Part shown: positions 1-64,000 of the stretch, one piece after another
How the letters are laid out: each line of letters starts with the position of its first letter
How positions within the stretch are numbered: the stretch's first letter is position 1
Assembly: GCA_026388095.1 (NCBI GenBank)
Contig: JAPLKL010000069.1
Location: 8,117-72,116 of the forward strand
Source of the DNA: Elusimicrobiota bacterium
GTDB taxonomy: Bacteria > Elusimicrobiota > Elusimicrobia > UBA1565 > UBA9628
DNA length: 64,000 bases
Direction: 5' to 3'
Position numbers and translations under genes: made by a program
The notes under the pieces: generated by a model
Databases searched by the model: none
Told to the model about the DNA's origin: nothing
Seen by the model: only the letters and a program-made list of their open reading frames with translations

Positions 1-126
1 AGGCCTCGTCCTGCGGCAGGCCGAGGATGCTGGGACAGTCACCCAGCGCCGCGTAGATGGAGACATGGGAATGGCGGTCGCGCAGCGGGGGCAGTGAGAG
101 GGTTCGGCTCACGACTGCAATCATAC
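1..126 (-). CDS. Partial CDS (N-terminal ~42 codons; continues beyond the window start). Hypothetical, with a D-x-H-x-H metal-hydrolase-like motif.
   Basis: On the minus strand an ATG at 126 reads MIAVVSRTLSLPPLRDRHSHVSIYAAL... and runs open to the window edge. The ORF is too short to appear in the track. There is no clear SD sequence. Confidence 0.25.
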
Positions 127-164
127 CAAGATAGCGCGCGGTCCATTTGTTAGAATAACGCTCG

Positions 165-689
165 ATGACTCAGGCCGCCAAGATCCTGGAGCTGGGCTGC
201 GGCGCCAACAAGACGCCCGGCGCCGTGGGCGTAGACCGCGTGGCCGGCCCGGGCGTGGACGTGGTCCACGATCTCAGGCGCCTGCCCTGGCCCTTCCCGG
301 ACAGCTCATTCGACGAGCTCCGGCTCTCCCACGTCCTAGAGCACCTCGACGATGTCCTGGGCGCCATGGAGGAGATCCACCGCATCGCCCGCCCGGACGC
401 CCAGGTCCTCATCTGGACCCCCCATTACTCGTCCATGAACTCCTGGACCGACCCCACGCACTGCGTGCACATGGGCCTTCATCCCATGGACCTGTTCACC
501 AAGGACGCGCGCTACGATTACACGAGCGCGCGCTTCGCCGTCCTGGAGAAACGCATCACCTTCGGCCTGGGGCTGCTGTGCCTGCCCGGCAAGCTCATCA
601 ACGCCTGGTCCCCGGACGCCTTCGAGAAGTACTTCGCCTTCATGTTCCCGGCCCGGGACCTGTTCTTCCGGCTGCAGGTCCTCAAGTAG
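165..689 (+). CDS. Class I SAM-dependent methyltransferase (Methyltransf_11-like)
   Basis: LELGCGANKTPGAVGVD is a glycine-rich SAM motif I. An acidic motif II and the short ~174-aa length fit a small-molecule or protein methyltransferase. Confidence 0.8.
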   Translation: MTQAAKILELGCGANKTPGAVGVDRVAGPGVDVVHDLRRLPWPFPDSSFDELRLSHVLEHLDDVLGAMEEIHRIARPDAQVLIWTPHYSSMNSWTDPTHCVHMGLHPMDLFTKDARYDYTSARFAVLEKRITFGLGLLCLPGKLINAWSPDAFEKYFAFMFPARDLFFRLQVLK

Positions 690-695
690 CCCGGC

Positions 696-1838
696 TCATC
701 GGGAATAGAGCTTCTCGTAGCTCTCGGCGACCCGCTCCAATGAGAAGTCCCGGGCCGCTTTCTCCCGGGCGGCCGCGCCCAGGCGTCCCGCCAGGCCCGG
801 CTCGGCGAGGAACCTCCCGAGCTTGTCGGCCAGCTCGTCAGCGTCCTGGGGAGCGAAGAGCAGCCCGGTCTTGCCTTCCTCGACCGCCTCGGCCGTCCCC
901 CCCACCCGGCTGCCCAGCACGGCCAGCCCCGAGGCCATGGCCTCCAGGAGGGCGTTGGAAAGCCCCTCGGAGACGGAGGGGAGGACGAAGACGTCCGCGG
1001 CCGCGTAAGCCTCCGCGATCCGCTCCATGGAGGCAAGCACGAAGATGCGCCCCGCCAGCGGGCTGGCCCGCGCGAGCGTCCGAAGCTCTTCGCCTTCGAG
1101 CCCGTCTCCCACCAGCGCCGCGAAGCCCGGCCGGTCCGCCGCGGCTCGGCACCAAGCCGACAGGAACCGGCCCAACTGCTTCTCCGGCGCGAGCCTGCCC
1201 ACATAGAGGAAGCCCAGGCCTTCGGGCCAGCCCAGCTTGCGCCGCAGAGCCCGCTTCTCATCGGCCGAGACCGGACGGTAGCGGGCCGTGTCCACGCCGT
1301 TGGGCTGGACCTGGACCGGCACCGGCCCGAGGAACTGCGCGCATTCCTGGGCCAAGCCCTCGGTCACAGCCGCGAACTGCGGCTTGAGCCAGGAGAGCAG
1401 GCGCAGCTTCAAGCGCCCCCCGACCGTCCTGTCCGAGGTGGCGAGCTCGCCGATGCCGCGGCCGCCGCCGAGCTTGATGATGACGCGCTTGCCCAAAAGA
1501 CGGCCGGCCAACGCCGCGGGCAGAGCCGGGGAGCCGGCGAGGTGGACGTGCACGGCGGAATACTCGCGGGCCCCGGTCCAGAGCCGGAGCCAGAGGGACG
1601 CCATGAAGGTCAGCGCGTTGAGGAAGCCTCCCCCGGCGCACCAGAGGCGCTCCACCGGGACGCCACGGACCTCCTCGTAGGCGGCCAGGCCGGGCAGCCG
1701 CCGGGTCAGGACCCGGACCCGGACGCCGCGAGCGAGCAAGGCGACCGAGAGCTCCAGGGCCTGCTTCTCCGCCCCCCCCACATAGGGATGGAAGCCGGCG
1801 CTGATCATCCAGACCGACAGACCGGGCAGGGTGGCCAC
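696..1838 (-). CDS. Glycosyltransferase family 4 (GT-B, GT1/GT4 clan)
   Basis: N-terminal GGAEKQ motif. C-terminal EGLSNALLEAMASGLAV...GG is the EX7E-type GT4 signature. Confidence 0.85.
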   Translation of the reverse strand: MATLPGLSVWMISAGFHPYVGGAEKQALELSVALLARGVRVRVLTRRLPGLAAYEEVRGVPVERLWCAGGGFLNALTFMASLWLRLWTGAREYSAVHVHLAGSPALPAALAGRLLGKRVIIKLGGGRGIGELATSDRTVGGRLKLRLLSWLKPQFAAVTEGLAQECAQFLGPVPVQVQPNGVDTARYRPVSADEKRALRRKLGWPEGLGFLYVGRLAPEKQLGRFLSAWCRAAADRPGFAALVGDGLEGEELRTLARASPLAGRIFVLASMERIAEAYAAADVFVLPSVSEGLSNALLEAMASGLAVLGSRVGGTAEAVEEGKTGLLFAPQDADELADKLGRFLAEPGLAGRLGAAAREKAARDFSLERVAESYEKLYSR

Positions 1839-1847
1839 AGCCTCAGC

Positions 1848-3014
1848 TCAGTTGGGCCGGAAGAACTCGGCCGCCACGCGGTCCCACTGGGTGTCGCCAA
1901 GCTGCGCCAGCTCGCCGACATGGAGGGCCCCATCCTGATATTCGTCAGTGCCGCCCTGCGGAGCCAATTCTCCCATGAGCTTGCGGAACCGCTCCAGGTC
2001 GTCCTGGTACAAGGCCACGGCCGACTTGCCGATGCGGAGCTCGGGCACTTCGACGTCGAGGTTGTCGGCGTCGATGACGCAGATCCAGTTGCGCTGGTAG
2101 GGCGTCAGGTCGAGCGCCTCGCAGTCCTCGCTCAGAGCCGGGTTGACCTTGACCACCTGCCCGCTGACCGGGGCGTAGAACTGTGCCCGGCGGCCTTTCT
2201 GGCGGAGGCTGAACAGCGGCTGGCCGGCTTTGACCGTCATGCCCACGTTGGGGAACTCGATGGAGTCCACCGGGCCGATGAGCTTCTTGGCGAAATCGTC
2301 CAGGCCGACCTTCACGGAGCCGTCCTGAGCCATGCTGGCCCAGCAATGGCCGCGGGAGATCAGCACCCCGCCCGGGATGGAGAACTCGCCGGCGCGGGCG
2401 CGCTGAGGCTCGGGCAGGTGGGTGATGTGGACCTGCGGCTGCAGCTGCTTGGCCAAGCGGTCCTGCCTCCGGATCAGGACCTTCTTCACGAAAGCCCGCA
2501 GCTCGTCCTCGGTGAAGGGCTTCTGCACATAATCCAGCGCGCCGTGCTTCATGCACTCCACCGCGGACTCCACGGTGGCGTAGCCGGTGATGATGACGAC
2601 GTCGATGTCCGGGCGCATGTGCTTTACGGACTTGACGACCTCGACCCCGTCCAGCGCCGGCATGCGCAGGTCGGTGAAGACGAAATCGTAATGGTGGGTG
2701 CGGATGAGCCCCAGCGCCTCCTGGCCGGTCTCCACCGTGTCGACGCAGTAGCCGTCCAGCACCAGGATCTTGCGGAAGCTGTCCAGGATCACGGTCTCAT
2801 CGTCCACGCAGAGGATGCGCGCCGCTGGGTCGGCGACCTCGGCGCGCTTGAGGGTCTTGGCCTCCCTCTGAAAATCGAGCTTGAGGCTCACGGCCAGGGC
2901 CGCCTCGCGCTCGCGCCGGATGCGCTGGTCGCGCAGCCTCTGGGCGGCCGACCGCACCGCCAGGTCGGCGAGCACGAACAGGATGACGGAAAGGAACAGG
3001 AACACGATCACCAT
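1848..3014 (-). CDS. Response regulator: N-terminal TM helix, REC domain, C-terminal GcvH-like (glycine-cleavage H protein fold) domain
   Basis: REC motifs are present: the acid pocket ILCVDDE, the phospho-Asp in FVFTDLRMP, and KPF. The C-terminus reads HCWASM...VKVGLDDFAKKLIGPVDSIEFPNVGMTVKAGQPLFSL...FYAPVSGQVVKVNPAL..PYQRNW, which aligns with GcvH (HEW...VGITDHAQ...APVSGEIV..PYxxGW). An AAGGAG RBS lies 7 nt before the ATG. Confidence 0.8.
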   Translation of the reverse strand: MVIVFLFLSVILFVLADLAVRSAAQRLRDQRIRREREAALAVSLKLDFQREAKTLKRAEVADPAARILCVDDETVILDSFRKILVLDGYCVDTVETGQEALGLIRTHHYDFVFTDLRMPALDGVEVVKSVKHMRPDIDVVIITGYATVESAVECMKHGALDYVQKPFTEDELRAFVKKVLIRRQDRLAKQLQPQVHITHLPEPQRARAGEFSIPGGVLISRGHCWASMAQDGSVKVGLDDFAKKLIGPVDSIEFPNVGMTVKAGQPLFSLRQKGRRAQFYAPVSGQVVKVNPALSEDCEALDLTPYQRNWICVIDADNLDVEVPELRIGKSAVALYQDDLERFRKLMGELAPQGGTDEYQDGALHVGELAQLGDTQWDRVAAEFFRPN

Positions 3015-3042
3015 GATGGGTCTCCTTCGGCATCGGGTCTGG

Positions 3043-3810
3043 TCATAGTCGCTCCGGACTGCACGAGCTCAGGCTCTTGAGGTCGTACTCCAGGTCCGCG
3101 GGCAGGACGCGGTAGAGCCAGCCCGCGAAGTACGGGTCCTTCTCCACCGCCGCAGGGTCCGCGGCCAGACGCTCGTTGCGCTCCACGACCCTGCCGCTGG
3201 CCGGGCAGAGCAGGCCGTGGCGCGCGCCGCCCTCGGAGACGAACGCGGCGCAGGGGGCGCCCTGGATGACTTCGCCGCCGGCCGGCGCCAGCTCCACCGC
3301 GCTCACTCCCTCCAGGGTCTTCAAGAAAGCATCTCCCGCGCCTATCAGGACGCTGCCCTCCGGCTCGGTCTTGAGCCAGCTGATGGTGCCCAGGCGGAAA
3401 TATCCCGACGGGCACGGCGCCCAGCCCGTTTTTTGAAGCTTACTATATTTCAGTCCGCGCCGGACCACCGACGTCAGCTCGTCTTCGGTGAAAGGCTTGG
3501 GAAGGAAGTCGATGGCGCCCGCCGCCAGGGAGCGCACGGCGTTGTCCACCGTGGAATACCCCGTGACCATGACCACGGGGGTGCGCAGCCCCCGCCGCGC
3601 CGCTTCGGCGAGGAAGGCGAACCCGTCGAGGTCCGCCATCATGATGTCGCAGACGACGAGGCGGTAGGAGCGCTGCCGCAGGCGCTCCAGGCCCGCCGCC
3701 CCGCGGGCCGCGACGTCCACGGTCAGACCCTCGGCCGCGCAGATCTTGGCGACCGCCTGTCCGACCACGGGCTCGTCGTCGACGACCAGCACGTCGCGCT
3801 CCCGGCTCAT
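3043..3810 (-). CDS. Response regulator: REC domain plus GcvH-like domain lacking the lipoyl-lysine
   Basis: The start MSRERDVLVVDDEP was chosen inside the longer track ORF. Its ATG overlaps the histidine-kinase stop as ATGA. REC motifs are VVCDIMM and KPF. The C-terminal GcvH-like region reads CPASGRVVERNERL...PYFAGWLYRV with no Lys at the lipoylation position. Confidence 0.75.
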   Translation of the reverse strand: MSRERDVLVVDDEPVVGQAVAKICAAEGLTVDVAARGAAGLERLRQRSYRLVVCDIMMADLDGFAFLAEAARRGLRTPVVMVTGYSTVDNAVRSLAAGAIDFLPKPFTEDELTSVVRRGLKYSKLQKTGWAPCPSGYFRLGTISWLKTEPEGSVLIGAGDAFLKTLEGVSAVELAPAGGEVIQGAPCAAFVSEGGARHGLLCPASGRVVERNERLAADPAAVEKDPYFAGWLYRVLPADLEYDLKSLSSCSPERL

Positions 3811-5672
3811 GGCTTGACCGGGATGCGCAGCACGAAGGTGGTCCCGGCGCCGGGAGCGCTCTCCACGGCGATGGTCCCGTTGTGGTTGTCCATGATGCCC
3901 CAGACCACCGCCAGGCCCAGCCCGGTGCCCTTCTGCCCTTTGGTCGAATAGAAGGGCTCGAAGATCTTCTCCCGCACCTCCTGGGGCATGCCGCAGCCGT
4001 CGTCGCGGACCTTGAGCTCCACGAACTCCTTGCGGTCCATGCCGTCGACCTCCTCCCAGCGCTGCCAGCCGCAGCCCGGCCGCGTGCAGCCTTCCACGAG
4101 GCCCCGGGCCGGGACCTCGAAAACGTAGACCGCGGACCCGCACTCGGGGCAGACCTTCTTGTCGACGAGCAAAGAGACCGAGCACTCCGGGCACACGAAC
4201 CGGGCCCCTGGGGCTCCGGCGGCGGCGACGGCGTGATGGTGCCCGCCCATGCCGTACATCGGGTTGAGGTAGAGGAACCCCTCGGCCTTATCGGAACGCA
4301 CCCGGATGCGCACCGTGGGCCTGCCGTCGATGCGGACCTCCTCGTCCATGAGGCTGTGCCGCTTGGGGCAGACCGCCTTCTTGATCTGGGTGATGCCGAT
4401 GGGGGAGAGGCTGAGCGCGGAGGAGGAGACGGTGATGGTCCCGCCCTTCGGCCCGATGGCGTCCGCGGCGTTGACGAAGAGGTTGATGAAGACCTGCTGC
4501 ATCTGGTTGGCGTCCACGGTCACCTTGGGCATGTCCGGCGCCAGCGACAAGACGAGCCGGACGGCGTTGAGCGCGAGCTGGCTCTCGATGACCGTGGCGG
4601 CGCGCCCCACGATCTCGTTGATGTCGGCCTCCCCCTTCTTGGGGACCGACTGCCGCGCGAAATCCAGGAGGCTCTTGACGATCTCCCGGCTGCGGATGGT
4701 CTCGCGCACGATGACCTTAAGGTCCTCCTGCAGTTCCGGCTGGTCCTTGGTGCGCTTGAGCAGGAAGCTGCTGTAGGTGAGCACGCCGGTGAGCGGGTTG
4801 TTGATCTCGTGAGCGACGCCGGCCGCCAGGCGCCCCAGCGAGGCCAGCTTGTCGGACTGGAAGAGCTGCAGGCGCGCCTCGGAGAGCTTGCGGGTCATGT
4901 TGTTGAAGGACTGCGCCAGCAGGCCCAGCTCGTCGTCGCCGCGCTCCCGGATGGAGCATTCCAGGTCCCCGCCCGCCACGCGCCGGGTCGCCTCCACGAG
5001 CTCGCGGACCGGGGCGTCGACCCAGCGCCTGACCAGGAGCCCGACGATGAGACTCAGCGCCAGGATGGCGCCGACCGCGAAGACCAGGATGCCGAGCTGG
5101 CCGCGCCGGATGTCCCGGTCGACCGCGGCCAAAGACATGGAGACGTCGAGCACTCCCAGGACGACCTGCGCGCGGGGGTGGGCGTGGCAGGCCGCGGTCC
5201 AGCACGAGGGGGCGTTGTAGATGGGGTTGATGATGCCCAGCGTGCGCGCGCTGTCGGGGCGCAGCCGGAACACCCGGGTGCGCTCCTTCATGTCCAGGCG
5301 CTCGAGCGGCCGGTCCGCGGAATGGCAACGGTAGCAGCTCTCCGCCTTCTTGTCCACCATCTTGCCGATCTCGGCGCGGTCGGAGGAGTAGATGATCTCC
5401 CCGGCCTTGTTCATCACGCGGATGCGCTGGATGCTCTCCTGGCTCCCCAGCCTGCGGATGGTGTCGTAGATGCGGTCGCGCTGATTGAAGCGCATGTCGT
5501 ACTCGGTGCTGGACTTGACCGCCTCGCTGAGCTGGTTGGCGTGGCGCTCCACCTCGGCCAGCAGGCTGCTGCTGTGGGCGCGGCTGTTGAACTCGGCGAA
5601 TATGCCGATGGTCACCAGCGCCGTGGCGCAGACGGCCAGAGTCAGCTTGAGGCCGATCTTCTCCCGGATCAT
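3807..5672 (-). CDS. Sensor histidine kinase (TM, HAMP, HisKA, HATPase_c carrying a ~110-aa Cys-rich insert)
   Basis: Start MIREKIG at 5672 overlaps the cytochrome stop as ATGA. The HAMP-like linker is followed by the HisKA H-box LAAGVAHEINNPLT, then the N-box NLFVNAADA, a DDGCGMP G1-like box and a GTGLGLAVV G2 box. An insert between the N-box and G1 box contains CPKRH, CPEC, CPEC and CTRPGCGW. Confidence 0.8.
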   Translation of the reverse strand: MIREKIGLKLTLAVCATALVTIGIFAEFNSRAHSSSLLAEVERHANQLSEAVKSSTEYDMRFNQRDRIYDTIRRLGSQESIQRIRVMNKAGEIIYSSDRAEIGKMVDKKAESCYRCHSADRPLERLDMKERTRVFRLRPDSARTLGIINPIYNAPSCWTAACHAHPRAQVVLGVLDVSMSLAAVDRDIRRGQLGILVFAVGAILALSLIVGLLVRRWVDAPVRELVEATRRVAGGDLECSIRERGDDELGLLAQSFNNMTRKLSEARLQLFQSDKLASLGRLAAGVAHEINNPLTGVLTYSSFLLKRTKDQPELQEDLKVIVRETIRSREIVKSLLDFARQSVPKKGEADINEIVGRAATVIESQLALNAVRLVLSLAPDMPKVTVDANQMQQVFINLFVNAADAIGPKGGTITVSSSALSLSPIGITQIKKAVCPKRHSLMDEEVRIDGRPTVRIRVRSDKAEGFLYLNPMYGMGGHHHAVAAAGAPGARFVCPECSVSLLVDKKVCPECGSAVYVFEVPARGLVEGCTRPGCGWQRWEEVDGMDRKEFVELKVRDDGCGMPQEVREKIFEPFYSTKGQKGTGLGLAVVWGIMDNHNGTIAVESAPGAGTTFVLRIPVKP

Positions 5673-6430
5673 GGCTGGTCCTGGTGGCAATGAGAGCACT
5701 GGGCGTCGGCGTGGCAGGAGAAGCACGGCTTGTGCAGGGTCTCCATCGAGCGCTTCGGCTTCTTGGGCTGGGCCGCGGCTCCCGGCGGGCGCGGCTTGGG
5801 CTCGTGGCAGCCGGCGCAGGTCTGGTTCTGATGGCAGGCCGTGCACTCCAGGCCGAACTGCTTGACATGCGCTTCGTGCCGGAAGGTCACGAACCGGCCC
5901 TTCTGGGAGGAGGTCTCGTAGACGATGGGAGCCGGGAGCTTGGCTTGGGGGAAGCCCTTGGGCGCGCCGCCGGCTCCGGGGCCGGCCTTGCGGGCATGGC
6001 ATGAGCCGCAATCGGATTCGTGGCTCCACTGCAGGTGGCAATCGACGCATTGCCGGTGGCGGGCCCCCTTGAGGTCGGGCTTGGTCAGGTCCGTACGGCG
6101 GCGCGAGGACGAGTGGCATTCGCCGCACTTGAAGATGGGGCGCGACTGGTTGTAATGATGGCAACCGTAGCAGCCGTCGCCCATCTCCGCCAGCTTCGCG
6201 TGCGCCTTATGAGGGAAACGGACCGGCCCGTAGGTGTCGGAGAGCTCGCCCATCGTGATCGTGCGGGGAGCCTGCGAGAGGGGATGGCGCCCCCAGATCT
6301 TCTCGCGGGGGCAGCTGACCAGCGCCGGGCTCTCTCGGGTCGGCTTGTCGCTGGTGTGGCAGGTCCGGCAGTCGGCCGCGCCCCAGGCGCCCGTCAGCGC
6401 GGCCAGCCCCAGCGCCAGGAGCATCTTCAT
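5669..6430 (-). CDS. Multihaem c-type cytochrome (9 CxxCH motifs) with signal peptide
   Basis: Start MKMLLALGLAALTGAWGA is a signal peptide. Nine CxxCH haem-binding motifs are present: CRTCH, CYGCH, CGECH, CVDCH, CGSCH, CTACH, CAGCH, CFSCH and CSHCH. A GGA RBS sits at -8. Confidence 0.8.
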   Translation of the reverse strand: MKMLLALGLAALTGAWGAADCRTCHTSDKPTRESPALVSCPREKIWGRHPLSQAPRTITMGELSDTYGPVRFPHKAHAKLAEMGDGCYGCHHYNQSRPIFKCGECHSSSRRRTDLTKPDLKGARHRQCVDCHLQWSHESDCGSCHARKAGPGAGGAPKGFPQAKLPAPIVYETSSQKGRFVTFRHEAHVKQFGLECTACHQNQTCAGCHEPKPRPPGAAAQPKKPKRSMETLHKPCFSCHADAQCSHCHQDQP

Positions 6431-6434
6431 GGGT

Positions 6435-7670
6435 TCATCCGTGCACCGTGTACTTGGCCTTGGGCGAGAGGGTCCGGTCGGGCAGGCTGATGACCGGGAA
6501 GAGCAGCACCGCGGCGCGGTAGAGAAGGACGAGCAGGCTGATGAAGCCAACGGTCACGCAGACCTCGCCGAAAGCCGGGTGGTAGGGCCGCAGCGAATAC
6601 GGCGGCGTGTAGGCGATGAGGAAGTTGTCCACCCGGTTGACCGCCACCCCGGCCACGACCAGGGCCGAGGCCGTGAGGAGCAGGGCCGGGGACTTGAGGA
6701 CCGCGCGCGACATGAACATGCGCAAAGGGATGACCACGCCGAACAGGACCTCGACCATGAACATGACGCTGGCGGTATTGAATGTCGCCAGGTGGACGAA
6801 GGTCTCCCGGACGAACATGTCCCCGATCTTGAAGGCGAGGTAGACGCCCAAGAGCGGCGCGGTCATGCGGCCCAGTCCCGCCAGGACGGACATCTCGGGC
6901 TTGAGGCCGAAGGAGCGCGCCGCCAGGAGGGATTCCAGGATCACCATGGGGAAGCCCACCGAGACCGCGGAGAGCAGGAACAGCAGGGGCAGGATCGGGG
7001 TCTGCCAGAGGGGATGCATCTTGGGCCCGGCGATGACCATGAGCGTGCCCAAGGAGGACTGGTGCAAGGTGGAGAGCACGACGCCGGCGATGATGAAGAC
7101 GAACATGGTGCGCGCCAGGCCGCGGTCCAGGGCGGCGAGCAGGCGCTCCGCCAGGGGGTTGAGCCTGGCCAGAGGGCCCGGCAGAGCCACGCGCCCCAGG
7201 AAGCGCTCGACCGCCACGGGCAGGAACTCGATGTAGAGGACGTGGATGTAGATGACCACGCAGATGCCGACCTCGAAGAGGGCCGAGGTGCCGTTCCACA
7301 TGACCAGGGGATGCCAGATGTAGTAGGGACGCCCGATGTCGATGCAGACGCCCAAGGCCACGAAGGTGTAGCCCAGCAGCGCGGTGAGCAGGGCCGGCCG
7401 CACCACCGCGTGGTACTGCTCCCGGTGCATCACGTGGCCGAGCGCCGCCGTGGTGAAGCCTCCCGCGGCCAGGGCCACGCCCGCGGCCACGTCGATGCCG
7501 ATCCAGATGCCCCAGGGGTACTGGTTGCTCAGGTTCGTGACGGCTCCGATGCCGAAGAGCAAGCGGCCGGCCAGGAAGACCAGTCCGTTGAGGGCCAGAA
7601 GGATGAGCACTCCCACGCCGGGAGTCAGGAAGCGCCGGGGCAAGGGCGTGGGCCTCATGAAGCGGTCCAT
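6435..7670 (-). CDS. NrfD/PsrC-family polytopic membrane subunit (quinone-interacting)
   Basis: Start MDRFMRPTP is preceded by a GGAGG RBS and lies 2 nt after the FeS gene stop. The protein is ~411 aa with 8-10 predicted TM helices and resembles NrfD/HmcC/ActC/PsrC. Confidence 0.8.
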   Translation of the reverse strand: MDRFMRPTPLPRRFLTPGVGVLILLALNGLVFLAGRLLFGIGAVTNLSNQYPWGIWIGIDVAAGVALAAGGFTTAALGHVMHREQYHAVVRPALLTALLGYTFVALGVCIDIGRPYYIWHPLVMWNGTSALFEVGICVVIYIHVLYIEFLPVAVERFLGRVALPGPLARLNPLAERLLAALDRGLARTMFVFIIAGVVLSTLHQSSLGTLMVIAGPKMHPLWQTPILPLLFLLSAVSVGFPMVILESLLAARSFGLKPEMSVLAGLGRMTAPLLGVYLAFKIGDMFVRETFVHLATFNTASVMFMVEVLFGVVIPLRMFMSRAVLKSPALLLTASALVVAGVAVNRVDNFLIAYTPPYSLRPYHPAFGEVCVTVGFISLLVLLYRAAVLLFPVISLPDRTLSPKAKYTVHG

Positions 7671-7672
7671 GC

Positions 7673-8566
7673 TCAGGCCTCCTCCCCGGACTCCGGGCTG
7701 TGCTTGGCGATCCACATGACCGCCCCCAGCAGGGCGTAGAGCGAGACCGGCGGGATGAAGTAGGCGAATATGCCGTGCTGGATGCTCTCCGAGACCCCGG
7801 GCGCCGGGCTGCGTCCCAGACGGGGGAACTGGAGGGCGGCGAAGTCGACTCCGGAGAGGTAGAGCCAGTCGGTGCCGCCCACCTCGAACTCCCCGAAGAC
7901 GTGGCTCACGTAGCGCTCCGGGAAGCGCCGGACCCGGTCTTTGGCGATGCGCACCAGCTCCTCGCGCGGGCCGAAGGTCATGACCTCCATCGGGCAGATC
8001 TCCACGCAGGCCGGGATCCTCCCGGCCTTGCGCCGCTCGAAGCAGAAGTCGCACTTCATGATCCGGGGCTGGAGCGCCTTGTGATATTCGAAGGCCGGGA
8101 TCTGGAAGGGGCAGGCGATCATGCAGTAGCGGCAGCCGATGCACTTGTCCGTGTCCCAGACCACCGCGCCGTTCTCAGCCTTGGTGAGCGCGCCTACGAT
8201 GCAGGCCGAGACGCAGGCCGGCTGGGCGCAGTGCATGCACTGGACCTTCACGGTGACGGGGAGTCCGGGCTTGCGGGGGTTCTCGTAGCGGTTGACCACG
8301 GTCAGGGCCGTGTCGTCGGGGCGGCGCATCCGGGCGAAGACCGAGCGGTCCTCATAGGCTTCCTGAGGAGGGGTGGCCAGGCCGTGGGCCTGCTTGCAGG
8401 CGTATTCGCAGTTGCGGCAGCCGATGCAGACGGTGGTGTCCACGAGCACGCCGCTGCGCTCGGGCGCCGGCGACCGGCCGCCCGAGGCCTGGGCGGCGGA
8501 GGGAGTCAGCCCGGCGCCCAGGACCGCGGCGCCCGCCAGGAACTCCCGCCGGGTGAGGTTCGCCAC
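7673..8566 (-). CDS. 4Fe-4S ferredoxin-type iron-sulfur subunit with Tat signal (NrfC/HmcB/PsrB-like)
   Basis: A GTG start gives MANLTRREFLAGAAVLGA, which carries the twin-arginine RREFL motif. Four CxxCxxCxxxCP-type clusters are present: CIGCRNCEYAC, CMHCAQPACVSAC, CIGCRYCMIACP and CDFC...CVEICP. Confidence 0.75.
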   Translation of the reverse strand: MANLTRREFLAGAAVLGAGLTPSAAQASGGRSPAPERSGVLVDTTVCIGCRNCEYACKQAHGLATPPQEAYEDRSVFARMRRPDDTALTVVNRYENPRKPGLPVTVKVQCMHCAQPACVSACIVGALTKAENGAVVWDTDKCIGCRYCMIACPFQIPAFEYHKALQPRIMKCDFCFERRKAGRIPACVEICPMEVMTFGPREELVRIAKDRVRRFPERYVSHVFGEFEVGGTDWLYLSGVDFAALQFPRLGRSPAPGVSESIQHGIFAYFIPPVSLYALLGAVMWIAKHSPESGEEA

Positions 8567-8568
8567 GC

Positions 8569-9591
8569 CTATTTCCCTGCTCCCGGGTAGCGCGGCGGCA
8601 CGCGCAGGCCGCGCGCCGCGAGCATGGAGGCCAGGCGGCCGGGGTCGTCCGTGATGATGCCGTCCACGCCCCAGGACAGGAGCTTGGCGACGAGGCCGGC
8701 ATCGAATGTGGTCCCGAGCTTCTCGGGCCAGCTCCACACGACGACCTTGAGGCCCAGGCGGTGGGCCTCGGCGAGCGCCGCCTGGGTCAGCTCGGCGTCC
8801 TCGGGCTCCCAGGCGAAGCCGCCCAGGGCCTTGACCATCCTGGGGATGGAGCCGCCGTAGTCCTTGACGAGCGCGCCCCCGGTCCAGAGTCCCGCGGCCT
8901 TGGGGTCCTCGCCGTAGAAGCTGTCCGGCCCGCCGGGCTCGTTGTCCCGAGAGGTCAGGTAGGCGGTCTTGACGTTCCGGTCCAGCCGCCGCAGCTCGGA
9001 GAGGCAGCGCCAATCGAAGGCCTGGATCTCGGCGCGGCCGATGATGCCTTCCTCCTTGAGGATCCGGTGGAGGGCCTGGGCGAAAGCCTTGGGGTCCGGG
9101 CTGCGCTCCGGCTGGGCCGGGTCGGTCTTCATCTCGATCTGGAAGCCCATCTTATGCCGGGCGGCCTTCTCGACATAGCGCGCGACTTCGCGCAAAGTGG
9201 GCATGTGCGTGCCGTCCACCGGGACTTGGTCAGGGAAGAACTTGGCGTAAGCGCTCTCCGGGTTCAAGCGGCCCACGTCGAAGCTCTGGAGCTCGCGGAG
9301 CGTGAGGTCCTTGGCCGCGGGGCCCTTGGTGATGTAGCGCCCGGCGCTGTCGCGGGCGAGGTTCGGGCTGACCAGGAGGTCGTGGGAGACCAGCACTTCG
9401 CCGTCCTTGGTGAGCACGACGTCCATGTCCACCCAGTCCGCGCCGATGCTCAGAGCGGCCCGATAGGCGGGCAGGGTGTTCTCCGGGGCGAAGGAGCGGC
9501 CGCCGCGGTGGGCGTAGACCTGCACGGAGCCGGCGGGCGCGGCGGGCGCGGCCAGGACGAACGCCGAGAGCAGGGTCGTGAGTTGGGTCAT
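8569..9591 (-). CDS. Glycerophosphodiester phosphodiesterase (GDPD family) with signal peptide
   Basis: Motifs YAHRGG, PENTLPA and DxD...E/H match GDPD. The N-terminus is a hydrophobic signal peptide. A GAGG RBS is present. Confidence 0.85.
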   Translation of the reverse strand: MTQLTTLLSAFVLAAPAAPAGSVQVYAHRGGRSFAPENTLPAYRAALSIGADWVDMDVVLTKDGEVLVSHDLLVSPNLARDSAGRYITKGPAAKDLTLRELQSFDVGRLNPESAYAKFFPDQVPVDGTHMPTLREVARYVEKAARHKMGFQIEMKTDPAQPERSPDPKAFAQALHRILKEEGIIGRAEIQAFDWRCLSELRRLDRNVKTAYLTSRDNEPGGPDSFYGEDPKAAGLWTGGALVKDYGGSIPRMVKALGGFAWEPEDAELTQAALAEAHRLGLKVVVWSWPEKLGTTFDAGLVAKLLSWGVDGIITDDPGRLASMLAARGLRVPPRYPGAGK

Positions 9592-10261
9592 GTCGCCTCA
9601 GCGCCCCGGGGCGCTGTCCCCATTGTACTATCTTTGCGGAATGCGACAGGCATGACGGCGGTCATGGGTTGCACCCACTGAAAGCAGGTAGGCTGGCGAA
9701 ATGCCGTACCGGCCCTGGCGGCGCAGAGCGCCGCCAGGCGCGCGCCCCGCTATTCCTCTGGGGCGCGCAACCTCATGAAAGCACATTGTCCCGGAATCGT
9801 ACATGCCTGTCCGTGATGGCTGGCCGCAAGCAGAAGACCGATATGGCGCGGTCCGCTTGCGCACCAGCCTCCGGATGGGGTCACAGCCCTCTATTGAGGT
9901 TGCGCGCGTGAGAGGAAAGGACGCGCGCGGGTTCCGGCGCCGGGCGCCGGAACCTCCATTGTGATGGGCTTTCTGGATGACTGCAAAAGACGGCGCCTGC
10001 GGTATCGGAAGTTCCACCGGTGCCGGCCGGACGGATCTCCTTACGGCCGGCGACTTCGCGAGATAAAAGTATTTATGCCACCAGCGCTTTTTGATATTTC
10101 ACCGCCAGCGCTGGAGGTAATGTGACGAAAAATACATGCGCCGCCAACACTTTCTTGTTCAGAAGTCGCCGCGCTTGGCGCGACTCGACGGTCGGTGAAA
10201 ATCACCTACTTATCTTGGGTGCGCCCGCGGTCATGGCTTCGGGATAGGCCTCGGGCGAGAC

Positions 10262-11683
10262 TCAGAGCTTCTGCCGCAGCAAAGCGTCCATATCGAAGCT
10301 CGCGGCATCCGCCGCGCGGGGCGCCACCCCGAGACGTTCTCTGAGATAATCCAGAGCCTGTCGCGCGCGCCGGATATGGTAGCGTTCGGACGCCTCCTGC
10401 AGCATGGGCGCCGCGAGAAGCGGCATCCGGGCCTGGAGATATCTGAGCCCGGTCATCTCCAGGAGCTCCTCATGACGCATGCCGGTATCCCGGGGCAGGT
10501 CCGCCGCGTAAGGGGAGATCTGCGGAGCCGGGACCTCGCGAGGCGACACGGCCGACGGCTCGCGATGCTGCAGGACTTCGTCGATCGCGCGGCTCCAGAG
10601 GAAGGCCAGGGTCCAATTCCCCTCCATGGAAAGATGTATCCCGTCCACGATGAAAGGGAACGACAGGACGCCCCGCGGCGAGGCCCGGACGATGAAGTCC
10701 CGCAGTCCGACGACGTGCCCGCCGAAACGGCGCGCGGACCGTTTCCAGCATTCGCCGCGTTCGATGATCCGGTCGTCGCCCCTCACCAAGGATCGCGCCA
10801 GCGAATCGGGATCGCAGCCCTTGGTGAGCCGGCAGACCAGCAGCCGGCGATAGTCGCCGTCGCAGGCGTCCAGGAAGGAGCCCAGCGATCCGTCCCCCGC
10901 CTCGCGCCTGCGCGTGTACTCCAGAGACGTCACGGTGCTCTGGACGGGCGTGGTCACCACGGTCTCAGCGCCCATCTGCCGGGCCGTCTGAACCAGCAGA
11001 TCCGTCCAGGCTTGGAAAGCGAGGTCCGCGTCGCACCGGTCGTGCCCCGGGAACTGAGGGCCGCCCCGTTGACGGAGCAGCGAGATCAGGAGGTCGGGCC
11101 CCCGCGCCCTCACGGTCCAGAGCAGATGGGAACGCTCCACGAGCCGCCGCCAAAGGCCATGCGCCTTCGGCCGGCTCAAGGGCAGGCACGCCTCGGAGTC
11201 CGTGTCGAAGCGGTCGTTCACCCCTTGATAGAAGATGATGAGGTCCGGCTGGTATCGTCTTATGGCGAGCAGGTAGTAGTAGGCATCCATGGCCATCGAG
11301 CCGGCGCGCCCCATGTTGACGACCGTGATGGGCCGGTCCGGCAGCCTGGCGCGCAGGAAGTCGCGGAGCATGGTGGGCGCGCTGCCGAAAGGCCCCCAAG
11401 GACTGCCCTGGACACTCGACTCTCCGAAGACGAACACGCGCAGCTCTCCCTTCCGGCGCCGCCGGCCCAGGGGCGCGCCCGGGCGGTGGTCCGATATCCC
11501 GTGGTCGCTGATGCGGTAGTTCACCAGCGGCAGCCGACTGACGTAGACGCCTTCTTTCAACAGCACCGGCGCCGGCACCGGGAGGAAGAGCCGAGTCAGG
11601 AGTTCGAGGGCCGAGACCGTCAAGACGAAGCTGGCCGCCGATAGCGCCACCCGCGGCAGCAGGAAGCGCAGGGCCTTGCGCAT
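10262..11683 (-). CDS. SGNH/GDSL-family hydrolase, membrane-anchored
   Basis: Start MRKALRFLLP was chosen within the longer track ORF, 2 nt after the upstream stop. The protein has an N-terminal TM helix. VFVFGESSVQGSPWG is a GDS(L)-type block I, and a later D...H lies near the C-terminus. Confidence 0.65.
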   Translation of the reverse strand: MRKALRFLLPRVALSAASFVLTVSALELLTRLFLPVPAPVLLKEGVYVSRLPLVNYRISDHGISDHRPGAPLGRRRRKGELRVFVFGESSVQGSPWGPFGSAPTMLRDFLRARLPDRPITVVNMGRAGSMAMDAYYYLLAIRRYQPDLIIFYQGVNDRFDTDSEACLPLSRPKAHGLWRRLVERSHLLWTVRARGPDLLISLLRQRGGPQFPGHDRCDADLAFQAWTDLLVQTARQMGAETVVTTPVQSTVTSLEYTRRREAGDGSLGSFLDACDGDYRRLLVCRLTKGCDPDSLARSLVRGDDRIIERGECWKRSARRFGGHVVGLRDFIVRASPRGVLSFPFIVDGIHLSMEGNWTLAFLWSRAIDEVLQHREPSAVSPREVPAPQISPYAADLPRDTGMRHEELLEMTGLRYLQARMPLLAAPMLQEASERYHIRRARQALDYLRERLGVAPRAADAASFDMDALLRQKL

Positions 11684-11685
11684 GC

Positions 11686-12711
11686 CTACCCGCGGCGCCT
11701 GCGCGCCAGCACCCCGGGCTTGGGGACCAATCCGTGGGGCAGGACCTTGAGCACGTCGAAGCCCGCCTCTTCGCACCAGGCGGCCAGCTCCTCCTTGGTG
11801 TGGTGGGACTGGAACGGCGGAGAGAGCCAATCGAAGTTCTCGATGAGCCGGACCCGGTAGCTCGGGTGCACGGAGAAGGTCAGGTACTTCACCAGGGGCA
11901 GGGCTCCCAGCGCGGCCAGCGGGGAGCACAGCAGGTAGACCAAAGCCAGCGGCAGGCGCGTCGTGAACACGCGCAGGCAGTCGCTGAGCAGATGCCTCGC
12001 CCCCACCACGAACCAGGCCAGACGCCGGTGCTCCTCCACCCAGGCCCGCTCCGGCCGCAGAGGATTCGTCGCGAAATCCTCGAAGCTCCCGGCCTTGCCG
12101 TAGAGCCACACGCTCAGAAGCCCCCCCGGCTTGACCAGCCTGGCCACGGCCAGGAACGCCTCATGCGCATCCTTGGTGTGATGCAGGACCCCGTGGCTGT
12201 AGACGAGATCGAAGAACCCGGCCCGGAACGGCGGCTTGAGCAGGTCGCCCTGCACCACGTGCAGGCGCTCCTCCTCGCGAGCGAAGGGCGCCAGCCTGGC
12301 CAGGCTCCCGGACAGGTCCACCCCCGCCACCTCCGCGCCCAGAGACAGCGCCACCAAGGTGTAGCGTCCCATGCCGCAGCCCGCGTCGAGCACGGTCTTG
12401 CCCTGCAGCTCTGCGGCCTCCAGCTGGCACTCCTCCAGGAACACCGCCTGGTCCTCGGCCAAGGAGCCCGGATAGCGCGACCACTCCCAAGTGAAGCTCC
12501 GGCTCGTCGCGGCCACGCGCGCATCGATCTGCTCCTCGAGCAGGAGCCGCGGCACGGACTCGGCGATCGGATACTCGCGGCGGCAGGAGCCGCAGGCCAG
12601 GCTGCCCGCCTCGATGTCCGCCTTCGGCTCCGGCATCACGCTCAAGCTCGCGAAGCGCATTGGCGCGCCGCAGCAGGGCGACGCCAGCCAACCCAGCAGA
12701 CCCATCTTCAT
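11686..12711 (-). CDS. SAM-dependent methyltransferase with N-terminal Trm112-like zinc ribbon
   Basis: The MKMG start overlaps the upstream stop as ATGA. CCGAP...CGSCRREYPIAESVPRLL is a Trm112p-like CxxC...CxxC ribbon. VLDAGCGMGRY is SAM motif I. Confidence 0.7.
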   Translation of the reverse strand: MKMGLLGWLASPCCGAPMRFASLSVMPEPKADIEAGSLACGSCRREYPIAESVPRLLLEEQIDARVAATSRSFTWEWSRYPGSLAEDQAVFLEECQLEAAELQGKTVLDAGCGMGRYTLVALSLGAEVAGVDLSGSLARLAPFAREEERLHVVQGDLLKPPFRAGFFDLVYSHGVLHHTKDAHEAFLAVARLVKPGGLLSVWLYGKAGSFEDFATNPLRPERAWVEEHRRLAWFVVGARHLLSDCLRVFTTRLPLALVYLLCSPLAALGALPLVKYLTFSVHPSYRVRLIENFDWLSPPFQSHHTKEELAAWCEEAGFDVLKVLPHGLVPKPGVLARRRRG

Positions 12712-13700
12712 GCCTTCATCCTCCGCAGGAAGTCCTTGATCCCGCCCAAAGTGAGCCCCACGCGGTAGAGGAAGACCAGCCCCATGCCCGTCACCAGGAC
12801 GAACGTGCACATGTGCAGGAACACCGCGTAAGCCAAAGCCTCGGGGGGCGCGGCGCCCAGCTTGACCACGATCGATTTCACCAAAGACTCGAAGGTCCCG
12901 ATCCCGCCCGGCGCCGCGGGCAAAGCCGCGCCCGCTCCGGCCCAGGAGAGCACGAGGATGGCCCGCGGATAATCGATCCAGCCCTGCAGCCCCAGAGCGA
13001 AGGCCCCCAGCCGGAACACCAGCGCATCGACCGACCAAAGCGCCAAGCTCAGGGCCGCCACGGGGATGAGAGCCCGCGGCTGGCGCAGCACCGCCGCGCC
13101 CAAGGCCAGGTGCGTCATGATCTCGTGGACCTTGCGCCACGAGCGCAGGCGGCGCTCCACGAACCCCCCCGGCTCCAGGCTGCGCTCCGCCAAGGTGAGG
13201 AAGAGCAGGCCGCCGACCACCGCCGCCAGCAGCGCCGCGGCGACTTGACGCAGGTGGGCATCGACGATGCCGGGCTGCAAGGCCGCGGCGGTGACGAAAA
13301 GGGTCAGCAGCGCCGCCACGTCCAAGACGCGCTCGACCACCACGCTCGCCAGGACGGTGGCCAGAGGCACACGCAGCCTCTCGGCCGCCAGCACCGCGCG
13401 CAGCAGCTCGCCCAGACGGGCGAAGAGCAGATTGTTGACCGCCAAGCCGATGGTGGAAAGCCGGAACAGCTCGCCCAACGGCGCCTTCACGGCCCCCGAG
13501 AGCAGGATGCGCCAGCGCAGAGCGCGCAGCCCGATGTCCGCGAACATGATGATGAAGATGATCCCGGGCAGCCAGCGCCAGCGCGCGCCGGCCAGAGCCC
13601 GGCCCAGGTCCGCGTACTGCACGTTGCGCAGGGCCAAAGCCAGGAAGAGCCCCGTAAATCCCAAGGCCACCGCCACGGACAGGATCTTGCGGCGGCTCAC
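12708..13700 (-). CDS. Flippase-like membrane protein (lysyl-PG synthase TM region / UPF0104 family)
   Basis: A GTG start at 13700 overlaps the YfhO stop as GTGA. The protein is 330 aa and polytopic (..WRWLPGIIFIIMFADIGLRALRW..). The upstream part of the track ORF cannot be real because it lies on the same strand as the YfhO-like gene and is occupied by it. Confidence 0.6.
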   Translation of the reverse strand: MSRRKILSVAVALGFTGLFLALALRNVQYADLGRALAGARWRWLPGIIFIIMFADIGLRALRWRILLSGAVKAPLGELFRLSTIGLAVNNLLFARLGELLRAVLAAERLRVPLATVLASVVVERVLDVAALLTLFVTAAALQPGIVDAHLRQVAAALLAAVVGGLLFLTLAERSLEPGGFVERRLRSWRKVHEIMTHLALGAAVLRQPRALIPVAALSLALWSVDALVFRLGAFALGLQGWIDYPRAILVLSWAGAGAALPAAPGGIGTFESLVKSIVVKLGAAPPEALAYAVFLHMCTFVLVTGMGLVFLYRVGLTLGGIKDFLRRMKA

Positions 13701-15544
13701 AGCGCCCCCGCCCGCAGCAGGGCTCCGCAGGAAGCCAACCAGGCGGACCAAGCCAGGAGCCCGATCAGGACGAAAATGGTCCAATGGACCGGCCGAAAAT
13801 CCAGGCGCAGGTCCACGTCCCGGCCCGCCGCACCCGGCGGCATGCGCACGGCCTGGAAGAAACCCCATGGCTCCAAGACCGCGGGAGCCCCGTCCAGCCA
13901 GGCGCGCCAGCCCGGATAGGCCGGGACCGTCGCCACCAGACGCTGCGCACCGGGCGGCGCCCGGCCCGCGATCCGCCAGCGCTCCGGCCTCGGAGACCCG
14001 ATGTCCAATGACGCCGCCTCCGGCCCCCCCGCGGAGGTGAAGAAAGCCAGCGGCAGAGCGCCGGCATTGGGCACAAGCTCGCCCTCGGCCGTCAGCCGAT
14101 AGGCGACCCCGGCCAGACGCATCAGCGGCGTGTCGGCGCGGGACAGATAGGAGCGGCTGGCGTCCGCGGCGGGCCTGCCCTCGCTGGCCGCGGCGAAGGC
14201 GGGGAAGCCCCCCAGGTAGAACGCGTCGTAGCCGTTGACGTTCATGGCCCGGTAGAGCATGGTCTTGTCCGCGCTGGCCAAGGCCGGGTCGCTGAGGATG
14301 CGCAAAGGCCGTCCGCCCGCGGCCCGGGCCAAAGCGGAGTTGACGGAGAGATAGCGGGCGGAGCTCTCCGACTTGACGAAGGGGCTTGCCCACGAGAGCA
14401 GCTGCACGAAGGCCGCGGCCAGAATGAAGGCCTTGAGCTCCGGCTTGAGCGAGCTTTCCCAGCGGCGCGCTCCGGCGCCGGCGGCCATGACCAGCCCCCA
14501 CAGGGACAAGAGGAGGTATCGCGACGGCGTCCTCAGCAGGCCGGCGGGCCCCGCGCTCGCGAGCCGGTAGAGCGGATTGTTCCAGCCCAGGGCCAGGAAC
14601 ACACCCAGCCCGATCAGCACCGCGGCGCGCCAGGCGCGCGCGCGCCACAGCCCGGCCGCGGCGGCCAAAAGCCCGGCCCAGCCGATGAAGACCCCGGAGG
14701 ACTCGAAGAACACCGACGGAACGTCTCCCCAGGTCCCGTCCAGGGGATTGCCCAGGGCGTTGGGCCAGAGCCAGGTGAGCAGGTCCCGCGGCGAGACCGA
14801 ATAGGCGGCGAGGAAGGATTGCGGCCAGTTCCGGCGCACGGAGAGGCTCACGAACCGCCAGGTGTCCGGCCATTGCATGATCGCCAGGACCGCCGCGCCC
14901 AAGCCCGCGCAGGCGAGCCGGCCCATGAGCCGGCCGCGCTCCTTGCGGCACAACGCCCAGGCCGCCATGCCTGCGGCGTTGGCGAGCAGGAACTGCGGAT
15001 GCCCGGAAAGGAACTGCAGGGCCCAGGCCGCGGCCAGCAAGCCCGGCCGGCAGGACAGGAATGCCAGCCAGCACCAAGGCACCCAGGCCAAGGCGGCGAG
15101 CAAGGTCGGTATGCCTTCGGTCACGCGGTAGAGGACGAAGGGCGAGAAGCAGTAGAGGCCGGCCAAGAAGAGCGCCGCTGCGGAGCTTAGGCCTTCGCGC
15201 CGCGCCAGCAGCAGCAGGCCCAGGCCGCCCCAGAGGATGTGCAGGGCGAAATCCCAGGACAAAGCCAAGGCCAGAGGCAGTATCCGGGAGAGCACGCTGA
15301 GCGGATAGAAAAGGCCGGCCTGGGAATTCGCCGAGAGCGGGCCGCCGCAGAAGATGTAGGGGTTCCAGAACGGCAGACGGCCCTCTTGCAGGGCGCCGCT
15401 GACCAAGGCGCGCAGGGGATGATGATAGGCGTAAAGGTCGCCGAACCCGGCCAGGGCCGCCGTCGGCGAGAAGACCGCCGGAGCGAGCAGCGCCAGGACC
15501 AGGCCGGAAAAAAGCGCGAATGCGCCGGAGTCTTTGGCCCTCAT
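13697..15544 (-). CDS. YfhO-family polytopic membrane protein (GT-C-like glycosyltransferase)
   Basis: 615 aa, more than 10 TM helices, N-terminal WNPYIFCGGP motif typical of YfhO/DUF2079-like glycan transferases. Confidence 0.75.
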   Translation of the reverse strand: MRAKDSGAFALFSGLVLALLAPAVFSPTAALAGFGDLYAYHHPLRALVSGALQEGRLPFWNPYIFCGGPLSANSQAGLFYPLSVLSRILPLALALSWDFALHILWGGLGLLLLARREGLSSAAALFLAGLYCFSPFVLYRVTEGIPTLLAALAWVPWCWLAFLSCRPGLLAAAWALQFLSGHPQFLLANAAGMAAWALCRKERGRLMGRLACAGLGAAVLAIMQWPDTWRFVSLSVRRNWPQSFLAAYSVSPRDLLTWLWPNALGNPLDGTWGDVPSVFFESSGVFIGWAGLLAAAAGLWRARAWRAAVLIGLGVFLALGWNNPLYRLASAGPAGLLRTPSRYLLLSLWGLVMAAGAGARRWESSLKPELKAFILAAAFVQLLSWASPFVKSESSARYLSVNSALARAAGGRPLRILSDPALASADKTMLYRAMNVNGYDAFYLGGFPAFAAASEGRPAADASRSYLSRADTPLMRLAGVAYRLTAEGELVPNAGALPLAFFTSAGGPEAASLDIGSPRPERWRIAGRAPPGAQRLVATVPAYPGWRAWLDGAPAVLEPWGFFQAVRMPPGAAGRDVDLRLDFRPVHWTIFVLIGLLAWSAWLASCGALLRAGAL

Positions 15545-15549
15545 AGCGG

Positions 15550-17502
15550 TCAGCGGGAGGCGAAGCCTGCCCGCGCTCGCCGAAGGGCGAGATTATACCA
15601 ATATAGCCCGAACGCCGACAGGAATACCGCGGTCAGGAGCAGGCCCGCGCGCCAGGAGGCCGGATCGTAGAAGAACCGCAGGCGCCAAGGCCCTTGCGGC
15701 ACTCGGACCTTCTGGAACGCGCCCCAGGCGGGCAGGACCTCCACGAGGCGCGCGGCCCCGCCAGCCTCCAGCATCGTTTTCCAGCCGGGATAGCGGGGCT
15801 CGGCCACGAAGGCCCAGCCGGCCTGGGTCCCGGCTACCTCGAATCGGTCGTCCCGCGGCCACGACTCGGGCAGGGGTTCGGCCGCGGCCGGCAGCGGCGC
15901 GCCGGGAAGCTCCGCGGACAAAGCCTCGCCGGCGCGCTCATCGAGGGCCCAGGCCAGACCGGTCTTGCCGGCCGCGCGATAGGCGTGCCAGAGGACCTCT
16001 CCGGCCGGCTGCAGCAGGGGAGTCGCGGGCACCGGGTCGCGCGTGAGCAAGATGCCGATCCCGGCTCCGGGCAGCAGACGCGCGGCGGCCGCGGCCGAGG
16101 GCTGGCGGTAAAGCAGGTCCATGAGGTCGTATGTGGTCCTGGGCACCAGCGGCTCCCCGAAGTTGCCCGCCGCGCGCAGCCGGTACGGATCGTTGGTGAG
16201 GCCGTAGAGGCGCCATTTCCAATCCCTGACGCCGAAGCCGCTGTGGCTTTCCAGCGCCTGGGGCGAGAGGAGATAGCGCCGGCCGCCGCTGTGTTCCTGC
16301 AGCCAAGGCGGCAAGGGCCCGGCGTCGGTGAAGAGCCCGCGCGGAGCCAGGGGGGCTTGGCCCACGCCGTAGCAGAGGAGCTCGCCGGCCAAGAGCAGGA
16401 CCAGCGGCGCCCGCCAGGAAGGCCGCAGCCTCTGCGCGCCCGCCGCCGCGAGCAGAGCCACGATGGGCCAACCCAGATAGGCCAGGTTGCCGGGGTAGCG
16501 GACGAAGCGCAGAGGAGCGAGATGCTGCCAGGCCGCGCGGGAGACCGCCGTCGCATCGCCCAGGATCAGGAACAACACCGTGCCGAGCAGCGCCGCCAAG
16601 CCCGCGGCCCGCCTGCGGCCCAGGCTCCAGAGGCCCCAGGCCGCCAGGAGGACGCCGGTGAAGCCCGCGTAGCTGGATCTGGTCCAATTGACCGCCGGAT
16701 TGAAGCCGGGGCTGAGCAGGGGGCTGACCCAAAGGGTCAGGTCGCGCCCGGAGTAGCCGAAAAGGAGAGTCTCCTCGATCCCCATGCCGCCGCTGCGCCG
16801 GGAGAGTCCGAGGAGTTCCGCTCCGGGCAGGAGCTGGCAGGCGGCCAGGCCCGCGGCCAAGGCCCCGGCCGCCAGCCAGCCTCGGCCCCAGGACCATGCC
16901 GGCTTGGCCAGGACCGCGCTCACCGCCCAGGCCAGCAGCGAGCCGCCGACCAAGAAGGGTGGATAGCCGGCCAGGAAAGCGGCGGCCAAGGTCAAAGCCA
17001 GCAGGGCCGGCCTGCGGAAGAAGAGCAGCAGCGCCGGCAGCAGGCTCAGAACGGCCAGATGATTGAGGAAGGGCATGCGGCTCAGAAGCCCGCCGCCCAG
17101 CACGAGGACCGCGGCGCCGGCCAGGGCGGCCGATGAGCGCAGGCGCAGGGAGCGCAGCCAGAGCCACATCAGCCAGCCGGCCAGCCAGTAGTGGAGGCCA
17201 TGGAAGCAGGCCGTGGCGGTGGCGAAGCCGAAGATCCGGAATGGGACCGTGCCGGGATAGAAGACGGCCCTCTGCATGTTGGCCGCCATGGGCATGCCGA
17301 AGTACAGGAAGGGGTCCCACGCCGGCAGCTGTCCCGCCTGCAGGAGCTGCGTCGAGGATTGCTGCCAGGGCAGGTGCAGATAGGTCAGGTCGCCCCAGAA
17401 CGGCATGAGCCCCCGCGACCAAGCCGGCGCGAAAAGCCCCAGGACCAGCAGAGCCAGCAGGGCGGCGGCCCACGCCTCCAACCTGGGCCTAGCCCGGTCC
17501 AT
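15550..17502 (-). CDS. YfhO-family polytopic membrane protein, paralogue of the previous gene
   Basis: 650 aa with a WDPFLYFGMP motif and the same architecture as its neighbour. Confidence 0.75.
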   Translation of the reverse strand: MDRARPRLEAWAAALLALLVLGLFAPAWSRGLMPFWGDLTYLHLPWQQSSTQLLQAGQLPAWDPFLYFGMPMAANMQRAVFYPGTVPFRIFGFATATACFHGLHYWLAGWLMWLWLRSLRLRSSAALAGAAVLVLGGGLLSRMPFLNHLAVLSLLPALLLFFRRPALLALTLAAAFLAGYPPFLVGGSLLAWAVSAVLAKPAWSWGRGWLAAGALAAGLAACQLLPGAELLGLSRRSGGMGIEETLLFGYSGRDLTLWVSPLLSPGFNPAVNWTRSSYAGFTGVLLAAWGLWSLGRRRAAGLAALLGTVLFLILGDATAVSRAAWQHLAPLRFVRYPGNLAYLGWPIVALLAAAGAQRLRPSWRAPLVLLLAGELLCYGVGQAPLAPRGLFTDAGPLPPWLQEHSGGRRYLLSPQALESHSGFGVRDWKWRLYGLTNDPYRLRAAGNFGEPLVPRTTYDLMDLLYRQPSAAAAARLLPGAGIGILLTRDPVPATPLLQPAGEVLWHAYRAAGKTGLAWALDERAGEALSAELPGAPLPAAAEPLPESWPRDDRFEVAGTQAGWAFVAEPRYPGWKTMLEAGGAARLVEVLPAWGAFQKVRVPQGPWRLRFFYDPASWRAGLLLTAVFLSAFGLYWYNLALRRARAGFASR

Positions 17503-18943
17503 TTCCCCTCAGGCTCGGGCACGAGGCCGCGCCGCGCGCATGGGCGGAGCGGGCCCGGTCCTCGCGGCCCAATCGGCGGTAGGTCGTCTCCAGCCAAGAC
17601 CAGGTGGAGGCCCGGAAGGGATTCTGCGCCGCGGCGCGCTCGAAGTCGGCGGCCGCGGCCTGGAGGCGCGACCCATCGGCGCCCGAGAGCGACGCCTCGA
17701 TGAACCCGGAGAGCCGCGCGGTCTCCGGGTGGTCGCAACGACGGGCGGAAGCCTCCAGGAGCGCCAGCGCCTCGGTCTTGGAGCCGCCGGAGTTCACCAA
17801 GGCCTGGGCCCGGGCCCGGCCGATGTCGGCCTGCCACCTCTGCCAGACCGACTGCCCGGCGCAGAGGCCCGCGGCCAAGGCCAGCGCGCAAGCCGGCAGC
17901 CGCCAACGAGCCGGGACCGCGAGCCCTGCCCCGCTCTCGGGCAGACATGAGCCGACGCAGCAGCAGAACAGCCAGAGCACCGCCGGGATGGAGAGGGCAT
18001 AGTCCCACAAGGACTGGACCAGCAAGGCCAGGGCGGCGACGCGCTTGGCCGGGGGGCCGCGCCGCAGGATCAGCCAGAGCCCGGCCAGCCAGGCCGCCAG
18101 GAAGGGGAATCCCTCCTCGGCGGCGGTCTCCAGGAAATGCTGGTGCGCGTAGAGGCTGGCCAGCGGCCGGCTGGGGTCGACGTAGGCCGGCAGGACATAG
18201 GCGAAGGTGCCGGGGCCGGAACCCAGCCAGGGCCTGGCCAAGCCCATGCGCGCCGCGGCCGTCCACCAGACCCAGCGGTCGCGCACGCCCGCGGTCCCGA
18301 GCTTGGCTGCGGCCAGGGCCAGGCAGAACAGGACCGCGGCCGCTACGGTCCAGACCCTCCCGGGCCGGCGCACCAGCAGCAGCGCCGCGGCCAGCCCCAG
18401 CCACGCGCCGACGCTGTGCGCCCAGGTCAGGCACAGCAGGAGCAGAGCCGTCAGGATCCAATCCTTCTGCGTCACGGCCAAGGGCAGGAAGAGCAGTATG
18501 GCGCCGGCGAAGACGTTCACATTGAGCAGGCTGGCCGGGGGACGGTCCAGGTGCAGGCCGAAACGCTGGTAGAGGGCGAGCAGGACCAGGGCCCAAGCGA
18601 CCGCCCGCATCCCAAGGTCCACGAGCCGGCGCTGGTCTCCAGGCATGACCGAGTAGGCCAGCAGCACGCCCAAGGCCGCCAGCCACACGTGCCAGGCGGG
18701 GACCGCGTAGGCCGGCAGAGGCCCGGCGTATGCGCAAAGACCGCCCCAGACCGCCAGGCCCAAGGTCCAAGCCAGCAGAGGCCGGGGGGGCAGAGGCAGG
18801 CGGCCGCGGAGCAGCCGGCCGCAGACCCACAAGACCGCGACGGCGAGGACGGCCAGCAGGAGCAAGGACTGCGCCCAGAGGTCCCAGGCGCCGCTCAGCA
18901 GCGGTCCCAGGACGGCCAGCAGTCCCGGGAAGAGGGCCAGCAC
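17489..18943 (-). CDS. O-antigen ligase/polymerase family (Wzy_C) membrane protein with C-terminal TPR-like region
   Basis: The transmembrane region carries the conserved YAHQHFLETAAEEG loop (H...E), which is Wzy_C/RfaL/PglL-like. The C-terminal ~100 aa is soluble and TPR-like (GRARAQALV...ASTWSWLETTYRRLG). Confidence 0.75.
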   Translation of the reverse strand: MLALFPGLLAVLGPLLSGAWDLWAQSLLLLAVLAVAVLWVCGRLLRGRLPLPPRPLLAWTLGLAVWGGLCAYAGPLPAYAVPAWHVWLAALGVLLAYSVMPGDQRRLVDLGMRAVAWALVLLALYQRFGLHLDRPPASLLNVNVFAGAILLFLPLAVTQKDWILTALLLLCLTWAHSVGAWLGLAAALLLVRRPGRVWTVAAAVLFCLALAAAKLGTAGVRDRWVWWTAAARMGLARPWLGSGPGTFAYVLPAYVDPSRPLASLYAHQHFLETAAEEGFPFLAAWLAGLWLILRRGPPAKRVAALALLVQSLWDYALSIPAVLWLFCCCVGSCLPESGAGLAVPARWRLPACALALAAGLCAGQSVWQRWQADIGRARAQALVNSGGSKTEALALLEASARRCDHPETARLSGFIEASLSGADGSRLQAAAADFERAAAQNPFRASTWSWLETTYRRLGREDRARSAHARGAASCPSLRGNGPG

Positions 18944-18950
18944 GCCGCGG

Positions 18951-21032
18951 TCAGTCCGCCAGGATCTTCGGCGTCACGAAGATCAGCAGCTCCGTGCGCG
19001 TGCGCGCCTTGTGCTTGCTGCGGAACAGCCAGCCCAGGATGGGGATGTCCCCGAGGAGCGGGATCTTGCTGATCCGGTCCTCGAGGCGGTCGCTGATGAG
19101 GCCGCCGATGACGATGGTCTCGCCGTCGCGGATGAGCACCGTGGTCTGGGCCTGGCGCGAGTCGATGCCGGGCGCCCCACCCGTGGCGGTCGGGGCCGTG
19201 GCCGAGGGCTGGCTGACCGTCGGGTTGACCAGGAGCGTGATGCGGCCGTCGGCGTTGATGGTCGGCGTCACCGTGAGCTGGATGCCCACGGAGACGTAGG
19301 TGACCTGCGAGGTGACGGCGCCGCCCGCGGTCGAGGCGATGCTGGAGGTCACGTAGGGATACTGGGTCGTGACATTGATGTTGGCGGGCTGGTTGTTGAG
19401 GGTCGCGATCTTCGGGTCGGAGAGGACCTTGATCTTGCCCTGGCTGGCGGCCGCGGTCAAGGTCATGTTGAGGATCTGGTTGTTGGTGATGCGCCCCAAA
19501 GTCAAGGCGCCCAGCACGTTGGACGCGGGGAGGTTGACCCCCGTACCGCCGCCGACTCCCAACGGGCTGTTGGCGCCGGCGATCTTGGTGGAGTCCATTC
19601 CGGCGACGCTGTTGAGGTCGAACGGAGTGGACTTCCCGGTCGCGACGCCGAGGGGAGCTCCGATGGTGGAGACCCCGTTCTTGCCGAACGCCTTGCCCTG
19701 GTCGGCGGAGAAATAGTTCCATTGGATGCCGTAGTCCAGGCTGTTGCTCAAAGTGACTTCGATGAGCTTGGCCTCGATGAGGACCTGCTTGGGCCGCACA
19801 TCGAGCTGGGCGATGAGCCGCTCCTCGGTGGCCATCCCGTCCGGGGACTCGGTCAGGATCAGGGAGTTGGTCTTGAGGTCGGCCGTGGCCGAGCCCTGGC
19901 GGCCTTCGGCCGAGCGCACGGCGGTGAGCGCCGGCAGGATCTCGGAGGCCTTGGTGTAGTTGAGCGGGATGATCTTGGTGAGGGTGGTGGCCGTGCTGCG
20001 CTCCTTGGCCATCTGCGCCGGGGTCAGCACGCGCACGATGCTGTCGCCCACCTGCATGGTGACCAGGCCGCTCATGGACAGGATGGTCTGCACCGCCTCG
20101 TTGAAGGGCACGTCGCTGAGGTGCAGGGTCAGGGGCAGTACGGCCGCCACGTCGCTGCCGAAGATGATATTGACCCGGGCTTTGGCCGCGAGGAGCTTGA
20201 AGACGTCCCGGATATCCGTGGCGTCGAAGTCCAAGGTCACCAGATCCCGGGGCAGGCGGCTCATGATGTCGGAACGCCTCACGCGCTTGGCCAACCCCGA
20301 GGCGTGGGCCACGGACTCCTCCTCTTCGGGGGCGGCTTTCGCTTCAGACTCCCCCTCCGAGTCCTTCTCAGCCCGGTCCTTCACCAGGACCTTCGGCTTG
20401 GCCGCGGCCGCGGGGACGACCGCCGCGGCCTCCACGGCGACCGGAGCCGCCGCAGCCACCGCCGCCGGCGCCTTCGGGTGCTGAGGCTTGCGCGGGGCCG
20501 CTGCCTGGGGCGCCGCCGCGGCGGCCGCCTTGGGCGAGACCTCGGCTTGGGCGGCCGGAGTCGCCGGCGCCGGCGGCTGCGCCGCGGCGGATTCCGCCAC
20601 CAAAGTGACGACCAGAGCGTGATCCGACTGGGTGAGGCGGTAGCCGGCCATCTCGTTGAGGTCCATGACGACGCGCGCGATCATCTTCGGGGAGCGTTGG
20701 TACTGGCCCACGCGCACGCGCTTGAGGAACCGCCCCTTGCCGGCGATCTCCGTGGCGCCCACCTGGTCCTCGGCATCGAGGAGCTCCACGACCAGGCGCG
20801 GGGGCTTGGCGATGAGGATGCCGTTGTACTGCGCCGGGGCGCTGAGCTTGATGGTCACCGTGTCGTAGCCGACGCTGAGGCCCTCTACGGTGGCCGACGC
20901 TTCCGCCGCGAAGCTCCGGACCAGCAGTCCCTCGGGGCACGCCAGGGCGAGGGCCAAGGCCGCGGCCAAAGAGCGCCTCGCGACTGTCTGCACGCAGGAC
21001 CGCCTCATAATGGAGGGCCGCTTCGTAGTCAT
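18951..21032 (-). CDS. pilQ: Type IV pilus secretin PilQ
   Basis: Signal peptide, AMIN-like N-terminal domain, Ala/Pro-rich linker, secretin N domains, and a C-terminal secretin domain (..VLIRDGETIVIGGLI...IPLLGDIPILGWLF..). Confidence 0.9.
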   Translation of the reverse strand: MTTKRPSIMRRSCVQTVARRSLAAALALALACPEGLLVRSFAAEASATVEGLSVGYDTVTIKLSAPAQYNGILIAKPPRLVVELLDAEDQVGATEIAGKGRFLKRVRVGQYQRSPKMIARVVMDLNEMAGYRLTQSDHALVVTLVAESAAAQPPAPATPAAQAEVSPKAAAAAAPQAAAPRKPQHPKAPAAVAAAAPVAVEAAAVVPAAAAKPKVLVKDRAEKDSEGESEAKAAPEEEESVAHASGLAKRVRRSDIMSRLPRDLVTLDFDATDIRDVFKLLAAKARVNIIFGSDVAAVLPLTLHLSDVPFNEAVQTILSMSGLVTMQVGDSIVRVLTPAQMAKERSTATTLTKIIPLNYTKASEILPALTAVRSAEGRQGSATADLKTNSLILTESPDGMATEERLIAQLDVRPKQVLIEAKLIEVTLSNSLDYGIQWNYFSADQGKAFGKNGVSTIGAPLGVATGKSTPFDLNSVAGMDSTKIAGANSPLGVGGGTGVNLPASNVLGALTLGRITNNQILNMTLTAAASQGKIKVLSDPKIATLNNQPANINVTTQYPYVTSSIASTAGGAVTSQVTYVSVGIQLTVTPTINADGRITLLVNPTVSQPSATAPTATGGAPGIDSRQAQTTVLIRDGETIVIGGLISDRLEDRISKIPLLGDIPILGWLFRSKHKARTRTELLIFVTPKILAD

Positions 21033-21051
21033 TGCATTCTCCCGCTCGCCG

Positions 21052-21528
21052 TCAATCCTTCTCTTCCTCGCCCAGCCGGAAAACCTGCACGTCGCCTTCC
21101 GGGGCGGTCAGGGTCGCCATCTTCTTCTTGAGGTCTATGGTCCCGGTCACGCCCGGTACGGCCTTCTGTTTGGGATCGTAGAGCCGGCCCTGGCGCAGGA
21201 GGAAGCCCCCGCCCGCTTCGTTGTCCACGAACAGCGCGAAATCGGTCCCCGCGTCGCGCATGATGCCCCGCAAGTAAAGCTTGTGGATGCTGAAATCCTG
21301 CAGCGAGAAGGCCCGCGCGGAGCCGCGGCTGGCGCCCCAGCGCGCGAAAGGGTCGCGCAGGCGCTCCCCCGTGTAGATGCTGCCGACGGTGGCCGCGGTG
21401 GACGCCTTGACCTCGACCGGGGCGGCAGCCGCGGGCGCCCCGCCCGCAGGCCCGCTGGCGGCCCGGGCCTCCGGAAGGCCGACTCCGAGGACCAGCGCCG
21501 CCGCCGTCAGGATCCAAGCTTTCATCAT
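21052..21528 (-). CDS. pilP: Pilus assembly protein PilP-like (periplasmic lipoprotein)
   Basis: 158 aa with a signal peptide. Its position between pilO and pilQ is conserved in pilMNOPQ operons. This is a weak family-level call. Confidence 0.6.
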   Translation of the reverse strand: MMKAWILTAAALVLGVGLPEARAASGPAGGAPAAAAPVEVKASTAATVGSIYTGERLRDPFARWGASRGSARAFSLQDFSIHKLYLRGIMRDAGTDFALFVDNEAGGGFLLRQGRLYDPKQKAVPGVTGTIDLKKKMATLTAPEGDVQVFRLGEEEKD

Positions 21529-21532
21529 CCCT

Positions 21533-22078
21533 CTAATTGTACTGGTAGGAGACCAGCGTGAAGCTCACCCGCATCTCGCCCGTCCCTTCCGTGGGCTCCG
21601 GGAACTTGACGTCGTAGACGTTGTAAAGGCGCTGCTCCAGCGCCAGGGCTGCCAGGAATCTGCCGATGTTGTGGAACGTGCCGCGCACCGAGACCGGGAA
21701 CCGGAACTCGGTGAAGTACTGCTGGGGCTTGCTGGGGCCCGGCGCGAAACTCAGCAGGAAGACCTTGTATTGGGCTCCCACGGAGTCCAGCGTCACCAGG
21801 ATATCCGTCACCGACTTGGTCTTGGGCAGGCGCTTCTCGGCCTCGATCTTGCGCTCGTTGAGGCTCACCAACTGCCGGTCCAACTCGTCGAGCCTTGCGG
21901 CCTGGCGCTTGGCGGCCTGGATGTCGCGTTCCAGGCCCTCGATCTGGGTCTGGAGATCCTTCGTCTTCTTCGAGACCGGGAGCCAGAAGAACTGCACGTA
22001 GCAGTACGCGAAAGCGACCAGCCCGATGGCGCCCGCGGCCAGGGTCTGCTGCTGCTGCTTCGTCAGTTTGATGGCCAT
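21533..22078 (-). CDS. pilO: Type IV pilus assembly protein PilO
   Basis: Single TM helix, coiled-coil segment, PilO-like periplasmic domain. Operon position supports the call. Confidence 0.8.
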   Translation of the reverse strand: MAIKLTKQQQQTLAAGAIGLVAFAYCYVQFFWLPVSKKTKDLQTQIEGLERDIQAAKRQAARLDELDRQLVSLNERKIEAEKRLPKTKSVTDILVTLDSVGAQYKVFLLSFAPGPSKPQQYFTEFRFPVSVRGTFHNIGRFLAALALEQRLYNVYDVKFPEPTEGTGEMRVSFTLVSYQYN

Positions 22079-22085
22079 TCTGCGC

Positions 22086-22643
22086 TCACAGTTGGGGCGT
22101 ATGGGCCGCGGTCAGAGTGAAGCTGCGCAGCGCGCCGGCCGCGGACTCCTGCGTGGTCATCGCGCCGAGCTCGATGCTGGTGAACCTTCCCGAATCCTCC
22201 ATCTTGTGGATCCAGGTGCGGATGTCTTCGTTGGTGCGGGCCTCCGCCGTGATATTGAGCTTCAATTGGCCGCCGCCGCCGCCGCTCACGTCCAAAGTCT
22301 TGACCCGCACGCCGGACGGGATGCTCCTCACGAAATCGCTCATGAAGTAAGGATAGGTGCGCCGGCCGCGGTCCAGGCCGTCGATGACCCCAAGCCGGTC
22401 CCGCAGCGCCTTGGCCTGGGCTTCCATCTCCTTGACCTTGGCCACGACGGCGTCCAGCCGCTGGAGTTCGGCCTTGTCGATCGCGAGTTCGCCCTGCAGG
22501 CGATGGAGCCGGACCACGAACAATAAAGAGGCCAGCACGATCAGGAAGGCCGCCGCGGCGCCGGCCAGCCCGAACTGCAGGGCCTTCTGCCGCTGCTGGG
22601 CCTTGGCCAGGATTTCTTTGGGGACGAGGTTGATCTTAATCAT
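22086..22643 (-). CDS. pilN: Type IV pilus assembly protein PilN
   Basis: N-terminal MIKINLVPKE (INLLP motif), one TM helix, periplasmic coiled coil. Confidence 0.8.
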   Translation of the reverse strand: MIKINLVPKEILAKAQQRQKALQFGLAGAAAAFLIVLASLLFVVRLHRLQGELAIDKAELQRLDAVVAKVKEMEAQAKALRDRLGVIDGLDRGRRTYPYFMSDFVRSIPSGVRVKTLDVSGGGGGQLKLNITAEARTNEDIRTWIHKMEDSGRFTSIELGAMTTQESAAGALRSFTLTAAHTPQL

Positions 22644-22649
22644 GGCGGC

Positions 22650-23789
22650 TCAGAGCCAATCCCTGTTGCGCCGCAGCGCCAAGCCGACCGCCACCGCGAA
22701 GGCGGGAGCCAAAGACGCCGGCACGTCCGCGGGAGGGCGCTTCAGGCAAGCGAACGGCTCCAGCACCGAGACCGGGACCTTGAGCTCGGCGCTCAGGTGC
22801 TTGGTGAGGTTCTTGAGCGGAGCGCTCCCGCCCGCCAGGACGATGCGCGCGATGGCCCGCTCCGGCCCCTGGGACAGGTAGAAGTCCACCGAGCGGTGGA
22901 CCTCGGCCACCAAGTCCTTGGCGACCGTCGTCACCGCCTGGGACACGCCCAGCGCCTCCCGGTTGCCCTCGGCCAGGGCCTTCTCTTTCTCGGCGGCGTC
23001 CACGATGATGCCCAGGTTCTTCTTGAGCTCCTCGGCCTTGGCCGCGTCGACCTGCACCCCCTTCATTATGGCCTTGGTCAGGGTGCTCCCGGAGATGAAG
23101 ATGTCGCGGACCACGCGGGTGACGCCGCCCTCGATGATGGAGAGGTTGGTCACGCTGTGTCCGATGTTGAGGTAGAGGGTGGCCCCGCCCGCGGCCTTGG
23201 GATCGCGCAGCCGCTCGTGGATGTTCTCCAGCGCGAAGGAGTCCACGTCGATGATGGTGGGCACGAGCCCCGCGCCCTGCAGGATCTCCAGCCGCGCGGC
23301 CACGAGGTCCTTCTTGGCCGCCACCAGGACCGTCTCCATCTTCTTGAGCCCGTCCTCCACGATGTCGTCGAGGATGTGGAAGCCCAGCTGCACCTCGTTG
23401 ATGTCGAACGGGATGAAGGGCTCGGCCTCGCTGGCCAGCGTGGCGGAAAGCTCGCTCTTGGTCAGGCGCGGGAACTTCACATAGCGCACGATGACGGAAT
23501 TGCCGGAGAGCGCGGTCACGGCCTCCTTGACCTTGAGGCCCTTCTCGACCAGGAAGGCCCGCAGGGCGTTGATGGTCTGGACCTTCTTCTCCTCCGGGCT
23601 CGCCTCGGGCTTGATGGTCAGGGGCAGATGACTCCAAGCCTTGAGCGCCAGCCCGCCGTCTTCCTCCATGATGAGCGCGATCTTGATGGCATAGCTGCCC
23701 ACGTCGACCGCCAGGACATAACGGGAGCCGGTCAGGGCCGCGCTGAGCCCTTTTAGTTTCTTCAGCACTTCGTCTAGTTTGGCAGCCAT
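22650..23789 (-). CDS. pilM: Type IV pilus assembly protein PilM (actin-like ATPase fold)
   Basis: LAVDVGSYAIKIAL is a phosphate-1 motif of the ASKHA superfamily. The ~380-aa length matches PilM. Confidence 0.9.
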   Translation of the reverse strand: MAAKLDEVLKKLKGLSAALTGSRYVLAVDVGSYAIKIALIMEEDGGLALKAWSHLPLTIKPEASPEEKKVQTINALRAFLVEKGLKVKEAVTALSGNSVIVRYVKFPRLTKSELSATLASEAEPFIPFDINEVQLGFHILDDIVEDGLKKMETVLVAAKKDLVAARLEILQGAGLVPTIIDVDSFALENIHERLRDPKAAGGATLYLNIGHSVTNLSIIEGGVTRVVRDIFISGSTLTKAIMKGVQVDAAKAEELKKNLGIIVDAAEKEKALAEGNREALGVSQAVTTVAKDLVAEVHRSVDFYLSQGPERAIARIVLAGGSAPLKNLTKHLSAELKVPVSVLEPFACLKRPPADVPASLAPAFAVAVGLALRRNRDWL

Positions 23790-24022
23790 AAAAAAACGCC
23801 GACGCCCAGGCTCTTCCTATTTAAAGGAACACAGCCTCTGGACGGACTCGGCGCGGGCACGAACGGACCGGTCCTTCATGCAATCCGGGCCGGCAAAGGA
23901 GATTTATAACAGGTATCCACTGATTTGTCAAGGCCTTTGTTAAAGGATAGCAATGTTCGGTCGCGCCATGCCAGGCAGGCGGCGACCCATGCCCAGGCGC
24001 AAATATAGTAGAATACTCATCT

Positions 24023-25405
24023 GTGGACGGCATCCTTTTTGACTACGGCGGGACCCTCGATTCCGACGGGACCACCTGGATCGACCGGTTCTTCCGCATC
24101 ACCCAGGACCTGGGTTTCGATTTTCCCCGCCCCCGGTTCGACCGCGCGTTCTACGACAGCGACGACAGCCTCCCCGCCCGCTTCGCGCTGAAGGGCCTGT
24201 CCCTGGAGCAGACGCTGACCCTCCAAGTCAACGGCGTCCTCGCAGCCTTGGCCCCGGACCGCGCGACGCAGGCGCCTGAGGTCGTGGCCCGCTTCATCGC
24301 CGAGTCGCGCGCCGCGTTCCAGCGCAACCGGCCGGTCCTGGAGCGGCTCGCCGCCCGCTACCGTCTGGGCGTCGTCTCCAACTTCTACGGGAACCTCGAA
24401 GACATCCTGGCCAGCGAAGGCCTGCGCGGGCTCTTCTCCTCGGTCGTGGATTCCGGGGTCCTAGGCGTCGCCAAGCCGGATCCGGCCATTTTCCGGAGAG
24501 CCCTGGCCGACCTGGGCCTCACGCCGGAGCAAGCCCTCATGGTGGGCGATTCAGTGCCCCGGGACATGAAGGGCGCCGAGGGTCTGGGCATGCGCCATAT
24601 CCTGGTGGGAGATCTCTCCCGGCCGGTCTGCTGCCCCAAGGCGCTGCGAGTGGCCTCCGTCGCGGACCTGGAAAGCGTGCTGCCGAAAGCGGCCGGACCC
24701 GTCCCTCTGCGCGCGGGAATCATAGCGGCCGGCGACGGAGAGCGGCTCAAGTCCAGCCACCCCGAGACCATCAAGCCCCTGGTGCCGATACGCGGCCGGC
24801 CTCTTTGCCACTGGGTCGTCGGATCTCTGAGCGAGGCTGGCGTTCAGGATTTCACGGTCTTGTTCAATTCTCGAGGCCACCGCGCCCAGGAGAGCCTTTT
24901 GGCGTCCTTCCCGTCCTTGCGCTGGACCTTCCTCTCGCGCGACACTGCCTCCTCTTGGGAGAGCTTCCGCCTGGTGGCGCAATCTTTGGCCGAGACCGAG
25001 GGCTCATTCCTCATCAGCACGGTCGACGCGCTCATGCCCCCGGCCGGGGCCCGTCGCTTCGCCGAGGCGGCCAGGGTCTCGGGCGCCCCGGCGGCCCTCG
25101 CCCTCACCGAATTCATCGACGACGAGAAGCCGCTCTGGGCCGACTTGGGCCCGGACGGCCGGGTCACGGCCTTGGGAGCGGACGCCCGCACTCACCGGTA
25201 CGCCACCTGCGGCCTCTACTATCTGACCGCGGCCGTGGCGCGGGCGCTGCCGCAGGCGCAGGCCTACGGCAGGCTGCGCGAGTATCTGCAAGACTTGGTC
25301 GCCCAAAGCGCGGTGGCGGGAGTCGTCCTGTCCAAAACCATCGACGTGGACCGGCCCGAGGACGTCCGCCAGGCCGAGAATTTCGTCACGGCGTTCGAGA
25401 GCTGA
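24023..25405 (+). CDS. Bifunctional HAD-superfamily phosphatase / nucleotidyltransferase (NTP_transferase, MobA/IspD-like) fusion
   Basis: N-terminal HAD motifs: I LFDYGGTLD, II VVSN, IV GDSVPRD. C-terminal IIAAGDGERL...KPLVPIRGRPL is the G-x-G-x-R-L nucleotide-binding signature of sugar/alcohol-phosphate nucleotidyltransferases. Confidence 0.75.
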   Translation: MDGILFDYGGTLDSDGTTWIDRFFRITQDLGFDFPRPRFDRAFYDSDDSLPARFALKGLSLEQTLTLQVNGVLAALAPDRATQAPEVVARFIAESRAAFQRNRPVLERLAARYRLGVVSNFYGNLEDILASEGLRGLFSSVVDSGVLGVAKPDPAIFRRALADLGLTPEQALMVGDSVPRDMKGAEGLGMRHILVGDLSRPVCCPKALRVASVADLESVLPKAAGPVPLRAGIIAAGDGERLKSSHPETIKPLVPIRGRPLCHWVVGSLSEAGVQDFTVLFNSRGHRAQESLLASFPSLRWTFLSRDTASSWESFRLVAQSLAETEGSFLISTVDALMPPAGARRFAEAARVSGAPAALALTEFIDDEKPLWADLGPDGRVTALGADARTHRYATCGLYYLTAAVARALPQAQAYGRLREYLQDLVAQSAVAGVVLSKTIDVDRPEDVRQAENFVTAFES

Positions 25406-25407
25406 CC

Positions 25408-26256
25408 ATGGTTTCCTGCCTGGGCATCTGCAGAGAATTGACGAACTCCCCGAACCGGGAGACCGACGACGCCCTCATCCTCAAGGCGGTCATGGAGCAG
25501 CTTTCCATCTATAGGGCTCACACCATGGTCATGACCCCGGAAGAGGCGGACACCGCGGACCTGGGCTCCTGGGACATGATCGTGCCCATGTGCGAGTCCT
25601 ATCCCCGCCTGCGCCGCCTCATCGCCCAGCAGCGAGCGCGGCCCGTGCTCATGGTCAACCCGCCGGAGTCGGTGCTGGCCTGCTACCGCCTGAGCATGTA
25701 CGAGGCCTTCGCCAAGGACCCCAGCATCCTCTGCCCCCCCACCGAGACCCGCAGCATCCAGGGCTCGCACGCGCTGCAGCCCCCGGCCTTCGCGGACCAC
25801 GGCGGACTCTGGGTCAAGCGCGGCGACGTGCACAACACCTGCACCCACGACGTGGTCTACGCGGGGGACTGGTCCGAGGTGGAGGCCATCCGCCAGGATT
25901 TCGCCTCCCGCGAGATCTCGTCCTTGGTCCTGCAGCAGCACGTCGACGGCGACCTAGTCAAGTTCTACGGCGTGGGCCCGGGGCGCTGGTTCACCTACTT
26001 CTACCACGACCCGGCCACGGCGCGCAAGCTCCCCTTCGACATCGACATCCTGGCGGCCATGGCAGCGGCCGGAGCCTCCGCCCTCAAGCTCGAGGTCTTC
26101 GGCGGCGACGCCATCATCACCCCCGAGGGCCGCATCTATCTCATCGACATCAATTCCTGGCCGAGCTTCGCGCGCGTGCGCGCCGAAGCCTCCATCCAGA
26201 TCGCCTGGCAGCTGCGCTCCAGGCTCAAAACCCTGCAAGCCGTGAGGAGACCCTGA
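25408..26256 (+). CDS. ATP-grasp domain protein (ligase/kinase fold)
   Basis: 282 aa. ...VKRGD...VLQQHVDGDLVKFYGVG...YLIDINSWPS matches the ATP-grasp C-terminal domain (E/D...N). Confidence 0.6.
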   Translation: MVSCLGICRELTNSPNRETDDALILKAVMEQLSIYRAHTMVMTPEEADTADLGSWDMIVPMCESYPRLRRLIAQQRARPVLMVNPPESVLACYRLSMYEAFAKDPSILCPPTETRSIQGSHALQPPAFADHGGLWVKRGDVHNTCTHDVVYAGDWSEVEAIRQDFASREISSLVLQQHVDGDLVKFYGVGPGRWFTYFYHDPATARKLPFDIDILAAMAAAGASALKLEVFGGDAIITPEGRIYLIDINSWPSFARVRAEASIQIAWQLRSRLKTLQAVRRP

Positions 26257-26257
26257 C

Positions 26258-27613
26258 ATGCCCGCCCCGACCAACGCTCCAGCCAAGACCTTCCGCTACG
26301 TCCCGGGCCCCAAATCCAAAGCCCTCTGCGACGAGGAATCCAAGCACATCGCGCCCGGCCTGCAGACCATCGCGCTCTACTCCCAGATCGCCCTGGAGAG
26401 CGGCCATGGCCGGCACCTGCGCGACCTCGACGGCAAGGAATACCTGGATTTCGTGGCCGGCATCGGCGTGGCCTCCTTGGGCTACTCCCACCCGGAGTAC
26501 GTGCGCATCGTCTCCGAGCAGCTCCAGAAGATATCGGTGGGCAGCTTCACCACGCCGCACCGGGCCAACTTCGTCAAGACCCTGGCCACGGTGACCCCCA
26601 AGGGTCTCGACCGCATCCAGCTCTACTCCTCGGGCGCCGAAGCCGTCGAGGCCGCGGTGCGCCTGGCCAAGAGCCGCACCAAGAAATACGAGCTCATGGG
26701 CTTCTGGGGCGGCTTCCACGGCAAGACCGGCGGCATCCTGCCGGTGCTGGGCGACAGCTTCAAGCACGAGCTCGGCCCCCTGATGCCGGGCCTCTACCTC
26801 ACCCCCTACCCCAACCAGGACCACTGCCCGTTCGGGACCAAGGGCGAGCACGACTGCGCCGCCCACTGCCTGGACTTCATGCGCGAGACGATCAAGCGCT
26901 CCACGGCCGGGGCCTTGGCCGCGGTCATCGTGGAGCCCATCCAGGGCACGGCCGGCAACGTCATCCCCGCCCGGGGCTGGCTCAAGGGCCTGCGCGCGCT
27001 GACCAAGGAGCTGGGCGCGCTGCTCATCTCGGATGAGATGATCACGGGCTTCGGCCGCACCGGCACGATGTGGGGCTGCGACAACGAGCAGGTCATCCCG
27101 GACATCATGACCGTGGGCAAAGGGCTGGGGGGCGGCTTCCCGGTCTCCGGGGTCATCACCTCCACCGAGATCTCGCAGTCCAAGCCCTGGGGCAACCCCA
27201 GCGGCTCCTCGTCGAGCTACGGCGGCAATCCCTTCGCCTCCGCGGCCTGCGACGCGGCCCTGCAGATCATCCTCAAAGAGAAGCTGGTGGACAATTCCCG
27301 CAAGATGGGAGAGCTCCTGCTCGCCCGGCTCGCGGAGCTCAAGGCCAAGAGCCCCCTCATCGGCCTGGCGCGCGGACGGGGCCTCATGATCGGCGTGGAG
27401 CTCGTCAACCCCAAGACCCGCAAGCCTCTCGAGGGAGCCCTCTGCCGCGAGCTCTTCGAGGAGTGCCTGACCCGGGGACTGCTGACCATGTCCTACAACC
27501 CCATGCTGCGCATCAACCCGCCGCTGACCATCACCAAGGACGAGGTGGAGCACGGCGTCGCGGTGTTCGGCGACGCTTTGGCCGCACTGGCCGGGCGCCA
27601 CGGGCTGGCCTAG
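26258..27613 (+). CDS. Class III (PLP-dependent) aminotransferase
   Basis: LISDEMITGFGRTG (D-E-x-x-T-G-F-GR) and the Schiff-base lysine in TVGKGLGGG are present. 451 aa. Confidence 0.85.
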   Translation: MPAPTNAPAKTFRYVPGPKSKALCDEESKHIAPGLQTIALYSQIALESGHGRHLRDLDGKEYLDFVAGIGVASLGYSHPEYVRIVSEQLQKISVGSFTTPHRANFVKTLATVTPKGLDRIQLYSSGAEAVEAAVRLAKSRTKKYELMGFWGGFHGKTGGILPVLGDSFKHELGPLMPGLYLTPYPNQDHCPFGTKGEHDCAAHCLDFMRETIKRSTAGALAAVIVEPIQGTAGNVIPARGWLKGLRALTKELGALLISDEMITGFGRTGTMWGCDNEQVIPDIMTVGKGLGGGFPVSGVITSTEISQSKPWGNPSGSSSSYGGNPFASAACDAALQIILKEKLVDNSRKMGELLLARLAELKAKSPLIGLARGRGLMIGVELVNPKTRKPLEGALCRELFEECLTRGLLTMSYNPMLRINPPLTITKDEVEHGVAVFGDALAALAGRHGLA

Positions 27614-27623
27614 CTAGGACGAG

Positions 27624-28655
27624 ATGGAAAAACTCAAGGGGGCGCTGGTCGGCTACGGGGCGGTGGCGCACAACGCCCACGCCCCCGCCCTGCGCGGCCG
27701 TTCGGATCTGGCCATCGCCGCGGTCGCGGACGCCGACCCGGAGCGTCTGCGCCTGGCCGAGGAGTCCTTCCCGGGAGCGCGGCCCTACCCCAGCCTCGAG
27801 GCCCTGCTCGAATCCGAGACCAACCTGGATTTCCTGGACTTGGCCACGCCGCCCTGGCTGCACGGCCGGCAGGTCCTCAGCGCGCTGGAGCGGGGCCTGC
27901 ACGTGCTCTGCGAGAAGCCCCTGACCCTCGACACCACCGAATTCCGGCGCGTCGCCGAGACCGCGCGGCGCCGGGACCGCGCGGTCTTCACCGTGCACAA
28001 CTGGGGCTGCGCGCCCATCTGGGCCAAGGCCGCGGCCCTCTCGGCCGAGGGCGCCTTGGGCGAGATCCGCCACGCCGAGCTCCACGCCGTGCGCACCAAG
28101 CCCTCCGTCGCCGCGGGCCCCGGCGACTGGCGCACCGACGCCAACTTGGCCGGAGGCGGCATCCTGGTGGACCACGGCTGGCACAACCTCTACCTCCTCA
28201 AGCGGGTCCTCTTCCCCGGCCTGGACGCGCCCGGGCCGGTGGAGACAGCGGCATTCTTCCATCGGCCGGCGCCCACGGCGGCGGAGAGCGAGGCCACCGT
28301 CTTCTACCGCTTCCCCGCGGCCACGGCCCTGCTGCATCTGACCTGGCGGGGGACCTTCCGCTCCAACTGGGCCGTCTTCCATGGCACGCGGGCCGTCCTG
28401 GAGATGCGCGACGACCATCTGCTGCTCCGCCAGGGAGCGCAGGAAGAGCAGCGCCTCGATTTCCCCGAGAAGCTCTCCGCCGGCTCGGCCCACCCGGAGT
28501 GGTTCGCCTCCCTCTTGCCCGACTTCTGCGCCGAGATGCGGGACCCCGCGCGGCGCGGCCGCAACCTCGCGGAGGCCGGCTTCGTGCTGGACCTCATCCG
28601 CCGGGCCTACGACGGCGGGCGCAAGCCACGCGCCGCGGAGGCGGTCCATCCGTAA
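27624..28655 (+). CDS. Gfo/Idh/MocA-family NAD(P)-dependent oxidoreductase (inositol 2-dehydrogenase-like)
   Basis: An N-terminal Rossmann fold (GYGAVAHNAHAPAL), the central EKP motif (LCEKPL) and the GFO_IDH_MocA C-terminal domain are present. Confidence 0.8.
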   Translation: MEKLKGALVGYGAVAHNAHAPALRGRSDLAIAAVADADPERLRLAEESFPGARPYPSLEALLESETNLDFLDLATPPWLHGRQVLSALERGLHVLCEKPLTLDTTEFRRVAETARRRDRAVFTVHNWGCAPIWAKAAALSAEGALGEIRHAELHAVRTKPSVAAGPGDWRTDANLAGGGILVDHGWHNLYLLKRVLFPGLDAPGPVETAAFFHRPAPTAAESEATVFYRFPAATALLHLTWRGTFRSNWAVFHGTRAVLEMRDDHLLLRQGAQEEQRLDFPEKLSAGSAHPEWFASLLPDFCAEMRDPARRGRNLAEAGFVLDLIRRAYDGGRKPRAAEAVHP

Positions 28656-28668
28656 GGGCGCTTCGGCC

Positions 28669-29829
28669 ATGCTCAGCGACGCGATCCTCTGGGTCTCCAA
28701 TCCGTCCCTCCTGTCCCACCGTGTCGGCGGCATGACCGTCCTGGAGCGCCAACTCCACACCCTGAGCCGGGCCGGCCTGCGCCGAGTGTGGGTCTCCGCC
28801 GATCAGGTGACGAAAGCCGCCGCCGGGCTAAGGCGCCCCGCGGGCCTGGAGGTCTTCTGGATCAGCCGCAGTATCGGCGGCGCGGCGCCGCAGTGCCAGC
28901 CTCCCTATGTGGTGGTTTCCGGCAGCCATTTCCTCCGGGTCGAGACCCTCGCCCACATCGTCTGCCATCCGGGCGACGCCCACACGGCCTACCTCGACGA
29001 CCGCCAAGCCTCCGTGGTCCAAGTCGTGCCGACCCGGGACGACGCCGCCGCACCCTGCCGCAACCAGCCGCTGCCAGCGGGCGCCAGCATATCCCTGCAG
29101 CATCCCATCCAGGACGCCCTCACCGTGGAATGGCTGTTGGCCACGGGGACCAAGAGCCAGGACGGGTTCATGGCGCGCCACTTCGATCGCCACATCTCTT
29201 TGGGCATCTCCCGCTCGCTTCTGGAGACCGCGATCTCGCCCAACATGATGACGATCCTGAGCAGCCTGGTCGGCCTGCTGGGAACGTCTTTCTTCCTCTT
29301 CCACACCTGGGGCGCCCACATGGCCGGCGCGGCCCTGGTCTGGCTGCACTCCGTCCTGGACGGCTGCGACGGCGAGCTCGCCCGCATCCGCTTCCAGGAG
29401 AGCCCCCTGGGCGCGGACATCGACTTCTGGGGCGACAACCTCGTGCACGTGTCCCTGTTCGGCTGCCTGGCCGTGGGCTTCGCCCGCTCCGACCAGAGCG
29501 TCCTGCCGCTGCTGGCCGGGCTGACCGCCACGGTCGGCATACTCGGCTCCGCGAGTCTGGTGTACCGCCAGCGGCTGGCGCGCCGCCAGCTCCCTGCGGA
29601 ATCACCGCCGAAGAACCTCGACTCTTTGCTCGCGCGCGTGGAGACCATCCTGGAGCAGCGCGATTTCATATACGTGCTCCTGGTCCTGGCCTATTTCAAT
29701 CCCGACCTGTGCTGCACTTACGCTTTCATGTGGGCCGGCGCCGTCGGGGTCACGCTCTTCTTCGCCATGACGCTCTACATCGGGAGGCTCAATCGTGAAC
29801 AAGCATTCCAACCGCATCGCGCCGGCTAA
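28669..29829 (+). CDS. CDP-alcohol phosphatidyltransferase (DIPPS/PIPS-like) with an N-terminal degenerate IPCT-like nucleotidyltransferase-fold domain
   Basis: Start MLSDAIL was chosen within the track ORF and has an AAGGG RBS. DGCDGELARIRFQESPLGADIDFWGD fits the CDP-OH_P_transf motif D-G-x2-A-R-x8-G-x3-D-x3-D. Several TM helices follow. The N-terminal ~150 aa lacks the GxGTRL motif. Confidence 0.75.
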   Translation: MLSDAILWVSNPSLLSHRVGGMTVLERQLHTLSRAGLRRVWVSADQVTKAAAGLRRPAGLEVFWISRSIGGAAPQCQPPYVVVSGSHFLRVETLAHIVCHPGDAHTAYLDDRQASVVQVVPTRDDAAAPCRNQPLPAGASISLQHPIQDALTVEWLLATGTKSQDGFMARHFDRHISLGISRSLLETAISPNMMTILSSLVGLLGTSFFLFHTWGAHMAGAALVWLHSVLDGCDGELARIRFQESPLGADIDFWGDNLVHVSLFGCLAVGFARSDQSVLPLLAGLTATVGILGSASLVYRQRLARRQLPAESPPKNLDSLLARVETILEQRDFIYVLLVLAYFNPDLCCTYAFMWAGAVGVTLFFAMTLYIGRLNREQAFQPHRAG

Positions 29830-31201
29830 AGGCCGGCTCGGAGTCCTGCTGCCCGGGATGGGCGCCATCACCAGCACCGTCATCGCCGGCCTTCTGCTGG
29901 CCCGCAAAGGCAAGGGCCGCCTCATCGGGTCCCTGACCCAGATGCAGACCATCCGCCTGGGCAAGCGCTACGAGCACCGCGCCCCCCTCATCAAGGATTT
30001 CATCCCCCTGGCCCAACTCTCCGACCTGGTCTTCGGCGGCTGGGACCTGTTCCCGGACAACACCTACGAGGCCGCCCTGAAGGCCGGCGTCCTGGACCGC
30101 TGGACCATCGACCCCGTGCGCAAGGATATGGAAGCCATCCGTCCCATGACCGCGGTCTGGGACCCCGCCTACCTGAAGAACCTGAAGGCCACCCATTTCA
30201 AGAAGGGCCGCTCCAAGTGGGACCTGGCCCAGCAGCTCATGGCCGACATCCAGAAGTTCCAGAAGAGCACCGGGGCGACGCGCCTGGTCATGCTCTGGTG
30301 CGGCTCGACCGAGATCCTGCCGGCCCCGTCGCCGGTCCACGAGTCCCTCGCCGCCTTCGAGAAGGGCTTGCGCGAGAGCCATCCGGCCATCCCGCCCTCC
30401 ATGATCTACGCCTACGCCGCGCTCAAGCTGGGCATCCCCTACGGCAACGGGGCGCCCAACCTCTCCGTGGACGTCCCGGCCATGACGGAGCTCGCCGAGA
30501 AGACCGGCACGCCCATCATGGGCAAGGACTTCAAGACCGGGCAGACCCTCATGAAGACCACCATCGCGCCCATGCTCAAGGCCCGGATGCTGGCCTTGCG
30601 CGGCTGGTATTCGACGAACATCCTGGGCAACCGCGACGGCGAGGTGCTCGACGACCCGGGCTCCTTCAAGACCAAGGAGAAGAGCAAGATGTCGGTGCTG
30701 GACACGATCCTGGAGCCCAAGCTCTACCCGCAGCTCTACGGCAAGTTCCACCACAAGGTGCGCATCGACTATTACCCGCCGCGAGGCGACGCCAAGGAAG
30801 GCTGGGACAACATCGACATCGCGGGCTGGCTGGACATGCCCATGCAGATCAAGATCAACTTCCTCTGCCGGGACAGCATACTCGCCGCCCCCATCGTCCT
30901 GGACCTGGTCCTGTTCCTGGACTTGGCCAAACGCGCCGGCCTCAAGGGCATCCAGGAGTGGCTGTCCTTCTACTTCAAGTCCCCCCAGTGCCGGCCGGAC
31001 TTGGACCCCGAGCACGATATCTTCATCCAGCACCTCAAGCTCAAGAATACGCTGCGCCTGCTGATGGATGAGGAGGTCCTCGACCACTCCGGCCTGGACT
31101 ACTACGACCCGGAAAAGGGCCTGCCCACGCCCGCGCCGGCCGCCAAGCCTCTGCCCAAGAGCGCGGCCAAGGCCAAGCCGCGGTCACCGGTCCTGCACTA
31201 G
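29795..31201 (+). CDS. ino1: myo-Inositol-1-phosphate synthase (MIPS)
   Basis: An N-terminal Rossmann segment (LGVLLPGMGAITSTV), NGAPNLS and STNILGNRDG(E) match the conserved MIPS catalytic region. The start may lie 21 codons downstream. Confidence 0.85.
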   Translation: MNKHSNRIAPAKGRLGVLLPGMGAITSTVIAGLLLARKGKGRLIGSLTQMQTIRLGKRYEHRAPLIKDFIPLAQLSDLVFGGWDLFPDNTYEAALKAGVLDRWTIDPVRKDMEAIRPMTAVWDPAYLKNLKATHFKKGRSKWDLAQQLMADIQKFQKSTGATRLVMLWCGSTEILPAPSPVHESLAAFEKGLRESHPAIPPSMIYAYAALKLGIPYGNGAPNLSVDVPAMTELAEKTGTPIMGKDFKTGQTLMKTTIAPMLKARMLALRGWYSTNILGNRDGEVLDDPGSFKTKEKSKMSVLDTILEPKLYPQLYGKFHHKVRIDYYPPRGDAKEGWDNIDIAGWLDMPMQIKINFLCRDSILAAPIVLDLVLFLDLAKRAGLKGIQEWLSFYFKSPQCRPDLDPEHDIFIQHLKLKNTLRLLMDEEVLDHSGLDYYDPEKGLPTPAPAAKPLPKSAAKAKPRSPVLH

Positions 31202-31209
31202 CCTTACGA

Positions 31210-31256
31210 GCGGGCGAGCGATGGCTCGCCCGCAACCGCCCCGCGAAGCGGGGCGG
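31210..31256 (+). terminator. Tandem GC-rich hairpins after the MIPS stop; putative intrinsic terminator of the inositol operon
   Basis: GCGGGCGAGC-gatg-GCTCGCCCGC is a perfect 10-bp stem. CCGCCCCGC-gaa-GCGGGGCGG is a perfect 9-bp stem. A T-rich tract follows (ttctcttatttt). Confidence 0.55.
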
Positions 31257-31380
31257 CAGGACCCCATTCGCCGGTTTCTCTTATTTTATAAGGTCATTTT
31301 CCACAGAAGTAGCTGTTATTCTCGAAAGTTATGATTTCTCTATAAGCGCCCTGGTTTTCGATTTTGTATACTCTCTGGGC

Positions 31381-33948
31381 GTGAAAAGGGTCTTCATGAC
31401 AACCCTCCTGGCCGGGGTCCTGGCGTCTCCCGCGATCGGCGAGGAGGTCGCTTCTTCCACGGCAACCCCGGCCGCGGCGCCGGTCTCCACCACCAGCGTC
31501 TCCATCCCTGTCTCCACCGGCAGCGTCGCGGTAGCCCTGAGCACGCCCCCCGCTTCGGTCTCGCTGTCGTCGGCATCGGTCACGGCGACAACCTCGACGG
31601 TCGTCCTGCCCGGCCTATCGACCGGGGCCGCTCCCGGGGCTTGGACAGCGACGGCGCCCGGCTCCGCCGGCCCGGTCCCCAGGCCGTGGGTCCTCGGCGA
31701 GATCGCCGTGGAAGGCAACAAGAACGTCAAGCCCGGGGTGGTGCGCTCCCAGGTGAAAGCCCGCAAAGGCAACCTCTACGACCGCCCGGACCTCGACCGG
31801 GACGTGCAGACGCTGCTCGGCATGGGCAATTTCGAGCGCGTGGCCGCGGACGTCACGCTCACGGACAAGCCGGTGCCCGCCCATTTCGCCAAGGTGGCCG
31901 GGACCGACCGCATGGTGCGTCTGACCTTCATGGTCAAGGAAAAGCCGCTGGTCAAAAAGATCAAGTTCAACGGGAACAAGAAGCTCTCGCGCTCCGCTCT
32001 CGACGACGCCACGACTCTCAAGGCCAAGGACCCGTTGGACGACGCCAAACTGCGCGACGACCTCGAGAAGATCCTCGCCAAATACCACGAGAAGGGCTTC
32101 CTCGACGCGGCCGCGCGCTACGAAATCAAGCGCGACACCGCCGCCCAGCAGGCCTCGATCGACTGGTTCATCACGGAGGGGGCGAAGTCCCACATCGAAC
32201 TGGTCACGATCAGCGGAGTGAAGGCCTATAAGCCCAAGAAGCTCCTCAAACTCATGAAGAACCGGACCAAGGGGTGGTTCCGCGCCGGCGTCTTCACCGA
32301 GAAGGATCTTCCCGAGGATGTCCGGAAGATCTCCGATTACTACCACAACCACGGCTATCTGGACGTCTCCGTCAGCACCCCGGACGTCAAGGTCAGCACG
32401 GATAAGACCCGCATCTTCATCGCGCTGGACCTCATCGAGGGCCGGGCCTACAAGTTCGGGGACACCACCTTCTCCGGGAACATCATCTTCACGTCCACCG
32501 AGCTCGTCAAAGCCTTGGAATTCCGGCGCGGACGCGTGTTCAATCAGGAGAAATTCGACGCCTCGGTGCGGGCCATCCAGGAACTCTACGCGGACAAAGG
32601 CCGCCTGCGCGCCCGCCTGACGCCCGTCAAAAGCCTCAATGAGAAGACCGACCTGATGGACGTGTCCGTAGGCATCGTGGAAGGCGACATCGTCTACATC
32701 GACCATGTCGACGTCGAGGGCAACAAGGCCACCAGGTCCTACGTGCTCAAGCGCGAGGTCACGATCAAGCCCGGGCAGTCCTTCTCGCTCTCACGCATCC
32801 GCAAGAGCCGGGAACGCATCATGAACCTGGGCTTCATCGACGACGTGGACGTGGACATCCAGCCCACCCCGGACCCGAACAAGGTTGACCTCGCCTTCGA
32901 CGTCACGGAGGGCAAGCCCGGCATGCTGACCGCCGGCGCGGCCTACTCCTCCATCGACGGGCTCATCGGGACGCTCTCCCTGCAGCACATGAACCTCTTC
33001 GGCCGGGCTCAGCGCGCCTCCTTGCAGTGGTCGTTCGGCAAGCGAGTCCAGGACTATTCGGCCAGCTGGATGACGCCCTGGGTCAAGGACAAACCCATCA
33101 GCCTCGGCCTCGACGCATTCAACACCCGCCGCATCAGCCCCTACTCCACGAGCCTCTCCGCCTATATCCAGAGGCGGACCGGCGGCACCATCAGGCTGGG
33201 GCCGCGCTTCCAGGAAGACAAGTACCACCTGAACCTGACCTACACCCTATCCAAGGTCTCCATAGAGAACGTGGAGAGCGCCTTCCTGGGCACGCTCAGC
33301 CCCGGCACCAGCATCTACTCCTCCCTGACCGCCGAGCTCGCCCGGGACACGCGCGACAACATCTGGGATCCCACGCACGGCACGCGGCACGCCATCGGCG
33401 TGGCTCTCACGGGCGGACCGCTCATGGGGGATGTGCACTTCCTCAAGCCGTGGCTGACCGACGCGGCCTACTGGACCCCCTTCACGGTGGGCGACGAGGA
33501 TTGGCCGATCGTGCTGGGCGCCTCGAACCGCGCTTCCTACGTCAGCCAGTTCGGGGAGACCAAGGAAGTCCCGGTCTTCGAGCGCTTCTTCATCGGCGGG
33601 CAGGACACCTTGCGCGGCTACAACGCGACGGGCGAGGCGGGCTTCCCCACCGGGGGCAAGGTCTACGACATCTTCAACATCGAGCTGGGAGTTCCCCTGG
33701 CCCGCGAGCACAAGAAGAGCATCGTCAAGCTCGTGGGCTTCTTCGACATGGGCGGCTCCTGGGACCGCATCCGGGACATCAGCGCGCGCATCGGCCCGGA
33801 CCTGCGCGACCTCAAGACCGACGCCGGCATCGGGATCCGCTTCGTCACTCCGGCCTTCCCCATCCGCCTGGACTGGGGCTATGGCTTCAATCACCGTCCG
33901 GGCGAAAGACTCTACCAGATCAACTTCGGAATGGGGAACCTCTTCTGA
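31381..33948 (+). CDS. bamA: Outer membrane protein assembly factor BamA (Omp85) with an unusual ~90-aa S/T/A/V-rich N-terminal low-complexity region
   Basis: Signal peptide, POTRA repeats, and a C-terminal Omp85 barrel ending ...GYGFNHRPGERLYQINFGMGNLF. An AT-rich promoter-like region lies upstream. Confidence 0.9.
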   Translation: MKRVFMTTLLAGVLASPAIGEEVASSTATPAAAPVSTTSVSIPVSTGSVAVALSTPPASVSLSSASVTATTSTVVLPGLSTGAAPGAWTATAPGSAGPVPRPWVLGEIAVEGNKNVKPGVVRSQVKARKGNLYDRPDLDRDVQTLLGMGNFERVAADVTLTDKPVPAHFAKVAGTDRMVRLTFMVKEKPLVKKIKFNGNKKLSRSALDDATTLKAKDPLDDAKLRDDLEKILAKYHEKGFLDAAARYEIKRDTAAQQASIDWFITEGAKSHIELVTISGVKAYKPKKLLKLMKNRTKGWFRAGVFTEKDLPEDVRKISDYYHNHGYLDVSVSTPDVKVSTDKTRIFIALDLIEGRAYKFGDTTFSGNIIFTSTELVKALEFRRGRVFNQEKFDASVRAIQELYADKGRLRARLTPVKSLNEKTDLMDVSVGIVEGDIVYIDHVDVEGNKATRSYVLKREVTIKPGQSFSLSRIRKSRERIMNLGFIDDVDVDIQPTPDPNKVDLAFDVTEGKPGMLTAGAAYSSIDGLIGTLSLQHMNLFGRAQRASLQWSFGKRVQDYSASWMTPWVKDKPISLGLDAFNTRRISPYSTSLSAYIQRRTGGTIRLGPRFQEDKYHLNLTYTLSKVSIENVESAFLGTLSPGTSIYSSLTAELARDTRDNIWDPTHGTRHAIGVALTGGPLMGDVHFLKPWLTDAAYWTPFTVGDEDWPIVLGASNRASYVSQFGETKEVPVFERFFIGGQDTLRGYNATGEAGFPTGGKVYDIFNIELGVPLAREHKKSIVKLVGFFDMGGSWDRIRDISARIGPDLRDLKTDAGIGIRFVTPAFPIRLDWGYGFNHRPGERLYQINFGMGNLF

Positions 33949-34856
33949 TGAAAACACGATTGCTGGCCGCTGCCGTGCTCCTGGGCCTGTCCTGGCCCGT
34001 CCGGGTGGGAGCCATCGAACTCTCGCTGGAGGAGAACAAGGCCGAGCGCGGCAACATCGGCTACGTGGACACCCAGCGGATCTTCAAGCTCTTCCCCGAG
34101 ACCCTAAAAGCCAAGGAGAACTTCGAGGAGGCCGTGCGCCAGGCCGAGGACCAGGTCAACCTGCGCAAAGCCGAGGCCCTGCGCCTGCGCAAGGAGCTCG
34201 ACGCCCTCAAGGTCGAGCGCGAGGTCCTGGCGAGATCCACGCCCATGGCCCCCGCGGCGCCCCCGCCCGTCTCCACCCACGCGGCGGCCGCCGTCCCGGC
34301 CGTCATCTCCGCCGCCGCAGCCGCCATGCCGGTCGTCGCTTCCACGGCCGCAGCCGCCGTCCCTATCGTCAAGTCCACCGCGGCGGCCGCCGCCCCGATC
34401 GTGCTGTCCACCGCCGCCGCAGCCCAGCCCCTGATCATCAATCTTCCCGGCGCCACCACCGGACCGGTGGTGGTCGCGCCGCCGGCCGGGCCCCCGGCTG
34501 CTCCGGCGCCGACGATCACGACCGCCGCAGTCTTGCCCGTTGCCCCGCTTGCCGCCGCTCCGCTCGTGTCAACGGCCGCCGCGCTGGCCGCGCTCGATGA
34601 GAAGATCGCGCAGAAGACGCGCGAGTTCGAGCGCAAGCAAGCCCAGGCCCGGGACGAGCAGGAATCCGCCGAGAAGAACCTTTTGGACCTGGAAAGCCGA
34701 AAATCCGAGATCCTGCTGGGCAAGATCTACAAGGCCGTGCAGGAAGTCGCCCGCCGGGAGGGTGTCAGCGTCGTCGTGGACAAGACCGGCATCCTCTACG
34801 GCCACAATGCCGTTGACCTGACGGAGAAGGTCCTCAAGTACCTCAAGGGAGGCTAG
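33948..34856 (+). CDS. skp: OmpH/Skp-family periplasmic chaperone with a ~120-aa Ala/Pro-rich repeat insertion
   Basis: Its ATG overlaps the bamA stop as TGATG. A signal peptide is followed by coiled-coil OmpH segments at both ends, which flank tandem AAAAxP(I/V)V repeats. Confidence 0.75.
   Translation: MKTRLLAAAVLLGLSWPVRVGAIELSLEENKAERGNIGYVDTQRIFKLFPETLKAKENFEEAVRQAEDQVNLRKAEALRLRKELDALKVEREVLARSTPMAPAAPPPVSTHAAAAVPAVISAAAAAMPVVASTAAAAVPIVKSTAAAAAPIVLSTAAAAQPLIINLPGATTGPVVVAPPAGPPAAPAPTITTAAVLPVAPLAAAPLVSTAAALAALDEKIAQKTREFERKQAQARDEQESAEKNLLDLESRKSEILLGKIYKAVQEVARREGVSVVVDKTGILYGHNAVDLTEKVLKYLKGG
34245..34440 (+). repeat. In-frame tandem repeat (~39-42 nt, 4 units) inside skp, encoding AAAA-xP-(I/V)V-xS(T) repeats
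   Basis: The units are gcggcggccgccgtcccggccgtcatctcc / gccgccgcagccgccatgccggtcgtcgcttccacg / gccgcagccgccgtccctatcgtcaagtccacc / gcggcggccgccgccccgatcgtgctgtccacc. Confidence 0.6.
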
Positions 34857-35960
34857 GTGGGAATCAACGAAGCGACGACCCTCACGTTGGGACAGACCGC
34901 AGCCGAGATCGCCGAGCTCGTGGGCGGCGAGCTCCAAGGCGAGGCCGGCCTCATGATCACCGGGATCAAAGGCCTTCATGAGGCCGGGCCGCAGGACCTC
35001 TCTTATCTGGACTTGGCCCACGCGAAGTACCTGGCCGCCGCGGCCGCGACCAAGGCCGGGTGCGTGCTCCTGCCCGCCGCGAACCGTCAGATCGCCTGTC
35101 CCACCCAGGCCCGGATCTACGTCCCGGACACCCAGTACGCGGTCACTTTGGTCCTGGACCTCCTCGCCTCCCGCAGGTCCAAAGCCCCGGTCGGCATAGA
35201 CCCGAGGGCGCAAGTCCACTCCGAGGCCCGTCTCGGCGCCGGCGTCTCGGTGGGCCCCTTCACCGTCATCGAGCGCGGGGCCGGCATCGGCGACGGGGCC
35301 GTCATCGCCGCCCAGTGCTACATCGGGGAGAACGCCCGGATCGGGAGCTCCTCCCGCCTCTACCCTCAGGTCACGGTGCGGGAAGACTGCGTCATCGGAG
35401 ACCGCTGCATCCTCCATGCCGGCGTGGTCGTCGGGGCCGACGGCTACGGCTTCCACACCGACCGCAAGACCGGCCGGCACCGCAAGATCCAGCAGTTGGG
35501 CAACGTGGTGGTCCAGGACGACGTGGAGATCGGCGCCAACACCACGCTGGACCGCGGCAAGCTTCCCAGCGACTCCACCACGATCGGGGCCGGCACCAAG
35601 ATCGATAATCTTGTGCAGATCGGCCACAACTGCAGGATCGGCCGGGGTTGCCTCATCGTGGCCCAGGTCGGCATCGCAGGCTCCACGACGATCGGCGACT
35701 TCGTCGTCCTGGGGGGACAGGTCGGCATCGCAGGCCACCTGCGCATCGGCGACGGCGTCCAGATCGGCGCCCAGAGCGGCATCATGACGGACGTGGCGCC
35801 AGGGCAGATCCTCTTCGGCTATCCGGCCCGGCCGCACCGGGAGGCCTTCAAGCTCCAGGCCCTCTACGCCAAGCTCCCCGAGATGCACGCGGCCCTGCGC
35901 GAACTGCGCCGCAAGCTCGGAATCGGGACGGATGGTCCCGCTCAAAAACCGGAGGCATGA
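34857..35960 (+). CDS. lpxD: UDP-3-O-(3-hydroxyacyl)glucosamine N-acyltransferase LpxD
   Basis: GTG start. An N-terminal LpxD domain is followed by a left-handed beta-helix of hexapeptide repeats. Gene order bamA-skp-lpxD supports the call. Confidence 0.85.
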   Translation: MGINEATTLTLGQTAAEIAELVGGELQGEAGLMITGIKGLHEAGPQDLSYLDLAHAKYLAAAAATKAGCVLLPAANRQIACPTQARIYVPDTQYAVTLVLDLLASRRSKAPVGIDPRAQVHSEARLGAGVSVGPFTVIERGAGIGDGAVIAAQCYIGENARIGSSSRLYPQVTVREDCVIGDRCILHAGVVVGADGYGFHTDRKTGRHRKIQQLGNVVVQDDVEIGANTTLDRGKLPSDSTTIGAGTKIDNLVQIGHNCRIGRGCLIVAQVGIAGSTTIGDFVVLGGQVGIAGHLRIGDGVQIGAQSGIMTDVAPGQILFGYPARPHREAFKLQALYAKLPEMHAALRELRRKLGIGTDGPAQKPEA

Positions 35961-35961
35961 C

Positions 35962-36843
35962 ATGACCCTGAACCCCAGACAGACGACGCTCAGAGAAGAG
36001 ACGACCCTCAAAGGCGTCGGCCTGCACACCGGCAACCGCTCTCAGATCACCTTCCGCCCGGCTCCGGCCAACGCCGGATTGCGGTTCTTCCGGACCGACC
36101 TGCCCGGCATGCCCATGATCCCCGCGCGCCTCGAATTCGTGATCACCACGGTGCGGGGCACGAACCTGGGCCTGGGCGAGGCGAAAGTGCACACGGTCGA
36201 GCACGTCCTCTCCGCCTGCACGGGCGTGGGCCTGGACAACGCCGACATCCTGGTCTCGGCCAACGAGCCCCCCATCCTCGACGGCTCCGCGCTGCCCTTC
36301 GTCCAGGCGCTGCGCAAGGCCGGGCTCGCGGACCTCGCCGCGCCCCGGCGCGGGCAGCGCATCCCGGGAGAGGTCGTCTACGCCGACGGCGCCGCCCGCT
36401 ACCGCGCCGTGCCGGCGCCGGACTTCGCCATCACCGCCACGCTCATCCACGACCATCCCCTGATGCCCCGGATGACCCAGACCATCCGTCTCGACGCGCA
36501 GACCTACCTCTCCGAGGTGGCCCCGGCCCGGACCTTCTGCTTCGAGCACGAGGTGGCCTTCCTGCGCTCCCAGGGACTGGCCCAGGGCGGGTCCCTGGAC
36601 AACGCCATCGTCATCGGCAAGGACAAGTTCCACACCAACGGCGAGGGCCTGCGCTTCCCCGACGAGTTCGTCCGCCACAAGATGCTGGACCTCGTCGGAG
36701 ACCTCACCCTCATCGGACGGCCGCTGTTCAAGATGCACATCGAGGCGCAGTGCCTGGGACACGCGCACAACGTGGAGTTCGCCAAGCGCCTCGCCGCCGC
36801 CGCCGCTTCCCTGCGGCGCAAATCCGTGTCCGTGGAGGCCTGA
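35962..36843 (+). CDS. lpxC: UDP-3-O-acyl-N-acetylglucosamine deacetylase LpxC
   Basis: MTLNPRQTTL...TLKGVGLHTGN (LpxC N-terminal signature) and HKMLDLVGDL are present. A GGAGG RBS precedes the chosen ATG. Confidence 0.85.
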   Translation: MTLNPRQTTLREETTLKGVGLHTGNRSQITFRPAPANAGLRFFRTDLPGMPMIPARLEFVITTVRGTNLGLGEAKVHTVEHVLSACTGVGLDNADILVSANEPPILDGSALPFVQALRKAGLADLAAPRRGQRIPGEVVYADGAARYRAVPAPDFAITATLIHDHPLMPRMTQTIRLDAQTYLSEVAPARTFCFEHEVAFLRSQGLAQGGSLDNAIVIGKDKFHTNGEGLRFPDEFVRHKMLDLVGDLTLIGRPLFKMHIEAQCLGHAHNVEFAKRLAAAAASLRRKSVSVEA

Positions 36844-37323
36844 ATGCACGAAGAGAGGACCGAACCGAAGGACCTGCCCCCCATCGTCAAGACGATGGAC
36901 ATCAAGGCCATCCGCAAGGCCATCCCCCACCGCTACCCCTTCCTGCTCGTCGACAAGGTCGAGCTCCTGGAGGGCGGCAAACTGGTCATCGGGACCAAGT
37001 GCGTCAGCGGCAACGAGCCCTTCTTCGCGGGGCATTTTCCCGAGCACCCGGTCATGCCGGGAGTCCTCATCATGGAGGCCATGGCCCAGACCGCCGCGGC
37101 CATGGTCCTCTCCCGGCCGGATTTCGCCGGCAGGCTCGCCTATTTCATGGGCATCGACGAGGCCAAGTTCCGCCTGCCCGTATTCCCCGGCAGCGTGCTG
37201 AGGATGCACCTGGAGGCCCAGCGCATGGGGCGCATCGGCAAGTTCCGCGGCGACGCCTACGTGGACGGCAAGCTCGCGGCCGAAGCCACGCTGACCTTCG
37301 CCGTGGTCGACAAGGAGGCCTGA
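36844..37323 (+). CDS. fabZ: 3-Hydroxyacyl-ACP dehydratase FabZ
   Basis: [12 protein letters not shown]...[20 protein letters not shown] is the canonical FabZ hot-dog motif. Confidence 0.9.
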
Positions 37324-38126
37324 TGAGCATCCATGCGACGGCTGTCGTACACCCCACCGCCAAGCTCGATCCGAGCGTCGAGGTGGGCCCCCACGCCGTC
37401 ATCGGTCCCGAGACCGTGATCGGGCCGGGTTGCCTCATCGGCCCGCACTGCGTCGTGGAGTACGCGACCTTGGGCCGCGAGAACCGCCTGGTGGCCTCCT
37501 GCTTCGTGGGCGGCCCGCCGCAGGACCTCCATTACAAGGGCGAGCCCACGCGCCTGGTCATGGGCGACCGCAACATCGTGCGCGAAGGCGTGACCTTGAA
37601 CCGCGGCACGACGGCCACCAACGAGACGCGCATCGGCTCCGGCTGCCTGTTCATGGCCCTCTCGCACGTGGCGCATGACTGCCGGGTCGGCAACAACGTC
37701 ATCATGGCCAACGCCACCGGCCTGGCCGGCCACGTGCAGATCGCCGACGGCGCCATCCTCTCGACGATGATCGGGGTCCACCAATTCACGCGCATCGGCC
37801 GCCTGGTCATGGTCAGCGCGGGCTCCATGATCGGCAAGGACATCCCGCCCTTCTGCGTGGCCCAAGGCGACCGGGCTCATCTGCGCGGACTCAACATCAT
37901 CGGCTTGCGGCGGGCGGGCTTCACCCCCGCCGTCATCCGGGCGCTGAAGAACGCCTACGTCGACCTGTTCCAGCCCGGCCTGCGCCTGGAGGAGGCCGCG
38001 GCGAAGCTGCGCGCCTCCAACCCCGGCCCCGAAGTCACGGAATTCCTGGACTTCATCTCCCAGGGCAAACGCGGCATCACGCGGCCCAAGGCGGGCGCGG
38101 TCGAAGAAGAGGAGGCCGCGGTCTGA
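37323..38126 (+). CDS. lpxA: UDP-N-acetylglucosamine O-acyltransferase LpxA
   Basis: Its ATG overlaps the fabZ stop. Hexapeptide repeats (IHPTAKLDPSVEVGPHAVIGP...) are followed by an LpxA C-terminal helical domain. Confidence 0.85.
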   Translation: MSIHATAVVHPTAKLDPSVEVGPHAVIGPETVIGPGCLIGPHCVVEYATLGRENRLVASCFVGGPPQDLHYKGEPTRLVMGDRNIVREGVTLNRGTTATNETRIGSGCLFMALSHVAHDCRVGNNVIMANATGLAGHVQIADGAILSTMIGVHQFTRIGRLVMVSAGSMIGKDIPPFCVAQGDRAHLRGLNIIGLRRAGFTPAVIRALKNAYVDLFQPGLRLEEAAAKLRASNPGPEVTEFLDFISQGKRGITRPKAGAVEEEEAAV

Positions 38127-38194
38127 GCGACCCCATCGGCCTGCTCGCCGGCTCCGGACGCTTCCCCCTGCTCTTCGCGGCCGAGGCGCGCCGG

Positions 38195-38968
38195 ATGAGC
38201 GTCCCGGTGGTGGCCTTGGGCATCAAAGACGTCACCGACCCGGCCCTGGAGGGCCTGGCCGGCAAGGTCCAGTACTTCCCTTTGGGGCAGCTCTCCAAGC
38301 CCATCGCGGCCCTGAAGGCGGCGGGCGTACGGCGGGCGGTCATGGTGGGCAAGGTCCAGCACGTCTCGCTCTTCGGCGGGGTGATGCCCGACCTGCGCGC
38401 GATCAAGGTCCTGGCCTCCCTGAAGGACAAACGCACGGACACCATCCTGCGGGCCGTGGCCGACGAGTTCGCCAAGGACGGCATCGAGCTGCTCTCGTCG
38501 GCCACGTTCCTCTCGCACCTGCTGGTCCCGCAGGGGCCGCTGACCCGGCGCCGGCCCACGGCCGCGGAACTGGCCGACTTCCGCCTGGGCTGGTCGGCGG
38601 CCAAGGCCGTGGCCGGCTTCGACATCGGCCAGACCGTCGTGGTCAAGGACGGGGCGGTCATCGCGGTGGAAGCCATGGAAGGGACCGATGCCGCCATCCT
38701 CAGAGCGCGGGACTTGGCGCGCTCCCAAGGCCGGGAGACCGCGCTCACCGTGGTCAAGGTGGCCAAGCCCAGGCAGGACCTGCGCTTCGATATCCCGGTC
38801 CTGGGGCTCGACTCGCTTGCGATATTCGCCGAAGCCGGAGTCTCGGCCGTGGCTGTGGAGGCCGGGACCACGCTCATCTTCGACAAGGACGAGTTCCTCC
38901 GCCGTGCCGACGGCCAGAAGCTGGCTGTCGTCGGCCTGCCCGCCGGAGGCCCTGAGGGGGCGATATGA
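38195..38968 (+). CDS. lpxI: UDP-2,3-diacylglucosamine hydrolase LpxI (DUF1009). The N-terminus probably extends upstream to ~38123 with a non-canonical start.
   Basis: The ATG-defined ORF begins MSVPVVALG. The in-frame upstream sequence encodes the conserved LpxI N-terminus IGLLAGSGRFPLLFA but has no ATG, GTG or TTG. Confidence 0.7.
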   Translation: MSVPVVALGIKDVTDPALEGLAGKVQYFPLGQLSKPIAALKAAGVRRAVMVGKVQHVSLFGGVMPDLRAIKVLASLKDKRTDTILRAVADEFAKDGIELLSSATFLSHLLVPQGPLTRRRPTAAELADFRLGWSAAKAVAGFDIGQTVVVKDGAVIAVEAMEGTDAAILRARDLARSQGRETALTVVKVAKPRQDLRFDIPVLGLDSLAIFAEAGVSAVAVEAGTTLIFDKDEFLRRADGQKLAVVGLPAGGPEGAI

Positions 38969-40011
38969 CCCACGATTCCCGCATCAAGATCGGAGTCCTC
39001 GGCGCCGGCAAGATCGGCACGCTGCACGCCAAGGTCCTGACCAAGACCCCGGATTTCGAGCTGGTCGGCGTCTGCGACACCAACCTCTGGCGCGCGCAGC
39101 TCGCGGCCTGGCAATGCAACACGGTGGCGGTGCGCGACTACCGCGACGTCATCGCCAAGTCCGACGCGGTGATTGTCGGCGTGCCCACACCCCTGCACCA
39201 CGAGGTGGGGCTGGCCGCCATCCGGGCGGGCAAGCACGTCCTCATCGAGAAGCCCCTGGCCTCCTCCGTGGATGAGGCCAAGGAGCTGCTGGCCGAGGCC
39301 GAGGCTCACAACGTGGTGCTCATGGTCGGGCACGTGGAGCGCTTCAACCCGGTGGTCCTGGAGGCGCTCAAGCACATCCGCAACCCGCGCTTCATCACGG
39401 TCGAGCGCCTGGGGCCCTACGACCCCCGCATGAGCCACATCGGCGTGGTCCTCGACCTCATGATCCACGACCTCGACATCCTCCTGACGCTGGTCGGCTC
39501 CCCGGTGGACTCCCTGGAAGCCGTGGGCGCGCACCTGCTCAGCCAGAAGGAGGACATCGCCAACGTGCGCGTGCGCTTCAAGTCCGGCTGCATCGCGGAC
39601 CTGACGGCCAGCCGCATCTCGCTCGACAAGAGCCGCAAGCTGCGGGTGTTCCAGAAGGACTCCTACATCTCCGTGGACTACGGCAATACCACGATCAAGA
39701 TCGCCAGGAAGAAGTCCGCCGTCATCAAAAGCCTCAAAGACATCGAGGTGATCCGGCCCAAGTTCGTCAAGACCGAGCCGCTGCGCAACGAGCACCTGCA
39801 TTTCCTCGACTGCATCCGCCACCATCGCAAGCCTTGGCCCAGCGGCGAGCACGGCATCGAGGCCCTCAAGCTCGCCTTGCAGATCTCCGAGGAACTGCAG
39901 CGCTACGAGGTCTCCGACTATGCCGAGACGCGGTCCCTGGTCCCGCCCTGGGCCCAGGACCTCGGCCGCATCGCCAAGAGCGTGAGCAAGGACATCCTGC
40001 GCGGCGACTGA
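38965..40011 (+). CDS. Gfo/Idh/MocA-family oxidoreductase inside the lpx cluster (GnnA-like UDP-GlcNAc 3-dehydrogenase candidate)
   Basis: Rossmann fold IGVLGAGKIGTLHA and the EKP motif (LIEKPL) are present. The gene sits between lpxI and lpxB. Confidence 0.7.
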   Translation: MTHDSRIKIGVLGAGKIGTLHAKVLTKTPDFELVGVCDTNLWRAQLAAWQCNTVAVRDYRDVIAKSDAVIVGVPTPLHHEVGLAAIRAGKHVLIEKPLASSVDEAKELLAEAEAHNVVLMVGHVERFNPVVLEALKHIRNPRFITVERLGPYDPRMSHIGVVLDLMIHDLDILLTLVGSPVDSLEAVGAHLLSQKEDIANVRVRFKSGCIADLTASRISLDKSRKLRVFQKDSYISVDYGNTTIKIARKKSAVIKSLKDIEVIRPKFVKTEPLRNEHLHFLDCIRHHRKPWPSGEHGIEALKLALQISEELQRYEVSDYAETRSLVPPWAQDLGRIAKSVSKDILRGD

Positions 40012-41126
40012 TGGACAGGCCCCTCATCCTCATCGTCGCCGGCGACCCTTCCGGTGACCTGCACGGCGCCGCCCTGGCGCGGGAACTCAAGTCCGGCGGC
40101 GCCCGCGTGGCCGCGGTGGGGGGCCCGCTCCTGCGCCGGGAAGCCGACGAGTTCCTGGAGGACCTGGCCTCGCACGCCATCACGGGATTCTGGGAGCCGG
40201 TGGCCAAGGTGGGGTTTTTATTGCGGCTGGGCCTGCGCCTGAAGCGCTATCTCATCGCCTGCCGGCCCGCGGCTTTGGTCTGCATAGACTATTACGGCTT
40301 CAACCGCCGCGTCCTGGGACTGGCCAAGGCCGCGGGAGTGCCGGCCTACTACTTCATCAGCCCGCAGGTCTGGGCCAGTCGAGCCGGGCGGATAAACACC
40401 CTGAAGCGGCTCGTGCGCCGCATGCTGGTCATCTTCCCTTTCGAAGCCAAGCTCTACAGCGCGGCCGGGGTCCCCTGCACCTTCGTAGGCCACCCGCTCC
40501 TGGACCTCATCCCGGCCCCCGCCGACCGGCCTGCCCTCAAGCCGCCCTTCACGATCGGCCTTCTGCCGGGCAGCCGGTCCACCGAGGTGCGCCGCCACCT
40601 GCCGGTCTTCCTGGAGGCCTTCCAGCGGCTCCGGCAGATCTTCCCGGGCTCCCAGGCCGTGATCTTCGCATCCCCCCATCTGCCGGATTCGGCCTACGCT
40701 CCCGCAGCGGGCTTGGCCGAGCTCGTGCGCGAAGAAGGCTACACCCGGCGCGCCGCTCTGGACCTGGCCATGTCCTCCTCGGGCACGGCCACATTGGAGA
40801 ACGCCCTCCTGGGCGTGCCCATGGTGGTGGTCTACAAGATGTCCTGGCCCACCTACGCCGTGGCCCGGAGCATCATCCAGGTCAAGTACATCGCCATGGC
40901 CAACCTGCTGGCCGGCCGGGGCTTGGTGCCGGAGCTCATCCAGGCCGACGCCACGCCGCAGAAGGTGGCCGATGCCGCCCGGGCGCTGCTCGGCGAGCCC
41001 GGTCGCTACGCGCGGCTGCGCCAGGACCTGCTGTCCCTGCGCGGGGTCCTGGGTGAGCCGGGCGCGGCCCGGCGCGCCGCGGGCGAGGTGCTCGCCGGCC
41101 TGGGCGCCAAGGCGGTCCGCGCATGA
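40011..41126 (+). CDS. lpxB: Lipid-A-disaccharide synthase LpxB
   Basis: Start MDRPLILIVAGDPSGDLHGAAL is the LpxB N-terminal signature. The protein is ~371 aa. Its ATG overlaps the upstream stop as TGATG. Confidence 0.85.
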   Translation: MDRPLILIVAGDPSGDLHGAALARELKSGGARVAAVGGPLLRREADEFLEDLASHAITGFWEPVAKVGFLLRLGLRLKRYLIACRPAALVCIDYYGFNRRVLGLAKAAGVPAYYFISPQVWASRAGRINTLKRLVRRMLVIFPFEAKLYSAAGVPCTFVGHPLLDLIPAPADRPALKPPFTIGLLPGSRSTEVRRHLPVFLEAFQRLRQIFPGSQAVIFASPHLPDSAYAPAAGLAELVREEGYTRRAALDLAMSSSGTATLENALLGVPMVVVYKMSWPTYAVARSIIQVKYIAMANLLAGRGLVPELIQADATPQKVADAARALLGEPGRYARLRQDLLSLRGVLGEPGAARRAAGEVLAGLGAKAVRA

Positions 41127-42067
41127 ACGTCCCGGCGCGCTTCGGGCCCTACCTGCGGCCGCACCGGAGGCGCTTCGCCTGGGCCGTGGCCGCCATGTGC
41201 GCGGTGGCCGCCTTCAATGGCGGGGCGGTGCTCCTGCTCAAGCCCATCGTGGACCGCATCTTCATCGCCCGCGACCTGCGCATGCTCTGGCTGGCGGTCC
41301 TGGCCGTGCCGCTCCTGATGGCCGGCAAGACCGCGGTCTCCTACGTCCAGAACTACCTCATGAGCTGGATCGGGCAGAGCGTGACCCAGAGCATCCGGGA
41401 GGACCTGTTCCGCAACCTGCTGCTGTCCCCGCCGCGCTTGGCGGGCAGCCGCAAGGGAGCGGAGGTGCTTTCGCGCGTGACCAACGACCTGGCCATCATG
41501 CAGACCGAACTGGTTTCCGTGCCGCTCTACCTGATCCGAGACTCCATGACCTTGGTGTTCCTGTCCATATCCCTGCTCTATCTGGATTGGCGGCTCGCTC
41601 TGCTGGCCCTGGCCGGGACCCCGGCCACGGTCGTGGCCTTCGTGATCCTGAGCCGCAAGATGCGGCGCTACAGCCTGCAGAGCCAGGCCGTGATGGAGCG
41701 ACTCACGGACCGCTTCGAGGCGAGCCTCAGCGGTGCCTCGACCTTGGACGAGTTCCAAAAAGAGAACGCGGTCTTCTTTTCGCTCATGATGCGCTACCTG
41801 CGCGCCACCGCCCTGGCCGCCCCGCTCATGGAGCTCTGCGGTTCGTTGGCCGTGGCCGCGCTCCTCTACTTCGGCGGCCGCGAGGTCATCAACGGCCAGA
41901 TGACGCCCGGCGCCTTCTTCGCCTTCCTGGGCGCTTTCCTCTCGGCCTACGCGCCGATCAAGAACCTCGCGCGCACGAATTCCGACCTGCAGCGGGCCCT
42001 GGCCTCGGGGGAACGCATCTTCGAGCTGCTCGACCGGGCCCCGGCCGCCGCCGTGGAGGCTCGATGA
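41123..42067 (+). CDS. ABC exporter transmembrane domain only (MsbA/ABC_membrane-like, six TM helices) with no nucleotide-binding domain
   Basis: 314 aa of ABC_membrane-like TMD sequence. The protein ends before any Walker A motif. The next gene starts with an ATGA overlap. Confidence 0.65.
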   Translation: MNVPARFGPYLRPHRRRFAWAVAAMCAVAAFNGGAVLLLKPIVDRIFIARDLRMLWLAVLAVPLLMAGKTAVSYVQNYLMSWIGQSVTQSIREDLFRNLLLSPPRLAGSRKGAEVLSRVTNDLAIMQTELVSVPLYLIRDSMTLVFLSISLLYLDWRLALLALAGTPATVVAFVILSRKMRRYSLQSQAVMERLTDRFEASLSGASTLDEFQKENAVFFSLMMRYLRATALAAPLMELCGSLAVAALLYFGGREVINGQMTPGAFFAFLGAFLSAYAPIKNLARTNSDLQRALASGERIFELLDRAPAAAVEAR

Positions 42068-43515
42068 CCCCCTTGGGCAAGGAGCAGCTCATCGCCCAGT
42101 TCGCGGCCTATGCCCAGCACGTGGACACGGCGATCCTCGGCAAGGCCTACGATTTCTCGGTCCGGGCCCACGCGGACCAGGAGCGGGCCTCCGGCGAGGT
42201 CTACTTCGTGCACTGCCAGTCCGTGGCGACGTCCTTGGTGGAATGGAAGATGGACCTGCCCACCATCTGCGCCGGCCTGCTGCACGACACCTTGGAAGAC
42301 ACCCCGGTCACCCAGGAGGCCATGCAAGCGGAGTTCGGCGAAGAGATCACGCGCCTGGTCCTGGGCGTGACCAAGCTCGAACGCCTGCAGTACTCCTCCC
42401 GGGACGACGTGCAGGCCGAGAACTGGCGCAAGATGCTCCTGGCCACGGCGCAGGACATCCGCGTCATCGTCATCAAGCTGGCCGACCGCCTGCACAACAT
42501 GCGCACGCTGGGCTACCTCCCCGAAGACAAGCGGCAGCGCATCGCCCACGAGACCGTCGCCCTTTACGCGCCCCTGGCGCATCGGCTGGGGATGTTCCAG
42601 CTCAAGGGCGAGCTGGAGGACCTGGGCTTCAAGCATCTCTGGCCCAAGGAGTTCGCGGACCTGGAGGCCAAGGTCAACGCGATGATGACGGCCCGGGAAG
42701 CGACGCTGAAGAAATTCAAGGAATCGCTGGAGAAGGCCTTGGCGGACACGCAGATCGCCCACCGCATCCTCTCGCGCTCCAAGAGCCTCTATTCGATCTA
42801 CGGGAAGATGCAGCGCCAGAAGAAGCCTTTCGAGGAGATCCAGGACGCGCTGGGGGTGCGCATCATCACGGACACGATCTCCAACTGCTACGCGCTCCTG
42901 GGCGTCGTGCACACCCAGTTCAAGCCCGTGGCCGGGAGCTTCACGGACTACATCTCCATCCCCAAGATGAACCTCTACCAGAGCCTGCACACCACCGTGA
43001 TGGGGCCCGGCGGGGAGCTGGTGGAGATCCAGCTCCGCACGGAGGAGATGCACCGCACCGCGGAGTACGGCATCGCGGCGCACTGGCGCTACAAGACGGC
43101 CGAGCACGCCAAGGACGCGCACCTGGAGGAGAAGCTCAACTGGCTGCGGCAATGGATCGAGTGGCTGCAGGACTTGAAGAGCCCCCGCGAGTTCCTCGAC
43201 AGCCTGAAGACCGACCTGGAGCTCAACCAGGTCTTCGTCTTCACTCCCGCCGGGGAGGTCAAGCCCCTGCCCGCGGGCTCCACCCCGCTGGATTTCGCCT
43301 TCGCCGTGCACACGGACATCGGCTACTCCTGCGTGGGAGCCCATGTCAACAACAAGATGGTGCGGCTGGACTACCAGCTCAAATCCGGCGACATCTGCAA
43401 GATCATCACCAAGCGGGGCTCTCTGCCCAAGAAGGACTGGCTGATGTTCGTGAAGACCGCCCGGGCGCGCTCCAAGATCCGGCATTTCCTGCGCGAAAAA
43501 GGCATCGTCGCCTGA
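42064..43515 (+). CDS. rel: Bifunctional (p)ppGpp synthetase/hydrolase, short Rel/SpoT form (HD, synthetase and TGS domains; no ACT/RRM domain)
   Basis: The HD motif LLHDTLEDT, the synthetase region (RIITD...SLH) and the TGS domain are present. The protein stops after the TGS domain. Confidence 0.8.
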   Translation: MTPLGKEQLIAQFAAYAQHVDTAILGKAYDFSVRAHADQERASGEVYFVHCQSVATSLVEWKMDLPTICAGLLHDTLEDTPVTQEAMQAEFGEEITRLVLGVTKLERLQYSSRDDVQAENWRKMLLATAQDIRVIVIKLADRLHNMRTLGYLPEDKRQRIAHETVALYAPLAHRLGMFQLKGELEDLGFKHLWPKEFADLEAKVNAMMTAREATLKKFKESLEKALADTQIAHRILSRSKSLYSIYGKMQRQKKPFEEIQDALGVRIITDTISNCYALLGVVHTQFKPVAGSFTDYISIPKMNLYQSLHTTVMGPGGELVEIQLRTEEMHRTAEYGIAAHWRYKTAEHAKDAHLEEKLNWLRQWIEWLQDLKSPREFLDSLKTDLELNQVFVFTPAGEVKPLPAGSTPLDFAFAVHTDIGYSCVGAHVNNKMVRLDYQLKSGDICKIITKRGSLPKKDWLMFVKTARARSKIRHFLREKGIVA

Positions 43516-43532
43516 CGGTCCTCCCCGTTGTG

Positions 43533-44119
43533 GGGTGCGCCGAAAATTTGCAGGTAGCCGCCAGACCGGGCGCCCGGGATTGCGCGCCCGGCAATCTCCC
43601 GTGAGGGTCCCTCCCTTGGTCCGTTGCTTTTCTGCAACGTCCCTCCCCAACGCGGCGATATAGGGCAGCTATCCCGAACCGTGTTGCTTGGGAGCAACGG
43701 ACCAAGGGAGGCAAGGCTCGGCGGGTGGGAACTTTTTCGGGGTCATCTCGTAAGATAGTTATGGATTCCCAAAGGACGGTGCGTCGCATGGCGACATTGC
43801 TCAAAGAGCTGCGGCTGGACCGCGGAATCTCCCAGCGGCAGCTTGCCGATCATGCCGGCGTCAACGCTTCGGTCGTCCATCGGGCCGAGCGGGGCGAAGA
43901 CGCCAAGCTCTCGACCTGGGGCAAGCTCTTTGAGGGGCTGGGCTATCGCCTCCGGATCGACGCAACGGAGCTTGCCGAGGAAGTCGGCGAGCTTCTTGCC
44001 GAGGAGCGCGACCGCAGGCGGGAAAGGCGCTCGCAAGGTCTTTGCGCGGGCAAGCGTCGTTTCTATTGACCGCATGACGAGGGTGTAAGGCCGGCTGCCT
44101 ACAAATTTTCGGCGCACCC
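43533..44119. mobile_element. MITE-like non-autonomous element. It has ~30-bp imperfect terminal inverted repeats, is flanked by the 8-bp direct repeat CCGTTGTG, and carries an XRE HTH gene but no transposase.
   Basis: The left end at 43533 reads GGGTGCGCCGAAAATTTGCAGGTAGCCGCC. The right end at ~44089-44119 is its reverse complement with 27 of 30 positions matching. CCGTTGTG sits directly outside both ends, at 43525-43532 and 44120-44127. Confidence 0.55.
43761..44069 (+). CDS. XRE-family helix-turn-helix transcriptional regulator (Cro/C1-type)
   Basis: LDRGISQRQLADHAGVNASVVHRAERGE is a classic HTH_XRE motif. A GTG further upstream and an ATG downstream (MATLL) are alternative starts. Confidence 0.55.
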   Translation: MDSQRTVRRMATLLKELRLDRGISQRQLADHAGVNASVVHRAERGEDAKLSTWGKLFEGLGYRLRIDATELAEEVGELLAEERDRRRERRSQGLCAGKRRFY

Positions 44120-44157
44120 CCGTTGTGCCCCGTCTCGGATTTTTGTAATATTTACGA

Positions 44158-44592
44158 ATGCCTCAGAAATCCTACATGCAAAGTCCCATAACCGCGCCCA
44201 ACGAGAGGCGCCGGCACCTCATCGACGCCAAGGGCCAGGTCCTGGGCCGCATGGCGACGCGCGCGGCCACCTTGCTGCGCGGCAAACACAAGCCGACCTA
44301 CACCGCCTTCGTGGACTGCGGCGACTACGTCGTCATCACCAACGCCGCGCTCATACGCCTGACCGGCAACAAGCTGGATCAGAAGTTCTACTTCAGCCAC
44401 TCCGGCTACGCGGGCGGCGCCAAGACCACGCCCCTGCGCCGGCAGATGGAGAGAGACCCCCGCAAGGTGATCTACCTGGCCGTCAAGCGCATGATCCACG
44501 CCAACCGCCTGCGCAGCCGCCAGTTGGCGCGCCTGAAGATCTTCCCCGGGGAGCAGCCCAAGGGCGCGCAACGCCCCGTGAAGGCAAGCTGA
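44158..44592 (+). CDS. rplM: 50S ribosomal protein L13
   Basis: GRMATRAATLLRGKHKPTYT..VDCGDYVVITNA aligns with the L13 consensus. An alternative start lies 6 codons downstream (MQSP). Confidence 0.85.
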   Translation: MPQKSYMQSPITAPNERRRHLIDAKGQVLGRMATRAATLLRGKHKPTYTAFVDCGDYVVITNAALIRLTGNKLDQKFYFSHSGYAGGAKTTPLRRQMERDPRKVIYLAVKRMIHANRLRSRQLARLKIFPGEQPKGAQRPVKAS

Positions 44593-44608
44593 ACACCAAG
44601 GTAAACCA

Positions 44609-45013
44609 ATGACCAAACAGAATCAGATCTGGGCGACCGGCCGCCGCAAGACCTCGGTGGCGCAGGTGCGCCTCATCCCCGAGGGCGCCGGCAAGGTGAC
44701 CGTCAACACCAAGCCCGTGGAAGACTACTTCCGCGGCCAGGAGCACCGGCTGCGCGACATCATGGCCCCCATCGGCGTGGCCATCGAAGGCGCCAAGAAG
44801 TTCGACTACATCCTCAAGATCGTGGGCGGCGGGCTTACCGGGCAGGCCGAAGCGGCCCGCCACGCCATCGCCCGCGCCTTGGTCAAGCTCGACGAGAAGA
44901 ACAAGAAGGCGATGCGCGCCAACGGCTTCCTCACCCGCGACCCGCGCATGGTCGAGCGCAAGAAATCCGGCCAACCCAAGGCCCGCAAGCGGTTCCAGTA
45001 CTCCAAGCGCTAA
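44609..45013 (+). CDS. rpsI: 30S ribosomal protein S9
   Basis: ...GGGLTGQAEAARHAIARAL...KKSGQPKARKRFQYSKR is the canonical S9 C-terminus. Confidence 0.9.
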   Translation: MTKQNQIWATGRRKTSVAQVRLIPEGAGKVTVNTKPVEDYFRGQEHRLRDIMAPIGVAIEGAKKFDYILKIVGGGLTGQAEAARHAIARALVKLDEKNKKAMRANGFLTRDPRMVERKKSGQPKARKRFQYSKR

Positions 45014-45027
45014 GCGCCGAAGCATCC

Positions 45028-45375
45028 ATGGCGACTACGACCGGGGGGCGGACGACGCCCCCCGGTCCTGTTTTGGAGAAGGTCAAGATACGGGGCCTGG
45101 CCCGCCTGGCGGCCTGGATATTCGGGGTCTGGGGAGCCGTGGTGACGCTCAAAGCCCTCTACGACCTCTTCGCGGGCGAACCCGAAGCCAACCTCTTCGC
45201 CCCGCGCAAGTGGGCCTTCGTGACCCAGGAGCAGTGGCTGCGCTACGGGGGCTTCGAGCTCGCCTACGGCCTGGCCCTGCTGGGCCTGGCCTTCTACGCC
45301 GTGAAGTTCTCCCGGTTCCTGCCGGAGGTCGTCACGCGAGACCGGCAGGAACCGGAGTTCAAGCTCTTCGAGTAG
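45028..45375 (+). CDS. Hypothetical small membrane protein (2 TM helices)
   Basis: 115 aa. Two hydrophobic helices (LARLAAWIFGVWGAVVTL and FELAYGLALLGLAFYAV). No recognised family. Confidence 0.45.
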   Translation: MATTTGGRTTPPGPVLEKVKIRGLARLAAWIFGVWGAVVTLKALYDLFAGEPEANLFAPRKWAFVTQEQWLRYGGFELAYGLALLGLAFYAVKFSRFLPEVVTRDRQEPEFKLFE

Positions 45376-45379
45376 CGGC

Positions 45380-45820
45380 CTACTTGGGCTTGGCGGCCTT
45401 CTCTTTCTTGGGAGCCGGCGCCTGCTCGTTTCCGGCCGCAGGCTGCCCGGAAGGCATCATGCCCATGCCGGGGCTCATCGGCTGTCCGGGCTGAAACTGT
45501 GCGGGAGCCATCATCGTGGGCCCGGAGCCGCTGTTGCGCATCGCGTCCCTCACGTGCCCTGCGACCGCGCAGAGCAGGCCCAACAGCCCCACGATCACGA
45601 GCACGCTGCCCGTCACGTCGCCGACGCGCTTGATGCAGGTGCTGGTCTCCTTGACGGCCTGCGTGAGCACCCAATAGCCCAGGACCGCGACCAGGGCATA
45701 GAGCGCCCCGACCAACAGTATGTCGTGCTGGGGAGTGTAGCCACAGGCCGGGCCGGGCATGGGCATGTTCTGAGCCGCGGCCGGCAAAGACACGAACAAC
45801 GCGATCATTAAAGCTCTCAT
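45380..45820 (-). CDS. Hypothetical secreted/membrane protein with Met/Pro/Gly-rich C-terminus
   Basis: Start MRALMIALFVSLPAAAQ is a signal peptide and is preceded by a GAGGAGG RBS. The chosen start lies inside the longer track ORF. A TM helix, a Cys pair and a low-complexity C-terminus follow. Confidence 0.5.
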   Translation of the reverse strand: MRALMIALFVSLPAAAQNMPMPGPACGYTPQHDILLVGALYALVAVLGYWVLTQAVKETSTCIKRVGDVTGSVLVIVGLLGLLCAVAGHVRDAMRNSGSGPTMMAPAQFQPGQPMSPGMGMMPSGQPAAGNEQAPAPKKEKAAKPK

Positions 45821-45880
45821 CGGTTGGCCTCCTCTACGCCTATAGTCTACGATGTCGGGAGCCTCCGAGCAAGCCGCCAC

Positions 45881-45921
45881 CCCCAAAAAGGAACCGCCCA
45901 GACACTCGCGTGTCTGGGCGG
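45881..45921 (-). terminator. Rho-independent terminator downstream of the csp gene (minus strand)
   Basis: CCGCCCAGACAC-tcgc-GTGTCTGGGCGG is a perfect 12-bp stem. On the minus strand it is followed by TTCCTTTTTGGGGG. Confidence 0.7.
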
Positions 45922-45940
45922 TCTTTAGGTCGTCGGAAGC

Positions 45941-46144
45941 TTAGAGCTTCTTGACGTTCGCGGCGCGCGGTCCCTTGTCGGACTGCTGCACGTCGAACTC
46001 GACGGCCTGATTCTCGGCCAAAGTCTTGAACCCTTCACCGGTGATGGCCGTGTGATGGACGAACAGATCTTTGGAGCCGTCATCCGGCGTGATGAAGCCG
46101 AAGCCCTTCTGGTCATTGAACCACTTCACTTTCCCTGTAGCCAT
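45941..46144 (-). CDS. csp: Cold-shock protein (CspA family; cold-shock OB-fold domain)
   Basis: [34 protein letters not shown]... contains the RNP1 (KGFGFI) and RNP2 (VFVHF-like) motifs. An AT-rich 5' region and a GAGGAA RBS lie upstream. Confidence 0.9.
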
Positions 46145-46232
46145 TATGTTGGTATTCCTCTTTAATTACTACTTTGCTCACATACGACTGTGGCGAGGGC
46201 AACGTCTACCCTTGTCTATATTATAGCAAGAA

Positions 46233-47537
46233 TCACCGTGGAAATATAGGCTCCTTGGCCCGCGGCGCCGCCAGCCGGTCCGCCAGCCGCTCCACGAAGC
46301 CCAGCATCCCATTGAACCCCAAGAACGGCCGCTCGAAGAGCGCGTGGCTCCGGTAGCTCGGGAAGCCGAACTCCAGGATCGGGAAGCGCAGGCCGTGGAA
46401 GTCCTGCTCGCACCAACAGGTCACGAAGAGGTCCAGCGGCTCCTGCGTAAGCTTGCGCACCGCGGGGGAGGAGGAGCGCGGCTCGCAGAGCACCGGGACC
46501 GGGCCGGCCTGGTCCGGCAGATGCTGGGCGCGGCCCCTGACGATGGCTCCCGCCACGGTCATGCCCAGGTCCTCGGCGATGTCCCGGAACCCCTCGAACA
46601 GGTAGGGATCGCCCATGAAGGCGGTCCGGCGGTTCAGGAAGTACTGCGGGATGATCCATTGCAGCCGCGGGATGACCCGGGCCAGCTCCGCCGCGATGAA
46701 GGCCTCGGCCTCCTTGAGCCGGCCCGCGGCCTTGCCCACATCGCGCAGGAAGCGCTCGGTCTTGGGCAGGCCGAAAGGCAGCTCCGTCTCCACCAGAGCC
46801 GCGCCCGTGGCCCGGGCCAGGCTGCGCGCCGCGGCCCGGCCGTAGGGCAAAGAGACGATGAGGTCCGCCTCGGCCACGCGCCGCAAAGCCGCGGCCGGCT
46901 CGCCGCCCAGCCAGACCGAGACCGTCTCCAGGCCCAATGCCGCCAGCATCCGGCGCAGTTCGGCGAGGTTGCCGAAGTGGTCGGCCTCGTTGCGGTCCAT
47001 GAAATAGCCCACGAGCGCGGCTTTCTTGAGCGGCCCTTTCTGGGCCTTGACCCGGCGCTTGCCCCCCAGGTCCAGACCGCGGGCCAGGGCGTTGAGCACC
47101 TGGCCGTAGCCGTCGAGCCAATCGCCGATGAGCGAATCCGGCGCGATGTCGATGGCGGGCTTGGAGAGCTTGCCCGCCAAGGACCGGATGACCCGGCCGT
47201 AGTCCACGCCCGTGATGGAGCACATGGGCAAGGCCGTGACCAGCACCAAGCCCGACTCCTTGAGGCCGTCCACGGTCAGGATGTGGCGCCGGATGATCTC
47301 GTCATGCTCCTTGACCACGCCGCGCGAGCAGACGTTGGTGAAGGCCACGCGGTGGCGGCCGCTGATGCGCAGGAGCGTCGAGCCCAGGTCGTGTCGGCCG
47401 TGGATGAAGTGGGACTTGTAGAGCACGCAGTCCGGGCCGTCCACCAGGATGTAGGCGTCCGGGATCGCGTTGACAGCGAGATAGACCCCCATGAGGGTCG
47501 GGAAGTTCATCGGCTTGCCGTGGCCTTCGGACATCAT
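46233..47537 (-). CDS. Nitrogenase component 1-type (NifD/K/E/N, BchN/B-like) oxidoreductase-family protein
   Basis: 434 aa. Start MMSEGHG overlaps the fusion gene stop as ATGA. Three-domain Rossmann-like architecture with the Oxidored_nitro-like segment ...ILVDGPDCVLYKSHFIHGRHD. This is a family-level call. Confidence 0.6.
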   Translation of the reverse strand: MMSEGHGKPMNFPTLMGVYLAVNAIPDAYILVDGPDCVLYKSHFIHGRHDLGSTLLRISGRHRVAFTNVCSRGVVKEHDEIIRRHILTVDGLKESGLVLVTALPMCSITGVDYGRVIRSLAGKLSKPAIDIAPDSLIGDWLDGYGQVLNALARGLDLGGKRRVKAQKGPLKKAALVGYFMDRNEADHFGNLAELRRMLAALGLETVSVWLGGEPAAALRRVAEADLIVSLPYGRAAARSLARATGAALVETELPFGLPKTERFLRDVGKAAGRLKEAEAFIAAELARVIPRLQWIIPQYFLNRRTAFMGDPYLFEGFRDIAEDLGMTVAGAIVRGRAQHLPDQAGPVPVLCEPRSSSPAVRKLTQEPLDLFVTCWCEQDFHGLRFPILEFGFPSYRSHALFERPFLGFNGMLGFVERLADRLAAPRAKEPIFPR

Positions 47538-49936
47538 TGCCCCCCCATGAAGCGCGCATAGCGCCGCGGCAGCGGCCAGCGGCAGATGCCGTCGAGCTTC
47601 CGCACGCTGCGCACGGCCCCGGCCAGGCCCATCTCGAAGCAGTCCAAGGAGAACTGCGCCTTGCCGGCCTTGGCCAGGCGGGAATCGTAGGTGTACTCGG
47701 AGTAGACCGCCTCGAAGCGGCCCTCGCGCAGCAGGCGGGCAAGCTCCTCGGGCGTCTGGAAGAAGCTCAGCCCCGGGGCCTTCTTCTTGGCCTCCCCGAA
47801 GCAGAGAATCTCCACGCCGAAGCCCATCTCCCGCAGCAGGCGCAAGAGCGGCACGCCCCAGGTCTGCGCCGGGTCGGTCAGGCGCCGCATGTGGAAGCCG
47901 TCGACTACGAAAGCGACGCTGCGGCCGCGCGCCCGGCGGCGCGCCGCGTCCCAGCCCGCGGACAGCTCCTTGGCCGCCCTGGCCAGCGCCGGCTTGGCCC
48001 CGCGCTTGAGGCCCAGTTCCCCAGCCACCGCCCGCACCCAGGCCTGGGTCCCCTCCCAGCCGTAAGGCGCCTCGGGCCGCAGGGTCTTGATGGGCAGGTG
48101 CTCGAAGAACTCCTGGTAGGTCTTGGCATAGGCGCCGTTGGGGTAGAGGACCTGGACCTCGGCAGAGAGATAGGACTGCACCGCAGCCAGGCTCAATGAC
48201 GGCATGACCCGGACGTTGATCTCGACGCCCGCATCCCTCAGCAAGGCGGACAGCTCCTGCAGGGCTTGGCCTTCGGGGAAGCCCACCAGGTTGACGCAGC
48301 GGCTGCGGCGCTGCACCTTGGCGAAGGACGGGTCTTCCTGGAGCCGGCGGAACAGGGCCAGGCACACGTCGAAGTCCTTGCAGCTGGTATGGTTGAGGTA
48401 GACGATGGGGATCTTGGTGCGCTTCTGCCAGCGCGCCACCACGGCCTCCGCGTCGTCGCCGATCACGGTCGGGATGCAGGTCGAGTGCACCACCACCGCC
48501 TCGGCGCGGCCCTCCGCGTGCGCCACGGCCGCGGCCAGGGCCTCGTCGAGCTTGCGTCCGCCGCCATGGATGACGTCGAGGTCGCGGAGGTTGGTCATCA
48601 CGTTCCAGCGGCCCTCGCCCTCGTCGCCCCGAGGCGCCAGGGCGCCTCGGTCCCGCAGGCGCTTGCCTTTCTCCTCTCGCCTGCGGGGCCCGGGGTCTTC
48701 CCGAGGGCCTTCATCATGCCGCTCCACGAAAGGCGGCCAGGGGAACTTGAAGAAGGCCGGCAGGCTGGCATCATTGTAGCTGGGCGTGGCGTAGGAGCAT
48801 TCCAGGTCCTGGTGCCAGACGTTGACCACGGGAGTCGAGCCCTCCAGGCACATGCGCACGTTGCGGCGGGGCTCGAAGTCGCAGAAGAAGTTGCGCCACT
48901 GGTCCGCCGCCCCCCAGACCTGGGAGTTGGGGCCCGGGTCATTGTCCCAGAGCGAGCCGTGCCAGGCCGCGAGGTCCTGCTCCGAAGGCCCCCTGGGGCC
49001 GGGGTCAGGACCGGGGCCAGGATCGGGGCCGGGCCCGGGATCAGGGCCAGGGCCAGGGCCAGGCTGAGCCGGAGCCGCCGATGAGACGACGGCCGGCGCA
49101 GGCTCGACGCCGGATGAGACGAATCCATCGCGGGAGAGCTCATGGAAGCGCTCGTCCTGGAAAGGGGTCGGGACCTTGGCCTTGGCCCGGTCGAAGTCCC
49201 AGAGCCGCTGCGCCAGAGCCAGGACCTTCTTGGAGAACTCGCAGCGCGGCGCGTGCTCCGCCGCGGTCACGCGCCGCCGCTCCGCCTCCCGCACCGCGGC
49301 CTCGCGCGGCAGGAAGGCCAGGACCTTGGTCCCTAGGCCCGCGGCGAAGCGTTCCACCACAGCGCGGTCCGCTCCCGGGTCGCGCAGGTTGCCGACCAGG
49401 CCGCAGAGCGTGATGCCGTTGGCGCTGTAGTTGCGCACCGCCCGGGCGATGTTGTTGACCGCGTAGAGGGACATCAGCTCCTCGGAGGTCACGATGACCA
49501 CCTTGTCCGCGAAGCCCTGGCGCAGGGGCGCGGCGAAGCCGCCGCAGACCACGTCCCCGAGCACGTCGAAGAGCGCCACGTCGTGGCGCCCCTCGCTGAG
49601 GATGCCGGCGCCGTTGAGGAGCTCGATCATCCGGGAGATGCCCCGACCCGCGCAGCCGATGCCCGGCTCCGGCCCCCCGGCCTCCACGCAGTCCACGCCC
49701 AGCCGGCCGCGCACCAGCAGGCCGGAGAGGTCCCGGGCGTTGGCGTCCATGAAGGCCGACTGCTCCACCACGGTCTTGATGGGGCGGCCCTCGGTCAGGG
49801 CCACGGTGGTGTCGTGCTTGGGGTCGCAGCCCACCAGCAGAACCTTCTTGCCCTGCCGGGCGTAGACGGCGGCAAGGTTGGCGGCCAGCGTGGACTTGCC
49901 GATGCCGCCTTTCCCGAAGATCGCTATGCGCTGCAT
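47534..49936 (-). CDS. Fusion protein: NifH-like Fe-protein ATPase + (PGPGPD)n linker + nitrogenase component 1-like domain
   Basis: The N-terminal NifH/BchL/CfbC-like domain has MQRIAIFGKGGIGKST (P-loop), CDPKHD, EPGIGCAGRGI and LGDVVCGGFA (both 4Fe-4S Cys ligands). The C-terminal domain contains ...HSTCIPTVIGDD..., the STCxxExIGDD signature of NifD/K/E/N and BchN/B. The ATG abuts the upstream radical-SAM stop. Confidence 0.75.
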   Translation of the reverse strand: MQRIAIFGKGGIGKSTLAANLAAVYARQGKKVLLVGCDPKHDTTVALTEGRPIKTVVEQSAFMDANARDLSGLLVRGRLGVDCVEAGGPEPGIGCAGRGISRMIELLNGAGILSEGRHDVALFDVLGDVVCGGFAAPLRQGFADKVVIVTSEELMSLYAVNNIARAVRNYSANGITLCGLVGNLRDPGADRAVVERFAAGLGTKVLAFLPREAAVREAERRRVTAAEHAPRCEFSKKVLALAQRLWDFDRAKAKVPTPFQDERFHELSRDGFVSSGVEPAPAVVSSAAPAQPGPGPGPDPGPGPDPGPGPDPGPRGPSEQDLAAWHGSLWDNDPGPNSQVWGAADQWRNFFCDFEPRRNVRMCLEGSTPVVNVWHQDLECSYATPSYNDASLPAFFKFPWPPFVERHDEGPREDPGPRRREEKGKRLRDRGALAPRGDEGEGRWNVMTNLRDLDVIHGGGRKLDEALAAAVAHAEGRAEAVVVHSTCIPTVIGDDAEAVVARWQKRTKIPIVYLNHTSCKDFDVCLALFRRLQEDPSFAKVQRRSRCVNLVGFPEGQALQELSALLRDAGVEINVRVMPSLSLAAVQSYLSAEVQVLYPNGAYAKTYQEFFEHLPIKTLRPEAPYGWEGTQAWVRAVAGELGLKRGAKPALARAAKELSAGWDAARRRARGRSVAFVVDGFHMRRLTDPAQTWGVPLLRLLREMGFGVEILCFGEAKKKAPGLSFFQTPEELARLLREGRFEAVYSEYTYDSRLAKAGKAQFSLDCFEMGLAGAVRSVRKLDGICRWPLPRRYARFMGGQ
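48990..49066. repeat. GC-rich imperfect tandem repeat (~18-nt units) encoding the (PGPGPD)4 linker of the fusion protein
   Basis: ggggccggggtcaggaccggggccaggatcggggccgggcccgggatcagggccagggccagggcc on the plus strand, inside the fusion CDS. Confidence 0.7.
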
Positions 49937-50862
49937 CAGATGTTCCCCTTGAGATTGGTCTTCTTCTTGAGTACAGGGTGGAACTCGTCCCAGCCGAACA
50001 GGTCGGGATACTCCCGCCAGGGCCCCTCGCAGGCCTGGAAGTGCGCGCACTCCGGGCAGCGGGGCCCCTTGGTCTTACCCTCGGTCCGGCGGGTCTTGGT
50101 GTAGTCCTCGATGATGGTGTCGGCGTCGAATATCTTGGTGGCCGGGATGATGCGCTCGGCCACATGGTCCTCGTAGCCCGACATGAAGCAGTAGGGGATG
50201 GCCTCGGTCATGACGCGCCGCCCGGCGGCGATGCCCACGTCGAGCCCCTTCTTGACCCAGGGCTCGATGAGCGTCTTGCGGGCGGTGAGCCATTCCTTGT
50301 TCTGGCCCGCGCGGCCGGTCATGTGCATGAAGGCGAATTGGAACTGCTCCACGCCGAGGGAGACGAGCAGACGGGCCACCTCCGGCAGATCGCGGTAGTT
50401 GACCTTGGTGACCACCGTGTTGGTGATCAAGCGCGCCCCGGCCTTCTTGACGTTGCGCATCCCGGCCGCGGTCTGCAGGAAGCTGCCCGGGACGCCGGTC
50501 AGGAAGTCGTGGAGCTCGGGCCGCGAGCCGTGCAGGGCCGGCCCGAACTCGCTGACCCCGGCCGCGACGAGTTTCTTGACCAGCCCGGCGTAGCAGAGGG
50601 TGCGGCCGTTGGTCTGGATCTGGACGTCCTCGTAGCCCAGGCCGCGGGCGTGGCGCACCGCCTCGATGAGGCCCTTGTGCAGGGAGGGCTCGCCTCCGGT
50701 GAAGACCACTCCCGTGGCCCCGGAGCGGCGGCCCTCGGCCAGGGCCCGGCGCAGCTCGGCCCCGGACTTGGCCGGCAGCTTCTCGCGCTTGTCCCCCTGC
50801 ACGCAGAACCGGCAGAGGTTGTTGCAGGCGAAGCCCACCTTCAAGTCGATGCGCTCGGTCAA
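49936..50862 (-). CDS. Radical SAM protein with C-terminal Cys-rich (SPASM/twitch-like) region, paralogue 3
   Basis: CNNLCRFC (CxxxCxxC), GGEPSLH and a C-terminal CPECAHFQACEGPW are present. The proposed TTG start at 50862 overlaps the upstream stop as TTGA and has a GAGGG RBS. The alternative ATG at 50982 would overlap the upstream gene by 124 nt. Confidence 0.55.
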   Translation of the reverse strand: MTERIDLKVGFACNNLCRFCVQGDKREKLPAKSGAELRRALAEGRRSGATGVVFTGGEPSLHKGLIEAVRHARGLGYEDVQIQTNGRTLCYAGLVKKLVAAGVSEFGPALHGSRPELHDFLTGVPGSFLQTAAGMRNVKKAGARLITNTVVTKVNYRDLPEVARLLVSLGVEQFQFAFMHMTGRAGQNKEWLTARKTLIEPWVKKGLDVGIAAGRRVMTEAIPYCFMSGYEDHVAERIIPATKIFDADTIIEDYTKTRRTEGKTKGPRCPECAHFQACEGPWREYPDLFGWDEFHPVLKKKTNLKGNI

Positions 50863-52082
50863 GACAGGGCCCTCGCGGCTCCGGATTTGAACAGGTCCCA
50901 GGCCCGTTCGCCATAGGGGATCAGCAGCGAGACCAGGTTGCCCCGGCGCGCCACGGTGTACAGGGAGCCGAGGAATATCCATAACGCAAAGGGGATCGTC
51001 TGATAAAAGGTGTATTCCGCCGGGGCCGGCCGGGAAGCCAGCCAGGTCTTGAGCGCGTCCACCTCATCCTGCGTGAGTCCGTCCGAGAAGCGGCCCCCCA
51101 GTTTTTCGGAGAGGTCCTGGTCTTTCTGAAGGGTCCTCCAGGTCTCGTCTGAAAGGACCACTCCGGGCTGGAGGTGCTCGGGCTTGAGCTCCCGCAGGCT
51201 CTCCAGCTCGATGTACCAATGGAAGACCAGGCGCGCCACGGACAGGAACACGCCGAAATTGAACGTCATCTTCAGAGCCCTCACGATGATCGCCAGGATG
51301 TCCCAATGGCCGTAGACCGCGCCCCCGGACATCGCGGCCGCGATGCAGGCCAGCGCCAGATAACCCACCCGGCGGTCGCGCAGGACCATCGTGATCTTGC
51401 CCCAGGCCACGAACATGAGCAGGAAGAGCACCACGTTGCCGAAGGGTCCCCAGGCCAGCTTTTGCGAATAGCGCTGCGAGGTCCCCGTGAGATAGAACAG
51501 GGCGTAGAGGTTCACCACCAAGGTGAGGTACTGGTAGCGGTAGGGCCAAGCCTCGCGGACGCGGACCTCGATGACATCGGCCTTGGCCTTGAGCCAGACC
51601 TTCCAGTCGATCCTCCGCAGCCCGGACGTCCGCAGGAGCAGGTGCCCGACCGTCTCCGCGGCGAAGACCAAGCCGGCCGGCACGAAGATGTTGACCAGCA
51701 GGAGCATGAACAGCAGCAGAGGATAGCCGGGGATGTTGGGGTTGATGAGCGCGACCAGGAAGGCGAAGAGGGTGAAGAGCTTGGCGTCGCCGGCGGGCCA
51801 GATGGCCAGGCGCCACATGGTGAAGGCGGCCGTGAAGCTCAGGGCCATGTGGATGAGCATCTTGGAATAATAGCGCCAGGGCATGTAATGCTCCCCGATG
51901 CGCCCCAGGCGGACGCCCTGGTGGCCCAGGATGGAGTTCCAGAGCAAGAAGGCCAGCCCGGCCGCGCCGGCGAGCAGCCCCAGGACGATCCAGCTGTTGC
52001 GGACCCGGCGCTGCGACCAGTCCTCGTAGGAGACCACCAGGCCCAAGGCCAGGAAAAGGTAGTAGTAGAACTCCGCGATCAC
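50859..52082 (-). CDS. Polytopic membrane protein with N-terminal A24 prepilin-peptidase-like domain
   Basis: A GTG start at 52082 overlaps the upstream radical-SAM stop as GTGA. The track ORF extends further upstream into a low-complexity region that is not real. SYEDWSQRRVRNSWIVLGLL is similar to the A24 motif D-x4-R-x-[IV]-P-N. IWPAGDAKLF is a GGGDVKL-like second-Asp motif. More than 6 TM helices and a ~150-aa soluble C-terminus follow. Confidence 0.6.
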   Translation of the reverse strand: MIAEFYYYLFLALGLVVSYEDWSQRRVRNSWIVLGLLAGAAGLAFLLWNSILGHQGVRLGRIGEHYMPWRYYSKMLIHMALSFTAAFTMWRLAIWPAGDAKLFTLFAFLVALINPNIPGYPLLLFMLLLVNIFVPAGLVFAAETVGHLLLRTSGLRRIDWKVWLKAKADVIEVRVREAWPYRYQYLTLVVNLYALFYLTGTSQRYSQKLAWGPFGNVVLFLLMFVAWGKITMVLRDRRVGYLALACIAAAMSGGAVYGHWDILAIIVRALKMTFNFGVFLSVARLVFHWYIELESLRELKPEHLQPGVVLSDETWRTLQKDQDLSEKLGGRFSDGLTQDEVDALKTWLASRPAPAEYTFYQTIPFALWIFLGSLYTVARRGNLVSLLIPYGERAWDLFKSGAARALS

Positions 52083-53017
52083 GAGTCCTCCCGGACCCGG
52101 CGCGCGACCCAAGCCGGGTCCGTGAAGACGGGGCAGAGTTCCGCCTCCGAGTAGTAGACGCCGAGCTGATAGAGCCCCGCGCAGAGGGCCTGGAGCCGGC
52201 ACTGCGGGCAGCGCTCGCCTTTCTTGTAGGTCCAGGCGCTGCGGTCCTGGACGCGCAGGCCCTTCTCGTCCAGGAAATAGATCCGGCGGCCCTCGTTCTT
52301 GACGAGCTTGCGCGTCTCGGTGGAGCGGTAGGGGAACTCGGACATGAAGCACAAGGGGACCCGCTCCACCCGGAAGGACCGCCCGGTGGCGGCGAGCCAG
52401 GTCATGGCCTTGTGCAGTTCGACCTCGAAGTCCCGCAGACGGGGCACGAGCTCGTCCTTGGCCGCGCTCTCGTTCATCAGGGGGTCGAGATTATTCCAGA
52501 CGAAGTGCCGCACCTGCGGGGCCTGTTCGACGACCCAGCGCACCAGCTCGCTCAGATGCCCGGCGTTGGCCTTGCTGATCACCGTGTTGATGTCCACGCG
52601 GATGCCGAGCTTGCCGGCATGACGCAGGGAGCGCCGGATGTTCTCAAAAGAGTCGGGGTTGGAGGAGAGCCGGGCCTGCACCTCGGGACGGCAGGAGTAG
52701 ATCGAGATGTGCATGTGCGCCAGCCCCGCGCGCGCCAAAGAGCGGAGGTAGCGCGGGTCAGCGGTCTTCTGCCCGTTGGTGATCAGCCGCGGGATGAGCC
52801 TGCGCTCGACCGCGTAGGCCACCAGCCGCGGCAGTTGGGGGAACATGGTGGGCTCGCCGCCGGTCAGGATCACGCCCGAGGCGCCGTCCTTGGCGAAGGA
52901 ATCGATCCAGGTCGCGGCCTCCTTCCAGGAGATGACCCGGCCGTTGGCCGGGTTGGAGCAGAAGAGGCACTTCTGGTTGCAGACCCGGGAGACCTGGAGG
53001 TAGGCGAGCTCAGCCAT
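52079..53017 (-). CDS. Radical SAM protein with C-terminal Cys cluster, paralogue 2
   Basis: CNQKCLFC, GGEPTMFP and a C-terminal CPQCRLQALCAG are present. The start overlaps the upstream gene by 8 nt. Confidence 0.75.
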   Translation of the reverse strand: MAELAYLQVSRVCNQKCLFCSNPANGRVISWKEAATWIDSFAKDGASGVILTGGEPTMFPQLPRLVAYAVERRLIPRLITNGQKTADPRYLRSLARAGLAHMHISIYSCRPEVQARLSSNPDSFENIRRSLRHAGKLGIRVDINTVISKANAGHLSELVRWVVEQAPQVRHFVWNNLDPLMNESAAKDELVPRLRDFEVELHKAMTWLAATGRSFRVERVPLCFMSEFPYRSTETRKLVKNEGRRIYFLDEKGLRVQDRSAWTYKKGERCPQCRLQALCAGLYQLGVYYSEAELCPVFTDPAWVARRVREDS

Positions 53018-54143
53018 GCTTCCTCTTGACGGGCCGCAGCCCTGAGAACCCCTTCTCGCGGACCTCGCGCACGCTCATCCCGTCGCAGCGCGCGGCCCGG
53101 GCGCAGCGCGCGCAGGCCGAGCCCTTGGCGAAGAACCGCGCCCGGACGAAGAACTCGGCGAATCCGACGATGTCGGGCTTGCTCCCCAGCCGGAAGACCT
53201 CGCCGGTCCCCTTCTGCCCCAGGCACAGCGGCCCGACCTTGGCCGGCAGGCGCCCGGCCCGGCGCAGCCGCGCGATGTCCGGACAGAAATCGCGCATGAA
53301 GCACTGCGGGCAGGACGCCCCCAAGCAGCTGGGCGCCTTGCCGCCGCCGAGGTAGCGCCCCAGCAGGCGGCGGCGGCCGCGCACCTCGTCGAGGATCTTC
53401 TCCGGGGACTGGATGAGGGCCTCGAAGCCCTCCAGGTAGTCCGCGCGCAGCCGGTTGGTGAAGATGTGCAGGTCCGGCCGCCGCGCCAGCCTCAGCGCCC
53501 GGTGCAGGCGCGCCAGGTCCCGGGGGTCGGAGAAGTCGCAGAAGAGGTCCTCGCGGTTGCGCCAGGCGTCTCCGAACGGGACCAAGGCCAGGAGGTCGAA
53601 CTCGCGCACGCCCACCTTGATGTAGAACTCGAGGAGCCGGCGCAGGACCGGCAGGTTGAGGCGGTTGATGACCACGTCCACGCTCACGATGAGCCCGGGC
53701 ACGGCCAGGGCCGCGCGCAGGCCGGCCAAGGCCTGGACGAAGGAGCCCGGGACCCGGGTGAGCCGGTCGTGCAGGGCCGCGGTGTGGCCGTGCAGAGAGA
53801 AGGTCACTTCATCGAGCCCGGCCGCGACCGCCGCCTGGAGGAAATCCGGATAGCAGAAGCGGCGCCCGTTGGTGATGGTCTGGATGTGGGTATAGCCGAG
53901 CTCCTTGGCCAGGCCCACCGTCTTCAGGTAGCCGGGGTGGAGGGTGGGCTCGCCGCCGCTCAGGACCACGCGCCGCAGTCCCTGGCGCCGGCCGCGGGCC
54001 AGCTCCCGGCGCAGGGTGTCCCAGGGCACGGTGTCGCCGTCCTGGGCCCCGCGGTCGTGGCAGAAGAGGCAGCGCTGGTTGCAGCACCGGGTGAGCCTCA
54101 CCCAATGCCGCTTCTCGGCCACGCCCTGCCCTGTGTCAGCCAC
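53010..54143 (-). CDS. Radical SAM protein with C-terminal Cys-rich SPASM-like region, paralogue 1
   Basis: CCNQRCLFC, GGEPTLHP, and a C-terminal CLGASCPQCFMRDFCPD plus CARCARAARC are present. Confidence 0.75.
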   Translation of the reverse strand: MADTGQGVAEKRHWVRLTRCCNQRCLFCHDRGAQDGDTVPWDTLRRELARGRRQGLRRVVLSGGEPTLHPGYLKTVGLAKELGYTHIQTITNGRRFCYPDFLQAAVAAGLDEVTFSLHGHTAALHDRLTRVPGSFVQALAGLRAALAVPGLIVSVDVVINRLNLPVLRRLLEFYIKVGVREFDLLALVPFGDAWRNREDLFCDFSDPRDLARLHRALRLARRPDLHIFTNRLRADYLEGFEALIQSPEKILDEVRGRRRLLGRYLGGGKAPSCLGASCPQCFMRDFCPDIARLRRAGRLPAKVGPLCLGQKGTGEVFRLGSKPDIVGFAEFFVRARFFAKGSACARCARAARCDGMSVREVREKGFSGLRPVKRKHG

Positions 54144-54154
54144 CGTGATCGCGC

Positions 54155-55093
54155 CTACCAGGCCCCGTAGAAACGCCGGTCATCCATGGGAGTGGGGACC
54201 GGGCAGTCCTCCTTGCGCACGGCCAGGATCTTGGCCGCCAGGGACTTGATGCTCTTGGCGAAGGGCGACTTGGGCGCGCGTTCGACCACGGTCTTGTGCC
54301 GGGCGAACTCGGCTTCGCGCACGGCCAGGTCGCGCGGCACGTACTCCAGGATGCGGGTCCCGATGATCCGGGCGAAGTGCTCGAGCCGCTTGCGGTCGAC
54401 CTTGCCGTCCTTGAGATTGGCCACCAGGCCCGCGAGGTAGACGCCGTTGGAGGCGTAGGTGCGCACGGACTTGGCGATGTTGTTGGCGGCGTAGAGGGCC
54501 ATGAACTCCTCGGAGACCACGATGACGATCTTCTCCGCGAAGCCCTTGCGCAGGGGCGCGGCGAAGCCGCCGCAGACCACGTCGCCGAGCACGTCGAAGA
54601 CCGCGATGTCATAGCCTCCCCCCCCGAGGACCCCGAGGTCCTGGAAGGCCTCCAGCATCAGCGAGATCCCCCGGCCCGCGCAGCCGACCCCGGGCTCCGG
54701 GCCGCCGGCCTCGGCGCAGTCGATGCCCAGCCGGCCCTTGACCAGGAGGTCGGCGGCCTTGAGCTCGCCGCGGTCGCGGTTGCCGAAGGTCCGGGCGTGC
54801 TTCTCCATGAAGGTCTCGATGAGGCTGCCGTCGACGAGTCCGACCGTGGAGTCGTGCTTGGGGTCGCAGCCGATGTGGAGGACCTTGCGCTTCTGCAGGG
54901 CGTAGACGGTGCTCAAGTTCGCCGCGATGGTGGACTTGCCGATGCCGCCCTTGCCGAAGATGACGATGTTCTGCGTCTTGGCCCTGCGTTTATTCTCGAT
55001 ATTATAATGATACCAATCTGCGGACAGGCGCGGACAGGGCCGCGCGGGGAGGCTCTTTACCGGGATGGCGCAAATTGCCACAATACGGCCCAT
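54155..55093 (-). CDS. NifH/BchL/CfbC-family Fe-protein-like ATPase (standalone). The start codon is uncertain.
   Basis: IVIFGKGGIGKST (P-loop), CDPKHD, EPGVGCAGRGI and LGDVVCGGFA (both Fe-S Cys ligands) are present. An ATG at 55093 has an AGGAG RBS but would overlap the divergent M2 peptidase gene. No canonical start lies close to the P-loop. Confidence 0.65.
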   Translation of the reverse strand: MGRIVAICAIPVKSLPARPCPRLSADWYHYNIENKRRAKTQNIVIFGKGGIGKSTIAANLSTVYALQKRKVLHIGCDPKHDSTVGLVDGSLIETFMEKHARTFGNRDRGELKAADLLVKGRLGIDCAEAGGPEPGVGCAGRGISLMLEAFQDLGVLGGGGYDIAVFDVLGDVVCGGFAAPLRKGFAEKIVIVVSEEFMALYAANNIAKSVRTYASNGVYLAGLVANLKDGKVDRKRLEHFARIIGTRILEYVPRDLAVREAEFARHKTVVERAPKSPFAKSIKSLAAKILAVRKEDCPVPTPMDDRRFYGAW

Positions 55094-56888
55094 GAGAACA
55101 AAACTCCTGCTCGCCGTCTTTTTGGCCCTCCCGGCCGCCGCCCGCGCCGCCACCTTGCAGGAGCAAGCCGCGCAGTTCGTCGCGGACTATTCCCATCTTT
55201 ACCAAGGCGTCTACACCGCGGCCCAGGAAGCCTCCTGGAAAGCCTCCACGGACGTCACCCCCGAGCACGAGGGCCTGCGCACCGGCGCCAACCAGGCCTT
55301 GGCGTCGTTGACCGGCAGCCCCTACATCATCGCCCAGGCCCGGGAATTCCTCAAGCGCAAAGCCGAGCTCGCCCCGCAGACCGTGCGCGAGCTCCAGCGC
55401 ATCTGGTGGATGGCGGCCGAGGACCCCGGCGACATCCCCGAGACCGTGGCCAAGCGCGTGGAGGCGGAGAGCAAGCGGTCCAGCGCCATGGACTCCTTCT
55501 CGTTCTGCGTCGAACGCTCCAGCGACGGCAAGGCCTGCGCCAAGCCCACCACGCCCAACGAGATCGACAACATCCTGGCCTCGACCGCCACGGACGCGGC
55601 CACTCACCTCAAGTACTGGCTCGCCTCCAAGGAGATCGGCCCCGCCCTCAAGCCCGGCCTGGTCAACCTGCGCGGCTTGCGCAACGAGGTGGCCCGCCAC
55701 TTCGACTACCCCTCCTATTTCGACCTCCAGGTGGCCTGGTACGACATGACCACGCCGGAGATGATGGCCATGCTCGAAAGCGTGCTCAAGGACATCCAGC
55801 CCCTCTACGAGCAGGTCCACTGCTACGCCAAGTACGAGCTGGCCAAGCGCTACCATGAGCCCGCGCCCAAAGGCCCCATCCCCGCCCAATGGCTGGGCAA
55901 CCGCTGGGCCCAGGGCTGGCCCGGTCTCGTGGAGGGCGTGGACCTCGACCCCTACTTCAAGGGCCGCACGCCCGAGTGGATCGTCAAGCAGGGCGAAGCC
56001 TTCTACACCTCGATGGGCCTGGCCCCCCTGCCCGACAACTTCTGGCAGAACTCCGACCTCTACCCCGTGGCCCAGAGCCTGCGCAAGAAGAACACCCACG
56101 CCTCGGCCTGGCACATCGACCTCGACCACAACGTGCGCTCCTTGCAGTCCGTCGAGCCCAACGCGGAGTGGTGGGCCACCGTGCACCACGAGCTCGGCCA
56201 CATCTTCTACTTCCTGGCCTATGCGCGGCCCGAGGTGCCCATCCTCCTGCGCGACGGGGCCATGCGCGCCTTCCACGAGGGCTTCGGCGACATGGCCGCC
56301 ATCGCGGCCAACCAGGCGCCTTACCTGCGCCAGGTCGGGGTCCTGCCCAAGGACGCCAAGATCGACGAGAACCGCTGGCTGCTCGCCGAGGCCATGGATT
56401 CCATAGTCTTTCTGCCTTTCTCCGCCGGCACCATGACGCATTGGGAGCGGGACCTCTACGCGGGGGACATGCCTCCCGAACAGTGGAACGCGCGCTGGTG
56501 GCAGTACGCCCGCCAGTACCAGGGCATCGCGCCCCCCGAAACCCGCGGCGAGGAGCTCTGCGACGCCTGCACCAAGACCCACATCAACGACAACCCCGCC
56601 TACTACAACACCTACGCCATCGGCACCGTGTTCAAATACCAGCTGCACGACCACATCTGCCGCAATATCCTGCACCAGGACCCCCGCCGCTGCGACTACT
56701 ACGGCAGCAAGGAAGTCGGCGACTTTCTAAAGGACCTGCTCTCCAAAGGAGCGACGGAGGATTGGCGCGCGCTCATGCGCGAGAAGACCGGCGCGGACCT
56801 CTCCAGCAAGGCCATGATGGACTACTTCAGCCCGCTGATGGACTATCTCAAGAAGGAGAACAAAGGCCGCGCCTGCGGCTGGAAGTAG
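55065..56888 (+). CDS. Peptidase family M2 (angiotensin-converting-enzyme-like peptidyl-dipeptidase), secreted
   Basis: A signal peptide MRTKLLLAVFLALPAAARA is followed by HHELGH...HEGFGD, the M2 HExxH + E zinc-binding signature (compare ACE HHEMGH..HEAIGD). A GGAGG sequence lies upstream of the ATG at 55065. Confidence 0.8.
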   Translation: MAQIATIRPMRTKLLLAVFLALPAAARAATLQEQAAQFVADYSHLYQGVYTAAQEASWKASTDVTPEHEGLRTGANQALASLTGSPYIIAQAREFLKRKAELAPQTVRELQRIWWMAAEDPGDIPETVAKRVEAESKRSSAMDSFSFCVERSSDGKACAKPTTPNEIDNILASTATDAATHLKYWLASKEIGPALKPGLVNLRGLRNEVARHFDYPSYFDLQVAWYDMTTPEMMAMLESVLKDIQPLYEQVHCYAKYELAKRYHEPAPKGPIPAQWLGNRWAQGWPGLVEGVDLDPYFKGRTPEWIVKQGEAFYTSMGLAPLPDNFWQNSDLYPVAQSLRKKNTHASAWHIDLDHNVRSLQSVEPNAEWWATVHHELGHIFYFLAYARPEVPILLRDGAMRAFHEGFGDMAAIAANQAPYLRQVGVLPKDAKIDENRWLLAEAMDSIVFLPFSAGTMTHWERDLYAGDMPPEQWNARWWQYARQYQGIAPPETRGEELCDACTKTHINDNPAYYNTYAIGTVFKYQLHDHICRNILHQDPRRCDYYGSKEVGDFLKDLLSKGATEDWRALMREKTGADLSSKAMMDYFSPLMDYLKKENKGRACGWK

Positions 56889-58175
56889 ATGGAGCTCTCG
56901 GCCCGGTTCTTCATCCAGCTGGCCGTCATCCTGGCGGCCTGCCGGACTTTGGCCTGGCTGGGGCGGCGGGCCCTGCAGCCGGCGGTGGTCTGCGAGATCG
57001 TGGCGGGCATCCTGCTGGGGCCGTCCCTCTTGGGCCTGCTCTGGCCCGCGGCCTACGCCTGGCTCTTCCCCAAGGCCGGGCTGGCGGCCCTGTCCGCGGC
57101 GAGCCAGGTGGGCCTGGCGCTCTACATGTTCGTAGTCGGCCTGGAGTTCCGCACCGACCTCCTGGCCGCGGGCTGGCGCAGCTCCGCGGCCGTGTCGCTC
57201 GCCGGCATCGCCGCGCCCTTGGCCCTGGGCGCCTGGCTGGGCGCCAGCCTCACGCCGGCCGCCGCTTACTTCGGAGCCGGGATCTCCCGGCCGCAGGCCA
57301 TGCTCTTCACCGGGGCGGCCCTGTGCATCACCGCCTTCCCGGTGCTGGCGCGCATCATCACGGAGCGGGGCTTGACCGGCACGCGCCTGGGCACCATGGT
57401 CCTGGGCGCGGGCGCCTTCAACGACGCGGCGGCCTGGGCGCTCTTGGCCGTGCTCCTGGCCGGCCTGGACTCGGCCCCCAGCCTGGCGGCCCTGGCCGTG
57501 GGCGGCGGGCTCGCCTATGTCGCGCTGGTCTTCTGGGCCGTGCGGCCGGCGGCGCGCTGGTTCGTCGCGCGCCATCCCAGGGCGGCGCTGGGGCCGGGGG
57601 CCCTGCCCGTGGCCTGCGTCGCGCTGGCGCTGGCGGCCTGGTACGCGGACTTCATCGGCCTGCACGCCGTCTTCGGCGCCTTCCTGCTCGGCGCGGCCAT
57701 GCCGCGGGGCACGTTCGCCGACGCCCTGCGCGCCAAGATCGAGCCGGTGACCACGGCTTTGCTCGTGCCGCTGTTCTTCGCCTTCTCCGGCATCAACACG
57801 CGGCTGGGCCTGCTCGCCGCGCACGGGATGTGGGCCACGGCCGCGGCCGTCTTCCTGGTCGCCACCGCGGGCAAGGGGGCGGCCTGCGCGCTGGCGGCCC
57901 GGGCCGGAGGCTGGCCCGCGGCCGAATCCGCCGCCGTGGGCGCGCTCATGAACGCGCGCGGGCTCATGGAGCTCATCCTGCTCAACATCGGCCTGCAGCG
58001 CGGCCTCATCACCCCGACCTTCTTCACCGTGCTGGTCCTGATGGCCGTGGCCACGACCATGGCCGCCTCGCCCGCCTTCGAGCTGCTGCGGCCGCTGCTG
58101 AAGGACGCGACGACGCTCCCCGCCCCGGCTCCCGCGCCTACAGCAAGGCCAGGAGCTCCCCGGGCCGGCGGATGA
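56889..58175 (+). CDS. Cation:proton antiporter (CPA2/KefB-like Na+/H+ exchanger family)
   Basis: 12-13 TM helices and the Na_H_Exchanger motifs (ILLGPSLLG and ...AFNDAAAW...) are present. The ATG directly follows the M2 peptidase stop. Confidence 0.8.
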   Translation: MELSARFFIQLAVILAACRTLAWLGRRALQPAVVCEIVAGILLGPSLLGLLWPAAYAWLFPKAGLAALSAASQVGLALYMFVVGLEFRTDLLAAGWRSSAAVSLAGIAAPLALGAWLGASLTPAAAYFGAGISRPQAMLFTGAALCITAFPVLARIITERGLTGTRLGTMVLGAGAFNDAAAWALLAVLLAGLDSAPSLAALAVGGGLAYVALVFWAVRPAARWFVARHPRAALGPGALPVACVALALAAWYADFIGLHAVFGAFLLGAAMPRGTFADALRAKIEPVTTALLVPLFFAFSGINTRLGLLAAHGMWATAAAVFLVATAGKGAACALAARAGGWPAAESAAVGALMNARGLMELILLNIGLQRGLITPTFFTVLVLMAVATTMAASPAFELLRPLLKDATTLPAPAPAPTARPGAPRAGG

Positions 58176-58791
58176 GGACCCGCGCGCCGAAGCGCTCGAG
58201 CTCCTCGGCGTCGCGGAAGCCCCACAGCGCTCCCACCGGGAACATGCCCGCCGCCACGGCCGCCTTCATGTCCACGCAGGTGTCCCCCAAATAGAGTACC
58301 GCGCCGGGTCGGACTCCCATGGCCCGAGCTGCGGCCAAAGGCCCGGCCGGGGCCGGCTTTAAAGGGACCTTGGGCCGCGCGCCGCGCACCACGGCGAAGC
58401 GCCAGCGCGGCAGGAGCTCGGCCACGCACTCCTCGGTGAACCGTTGGGGCTTGTTGGAGACCACGGCCATGGGCAGGCCCCGCCGGGCCACTCCTGCGAG
58501 CATCCGGGCCACGCCCGGATAAGGCCTCGTCTCGTCCATGCTGTGCTGTTCGTAGAGCTCCTCGAAGCGCCGGGCCCGGGCCCGCAGGCCGGGGCCGCGC
58601 AGGGCGCGGGACGGGAAAGCCCGCACCAAAAGCTCGGTCAGGCCGTCACCCACGAAATGCTTGTAGGCCTCCTTCGGATGCGGCGGCAGGCCCAGTTCGG
58701 CCCGGACCAGGTTCACGCAGCTCGCGATGTCCGCGAGCGTGTCGAGCAAGGTCCCGTCGAGGTCGAAGAGTACGGCCTTGAAGCCGGGCAT
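58138..58791 (-). CDS. HAD-superfamily hydrolase (phosphoglycolate phosphatase-like, subfamily IA)
   Basis: HAD motifs: I AVLFDLDGTLLDT, II VVSNK, IV YLGDTCVDMKAA. Confidence 0.8.
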   Translation of the reverse strand: MPGFKAVLFDLDGTLLDTLADIASCVNLVRAELGLPPHPKEAYKHFVGDGLTELLVRAFPSRALRGPGLRARARRFEELYEQHSMDETRPYPGVARMLAGVARRGLPMAVVSNKPQRFTEECVAELLPRWRFAVVRGARPKVPLKPAPAGPLAAARAMGVRPGAVLYLGDTCVDMKAAVAAGMFPVGALWGFRDAEELERFGARVLIRRPGELLALL

Positions 58792-58795
58792 GGCA

Positions 58796-60712
58796 TCAGC
58801 CCCGGGCCAGGTTGAGAACGCCGCCGGCCAGCAGGATGTCGCGCTCCCGCGGCGCGACTTCGAGACGGGCCTTGATGCGCAGTCCTCCCGCCTGGACCTC
58901 GACCTGCGTCTCCCCCTTCTGCAGGGCCGCGCGTATGCCGGGGATGCTCAGGGTCTGTCCCTGGGAGAGGCGGTCGTAGTCCGCCGCGTCGGCGAAGACC
59001 AGCGGTACGATGCCGAAGTTGATGAGGTTGGCGCGATGGATGCGCGCGAAGCTCTTGGCCAGCTTGGCCTTGATGCCCAGGTAGCGCGGCGCCAACGCCG
59101 CGTGCTCGCGCGAGGAGCCCTGGCCGTAGTTCTCGCCGCCCACGATGAAGCCCCCGCCCGAGGCCTGGGCGCGCTTGGCGAAGCCCTCCTCGATGATGGC
59201 GAAGACGAAATCGCTGATGGCCGGGATGTTGCTGCGCAAGGGCAGGACCTTGGCGCCCGCGGGCATGATGATGTCCGTGCTGATGTTGTCGCCGACCTTC
59301 AGCAGCACCTCCCCCTCCAATGACTCCGGCAGGGGCGGCGTCTCGGGCAGAGGCTTGATGTTCGGCCCGCGCACGATCGCCACGGAATCCGGGTCTTGGG
59401 CCGGCCGGATGAACCAGTCGCTCTTGAAGGTATAGAGCTTAGGATAGTCGATCTTCGGGTAGGTCCCGTGCCCGCGCGGATCCGTGATGCGGCCGGTCAG
59501 GGCCGAGGCGGCCGCGGTCTCGGGAGAGCAGAGGTAGACCTGGTCGTCCTTGGTGCCGCTGCGGCCCTTGAAGTTGCGCGGGAAGGTGCGCAGGGAGTTG
59601 ACCCCGGTGCCTGGCGCCTGGCCCATGCCGATGCAGCCCAGGCAGCCCGCCTCGCAGATGCGCGCGCCCGCCTCGAGCAGGGCCTTCAAGCCGCCCATGG
59701 CCAGGACGTTCTCCAAGGTCTGGCGGCTGCCCGGGTTGATCTGGAGCTCGACCGAGGGGTGCCGGAACTTGCCCTCCAGCATCTTGGCCGCGACCATGAA
59801 ATCCCGGTAGCTGCCGTTGGTGGAGGAGCCGATCAAGACCTGCTGGACCGGGACGGCGGAGAGTTCCCGGGCGGGCTTGACGTTGTCGGGGTTGCTGGGG
59901 CAGGCGACCAAAGGCTCGACGCTCCCCAGGTCCAGCTCCGTGGCCTCGTCCCAGCGCGGGTCCGGGCCGGTCTTGAGCTCCCGGAAATCACTCTCCCGGC
60001 CGTTGCGCGCCAGGTACTGCCGCGTCACCTCGTCGCAGGGAAAGATGCCGGCGGTGCAGCCCATGTCCACGGCCATGTTGGCCACAGCGGCGCGGTCCGC
60101 CATGTCGAGAGCGGCCACCCCGGGGCCGAAGAACTCGAGGATCTTGCCGATGCCCGCCTTGCAGGTGTGGCGCCGCAGAAGCTCCAGGATGAGGTCCTTG
60201 CCGGAGACGAAGGGCGCCAGCTTGCCGGTGAGGCGCACGCCCCAGACCTTTGGGGTCATGAGGTGGTAAGGCCGGCCCGCCATGGCCAGGGCCACCTCGA
60301 CTCCGCCCGCGCCCATGGCGAGCATGCCCAGGCAGCCCCCGGTGGTGGTGTGGCTGTCCGAGCCCAGCAAGGTCCGGCCCGGGACGCCGAAGCGCTGGCG
60401 ATGCACGTGGTGGGACACCCCGTTGCCGGCCGGGGAGAGTATGACGCCGAACTTGGCGGCGCAGGACTGCAGGAAGCGGTGGTCGTCGGCGTTGCGCGAG
60501 TCGGTCTGGATGATGTTGTGGTCGATGTAGCTGACCGCCAGGTCGACCTTGACCTTGGGCAGCCCCAGGGCCTCGAACTCGAGATAGACCATCGTTCCGG
60601 TGGCGTCCTGGGTGAGGGTCTGGTCGATGCGCAGGCCGATCTCGCGGCCCGGCCCGGGCGTGCCCTCTATGAGGTGCTCCGCGATGATGCGGCCGGCGAT
60701 GGTATCTTTCAT
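58796..60712 (-). CDS. Aconitase-family hydratase with fused catalytic and swivel domains (homoaconitase/IPM-isomerase-like)
   Basis: GSDSHTTTGG, an Fe-S Cys pattern (CEAGCLGCIG) and a C-terminal swivel domain (..GENYGQGSSREHAA..) are present. 638 aa. Confidence 0.75.
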   Translation of the reverse strand: MKDTIAGRIIAEHLIEGTPGPGREIGLRIDQTLTQDATGTMVYLEFEALGLPKVKVDLAVSYIDHNIIQTDSRNADDHRFLQSCAAKFGVILSPAGNGVSHHVHRQRFGVPGRTLLGSDSHTTTGGCLGMLAMGAGGVEVALAMAGRPYHLMTPKVWGVRLTGKLAPFVSGKDLILELLRRHTCKAGIGKILEFFGPGVAALDMADRAAVANMAVDMGCTAGIFPCDEVTRQYLARNGRESDFRELKTGPDPRWDEATELDLGSVEPLVACPSNPDNVKPARELSAVPVQQVLIGSSTNGSYRDFMVAAKMLEGKFRHPSVELQINPGSRQTLENVLAMGGLKALLEAGARICEAGCLGCIGMGQAPGTGVNSLRTFPRNFKGRSGTKDDQVYLCSPETAAASALTGRITDPRGHGTYPKIDYPKLYTFKSDWFIRPAQDPDSVAIVRGPNIKPLPETPPLPESLEGEVLLKVGDNISTDIIMPAGAKVLPLRSNIPAISDFVFAIIEEGFAKRAQASGGGFIVGGENYGQGSSREHAALAPRYLGIKAKLAKSFARIHRANLINFGIVPLVFADAADYDRLSQGQTLSIPGIRAALQKGETQVEVQAGGLRIKARLEVAPRERDILLAGGVLNLARG

Positions 60713-60761
60713 GTTCCGGGTCTCCTACCCGGAATTCTAGCGGATTTTTGGAGGAGAAGGG

Positions 60762-61112
60762 CTAGCGGGAGGCGAAGGACCCCGGCACCCAGTCTACGAT
60801 GACGCGCCGGGCCGAGAAGACCGCGCGGCCCGAGGTCGGGCGCGGAGGCAAAGACTGCTTGACGGGATTGAGGAGAGAGGGGACTTGCGCCCCACGGCTG
60901 AGCGCCGCGGCTTGGAGCCAGCCGCCCGCGGCCATAGGCAGGGCCGGCGAGGCCACGGCGTCGCGCATCCCGCTATCGGACACGGCGGCGATATCCGACG
61001 CTGCCGAAAGCGTGGGCATCCGGTCCATGTGCGTGACCACCCAACCGGCCACGAGGACGACCCCGGCGGCGCCTATGAACAGCTTGGTCGGTAAAGGGGA
61101 ATCCCAGTTCAT
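60762..61112 (-). CDS. Hypothetical small protein with one TM helix
   Basis: ORF only. The N-terminus has a hydrophobic helix (LFIGAAGVVLVAGWVV). No family recognised. Confidence 0.3.
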   Translation of the reverse strand: MNWDSPLPTKLFIGAAGVVLVAGWVVTHMDRMPTLSAASDIAAVSDSGMRDAVASPALPMAAGGWLQAAALSRGAQVPSLLNPVKQSLPPRPTSGRAVFSARRVIVDWVPGSFASR

Positions 61113-61249
61113 ACCGACATTATAGGGGACACCCCCCGTTCGAGAAAGGGTCGAAGGTCCTACCCTCCTAGGCCCCTGCCCGCACCGCCGCCTTGACCCT
61201 GGGGGGTGATTTTGAGGATACTCTGGACAGCGACGTCTTCCCGGGGGAA

Positions 61250-62695
61250 GCCATGAGCACGAAGAAGCTGCCGGTCATCAATCCAGCGACCGAAGAGGTC
61301 GTAGGCGAGATCCCCAATCAAGGGGCCCCGGAGGTCTGCGCCGCGGTGGCCCGGGCGCGCGCGGCCTTCCCGCAGTGGCGCCGGACCCCGGCGCATGAGC
61401 GGGCCGAGCTCATGCAGCGCGTCGCCCGAGGCTTGCGGGACAGGACGGAGCGCTTGGCCGTGCTCCTCACCAAGGAAGGCGGCAAGCCCCTGCGCGAGAA
61501 TCGCGACGAGGTGGGCTGGTGCGCCTCGGCTTTCGACTACTACGCCGGGCTCTGCCGCGCCGAGCGCGGCCGGGTCATCCCCTCCATCGAGGCCAGCCAG
61601 CTGGCCTTCGTGCTCCACGAGCCCTACGGCGTGGTGGGCGCCATCGTGCCCTGGAACTATCCTCTGCTGCTGGCGGCTTGGAAGCTCGCCCCGGCTCTGG
61701 CCGCGGGCAACACCGTGGTCCTCAAGCCGCCGAAGCAGACGCCTCTGTCCACCGTGGCCTGCCGGGAGATCTACTCCTGCCTCCCCGCGGGCGTCGTGGA
61801 GATCGTGACCGGCGCAGGCGTGCCCACGGGAGAGGCCTTGGTGCGGGATCCCGGCACGGACCTCATCGCCTTCACCGGCTCTTTGGAGATGGGCAAGCAG
61901 GTGGCCGCGGCCTGCGCGGGGATGGCCAAAAAGACGCATCTGGAGCTGGGCGGCAAGGACGCGTTCGTGGTCTGCGAGGACTCGGACCTGGAGGTGGCGG
62001 TCAAGGCCGTGGCCTGGGCCGCGTTCCTCAACACGGGCCAGGTCTGCACTGCGACCGAGCGGGTCTACGTGCACCAGTCCATCTACCGGGAGTTCCTGGA
62101 GCGGCTCAAGGCCTTCACGCAGAGCCTGAAGGTCGGCGACGGCATGGACCCGCGGACCGACGTTGGGCCGCTCATCGACGCGGCGGGCCGCGAGAAGGTC
62201 GAGGCGCAGGTGGCCGAGGCCCTCCGGCTCGGAGCCAGGCTGGTCTGCGGCGGCCGGCGGCCGGCCAAGCTCAAGAAGGGCTTTTTCTACGAGCCGACGG
62301 TGCTCTCCGGCGTGGACCACGGGATGGCCGTGATGCGCGAGGAGACCTTCGGCCCGGTCTGCCCGGTCATGCCTTACCAGGACTTCGACGAAGCCGTGCG
62401 CCTGGTCAACGACTCGCCCTACGGCCTGGGCGCCAACCTCTACACCCTGGACGCCCGCAGGGTCAAGCAGTTCTTCGAGGGCGTGCAGGCGGGGAGCATC
62501 TGGATCAACGACCCGCTGACCGACAACGACGCGGGCCCCTTCGGCGGCTTCAAGGCCAGCGGGGCCTCGCGCGAGCTGGGCGAGGAGGGTCTGCGGGAGT
62601 TCCAGCAGGCCAAGCACGTGCACTGGGATTTCGAGCAGAAGGCCAAGCCGTGGTGGTATCCCTACGGGGCCAAGGGAAAGAGGATCGAACCATGA
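61250..62695 (+). CDS. NAD(P)+-dependent aldehyde dehydrogenase
   Basis: Start MSTKKLPVINPATEEVVGEIP (ALDH N-terminus) was chosen within the track ORF. The catalytic Cys GQVCTATER, the Glu in LELGGKDA and the Rossmann motif GSLEMGKQV are present. Confidence 0.85.
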   Translation, partial: AMSTKKLPVINPATEEVVGEIPNQGAPEVCAAVARARAAFPQWRRTPAHERAELMQRVARGLRDRTERLAVLLTKEGGKPLRENRDEVGWCASAFDYYAGLCRAERGRVIPSIEASQLAFVLHEPYGVVGAIVPWNYPLLLAAWKLAPALAAGNTVVLKPPKQTPLSTVACREIYSCLPAGVVEIVTGAGVPTGEALVRDPGTDLIAFTGSLEMGKQVAAACAGMAKKTHLELGGKDAFVVCEDSDLEVAVKAVAWAAFLNTGQVCTATERVYVHQSIYREFLERLKAFTQSLKVGDGMDPRTDVGPLIDAAGREKVEAQVAEALRLGARLVCGGRRPAKLKKGFFYEPTVLSGVDHGMAVMREETFGPVCPVMPYQDFDEAVRLVNDSPYGLGANLYTLDARRVKQFFEGVQAGSIWINDPLTDNDAGPFGGFKASGASRELGEEGLREFQQAKHVHWDFEQKAKPWWYPYGAKGKRIEP

Positions 62696-63198
62696 AAAAG
62701 AGATTAACCCAGATCCTTGGGGTCGTGCTGACCAGCCGGCCCTCCATCGTGCTCTTCAACCTCATCATCGTGGTCATCTCCACCCTGACCATCTATCACG
62801 CCGCCCGCCTGCTGGCCACTCCGGCCAACGACTACAACGAGATCGAGCTGATGCTCGACGGGATAGGCACCATCCTCATCGCCTACGGGGTGGCTATCGA
62901 GGAAAGGGCCTCCTTGCTCAAGTTCTTCAAGCTCTGCCCGCTCCATGAGCATGTCGAGGAACGGTTCGAGAACCAGACCTGCCACTTCTACGGCTTGCTG
63001 CTCCTGATCCTCGGCCTGCTCATGGAGACCACCGTGCAGGCGGTCAAGCTGCCCAACCGCATACTCAACACCGAGGGCCTGGAGGGCGTCATCTTCGGGA
63101 TCGGCGTGTTCTTCTGCTCGATCGCGGTCGCGCTCCTCTGCCGGGCCTCCCAGCTGCTCGTGACCGGCGCCGCCGGAGAGGACGCGCCGGGAGGCTGA
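62692..63198 (+). CDS. Hypothetical membrane protein (3-4 TM helices)
   Basis: Start MKKRLTQ overlaps the ALDH stop as ATGA. The protein has hydrophobic helices. Confidence 0.5.
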   Translation: MKKRLTQILGVVLTSRPSIVLFNLIIVVISTLTIYHAARLLATPANDYNEIELMLDGIGTILIAYGVAIEERASLLKFFKLCPLHEHVEERFENQTCHFYGLLLLILGLLMETTVQAVKLPNRILNTEGLEGVIFGIGVFFCSIAVALLCRASQLLVTGAAGEDAPGG

Positions 63199-63210
63199 AA
63201 GGAGCGGACC

Positions 63211-64000
63211 CTAGAAGAGCAGGTCGATCTCGCCGTAGAAGTTGTAGGCGGGCTTGGCCCCGACGGCGTAGTTGGGGTTGAACACGAACTTCAGCGGGAC
63301 GATGAGTTGGAGGGGCACCCAGAGCCACCTGGGCAAAGTGTAATTGTCGAGGCCGATGAGCGGACCCAACTGCAGGCCCACGGCCGGGCTCAGCAAGAGG
63401 TGCTGCTGGCCGCTGCGGCTTTGCAGGCCGGTCTCCAGGTAGGAGTAGACTCCGAAATACCTCTTGCGCGAAACCCAGACGTCGCAGTTGTAGGTGCCGC
63501 CGACCTTGTACTGCGAGACGCTGGCTTCGGAATATTTCGCAGCGAGATTGACGGACCCCGTGTAGCCCACCCATTGGTCCACGGTCCCGGTCTTGTCCGG
63601 CGCGTCATGATAGTTGTTGTACGAGCTCATGTTGAGGCGCAGGCCGTAGAAGTCCCGGGGGGTCCCCCACATGTCGTAGGTGCCCAGGTTCAATATCACG
63701 GAATTAGCCACCCTGGTCCTGACGAAATTCCGCTGCGACAGCGGGGCGTTGACCTTCTTGAGTTCGGCGAGCTTGGCCGGGTCGAGCTTGTAATCGTCGA
63801 GGTCGCTGCCGAACGGGACCGGCATCATGGAGAGCGCCGCGAAGTTGTCTATGAAGAACCCCTGGAACTTTTCCTCATCGTCCGGGACCCGGGCGAGGAT
63901 ATCGTCGGGGTCGCCTTGCCGGGCCCGGTCATAGGCCCGCCAGACCTCGAGCAAGGACTGCGTCACCGCCGCGGTCACCTTGACCGCCGCCTCGGGCATC
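63211..64000 (-). CDS. Partial CDS (the N-terminus lies beyond the window end): putative outer-membrane beta-barrel protein
   Basis: The ORF is open to the window edge. The C-terminus ...NFYGEIDLLF ends in an aromatic residue, and alternating amphipathic beta-strand patterns are typical of outer-membrane proteins and porins. Confidence 0.5.
   Translation of the reverse strand, partial: MPEAAVKVTAAVTQSLLEVWRAYDRARQGDPDDILARVPDDEEKFQGFFIDNFAALSMMPVPFGSDLDDYKLDPAKLAELKKVNAPLSQRNFVRTRVANSVILNLGTYDMWGTPRDFYGLRLNMSSYNNYHDAPDKTGTVDQWVGYTGSVNLAAKYSEASVSQYKVGGTYNCDVWVSRKRYFGVYSYLETGLQSRSGQQHLLLSPAVGLQLGPLIGLDNYTLPRWLWVPLQLIVPLKFVFNPNYAVGAKPAYNFYGEIDLLF

What the first reader, a model, noticed from the sequence alone, without database searches (positions are those of the whole stretch)
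46233..55153. Seven-gene nitrogenase-like / radical-SAM / A24-peptidase cluster unlike any characterised Nif, Bch, Cfb or Mar system
On the minus strand the cluster contains a standalone NifH-like ATPase, three paralogous radical-SAM proteins, an A24 prepilin-peptidase-like polytopic membrane protein, a NifH::nitrogenase-component-1 fusion protein, and a second component-1-like protein. All seven genes are linked by ATGA, GTGA, TTGA or 8-nt stop-start overlaps, so they form one translationally coupled operon.

The sequence evidence is direct. Both NifH-like copies retain the P-loop and both [4Fe-4S] cysteine ligands (GCAGRGI and VVCGGFA). The fusion's C-terminal domain carries the STCIPTVIGDD signature shared by NifD/K/E/N and BchN/B. 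Each radical-SAM protein has CN(Q/N)xC(L/R)FC plus GGEP(T/S), and each has a C-terminal Cys-rich SPASM/twitch-like extension.

This combination resembles the NifH-NifB-NifEN metallocofactor assembly line, that is, a reductase, a radical-SAM enzyme and a NifDK-like scaffold. It does so without NifDK, NifB or NifX signatures. It also resembles a RiPP or cofactor maturation system (SPASM radical-SAM proteins with a peptidase). No chlorophyll, F430, nitrogenase or methylthio-alkane reductase context is present. A new substrate class for nitrogenase-like reductases is therefore plausible.
Basis: partly seen in the sequence, partly recalled or inferred. Interest (0 to 1): 0.9.

Follow-up and report, generated by a model that had tools for sequence, protein, structure and literature searches.

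The report
Group VI nitrogenase-like cluster, peptide-maturation context
The seven genes are real and belong to the already-described but still uncharacterised "Group VI" nitrogenase-like system of Elusimicrobia, and related genomes place the same gene block inside operons that mature a His-Xaa-Ser repeat peptide, so the substrate may be a peptide rather than the tetrapyrrole proposed in the literature.

Summary
Seven co-directional, mostly overlapping minus-strand genes (46233-55003) encode:
- a NifH-like ATPase;
- three HxsC-like radical-SAM (rSAM) proteins;
- a GxGD/A24 intramembrane aspartyl peptidase;
- a NifH::NflD fusion;
- an NflK-like protein.

The window comes from an Elusimicrobia MAG. 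The nitrogenase-like parts match the "Group VI" paralogs described by Meheust et al. 2020, which a 2026 review still lists as uncharacterised. The locus is therefore a new member of a known kind, not a new class.

The new result is the context. I examined 80 species-level loci that carry the A24-like gene.
- 50 have His-Xaa-Ser system genes (HxsA4 repeat peptide, HxsB, HxsD) within 10 kb.
- 25 have nitrogenase-like genes within 10 kb, and 6 have both.
- Two relatives show single arrays: HxsD-HxsB-HxsA4-rSAM-NifH-NflD-NflK-g2-g3-g4-g5, and HxsD-HxsB-HxsA4-rSAMs-g2-g3-g4-g5-fusion-NflK.

My best reading is that rSAM enzymes modify an (H-x-S)n peptide, the nitrogenase-like reductase performs an ATP-driven reduction in that pathway, and the A24 peptidase removes the leader.

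Caveats: the window itself has no HxsA, HxsB or HxsD, and some fusion+NflK pairs in other genomes stand alone. Function remains inferred.

The parts
54155..55003 (-). g1: standalone NifH-like (NflH) Fe-protein ATPase. The likely start is the ACG at 54976, where relatives have ATG. The only canonical in-frame starts are ATG 55093 and GTG 55153.
   Evidence: PF00142 E 2e-77. P-loop at 54932-54955, and the two cluster Cys motifs at 54665-54685 and 54560-54580. It is 93% identical to the L003 orthologue and 90% to the L011 orthologue by tblastn, with codon-aligned dN/dS of 0.14-0.18.
53010..54143 (-). g2: radical-SAM protein, HxsC-like paralog (377 aa).
   Evidence: PF04055 E 3e-19. Best NCBIfam families are HxsC4 and HxsC, both below cut-off. 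CX3CX2C at 54060-54083 and two C-terminal CxxCx5C motifs. One lineage (L009/L032) carries an in-frame NifH::g2 fusion.
52079..53017 (-). g3: radical-SAM protein, HxsC-like paralog (312 aa). It overlaps g2 by 8 nt.
   Evidence: PF04055 E 9e-23. Best NCBIfam hit is HxsC at 92.5 bits, below the 268 cut-off. Motif coordinates.
50859..52082 (-). g4: polytopic membrane protein (407 aa). The N-terminal ~160 aa form an A24/GxGD aspartyl-peptidase fold, followed by an extension with additional helices and a short mixed helix/strand region.
49936..50862 (-). g5: radical-SAM protein, HxsC4-like (308 aa), with a TTG start inside a TTGA overlap.
   Evidence: PF04055 E 8e-21. The HxsC4 model aligns almost end to end (positions 13-335 of 335) at 157 bits, below the 500 cut-off. 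Motif coordinates.
47534..49936 (-). g6: NifH::NflD fusion (800 aa). The Fe-protein domain spans about 49127-49936, a Pro/Gly-rich linker about 48932-49126, and the component-1 (NflD) domain 47537-48931.
   Evidence: PF00142 1e-80 plus PF00148 1e-27. Full-length homologues occur in many Elusimicrobia MAGs, including GWA2_69_24, RBG_16_66_12 and RIFCSPLOWO2_12_FULL_59_9. Invariant Cys are C95, C131, C380 and C487.
46233..47537 (-). g7: NflK-like component-1 protein (434 aa), with an ATGA overlap with g6.
   Evidence: PF00148 E 5e-38. It always follows the fusion gene in relatives. In 12 NflK-like sequences aligned, C37 is present in 10 and C106 in 8.

Best explanation
The locus is a Group VI nitrogenase-like (NFL) system of an Elusimicrobia bacterium. 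It is joined to a conserved block of three HxsC-family radical-SAM enzymes and a dedicated A24-type intramembrane aspartyl peptidase.

Shown by sequence and structure:
- Two Fe-protein-type ATPases, g1 and the N-terminal domain of g6. Each has a P-loop and the two Cys that would bridge a [4Fe-4S] cluster.
- A DPOR/CfbD-style catalytic pair, the g6 C-terminal domain plus g7. It has only about four conserved Cys, so a simple [4Fe-4S] site is expected rather than a P-cluster or FeMo-co.
- Three rSAM enzymes with an extra C-terminal Cys motif.
- A GxGD protease with both catalytic Asp residues.

Shown comparatively:
- In related Elusimicrobia the g2-g3-g4-g5 block sits in His-Xaa-Ser (Hxs) operons. 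These also encode HxsD, HxsB and the repeat peptide HxsA4, which has a Lys-rich leader, a hydrophobic segment and up to about 30 H-x-S repeats.
- NFL genes are inserted into about a third of these operons.

Inferred mechanism:
1. The rSAM enzymes install modifications on His/Ser of an HxsA4-type peptide, which in this genome would be encoded outside the window.
2. The NFL reductase uses ATP hydrolysis to deliver low-potential electrons for a reduction step on the modified peptide.
3. The membrane A24 peptidase removes the N-terminal leader during membrane insertion or export.

By analogy with the proteobacterial HXS system, the product may act in the cell envelope, possibly in phage defence. 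That last point is speculation.
For: Identity of the locus:
- Domain and motif evidence.
- g4 is 100% identical to an NCBI Elusimicrobia MAG protein.
- Fusion homologues occur in genomes that Meheust et al. score as Group VI only.

Link to the Hxs system:
- HxsA4 is called above the curated cut-off in L007 (101 bits vs 55), and HxsB in L008 (467 vs 370).
- In the census of 80 species loci carrying g4, Hxs genes lie within 10 kb in 50, NFL genes in 25, and both in 6.
- L026 is one co-directional, overlapping array: HxsD-HxsB-HxsA4-rSAM-NifH-NflD-NflK-g2-g3-g4-g5.
- L091 and L022 overlap by 6,897 nt at 100% identity. Together they give HxsD-HxsB-HxsA4-B12/rSAM genes-g2-g3-g4-g5-fusion-NflK-methylase on one strand.
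- One lineage has an in-frame NifH::g2-rSAM fusion.
- In the window, g5 and g6 are translationally coupled (TGATG).

Precedent for peptide maturation:
- HxsB and HxsC mature HxsA, with N-terminal processing and a +8 Da modification, in E. coli (PMC13128918).
Against: - The 64-kb window has no HxsA, HxsB, HxsD or any HxS-repeat ORF.
- No HxsB among the best 120 hits has a longest-contig length of 108,686 nt (the window's g4 contig) or 155,522 nt (the close relative L003).
- Fusion+NflK pairs stand alone, without rSAM or Hxs genes within 10 kb, in Pseudenhygromyxa (L004) and in two loci of one Elusimicrobia MAG (L006, L092).
- In L003 two unrelated genes separate the rSAM/A24 block from the fusion.
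- The three rSAMs score far below the HxsC and HxsC4 cut-offs.
- The NifH::rSAM fusion is seen in a single species.
- No biochemical data exist for any Group VI enzyme.
Confidence: 0.5

Rival explanations
1. Tetrapyrrole-type or other small-molecule cofactor biosynthesis, as proposed in the literature for Group VI. The NFL reductase would reduce a C=C bond of a tetrapyrrole, as DPOR, COR and CfbCD do. The rSAM enzymes would act like NirJ, AhbC/D or HemN on the macrocycle.
For: - The closest characterised relatives reduce tetrapyrroles, and CfbC and NifH are the top-scoring NCBIfam models for g1 and the g6 N-terminus.
- Meheust et al. report B12-binding and HemN_C rSAM fusions nearby, and uroporphyrinogen III capacity in some genomes.
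- PF00590 "tetrapyrrole methylase" genes occur in several related clusters.
- NirJ and AhbC/D models give weak hits to the rSAMs.
Against: - The window has no tetrapyrrole genes.
- The best families for all three rSAMs are HxsC and HxsC4, not NirJ, Ahb or HemN.
- The same rSAM/A24 block is co-operonic with a ribosomal repeat peptide and HxsB/HxsD in 50 of 80 species.
- The one PF00590 member tested (L007) has RsmI-type models as its only NCBIfam hits, at 65 bits, and matches no Cob or CysG model. From general knowledge, PF00590 also contains diphthine synthase, which methylates a modified histidine.
- An intramembrane peptidase has no obvious role in tetrapyrrole synthesis.
Confidence: 0.2
2. 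Two unrelated systems that merely sit side by side. One is an rSAM/A24 peptide-maturation block. The other is an independent Group VI reductase (fusion+NflK, with g1 as a leftover) that acts on an unrelated substrate.
For: - Fusion+NflK occurs alone in L004, L006 and L092.
- L003 has a translation-GTPase-family gene (PF00009 GTP_EFTU with an RF3 C-terminal domain) and a methyltransferase gene between the two modules.
- Many g4 loci have no NFL genes.
- In 11 or more relatives g1 is followed by its own NflD'-NflK' pair. That pair is missing in the window lineage, so g1's adjacency to g2 here results from a deletion.
Against: - NFL genes lie within 10 kb of g4 in 25 of 80 species. By my rough estimate, not a computed figure, a random 20-kb window of a 3-4 Mb genome would contain such genes about 1% of the time.
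- NFL genes are interleaved within Hxs operons on the same strand, with overlapping or closely spaced ORFs.
- g5 and g6 overlap in the window.
- One lineage has an in-frame NifH::rSAM fusion.
Confidence: 0.15
3. Same pathway, but the NFL proteins serve the rSAM enzymes rather than the peptide. The NifH-like ATPases would be ATP-driven reductants for the rSAM [4Fe-4S] clusters. Alternatively, NflD/K would act as a NifEN-like scaffold that assembles an Fe-S cofactor, which is the first reader's "assembly line".
For: - The NifH::g2-rSAM fusion.
- A NifH gene directly precedes an rSAM gene in the window, L003, L011, L040, L080 and L089.
- NifE is the best component-1 model for the g6 C-terminal domain, at 60 bits.
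Against: - There is no NifB, NifX or homocitrate-related gene.
- The NflD domain has only two invariant Cys, and no conserved Cys/His pair for FeMo-co-type ligation was identified, although equivalence to NifD numbering was not checked.
- The multiple divergent NflD/K pairs per cluster in relatives look like several substrate-specific reductases rather than one scaffold.
- Standalone fusion+NflK loci have no rSAM partner.
Confidence: 0.1

Closest known systems
Group VI nitrogenase-like (NflH/NflD/NflK) clusters of Elusimicrobia (Meheust et al. 2020, bioRxiv 10.1101/765248 / ISME J; reviewed in Chem Rev 2026, PMC13474568)
   Same: Same phylum. NifH paralog with a P-loop and two cluster Cys. Highly divergent NifD/K paralogs with few Cys. 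No NifB. Many adjacent radical-SAM genes. Full-length homologues occur in the named Group VI genomes.
   Different: Nothing essential differs, so the locus is a member. The text I could read does not mention the NifH::NflD fusion, the A24-type peptidase or the His-Xaa-Ser context. It proposes a tetrapyrrole substrate.
HXS (HxsD-HxsB-HxsC-HxsA) antiphage system of Gammaproteobacteria (Li et al., Nat Commun 2026, PMC13128918)
   Same: g2, g3 and g5 have HxsC/HxsC4 as their best families. In relatives the same block is co-operonic with HxsD, HxsB and an HxS-repeat protein. In HXS, rSAM-dependent maturation is coupled to N-terminal processing and export.
   Different: The window lacks HxsA, HxsB and HxsD. 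The Elusimicrobial version is greatly expanded, with up to about 10 rSAMs, B12-rSAMs, a PF00590 methylase, an A24 peptidase and NFL reductases. The HxsA4 precursors examined (92-158 aa) consist of a leader, a hydrophobic segment and up to about 30 repeats, with no segment that could hold the peptidoglycan-binding domain of E. coli HxsA, although they were not domain-searched. No antiphage role has been tested here. That paper's survey found 99.7% of systems in Pseudomonadota.
DPOR (BchL/BchN/BchB) and CfbC/CfbD
   Same: Two-component, ATP-dependent reductase logic. An Fe protein partners a NifD/K-like catalytic component predicted to use a simple [4Fe-4S] cluster.
   Different: Scores are well below the family cut-offs. 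PDB BchL/ChlL give 132-142 bits, against about 200 for NifH and 301 for the Group VI NifH of L001. The Fe protein is fused to the D subunit, and the context is not tetrapyrrole-related.
A24 prepilin/preflagellin peptidases (FlaK, PilD, TadV/CpaA)
   Same: GxGD fold and both catalytic Asp motifs.
   Different: There is a C-terminal extension of about 250 aa. The family was found only in Elusimicrobia and is embedded between rSAM genes. No pilin-like substrate is nearby.
NifH-NifB-NifEN FeMo-co assembly line
   Same: It combines an Fe protein, radical-SAM enzymes and NifDK-like proteins.
   Different: There is no NifB-type rSAM or NifX domain and no NifE/N membership. The Cys inventory is incompatible with L-cluster or FeMo-co handling.

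Membership tests
Group VI nitrogenase-like system (NflHDK) | NifH paralog with a nucleotide-binding loop and the two [4Fe-4S] Cys (Av C97 and C132 equivalents) | tested here: met
   GKGGIGKS, GCAGRGI and VVCGGFA are present in g1 and g6. They are invariant across 27 fusion homologues.
Group VI nitrogenase-like system (NflHDK) | Close homology to the Nfl proteins of genomes designated Group VI | tested here: met
   Full-length fusion homologues are P0063 (GWA2_69_24, 46%), P0045 (RBG_16_66_12, 51%) and P0060 (RIFCSPLOWO2_12_FULL_59_9, 44%). Supplementary Dataset 3 scores these genomes 1 for Group VI and 0 for Groups I-V.
Group VI nitrogenase-like system (NflHDK) | Outside the characterised NifH, BchL, BchX and CfbC families | tested here: met
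   All NCBIfam equivalog scores are below cut-off: 268/402, 266/394, 190/345 and 175/331.
Group VI nitrogenase-like system (NflHDK) | NflD/NflK lack FeMo-co ligands and the full P-cluster Cys set (at most about 4 Cys) | tested here: met
   The NflD domain has two invariant Cys (C380, C487) and a third in 15 of 27 sequences. In 12 NflK-like sequences C37 is present in 10 and C106 in 8. Equivalence to NifD numbering was not established by a structural alignment.
Group VI nitrogenase-like system (NflHDK) | Phylogenetic placement of NifH as a separate clade sister to Group V | not tested
   No reference set of Nif, Bch, Cfb, Mar and Isr sequences was available to the tools, so only pairwise and HMM scores were compared.
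Group VI nitrogenase-like system (NflHDK) | Genome lacks NifB, NifE and NifN | not testable with these tools
   None is present in the 64-kb window. The rest of the genome is not available.
His-Xaa-Ser (HXS) system | HxsA protein with His-Xaa-Ser repeats | tested here: not met
   The window has no HxS-repeat ORF in any frame. HxS-repeat (HxsA4-type) ORFs are present in 19 of the 80 g4-centred species loci, and in L007 and L091.
His-Xaa-Ser (HXS) system | HxsB rSAM/SPASM maturase and HxsD | tested here: not met
   tblastn finds no hit in the window. They are present near g4 orthologues in 47 (HxsB) and 32 (HxsD) of 80 loci.
His-Xaa-Ser (HXS) system | HxsC radical-SAM maturase | tested here: inconclusive
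   HxsC or HxsC4 is the top family for g2, g3 and g5, but the scores of 87-157 bits are far below the cut-offs of 268 and 500.
Peptidase family A24 (GxGD aspartyl intramembrane protease) | Two catalytic Asp residues in conserved motifs | tested here: met
   D21 (with N29) and G98-D99 in WPAGDAK are invariant in 28 homologues.
Peptidase family A24 (GxGD aspartyl intramembrane protease) | A24 fold | tested here: met
Peptidase family A24 (GxGD aspartyl intramembrane protease) | Pfam PF01478 gathering score | tested here: not met
   The window protein scores 19.7 bits against a cut-off of 26.5. 17 of 28 family members match at E<=0.01, with a best E of 1.7e-7.
Radical SAM superfamily | CX3CX2C cluster motif and PF04055 above the gathering score | tested here: met
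   g2, g3 and g5 score 70-82 bits against a cut-off of 29.5.
SPASM/twitch rSAM subfamily | PF13186 SPASM domain or an equivalent auxiliary-cluster domain | tested here: inconclusive
   Pfam reports no PF13186 hit. C-terminal CxxCx5C motifs are present in all three rSAMs.

The most novel reading that the evidence does not exclude
Group VI nitrogenase-like reductases act on a ribosomally made His-Xaa-Ser repeat peptide (HxsA4) inside a greatly expanded HXS-type maturation system. That would make them the first members of the nitrogenase superfamily with a peptide or protein substrate, possibly building an envelope or antiphage effector. A dedicated GxGD intramembrane protease would serve as the leader peptidase.
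Probability: 0.35. Interest if true: 0.85.

Novelty: new member of a known kind. Interest (0 to 1): 0.66.

Why it matters
Group VI is one of the clades of the nitrogenase superfamily that still has no known reaction, and the 2026 review says genome context has given little help. The context found here points away from the published tetrapyrrole hypothesis. It names a concrete candidate substrate, HxsA4, and compact operons that could be expressed heterologously (for example L026, or the L091+L022 contig). It also connects NFL enzymes to the recently characterised HXS antiphage system. It further suggests that the unidentified N-terminal processing step of Hxs effectors has, in Elusimicrobia, a dedicated A24-type protease. 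If confirmed, it would extend ATP-driven nitrogenase-type reduction to post-translational peptide chemistry.

Tried and rejected
1. Precursor peptide in the window. Six-frame searches for HxS repeats, His-rich stretches, and pilin- or Flp-type leaders found nothing credible. tblastn with HxsA4, HxsB, HxsD, the PF00590 methylase and U32 also found nothing.

2. Fetching the window's own contig through the 100%-identical g4 protein returned only a 3.9-kb Logan contig.

3. Testing whether this MAG has HxsB elsewhere. The HxsB homologue list carries no locus tags, so the genome of origin could not be read. None of the listed longest-contig lengths equals 108,686 or 155,522 nt.

4. An NFL-centred census in metagenome contigs. 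Only L094 and L095 looked like Group VI fusions, on short contigs.

5. PADLOC gave only weak generic viperin-type rSAM hits. The 2023 library has no Hxs model.

6. Rfam found no riboswitch upstream of or inside the cluster. The promoter and terminator scan found no terminator-like site at the gene junctions; the three sites inside g3/g4 coding sequence are within the number expected by chance.

7. The supplement search of Meheust et al. found no mention of a fusion. The ISME J version of the paper is not held.

8. A first dN/dS calculation was out of register because of a one-codon indel. It was redone on a codon alignment.

9. The NifB/NifEN assembly-line reading was considered and rejected for lack of NifB and of cluster ligands.

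Full report
**1. What is in the sequence**

The window has about 68% G+C. Between 46233 and about 55003 the minus strand carries seven genes. Their true frames are clear from third-position GC of 0.79-0.95.

Pfam gives the following:
- PF00142 (NifH/frxC) for g1 (E 2e-77) and for the N-terminal 270 residues of g6 (1e-80).
- PF00148 (nitrogenase component 1) for the C-terminal half of g6 (1e-27) and for g7 (5e-38).
- PF04055 (radical SAM) for g2, g3 and g5.
- Only a sub-threshold PF01478 (A24) hit for g4.

The junctions are as follows:

| Junction | Arrangement |
|---|---|
| g1/g2 | TAG, 11 nt, GTG |
| g2/g3 | 8-nt overlap |
| g3/g4 | GTGA |
| g4/g5 | TTGA |
| g5/g6 | TGATG |
| g6/g7 | ATGA |

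So six of the seven genes are translationally coupled and the first is merely close. A 67-aa cold-shock protein gene and a strong terminator follow g7. An M2 peptidase gene diverges upstream. The rest of the window is housekeeping: lpx genes, bamA, pilMNOPQ, relA and rplM/rpsI. It contains no tetrapyrrole, nif, bch or cfb genes.

**2. Whose genome, and is the kind known?**

g4 is 100% identical to a protein of an NCBI Elusimicrobia MAG. The nearest GTDB representative, a groundwater Elusimicrobia MAG (L011), is syntenic at about 82% nucleotide identity.

The g6 fusion has more than 100 full-length homologues. Those that carry a source name are almost all from Elusimicrobia, and a few are from Myxococcota such as Pseudenhygromyxa.

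Meheust et al. 2020 defined \"Group VI\" nitrogenase paralogs in exactly these Elusimicrobia lineages. They noted an \"extensive suite\" of adjacent radical-SAM genes and homologues in Myxococcales and Gracilibacteria, and proposed that the enzymes reduce a tetrapyrrole. Their Supplementary Dataset 3 marks GWA2_69_24, RBG_16_66_12 and RIFCSPLOWO2_12_FULL_59_9 as having Group VI and no other nitrogenase group. All three encode full-length homologues of g6.

A July 2026 Chem Rev review still lists Group VI as uncharacterised, with a \"proposed\" role in tetrapyrrole cofactor synthesis.

None of the window proteins reaches the curated cut-off of any Nif, Bch or Cfb equivalog. g1 scores about 200 bits to PDB NifH and 132-142 bits to BchL/ChlL, against 301 bits to the standalone NifH of the L001 locus, whose fusion protein is P0063 of GWA2_69_24.

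The locus is therefore a member of a described but functionally unknown class. The implied discovery of a new class is not.

**3. Anatomy of the nitrogenase-like parts**

Across 27 fusion homologues the invariant Cys are the two Fe-protein cluster ligands plus C380 (DLEC) and C487 (STC..IGDD) of the NflD domain. A third Cys (FFCD) is present in 15 of 27. In 12 NflK-like sequences C37 is present in 10 and C106 in 8. This fits one inter-subunit [4Fe-4S] site, as in DPOR or CfbD, and not a P-cluster or FeMo-co. It agrees with the review's summary.

A Pro/Gly-rich linker containing the run PGPGPGPDPGPGPDPGPGPDPGP tethers the Fe-protein domain to NflD.

g1 and the fusion's NifH domain are distinct conserved paralogs, 57% identical to each other. 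Their respective orthologues in relatives are 80-93% and 71-87% identical.

In 11 or more related species g1 is followed by its own NflD'-NflK' pair before g2. In the window, L003 and L011 that pair is missing and g1 abuts g2. In the window only, g1's ATG is replaced by ACG. The gene as a whole has evolved under purifying selection (dN/dS 0.14-0.18).

**4. The membrane protein**

The g4 family was found only in Elusimicrobia, with 74 clusters in the protein database and 129 matches in GTDB genomes, of which the 80 loci kept are all Elusimicrobia MAGs or MAGs labelled only \"bacterium\".

It is very probably an active intramembrane aspartyl peptidase, with a family-specific C-terminal extension of about 250 aa.

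**5. The key comparative result**

All three rSAMs have HxsC or HxsC4 as their best NCBIfam family, and g5 aligns end to end with HxsC4. All score below cut-off.

g4 homologues are always flanked by rSAM genes. In L007 the operon also encodes HxsB and a bona fide HxsA4 His-Xaa-Ser repeat protein (101 bits against a cut-off of 55). L008 encodes HxsB (467 against 370) and HxsD-like proteins.

I fetched 80 species-level loci centred on g4 from GTDB genomes and scored them by tblastn and by a repeat regex:
- HxsA, HxsB or HxsD lie within 10 kb in 50 of 80.
- NFL genes lie within 10 kb in 25 of 80.
- Both are present in 6.
- Neither is present in 11, mostly on short contigs.

Several \"NFL only\" loci are cut by the 10-kb flank exactly where HxsA4 lies in better-covered relatives. 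For example, L025 begins inside an HxsA4 gene 2 kb upstream of NifH.

L026 is one co-directional array of overlapping or closely spaced ORFs: HxsD-HxsB-HxsA4-rSAM-NifH-NflD-NflK-g2-g3-g4-g5-rSAM.

L091 and L022 overlap by 6.9 kb at 100% identity. Together they give, on one strand, HxsD-HxsB-HxsA4-B12-binding-six rSAMs-g2-g3-g4-g5-NifH::NflD-NflK-PF00590 methylase.

One species has an in-frame NifH::g2 fusion.

A full-text search found no paper that mentions both His-Xaa-Ser and nitrogenase. As far as the library shows, this link is unreported.

**6. What the Hxs system is**

Li et al. (Nat Commun 2026) show that the four-gene HxsDBCA system of Gammaproteobacteria is an antiphage system. HxsB and HxsC, with HxsD, mature HxsA in an rSAM-dependent manner, through non-canonical N-terminal processing and a +8 Da modification on an SHRSS motif. 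The matured effector is exported to the periplasm and blocks phage DNA entry. The processing protease was not identified. 99.7% of the systems they surveyed were in Pseudomonadota.

The Elusimicrobial HxsA4 precursors are different. They have:
- a Lys-rich N-terminus;
- a conserved RFLTSEEGK(I/M)LKKDV motif;
- a short hydrophobic segment (AAAVLGIIGAALM);
- DDLLAQ and HTNALHNSG motifs;
- 7 to about 30 H-x-S repeats, mostly HGS;
- a C-terminal GQW, GSW or RGGWC.

**7. Most likely mechanism**

Shown: the enzyme inventory above.

Shown comparatively: the g2-g3-g4-g5 block is a core part of an expanded Hxs-type operon, and Group VI NFL genes are recurrent inserts in it.

Inferred:
- The rSAMs modify His/Ser of an HxsA4-type peptide.
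- The NFL reductase carries out an ATP-driven, low-potential reduction on an intermediate. The several divergent NflD/K pairs per cluster in relatives suggest several such steps.
- g4 removes the leader at the membrane.

The PF00590 methylases seen in relatives need not indicate a tetrapyrrole. The one I tested has only RsmI-type NCBIfam hits. From general knowledge, the same fold includes diphthine synthase, which acts on a radical-SAM-modified histidine.

I put about 0.5 on this pathway-level reading. Identity as Group VI NFL plus HxsC-like rSAMs plus an A24 protease is above 0.9.

**8. Why not more confident**

- The window has no HxsA, HxsB or HxsD, and none of the best HxsB hits has the longest-contig length of the window's contig or of L003.
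- Fusion+NflK pairs occur alone in a myxobacterium and twice in one Elusimicrobia MAG.
- L003 has two unrelated genes between the modules.
- My census was centred on g4, not on NFL. The attempt at an NFL-centred census in metagenomes was swamped by ordinary nifH.
- No biochemistry exists for any Group VI enzyme.

The rivals are a tetrapyrrole or other small-molecule cofactor (0.2), mere adjacency of two systems (0.15), and NFL as reductant or scaffold for the rSAMs (0.1).

**9. Verdict**

The locus is a new member of the known but uncharacterised Group VI NFL kind.

Its value lies in the context uncovered. That context challenges the published tetrapyrrole hypothesis, supplies a candidate peptide substrate, and points to operons that could be tested experimentally.

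Interest is 0.66.

Noticed in passing
window 54974-54976 (minus strand), with ORF open upstream to 55093/55153: The start codon of the standalone NifH-like gene g1 is ACG, where the two closest relatives (L003, L011) have ATG (MQNIV...). The upstream in-frame stop present in those relatives is also lost. As a result, the only canonical start (ATG 55093) would add about 40 aa and overlap the divergent M2-peptidase gene. This could be a non-canonical start, relaxed selection on g1, or a consensus error in the MAG.
   Followed up: partly
window 45941-46144 (-), 45891-46291 (-), terminator 45892-45923 (-): A 67-aa cold-shock protein gene lies 88 nt downstream of g7. There is a sub-threshold Rfam cspA-thermoregulator match (39.9 bits vs 78, E 1.4e-7), followed by the only strong intrinsic terminator in the region. 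A CSD gene is also downstream of the NFL cluster in L003 and L001, so the cluster may read through into it.
   Followed up: partly
L009 7084-9063 (= L032 1678-3675): An in-frame NifH-like::radical-SAM fusion (annotated 659 aa; the stop-to-stop ORF is 665 codons). Its C-terminal part is the orthologue of g2 (63% identical). It was seen in one Elusimicrobia species only.
   Followed up: yes
L007 626-1060, L026 2698-3081, L091 10720-11211 and 16 other loci: HxsA4 precursors in Elusimicrobia carry 7 to about 30 tandem H-x-S (mostly HGS) repeats after a conserved RFLTSEEGK...LGIIGAA...DDLLAQ...HTNALHNSG leader. They end in GQW, GSW or RGGWC. They differ markedly from the five-repeat E. coli HxsA with its peptidoglycan-binding domain.
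   Followed up: partly
L013-L031 (e.g. L014 1637-6900) compared with window 54143-54155: In at least 11 related species a standalone NflD'-NflK' pair lies between the g1-type NifH and g2. The window, L003 and L011 lack that pair, so g1 looks like the remnant of a second reductase set.
   Followed up: partly
window 48995-49063 (-): The linker between the NifH and NflD domains of g6 contains the Pro/Gly/Asp-rich run PGPGPGPDPGPGPDPGPGPDPGP. The alignment consensus is undefined across the linker region in homologues.
   Followed up: no
window 55092-56888 (+): A secreted M2 (angiotensin-converting-enzyme family) peptidase gene diverges from the cluster (PF01401, E 2e-108). Its start region overlaps the extended g1 ORF.
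   Followed up: no
window 23951-31201 (+): A run of genes for a HAD/nucleotidyltransferase fusion, a class-III aminotransferase, a GFO/IDH/MocA oxidoreductase, a CDP-alcohol phosphatidyltransferase and a myo-inositol-1-phosphate synthase. Together they suggest synthesis of an inositol-containing lipid or solute.
   Followed up: no
L092 16261-16881 (-): A Peptidase_C39 (bacteriocin-processing type) domain gene and a response regulator lie about 4 kb from an isolated fusion+NflK pair that has no rSAM genes nearby.
   Followed up: no
L008 13318-15845; L078, L083, L085 and others: U32-family proteins, a B12-rSAM and an aminotransferase are part of the more distant Hxs/A24 operons. The U32 family includes Fe-S-dependent hydroxylases. 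This points to further, varied chemistry on the same scaffold.
   Followed up: no

What the first reader, a model, noticed from the sequence alone, without database searches (positions are those of the whole stretch)
47534..49936. Covalent fusion of a Fe-protein (NifH-like) to a nitrogenase component-1-like domain through a (PGPGPD)n repeat linker
In all characterised nitrogenase-like enzymes the ATP-dependent reductase (the NifH, BchL or CfbC role) and the catalytic component (the NifDK, BchNB or CfbD role) are separate proteins. The two cycle between docked and undocked states. Here one 800-aa polypeptide contains both, joined by a flexible Pro/Gly/Asp repeat.

The linker is encoded by a GC-rich 18-nt tandem DNA repeat at 48990-49066, which could vary in copy number. 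Tethering the two components would alter the association-dissociation cycle and is mechanistically interesting. A second, free NifH-like gene in the same operon adds to the puzzle.
Basis: seen in the sequence. Interest (0 to 1): 0.6.

Follow-up and report, generated by a model that had tools for sequence, protein, structure and literature searches.

The report
Nitrogenase-like reductase fused to catalytic subunit
One uninterrupted 800-residue gene really does join a NifH-type ATP-driven electron donor to half of its nitrogenase-like catalytic partner, but this layout recurs in over a hundred protein clusters from public assemblies, belongs to the known, uncharacterised "Group VI" nitrogenase-like family of Elusimicrobia, and was noted in print in 2012.

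Summary
Window 47534-49936 (-) is one open frame of 800 aa: a NifH domain (aa 1-268), a disordered Pro/Gly/Ala linker (aa 269-334, including PGPGPGPDPGPGPDPGPGPDPGP from a 6/12/18-nt repeat at 48995-49063), and a NifD/NifE-like domain (aa 335-800).

It is not an assembly artefact. More than 100 independent protein clusters, mostly from Elusimicrobiota MAGs plus Myxococcota, have the same architecture with unrelated linker sequences.

An nflK-like gene (46233-47537) overlaps the fusion's stop codon (ATGA) and follows the fusion in every related locus, so the polypeptide carries the reductase plus only half of component 1.

The operon is free nflH, three radical-SAM genes, a membrane protein, the fusion and nflK. 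This is the Group VI nitrogenase-like system of Méheust et al. 2020. Dos Santos et al. [quoted passage not shown]

No fused enzyme has been characterised. The most likely mechanism is a dimerisation-dependent, tethered Fe-protein domain feeding a simple Fe-S cluster on D-K. The substrate is unknown.

It is a new member of a known kind, of moderate interest.

The parts
47534..49936 (-). nflH-nflD fusion gene (800 aa plus stop)
   Evidence: Uninterrupted ORF. Fer4_NifH and Oxidored_nitro domains. More than 100 full-length homologues. The start ATG overlaps the upstream stop (TGATG) and has an AAGGGGA ribosome-binding site.
49133..49936 (-). NifH-like (Fe-protein) domain, aa 1-268
48935..49132 (-). 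Disordered inter-domain linker, aa 269-334
   Evidence: pLDDT below 50 for aa 281-310 and 327-333. Mean column identity is 0.30, against 0.74 for H and 0.55 for D. Length between the flanking conserved residues (F272 to W341) is 47-98 aa among 76 homologues.
48995..49063 (.). GC-rich tandem DNA repeat (period 6/12/18) encoding PGPGPGPDPGPGPDPGPGPDPGP
   Evidence: Tandem Repeats Finder and the sequence itself. Copy number differs in close orthologues.
47534..48934 (-). NifD/NifE-like (alpha-type component-1) domain, aa 335-800, with a disordered low-complexity insert at aa 403-441 (48614-48730)
46233..47537 (-). nflK-like beta-type partner (434 aa), start overlapping the fusion's stop (ATGA)
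   Evidence: Oxidored_nitro over its full length, E 1e-38. Junction sequence. hhalign to NifK gives 97% probability. A homologue lies directly downstream of the fusion in every related locus examined.
49936..50982 (-). Radical-SAM gene C, immediately upstream and translationally coupled
   Evidence: Radical_SAM E 8e-21. Best sub-threshold NCBIfam hit is HxsC4, followed by HxsC, TIGR04053 and AhbD. Orthologue adjacent to the fusion in L001, L005 and L092, and in the same gene string in L008.
50982..52082 (-). Polytopic membrane protein of unknown function (start approximate)
   Evidence: Translation. Only a weak Peptidase_A24 hit, E 8e-4. Conserved at this position in L001, L004, L008 and L092.
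52079..53017 (-). Radical-SAM gene B
   Evidence: Radical_SAM E 9e-23. Orthologues in L001, L008, L092, L093 and L095.
53010..54143 (-). Radical-SAM gene A
   Evidence: Radical_SAM E 3e-19. Orthologues in L001-L004, L008 and L092.
54155..54976 (-). Free nflH paralogue (core 273 aa). The orthologous ATG start is ACG here (54976-54974) and the frame stays open upstream to 55153
   Evidence: Fer4_NifH E 2e-77. 57% identical to the fused H domain. P-loop, CAGRG and VCGGF motifs are intact. Start-codon comparison with L001 and L008.

Best explanation
This is a genuine, evolutionarily conserved gene fusion within the Group VI nitrogenase-like (NFL) family of Elusimicrobiota. A complete NifH-type ATPase/[4Fe-4S] reductase domain is joined by a roughly 65-residue disordered linker to the alpha-type (NifD/NifE-like) subunit. 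That subunit is co-translated with a separate beta-type NflK subunit.

**Shown here**
- The H domain keeps every element of a dimerisation-dependent Fe protein: the deviant Walker A with its signature lysine, switch I and II, both cluster cysteines, and the docking arginine.
- The D domain keeps the alphaCys88 and alphaCys154 positions but has a conserved proline where the FeMo-cofactor ligand Cys275 would be.
- NflK has one invariant cysteine.
- K always follows the fusion in related loci.
- The unit is embedded with three radical-SAM genes and a membrane protein.

**Inferred**
- Two H domains bridge a [4Fe-4S] cluster, bind MgATP, dock on the D-K pseudo-twofold face and pass single electrons to a simple inter-subunit Fe-S cluster. 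That cluster then reduces an unknown small molecule made or tailored by the neighbouring radical-SAM enzymes. The published guess is a tetrapyrrole-type cofactor.
- The two H domains come either from two fusion chains or from one fusion chain plus the free NflH.
- The tether fixes the stoichiometry at one H per D-K and keeps the reductase at high local concentration. It is long enough (about 240 Å contour length) not to prevent docking and undocking.
For: **The fusion is real**
- Open frame and domains.
- More than 100 fused homologues at 30-84% identity, from ENA, JGI, NCBI and Logan assemblies.
- Linker sequences differ while the flanks are conserved.

**Group VI identity**
- Homologues come from genomes named or sampled in Méheust et al.: GWA2_69_24, GWA2_66_18, RBG_16_66_12.
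- The radical-SAM-rich context matches.
- The family description fits.

**Catalytic competence of H**
- Invariant K9, P-loop, C95, R98, C131.

**The D and K cluster sites**
- hhalign alignments and alignment A2.

**K as obligate partner**
- ATGA start/stop overlap.
- K-like ORF directly downstream of the fusion in all 14 related loci whose sequence extends past the fusion.

**Need for two H domains**
- A separate clade has H-H-D triple fusions in which both H domains keep the P-loop and switch II cysteine; the CAGRG motif is also in both domains in five of the six checked, and reads CGGRG in the first domain of P0118. The one locus examined, L007, has no free H nearby.

**The fused module can stand alone**
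- L010, L011 (a cultured Pseudenhygromyxa), L093 and L095 have no free H within the flanks read.

**Prior literature on the arrangement**
-.
Against: - No biochemical data exist for any Group VI or fused enzyme.
- The substrate is unknown. The window itself has no tetrapyrrole gene. TP_methylase and B12-binding genes occur only in related loci.
- The radical-SAM genes score best, well below threshold, against HxsC-type peptide maturases as well as AhbD/NirJ.
- Inter-domain geometry could not be examined. The structure tool returns no coordinates and no multimer prediction, and pTM 0.67 is uninformative.
- The alphaCys62 position is not a cysteine. C352 lies in a 23-residue insertion and is not invariant, so the cluster type is uncertain.
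- The alignment to NifD stops before His442.
Confidence: 0.7

Rival explanations
1. Assembly or sequencing artefact: two adjacent genes (nflH and nflD) were joined by an error inside the GC-rich repeat.
For: The junction is a low-complexity, GC-rich repeat, the kind of tract where indel errors occur. A few D-only homologues exist on short contigs, namely P0062 and P0070.
Against: More than 100 independent assemblies have the same single ORF, most with non-repetitive linkers. Dos Santos 2012 saw the arrangement in isolate genomes. No start codon or ribosome-binding-site context was looked for at the D-domain boundary. The conserved D-domain sequence begins immediately in frame after the linker.
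Confidence: 0.02
2. Obligate heterodimeric reductase: in this operon the fused H domain pairs with the free NflH, so each D-K unit carries one tethered and one free protomer, rather than two fusion chains pairing.
For: A free nflH is in the same gene string in the window and in L001, L008, L002/L009, L003, L004, L092 and L094. In L094 it lies directly upstream of the fusion. In the window, L001 and L008 the unfused D-K pair that follows the free H in relatives is absent within the sequence read, which leaves the free H without a nearby partner of its own. In a rough NJ tree the free H nests inside the fused-H radiation. The H-H-D fusions show that two H domains per D is a selected state elsewhere.
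Against: The fusion plus K occurs with no free H within about 5.4-10 kb in L010, L011, L093 and L095. In L002-L004, L009 and L092 the free H is followed by its own unfused D gene, with a K as well in L002-L004 and L009, so it probably serves that partner. In this window the free copy has lost the orthologous ATG (now ACG), so it may be poorly expressed.
Confidence: 0.2
3. The D-K pair is a NifEN-like assembly scaffold or maturase rather than a substrate reductase. The fused H domain would then act as a cluster-insertion or maturation ATPase, as NifH does on NifEN.
For: The best NCBIfam hit for the D domain is NifE (E 1e-16, far below cut-off). NifE is also among the best PDB sequence and fold matches. 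Dos Santos 2012 called the fused partner 'nifE-like'. A 2025 Nature paper leaves the placement of Group VI relative to VnfEN unresolved.
Confidence: 0.1

Closest known systems
Group VI nitrogenase-like (NFL) systems of Elusimicrobia (Méheust et al. 2020, bioRxiv 10.1101/765248 / ISME J; reviewed in Chem Rev 2026, PMC13474568 section 7)
   Same: - NifH-like protein with the Cys97/Cys132 equivalents and Walker A.
- Highly divergent D and K lacking FeMo-cofactor ligands.
- Clustering with many radical-SAM genes.
- Elusimicrobia origin, with homologues from the very genomes used in that study.
   Different: The searchable text of those papers describes nifH, nifD and nifK as separate genes and never mentions the fusion. 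Here H and D are one polypeptide and only K is separate.
[quoted passage not shown] 2012 (BMC Genomics 13:162, PMC3464626)
   Same: Exactly the same gene logic: H fused N-terminally to the alpha-type subunit, with the beta-type subunit encoded next.
   Different: That report concerns Archaea, Firmicutes and Deltaproteobacteria. It was 'data not shown', and the fused sequences were excluded from their tree. Whether those are the same clade as the Elusimicrobia proteins was not tested here.
Methylthio-alkane reductase MarHDK (PDB 9d9u / 9fmg)
   Different: Mar has separate H, D and K. By the PDB entry title and the paper title it uses nitrogenase-type clusters. Here only 18% identity is shared, the alphaCys275 position is Pro, and H is fused to D.
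DPOR (BchL + BchNB) and CfbCD
   Same: ATP-dependent NifH-like dimer donating electrons to a simple [4Fe-4S] cluster on a nitrogenase-like catalytic component that lacks a FeMo-cofactor. The H domain scores 274 bits against CfbC and 191 bits against BchL.
   Different: All scores are below the family cut-offs. In DPOR and CfbCD the components are separate proteins. CfbD is homomeric, whereas here there is a D/K pair.
H-H-D triple fusions (P0113, P0116-P0120; locus L007)
   Same: The reductase is covalently joined to the alpha-type subunit, and a separate K gene follows in the one locus read, L007.
   Different: Two tandem NifH domains, about 1080-1106 aa for the full-length members. They form a different NifH clade in a rough tree, so this is probably an independent fusion. 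No literature was found on them.

Membership tests
Group VI NFL (Méheust 2020) | NifH-like protein with a GXGXXG/Walker A motif and the two [4Fe-4S] cysteines (Cys97, Cys132 in Av numbering) | tested here: met
   GKGGIGKS, C95 (CAGRG) and C131 (VCGGF) are present in the fused H domain and invariant in 76 homologues. The same motifs are present in the free NflH.
Group VI NFL (Méheust 2020) | D and K highly divergent from NifD/NifK and lacking the FeMo-cofactor ligands Cys275 and His442 | tested here: inconclusive
   hhalign to a canonical NifD gives 19% identity, and Cys275 aligns to the conserved Pro599. The alignment ends before His442, so that position was not assessed.
Group VI NFL (Méheust 2020) | Incomplete set of P-cluster cysteines (at most four of six) | tested here: met
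   - D domain: alphaCys88 and alphaCys154 equivalents are conserved (C380, C487). The alphaCys62 position is not Cys.
- K: C37 is invariant and C106 is present in most members. Assigning C37 to betaCys95 is a manual inference; hhalign did not cover it.
Group VI NFL (Méheust 2020) | Co-location with multiple radical-SAM genes | tested here: met
   Three Radical_SAM genes lie between the free nflH and the fusion. The same holds in related loci.
Group VI NFL (Méheust 2020) | Close relationship to the Elusimicrobia lineage IV/V sequences that define the group | tested here: met
   - Full-length homologues at 46-84% identity are from Elusimicrobia MAGs. They include GWA2_69_24 (P0063, named in the paper) and GWA2_66_18 (L002).
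- No formal tree against reference groups I-V was built.
Group VI NFL (Méheust 2020) | No NifB/NifEN cofactor-assembly genes | tested here: inconclusive
   - None of the three radical-SAM genes has NifB among its 25 best NCBIfam matches.
- tblastn finds no other D/K-like genes in the 64-kb window.
- The rest of the genome is not available.
Canonical nitrogenase NifHDK | NifH, NifD and NifK reach the equivalog thresholds, and the FeMo-cofactor ligand Cys275 is present | tested here: not met
   nifH scores 276 bits against a cut-off of 394. nifD scores 30 bits against 654. nifK scores 22 bits against 427. Cys275 is replaced by Pro.
DPOR / COR (BchLNB, BchXYZ) | Equivalog-level match to BchL/X, BchN/Y and BchB/Z | tested here: not met
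   Scores against cut-offs: BchL 191/345, BchX 170/331, BchB 36/490, BchN 22/420. For K: BchB 34.5/490.
CfbCD (F430 biosynthesis) | CfbC-level match and a single homomeric CfbD catalytic subunit | tested here: not met
   CfbC scores 273.7 bits against a cut-off of 402. Here there are two different Oxidored_nitro subunits, D and K.
nifH-nifE-like fusion + nifN-like gene (Dos Santos 2012) | A single ORF with NifH at the N-terminus and a NifD/E-like domain at the C-terminus, followed by a NifK/N-like gene | tested here: met
   Clade identity with their examples was not tested.

The most novel reading that the evidence does not exclude
The fused enzyme may be a self-contained nitrogenase-like machine that never releases its reductase. 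In an (H-D·K)2 assembly the two tethered H domains would form a single Fe-protein dimer that alternates between the two catalytic halves. In this operon, each tethered H might instead recruit the free NflH as an asymmetric partner. Together with the H-H-D proteins this would give a natural series (free H2; H-D; H-H-D) for testing whether Fe-protein dissociation and half-sites behaviour are intrinsic to the nitrogenase mechanism. It would also offer a template for single-chain engineered nitrogenase components.
Probability: 0.2. Interest if true: 0.7.

Novelty: new member of a known kind. Interest (0 to 1): 0.4.

Why it matters
In every studied nitrogenase-type enzyme the ATP-driven reductase must dock, transfer one electron and leave. 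From general knowledge of nitrogenase kinetics, that dissociation is commonly taken as the slow step. A naturally tethered reductase fixes the stoichiometry and the local concentration, so it is a ready-made test of how much of that cycle is obligatory.

It is also relevant to attempts to simplify nitrogenase-like systems for heterologous expression.

It affects bookkeeping as well. Censuses of Group VI systems that count 'NflH, NflD, NflK' genes may misassign fused proteins. Public annotations call these proteins 'AAA family ATPase', 'nitrogenase iron protein NifH' or 'nitrogenase component 1'.

The function of the whole radical-SAM-rich pathway remains unknown. A cultured carrier of a related long-linker fusion, Pseudenhygromyxa sp. 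WMMC2535 (P0107, L011), might make it experimentally accessible.

Tried and rejected
- **Metagenome locus scan with the 76-sequence alignment.** The tool chose generic NifH motifs, so nearly all 80 loci were ordinary nifH or nifHDK. Only L012, L013, L032 and L062 were partly useful. Canonical NifD and NifK from L041 were reused as references for hhalign.
- **Genome scan with the single protein.** It found only 6 loci.
- **AlphaFold of the H-H-D protein P0120 with a 6-sequence alignment.** pLDDT 60.7 and pTM 0.38, so it was uninformative about an intramolecular H-H pseudo-dimer.
- **AlphaFold of the window protein.** It gives good domains, but no coordinates or multimer prediction are available.
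- **Foldseek against afdb50.** The library was not available.
- **Search for a small precursor-peptide gene downstream of nflK.** This was prompted by the HxsC-like radical-SAM hits. The only convincing ORF is a cold-shock protein (45941-46144), followed by a strong terminator-like hairpin.
- **Rfam and tRNA scans of the window.** They found nothing.
- **Literature searches for the Pfam domain pair and for NflH/NflD 'fusion'.** Nothing turned up beyond Dos Santos 2012.
- **hhalign of NflK to NifK.** It did not cover the N-terminal cysteine region, so the C37 to betaCys95/BchB-Asp36 assignment rests on manual motif comparison.


Full report
**1. The observation**

The minus-strand ORF at 47534-49936 is uninterrupted for 800 codons. 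The longest possible ORF begins at a GTG at 50050. Homologues begin MQ(K/R)I, and the ATG at 49936 has an AAGGGGA ribosome-binding site 6 nt upstream.

Pfam places Fer4_NifH at aa 2-269 (E 9e-81) and Oxidored_nitro at aa 445-719 (E 1e-27). NCBIfam gives only sub-threshold matches to nifH, CfbC, BchL, NifE and NifD.

Tandem Repeats Finder reports a 6/12/18-nt repeat at 48995-49063 (3.5 copies of 18 nt, 77% matches). It encodes PGPGPGPDPGPGPDPGPGPDPGP.

A second NifH-like gene lies at 54155-54976 on the same strand. It is 57% identical to the fused H domain.

**2. Not an artefact**

A search of 5.8 billion proteins returned more than 100 clusters with both domains in one chain, 750-1100 aa long and 30-84% identical. 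They come from ENA, JGI, NCBI and Logan assemblies. Most named ones are Elusimicrobia MAGs, plus a Deltaproteobacteria MAG and the cultured myxobacterium Pseudenhygromyxa sp. WMMC2535.

Across 76 aligned homologues the linker between conserved F272 and W341 is 47-98 aa (median 62, 68 here). It is Ala/Pro/Arg/Gly-rich and has a mean column identity of 0.30, against 0.74 for the H domain and 0.55 for the D domain.

PGPGPD-like units occur only in the closest sub-clade and in different numbers. A DNA alignment with three orthologous loci shows indels confined to this tract, next to well-conserved D-domain sequence.

AlphaFold2 (76-sequence alignment, mean pLDDT 83) gives two confident domains and pLDDT below 50 for aa 281-310 and 327-333. 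It also gives low confidence for a low-complexity insert in the D domain, aa 411-441.

**3.

Directly downstream, the frame at 46233-47537 encodes a 434-aa protein with a full-length Oxidored_nitro match (E 1e-38). Its ATG overlaps the fusion's TGA (CAATGATG). hhalign against a canonical NifK gives 97% probability. The fusion therefore carries the reductase plus only the alpha-type half of component 1.

The gene string on the minus strand is:
- free nflH;
- radical-SAM A (53010-54143);
- radical-SAM B (52079-53017);
- a polytopic membrane protein (about 50982-52082, with only a weak Peptidase_A24 hit);
- radical-SAM C (49936-50982);
- the H-D fusion;
- nflK.

A cold-shock gene (45941-46144) and a strong terminator-like hairpin (45923-45892) follow. 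The flanks are housekeeping genes (rplM, rpsI, lpxB, lpxI), syntenic with locus L008.

**4. Related loci**

A K homologue follows the fusion in every locus whose sequence extends past it: L001-L004, L007-L013 and L092-L095. L032, an apparently fused ORF from the metagenome scan, shows the same arrangement.

- The block radical-SAM A, radical-SAM B, membrane protein, radical-SAM C, H-D, K is conserved down to 53% identity in L092.
- L001 and L008 match the window.
- In L002/L009, L003 and L004 the free H is followed by its own unfused D-K pair, then radical-SAM A and, two or more genes further on, H-D and K. The window lineage lacks that unfused pair within 64 kb.
- In L094 (GWA2_69_24) the free H lies directly upstream of H-D and K.
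- L010, L011 (Pseudenhygromyxa), L093 (two tandem H-D + K modules) and L095 have no free H within the flanks read.
- Some related loci add TP_methylase, B12-binding radical-SAM and HxsD genes.

**5. Residues**

*H domain.* The following are invariant in 76 homologues:
- G8-K9-G10-G11-x-G13-K14-S15-T16, including the signature lysine. In NifH-type ATPases (established knowledge) that lysine acts across the dimer interface.
- C37-D38-P39-K40 (switch I).
- D124-x-L-G-D128-x-V-C131-G-x-F (switch II and the second cluster cysteine).
- C95 and R98, which correspond to NifH Cys97 and the docking residue Arg100.

*D domain.* hhalign against a canonical NifD taken from locus L041 gives 96% probability:
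- VVNVWHQDLEC380 aligns with MIHISHGPVGC88.
- HSTC487IPTVIGDD aligns with QSEC154PIGLIGDD.
- The Cys275 position aligns with the nearly invariant Pro599.
- The Cys62 position has no cysteine. C352 lies in a 23-residue insertion and is replaced by Ala in some members.

*K.* C37 and D50 are invariant, and C106 is present in most members.

This 2 + 1 (or 2) cysteine pattern is the one Dos Santos et al. described for several nitrogenase-like clades. It fits a simple inter-subunit Fe-S cluster rather than a P-cluster plus cofactor.

**6. How it probably works**

*Shown.* There is a complete Fe-protein domain, an alpha/beta-type catalytic pair lacking the FeMo-cofactor cysteine, translational coupling, and conserved linkage to radical-SAM enzymes.

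*Inferred.* ATP hydrolysis and cluster binding in this ATPase class need a dimer, so two H domains must meet. A linker of about 65 residues has a contour length of about 240 Å. It could therefore reach either docking face of an alpha2beta2-type tetramer, in cis or in trans. The tether would then fix one H per D-K and raise local concentration without preventing the dock-undock cycle.

*Support for the two-H requirement.* A separate set of proteins (P0113, P0116-P0120) has two tandem H domains before the D-like domain; the full-length members are 1080-1106 aa. Both domains keep the P-loop and switch II cysteine, and five of the six keep CAGRG in both; the first domain of P0118 reads CGGRG. One such gene (L007) is followed by K, has no free H nearby, and sits next to a Peripla_BP_2/FecCD/ABC importer.

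*Origins.* In a rough NJ tree the window's free H and its orthologues nest within the fused-H radiation. The H-H-D domains form a separate clade, which suggests at least two independent fusions (distance tree only).

*Substrate.* It is unknown. The published hypothesis is a tetrapyrrole-type cofactor. The window's radical-SAM genes score best, far below threshold, against HxsC/HxsC4, with AhbD, NirJ and MoaA also in the sub-threshold lists. This does not discriminate between hypotheses.

**7. Comparison with what is known**

The locus fits Group VI NFL systems. The searchable text and supplementary legends of Méheust et al., and a comprehensive 2026 review, do not mention a fusion.

Dos Santos et al. 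[quoted passage not shown] They removed 'NifHD/E' fusions from their phylogeny. The arrangement is therefore known to exist, but it is undescribed in detail and uncharacterised.

A profile-free search of 1.84 billion cluster representatives with the D domain found 795 relatives (288 at E ≤ 1e-30). Of the best 150, about 19 are H-D fusions, including the two closest matches, and the rest are unfused.

**8. Verdict**

This is a new member of a known but uncharacterised kind. Interest is moderate. The fusion itself would not surprise a specialist who knows the 2012 note. The natural series of free H, H-D and H-H-D is nonetheless a usable handle on the Fe-protein cycle, and Group VI remains functionally unknown.

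Noticed in passing
window 54974-54976 (and upstream to 55153), minus strand: The free nflH has ACG where its orthologues in L001 and L008 have the ATG start (MQNIV...). A 1-nt indel upstream removes the in-frame stop seen in the orthologues, so the frame is open to an ATG at 55093 and a GTG at 55153. That region would overlap the 5' end of the divergent Peptidase_M2 gene. The cause could be a non-canonical start, an N-terminal extension, early decay or a sequencing error.
   Followed up: partly
L007 10001-13321 (P0120); also P0113, P0116-P0119: H-H-D triple fusions: two tandem NifH domains, each with a P-loop and a VCGGF motif, fused to a NifD-like domain. CAGRG is also in both domains except in P0118, whose first domain reads CGGRG. 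The full-length members are 1080-1106 aa. In L007 the gene is followed by a K-like gene, preceded by a Peripla_BP_2/FecCD/ABC_tran importer, and has no free NifH nearby. No mention was found in the literature searched. The AlphaFold model was too poor (pLDDT 61) to show an intramolecular H-H dimer.
   Followed up: partly
P0122, P0123, P0128, P0134, P0142, P0151, P0197 (unfused Group VI D proteins); P0104, P0093, P0085 and others (long fusions): Unfused D homologues carry a 140-285 aa N-terminal extension that is not NifH-like; several of those printed begin MS.LFPEL. The longer fusions (about 860-1060 aa) show weak similarity to this extension between their H and D domains (best E 4e-7). This suggests that H was fused onto a D that already had the extension, and that the roughly 800-aa forms such as the window's later replaced it with a short disordered linker.
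   Followed up: partly
window 49936-54143; L092 439-1065: All three radical-SAM proteins score best, far below cut-off, against the His-Xaa-Ser maturases HxsC/HxsC4, and less well against AhbD/NirJ/MoaA. Related locus L092 encodes an HxsD-family protein in the same cluster. TP_methylase genes occur in L009 and L092, and B12-binding genes in L092, L094 and L095. The pathway product could be peptide-derived rather than a tetrapyrrole. No precursor-peptide gene was found in the one intergenic region searched, downstream of nflK.
   Followed up: partly
window 48614-48730 (aa 403-441 of the fusion): A charged, low-complexity insertion (HDEGPREDPGPRRREEKGKRLRDRGALAPRGDEGEGR) lies inside the D domain. 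It is predicted to be disordered and is highly variable among homologues (column identity 0.15).
   Followed up: no
L093 6219-13531: Two H-D + K modules in tandem in Elusimicrobia bacterium RBG_16_66_12. The first appears split or frameshifted in the gene calls.
   Followed up: no
window 55065-56888 (+): A full-length Peptidase_M2 (angiotensin-converting-enzyme family) gene, E 2e-108, is divergently oriented from the NFL operon.
   Followed up: no
window 50982-52082 (-): A conserved polytopic membrane protein is embedded between the radical-SAM genes, with only a weak prepilin-peptidase (A24) resemblance. It is conserved in L001, L004, L008 and L092, which suggests a membrane-associated step or substrate.
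   Followed up: no
L008 7591-10001 compared with window 49936-50982: In the 79%-identical relative L008, an RF3-like GTPase gene and a methyltransferase gene are inserted between radical-SAM C and the fusion. In the window these two genes are directly coupled.
   Followed up: no

Follow-up and report, generated by a model that had tools for sequence, protein, structure and literature searches.

A gene for a polytopic membrane protein, hereafter called A24L, lies between radical-SAM (rSAM) genes in an Elusimicrobia genome. This locus raises the question of what such a protein does there: process pilins, trim a product of the rSAM enzymes, or assist these enzymes without being a protease. The initial annotation of the stretch of DNA that was analysed as a whole (the window, 64 kb) had suggested an A24-like membrane aspartyl protease working with the flanking rSAM genes, whose target might be a peptide or protein. 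Sequence, structure and conserved synteny all support this core claim, from which we infer a proteolytic activity and a substrate.

The A24L gene and its cluster

The A24L ORF extends over positions 50859..52082 of the minus strand, exactly as initially delimited, and encodes 407 aa. Its GTG start codon, preceded by GGAGGA, and the TGA of the upstream rSAM gene share the tetranucleotide GTGA, and the TGA that ends A24L overlaps the TTG with which the downstream rSAM gene starts. Both overlaps, checked in this window, are 4 nt long, so that the coupling through GTGA and TTGA to both neighbours, which the initial annotation had pointed out, is borne out. From end to end, the encoded protein shows 100% identity to the GenBank entry 'hypothetical protein NTY77_17600 [Elusimicrobia bacterium]', which comes from a MAG.

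All genes of the cluster are carried by the minus strand. The first one encodes a NifH-like ATPase (54155..55093, start codon uncertain; PF00142, E = 1.8e-77) and is followed by an rSAM gene (53010..54143, 377 aa) that is HxsC4/HxsC-like according to its Pfam and NCBIfam matches. Then come the HxsC-like rSAM gene whose stop overlaps the A24L start (52079..53017, 312 aa; PF04055, E = 8.7e-23; TIGR03977 HxsC, 92.5 bits for a cut-off of 267.9), A24L itself, and the HxsC4-like rSAM gene whose TTG start overlaps the A24L stop (49936..50862, 308 aa; PF04055, E = 5.5e-21; NF038332 HxsC4, 157.5 bits for a cut-off of 500). The cluster ends with a NifH-like::NifD/E-like fusion of 800 aa (47534..49936; PF00142, E = 9e-81; PF00148, E = 1.2e-27), which includes a (PGPGPD)n linker (48992-49063), and with a NifK/BchB-like subunit of 434 aa (46233..47537; PF00148, E = 1e-38). 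By its gene content (PF00142 twice, PF00148 twice, three rSAM genes) and by its Elusimicrobia genome, assigned through the identical GenBank protein, this cluster fits the description of the group VI nitrogenase-like (NFL) clusters (10.1101/765248).

The rSAM proteins of the window all score below the cut-offs of the models that they match (86-92 bits against HxsC, 75-157 bits against HxsC4), and none of them lists HxsB among its NCBIfam matches. The 64-kb window encodes no HxsA4, HxsB, HxsD or 'TTYYPAP' protein and no candidate substrate, and contains zero ORFs with at least four HxS repeats. No prepilin-like substrate gene adjoins A24L in the window either. PADLOC reported only a generic similarity of rSAM proteins to viperin and no match to A24L or HxsA4.

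Resemblance to A24 peptidases and predicted topology

PF01478 is the sole Pfam family that matches A24L. The match aligns residues 9-128 with profile positions 2-92 and scores 19.7 bits (E = 0.0012), below the gathering threshold of 26.5 bits; residues 1-134 taken alone reach 25.4 bits (E = 2.1e-5). PF01478, and no other Pfam family, is also matched by 17 of 23 relatives (E <= 0.1, best E 1.7e-7), and the relatives P0074, P0065 and P0051 exceed the gathering score (27.5-28.2 bits). Furthermore, 54-aa fragments spanning the GD motif match this family independently in 5 of 10 relatives. Since the matches come from A24L, from its residues 1-134, from its relatives and from GD fragments, the resemblance goes beyond chance, and A24L is, judging by these profile matches, a remote, divergent and enlarged homologue of the A24 (GxGD-type) intramembrane aspartyl peptidases.

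Two motifs, 'SYEDWSQRRVRN' (with D21 and N29) and 'WPAGDAKL' (with D99), had been noticed at the outset for their closeness to the catalytic-Asp blocks of A24 enzymes. Both are found in A24L, and their aspartates fall at the A24 catalytic positions. D21 (codon 52020..52022, minus strand), the putative first catalytic Asp, starts a D-x7-N motif with a near-invariant N29. D21 aligns with PF01478 profile position 14, as does D94 of E. coli GspO. D99 (codon 51786..51788, minus strand), the putative second one, is placed at profile position 72, like D158 of GspO, through the GD fragments of relatives that have the same WPAGDAKL motif, the fragment of the window protein itself being below the reporting threshold. 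This residue mapping is an arithmetic of Pfam coordinates, based on the start coordinates of short matches of ungapped length. Thus, the two aspartates expected of a Peptidase A24 member are present at the catalytic positions.

Conservation within the family points to the same residues. No substitution of G98, D99 or K101 is seen in 71 diverse sequences (mean identity about 22%), in which conservation also reaches at least 90% at D21, N29, W90, W95, N131, F133, F365 and G372. The GxGD region of the family reads W-[P/A/S]-A-G-D-A-K: the Gly adjacent to the Asp is invariant, the first Gly being replaced by Pro, Ala or Ser. W[PAS]AGDAK is present in 183 of 218 sequences, and most of the others have close one-residue variants of it.

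The fold of A24L matches that of FlaK, which is of the same polytopic helical kind. Foldseek against the PDB returned nothing with E below 0.75, and PDB sequence searches with the family profile or with the N-terminus of a relative did not reach FlaK, a failure shared by GspO itself. NCBIfam has no model for A24L. A profile of 84 PilD/GspO-type enzymes fails to detect the A24L family by hhalign, hmmsearch or hmmalign, and a forced alignment to it is nonsense; the residue map comes from the Pfam coordinates instead.

The AF2 model and the positive-inside rule predict about 10 transmembrane (TM) helices with the N-terminus outside. The A24-like core, to which the PF01478 match belongs, comprises TM1-TM5 (residues 1-155, 51618..52082, minus strand; helices from the AF2 model), and D21 and D99 are predicted to lie at the cytoplasmic ends of TM1 and TM4. 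Residues 156-283 (51234..51617, minus strand) form a basic cytoplasmic amphipathic helix and TM6-TM9; according to the AF2 helices, the positive-inside count and the lack of a Pfam match, this part seems to have been inserted, by comparison with the A24 enzymes that are known. It is followed by a predicted cytoplasmic soluble alpha/beta domain (residues 284-363, 50994..51233, minus strand; AF2 secondary structure, conservation and topology), in which E292, G307, L310, D334 and G335 are conserved. The basic loop and this domain are predicted to face the cytoplasm, where the rSAM enzymes work. Residues 135-407 match no Pfam family.

The last TM helix (residues 364-379, 50946..50993, minus strand) carries the near-invariant 'PFAxWIFxG' and may correspond to the 'PFGPxLAxG' helix at the C-terminus of prepilin peptidases; its hhalign match to the C-terminal motif of GspO is weak. 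About 200 residues, i.e., four TM helices and the cytoplasmic domain, appear to have been inserted ahead of this conserved helix. The initial annotation was right about the additional length and TM helices and about a soluble domain, except that the domain is located between TM9 and the final TM helix and not at the C-terminus. This arrangement, in which four TM helices and a cytoplasmic domain interrupt the core, would be a new architecture. A visible split of the PF01478 domain itself was looked for by deleting residues 135-355, and the match still stops short of the profile end.

Related loci and proposed function

A24L represents a large uncharacterised A24/GxGD branch of about 1,800 sequence clusters (1,772 cluster representatives at E <= 1e-3, nearly all full length), found in 323 species genomes in a context unrelated to pili. 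The best 80 genomes are mostly from Elusimicrobiota, with some from Patescibacteria. No link of an A24 or prepilin peptidase to rSAM clusters or to Elusimicrobia appears in the literature that was searched.

The co-orientation of A24L between HxsC-like rSAM genes is conserved across hundreds of Elusimicrobiota and Patescibacteria genomes. The 85 A24L loci contain 420 rSAM ORFs, with the order rSAM, A24L, rSAM in nearly all, and rSAM genes flank A24L in almost all of 83 related loci. The most conserved partner is the downstream HxsC4-like rSAM: the gene directly downstream of A24L is an orthologue of the HxsC4-like gene of the window in 48 of the 61 loci that have a downstream rSAM. Clusters of this type carry 3-13 rSAM genes and sometimes nitrogenase-like reductase, aminotransferase or U32 genes.

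Many of these loci encode hallmarks of His-Xaa-Ser (HXS) systems. HxsB-like genes are found in 46 of 83 loci, for example in L003, where an rSAM of about 485 aa scores above the HxsB cut-off (467.5 versus 370), and HxsD-like proteins are also co-encoded in related loci. Of 86 related loci, 18 contain HxS-repeat ORFs, which pass the NCBIfam HxsA4 cut-off (61-111 bits versus 55). Among the 31 loci with full 10-kb flanks, 23 have an Hxs hallmark, 9 have nitrogenase-like genes and 2 have neither. In L021, L022 and L107, HxS-repeat precursors share an operon-like cluster with nitrogenase-like genes, the order in L021 being HxsA4, NifH, NifD, NifK, rSAM, rSAM, A24L, rSAM, while L107 combines A24L with seven rSAM genes, an HxS ORF and nitrogenase-like genes. 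Since HxsB, HxsD-like proteins and HxsA4 occur in many related loci, the context of A24L argues for peptide or protein maturation.

The same loci bear on the other function considered in the initial annotation, that of a diverged PilD serving the pil operon of the window. A diverged PilD/CpaA processing the type IV pilus prepilins of this organism would account for the A24 fold and motifs of A24L and for the labels 'CpaA' or 'prepilin peptidase' that JGI and NCBI give to a few homologues. PilM and the PilQ secretin are encoded in the window, and a jackhmmer search with GspO found no canonical A24 gene in the window, as had been noted for pilD, or in 86 related loci (loci, not whole genomes). 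The pil genes of the window are pilM to pilQ. Operons of the pilMNOPQ type normally lack pilD, which usually lies beside pilB and pilC, so the missing pilD is uninformative here.

A24L does share with PilD/GspO/TcpJ and CpaA/TadV (MEROPS A24A, PF01478) the aspartates at profile positions 14 and 72, a D-x7-[N/D] spacing that follows the first Asp and a 'GD-x-K-L' motif, and its C-terminal 'PFAxWIFxG' weakly resembles their 'PFGPWLALG'. However, it stays below the gathering threshold and, although the PF01478 alignment suggested at the outset places both aspartates, PF06750 gives no match: the N-terminal methyltransferase-associated domain (DiS_P_DiS) of the bifunctional PilD-type (A24A) enzymes is absent. 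The PilD/GspO profile does not pick up the family. No pilin, Flp or secretion genes are linked to A24L, whose neighbours in 83 loci are rSAM genes, with no conserved association with pilus genes. A role as PilD is therefore highly unlikely, and the target that A24L probably trims at the membrane is, as far as sequence and context indicate, a modified precursor protein and not a pilin.

On balance, A24L can be regarded as a divergent, enlarged A24 member that is a putative processing peptidase dedicated to the pathway of an expanded HXS-type maturation system, and not as PilD; we lean towards this reading with some reserve. A24L would be the processing peptidase of the pathway and perhaps also its membrane docking site. 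It would cleave the N-terminal leader of the precursor at the cytoplasmic face of the membrane, before or after modification by the rSAM enzymes, and this cleavage would tie maturation to export or to insertion into the membrane. Relatives offer two candidate substrates: HxsA4, the HxS-repeat protein encoded alongside A24L, and a 'TLTTYYPAPxGxY' protein that is secreted. As for the system of the window, its substrate would have to come from a gene located elsewhere, and the nitrogenase-like reductase would contribute one more tailoring step.

Several observations were counted against this peptidase reading. They include the sub-threshold Pfam score, the absence of an NCBIfam model, the replacement of the first Gly of GxGD, and the negative results of the PilD/GspO profile and of Foldseek against the PDB. 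To these are added a window without HxsA4, HxsB, HxsD or a 'TTYYPAP' protein, the Hxs hallmark within 10 kb in only 4 of 22 A24L loci with nitrogenase-like genes, a leader in HxsA4 that is no canonical class III signal and the ability of the E. coli HXS system to function without such a protease.

A rather unlikely alternative is that A24L is a non-proteolytic anchor, scaffold or exporter for rSAM and nitrogenase-like enzymes that make a small molecule, its A24 fold being a relic. The cluster of the window, with its NifH-like, NifD/K-like and rSAM genes, A24L and no precursor gene, is consistent with this. Synthesis of a cofactor, derived from a tetrapyrrole, was proposed for the group VI nitrogenase-like clusters of Elusimicrobia by Meheust et al. 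in 2020 (10.1101/765248), and a 2026 review in Chem Rev still lists the function of NFL clusters as unknown (PMC13474568). Moreover, the insertion of about 200 residues, with its four extra TM helices and cytoplasmic domain, could dock enzymes, the GxGD motif is degenerate, and the cluster of one relative includes a TP_methylase gene. However, a relic would not be expected to keep the two Asp, the Gly and Lys next to them and the PFA helix fully or almost unchanged in sequences of about 22% identity. Besides, most A24L loci lack nitrogenase-like genes and have HxsB, HxsD-like proteins and HxsA4 instead, and A24L is found in only 6 of 39 NflK loci of at least 12 kb.

In an extension of the maturation hypothesis, A24L would be the missing leader-processing and export-coupling protease of an expanded 'type 4' HXS system. 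There, the group VI reductases of Elusimicrobia would have as their substrate an HxS-repeat protein or peptide modified by rSAM enzymes, or something derived from it, instead of a tetrapyrrole. This extension is unlikely; if it is true, an intramembrane protease of the GxGD type would for the first time be dedicated to a protein matured by rSAM enzymes, and a nitrogenase-like enzyme would for the first time take part in ribosomal peptide or protein maturation.

Comparison with known systems

FlaK, the A24B preflagellin peptidase (PDB 3S0X), shares 13% identity with A24L, with no detectable sequence match. A24L is about twice as long, has a cytoplasmic domain and four TM helices more than FlaK, and reads P/A/S-A-G-D-A-K where FlaK has GxGD. 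Their contexts also differ: A24L genes lie in rSAM clusters, FlaK in archaellum loci.

The cluster of the window resembles the NFL clusters by its organism group and by its gene content (two NifH-like, NifD/K-like and several rSAM genes), and the closest relatives of its NflK (at least 65% identity, with at least 12 kb of sequence) all have A24L nearby. However, A24L is mostly found outside NFL clusters. NFL genes accompany it in 22 of 83 loci, i.e., about a quarter, and an Hxs hallmark lies within 10 kb in four of these. Given its low frequency among NflK loci, A24L is not part of the core NFL machinery. The texts of both NFL papers and the supplementary files of the preprint make no mention of a peptidase (10.1101/765248; PMC13474568). 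HxsC-like rSAMs in NFL clusters and HxS precursors beside them in three loci suggest another kind of substrate than a tetrapyrrole.

The leader of HxsA4 ('RFLTSEEG...') may resemble those of Flp prepilins. It departs from a canonical class III signal in that its conserved Gly is followed by about 9 hydrophilic residues, and it gives no match to Pfam Flp_Fap.

The HXS system HxsABCD, characterised in 2026, is an antiphage system with a periplasmic effector matured by an rSAM enzyme (PMC13128918). In E. coli, HxsA undergoes an rSAM-dependent, non-canonical N-terminal cleavage by a protease that is not named, and the system works with four genes (PMC13128918). The canonical system thus differs from A24L clusters by the absence of a membrane peptidase, and the window differs from it by the absence of HxsA, HxsB and HxsD and by rSAMs that remain under the HxsC and HxsC4 cut-offs. 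Nevertheless, HxsC and HxsC4 are the best NCBIfam matches of the rSAM genes flanking A24L, and related A24L loci encode HxsB above its cut-off, HxsD-like proteins and HxS-repeat proteins above the HxsA4 cut-off. The N-terminal cleavage of HxsA is a step that a dedicated peptidase could perform, and A24L, in expanded HXS-like clusters, is a testable candidate for such a cleavage.

An A24-type fold with a conserved aspartate pair

The gene of the A24-like membrane protein (A24L; 50859-52082, - strand) was called as an ORF of 407 codons with a GTG start, in high-GC DNA (GC ~0.68). Its product is the GenBank 'hypothetical protein NTY77_17600 [Elusimicrobia bacterium]' (100% identity, full length), which assigns the DNA to a MAG of Elusimicrobia. 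The GTG start, preceded by a Shine-Dalgarno-like GGAGGA, lies inside 'GGAGGACTCGTGATC', where it shares bases with the TGA that ends the upstream radical-SAM (rSAM) gene; A24L in turn ends in a TGA that overlaps the TTG start codon of the downstream rSAM gene. This confirms the GTGA and TTGA coupling to both flanking genes described in the initial annotation, as well as the two motifs that it quoted, 'SYEDWSQRRVRN' and 'WPAGDAKL'.

A24L has an A24-type fold, with an Asp pair that is conserved and correctly positioned. Its sole Pfam match is PF01478 (Peptidase_A24; E=0.0012, 19.7 bits, under the 26.5-bit gathering score), residues 9-128 matching profile positions 2-92 of 104; residues 1-134 by themselves reach 25.4 bits. 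PF01478 and no other Pfam family is matched by 17 of 23 relatives (best E 1.7e-7), and three relatives pass its threshold. The NCBIfam search gave no model for A24L. The quoted motifs had been likened to the catalytic blocks of type IV prepilin peptidases, and the two putative catalytic residues, D21 and D99, do map to the positions of D94 and D158 of Escherichia coli GspO, by coordinate arithmetic on short PF01478 matches. Residues 9-46 of A24L match positions 2-40 and residue 82 of GspO also matches position 2, so D21 and D94 fall on the same position 14. An ungapped match of 50 residues to 50 positions puts D158 on position 72. From each of 10 relatives, a 54-aa fragment around the GD motif was taken, in which the Asp is residue 15; five fragments match PF01478 unaided (E 0.002-0.024), with residue 3 against profile position 60 or residue 4 against 61, which again places the Asp at 72. 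D94 and D158 are 64 residues apart, a spacing said, after LaPointe and Taylor on TcpJ and VcpD, to be typical of the PilD-type catalytic pair.

The A24L family is missed by a profile built from 84 PilD/GspO-type enzymes, and Foldseek of A24L against the PDB found nothing. A sequence search with E. coli GspO does not reach FlaK, indicating that A24 branches are already far apart. That A24L is itself a PilD-type prepilin peptidase, the alternative raised in the initial annotation, is very improbable. The pil genes of the window (18951-23789, -) run from pilM (PilM, 22650-23789) to pilQ (PilQ-type secretin with an AMIN domain, 18951-21032), and an operon of this type does not normally contain pilD. 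A Wzy_C/O-antigen-ligase-like membrane protein (17489-18943) is encoded directly downstream of them.

In 71 family sequences (mean identity ~22%), G98, D99 and K101 are invariant, and conservation is 90% or higher at D21, N29, W90, W95, A97, A100, N131, F133, G335, F365 and G372. The core motif W[PAS]AGDAK is found in 183 of 218 sequences, most others carrying close one-residue variants; the strict GxGD signature is lost, its first Gly being replaced by Pro, Ala or Ser. A model and a positive-inside count predict ~10 TM helices with the N-terminus outside, D21 three residues from the cytoplasmic end of TM1 and D99 as third residue of TM4, at its cytoplasmic end. In the model, a basic cytoplasmic helix (residues 156-182) is followed by TM6-TM9, then by a soluble alpha/beta domain of ~80 residues (284-363), predicted to be cytoplasmic, and by a last TM helix with a near-invariant 'PFAxWIFxG'. 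Active site and soluble domain are thus predicted to face the cytoplasm. The extra TM helices and soluble domain of the initial annotation are retained, but this domain is not C-terminal, since the final TM helix comes after it.

A HMMER scan of the complete set of 1.84 billion representatives retrieved 1,772 relatives at E<=1e-3 and 346 at E<=1e-30, nearly all full length (360-430 aa) among the matches listed. When a single genome per species was scanned, 323 of them contained relatives; the 80 best are mainly Elusimicrobiota, plus several Patescibacteria (Saccharibacteria, Moraniibacteriota, Portnoybacteria).

Radical-SAM and nitrogenase-like neighbours

In the window, the cluster (all - strand) comprises genes for a NifH-like protein (54155-55093), an rSAM protein (53010-54143), the rSAM protein upstream of A24L (52079-53017), A24L, an HxsC4-like rSAM protein downstream of it (49936-50862), a NifH::NifD-like fusion (47534-49936) and a NifK-like protein (46233-47537). 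For each of the three rSAM proteins the best NCBIfam match is HxsC or HxsC4, far under the curated cut-off, so they are HxsC-like rather than members of these families; HxsB is not among the listed matches of any of them. The 800-aa fusion consists of a second NifH-like and a NifD/E-like domain, with a low-complexity (PGPGPD)n linker at 48992-49063; NifH fusions to NifD-like or rSAM domains also occur in relatives (e.g., L005). Divergent from the cluster, 55065-56888 (+) encodes a secreted angiotensin-converting-enzyme-like M2 metallopeptidase (PF01401, E 1.8e-108), whose ORF shares ~30 nt with the longest NifH-like ORF, so that one of the two starts is probably further in. Just downstream of the cluster, a 168-aa ORF without Pfam match (45380-45886, -) combines a signal-like N-terminus with two hydrophobic segments and a tail rich in Met, Pro and Gly, 'PGMGMMPSGQPAAG'.

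The rSAM synteny of A24L is obligate. ORFs were called and clustered in 86 A24L loci, 85 of which contain 420 rSAM ORFs; rSAM genes lie directly on both sides of A24L in nearly all loci, in a very uniform context. The gene directly after A24L is an orthologue of the HxsC4-like gene of the window in 48 of the 61 loci with a downstream rSAM gene. The main reading of the initial annotation, an A24-like protease working with rSAM genes, is supported by fold, Asp positions and synteny; its function is inferred.

Two kinds of surroundings recur. His-Xaa-Ser-type (Hxs) loci carry HxsB-like rSAM/SPASM genes (46/83), HxsD-like small proteins (30/83), a ~260-aa 'TLTTYYPAPxGxY' protein with a hydrophobic N-terminal segment and a C-terminal Cys-Cys (27/83), and ORFs bearing 9-29 'SHG' repeats (18/86). 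Such ORFs score 111.5, 87.8 and 61.2 bits for HxsA4 (NCBIfam cut-off 55) and a ~485-aa rSAM protein of L003 scores 467.5 for HxsB (cut-off 370); these identities hold because curated cut-offs are passed. Nitrogenase-like surroundings, with NifH-like and NifD/K-like genes, are found in 22 of 83 loci, window included. Among 31 loci with complete 10-kb flanks, 23 have an Hxs hallmark, nine have nitrogenase-like genes and only two have neither. Both modules are present in L022. The gene order in L021 is HxsA4, NifH, NifD, NifK, rSAM, rSAM, A24L, rSAM, the HxsA4-type gene lying directly upstream of the nitrogenase-like genes, and in the metagenome locus L107 A24L is accompanied by seven rSAM genes, an HxS ORF and nitrogenase-like genes.

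In the literature, the Elusimicrobia clusters, which include many rSAM genes, define a new nitrogenase paralogue group, VI, with a proposed role in tetrapyrrole-type cofactor synthesis; neither the text nor the supplements mention a peptidase (Meheust et al., 10.1101/765248). A 2026 review still gives their function as unknown (PMC13474568). The main rival explanation, somewhat unlikely, would make A24L a non-proteolytic scaffold or exporter in cofactor synthesis. In the reverse survey, made with an alignment of the NifK-like subunit (NflK), only six of the 39 NflK loci that span 12 kb or more contain A24L, which is therefore part of the rSAM module rather than of the nitrogenase-like machinery itself. 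The nearest NflK relatives (at least 65% identity, at least 12 kb of sequence) all have A24L; of the 39 loci, 26 have HxsC-like rSAM genes and three HxS-repeat ORFs. There is a hint that group VI clusters belong to the maturation of a peptide or protein and not to a tetrapyrrole pathway.

Candidate substrates and comparison with known systems

A24L is read here as a processing peptidase dedicated to its pathway, possibly also a docking platform, which would cut the leader off an rSAM-modified precursor at the cytoplasmic membrane face. In relatives, HxsA4 and the 'TTYYPAP' protein are the candidate substrates. The leader of HxsA4 is basic and contains a conserved 'FL[TN]SEEGK[IM]L'; a short hydrophobic segment follows. 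The conserved leader of HxsA4-type proteins reads 'KIKKDLxRFLTSEEGKILKKD'; their 9-29 SHG (His-Xaa-Ser) repeats are consecutive and the end is usually Trp or Gly-Gly-Trp-Cys (e.g., L025 15383-15850, L023 5011-5487, L008 1235-1657, L021 1-81). In the 'TTYYPAP' protein, a short N-terminal beta-strand-like segment and a hydrophobic segment precede the almost invariant motif, '[GA]SE-x-[LV]TLTTYYPAPxGxY', itself followed by a variable Gly-rich middle and the conserved Cys-Cys. This family has no match in Pfam or NCBIfam; its genes lie just upstream of HxsD-like genes, sometimes in two or three tandem copies (e.g., L003 4039-4857, L046 5274-5996 and 6010-6750, L024 8211-9005). A canonical class III signal peptide was found in neither candidate. 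HxS-repeat ORF, HxsD-like gene and 'TTYYPAP' protein are all absent from the 64-kb window, so any precursor must be encoded elsewhere. In L001, a 69-aa ORF without Pfam match (8848-9057) lies between rSAM genes directly upstream of P0074, the most divergent A24L homologue, and may encode another kind of precursor; a YcaO and a TPR gene are found close by on the other strand.

The literature search found no paper linking an A24 peptidase to rSAM clusters or Elusimicrobia, nor any mentioning HxsA4 or HxsC4. Work from 2026 established an antiphage role for the canonical four-gene HXS system, in which HxsB, HxsC and HxsD mature HxsA by modifying it (+8 Da) and by a non-canonical cleavage at its N-terminus, with no protease named (PMC13128918). 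A24L is a lead, as a candidate protease for His-Xaa-Ser-type maturation. Leader removal by A24L would parallel the action of PilD on prepilin leaders. The A24L family is an enlarged A24/GxGD branch in a new context. His-Xaa-Ser-type loci also extend past A24L, with two U32 'peptidase' family genes, a class-V aminotransferase (19 loci) and a B12-binding rSAM gene (e.g., L003 13318-15845 and 16689-19363; also L037, L039, L053 and others), which suggests far more chemistry than in the four-gene HXS system.
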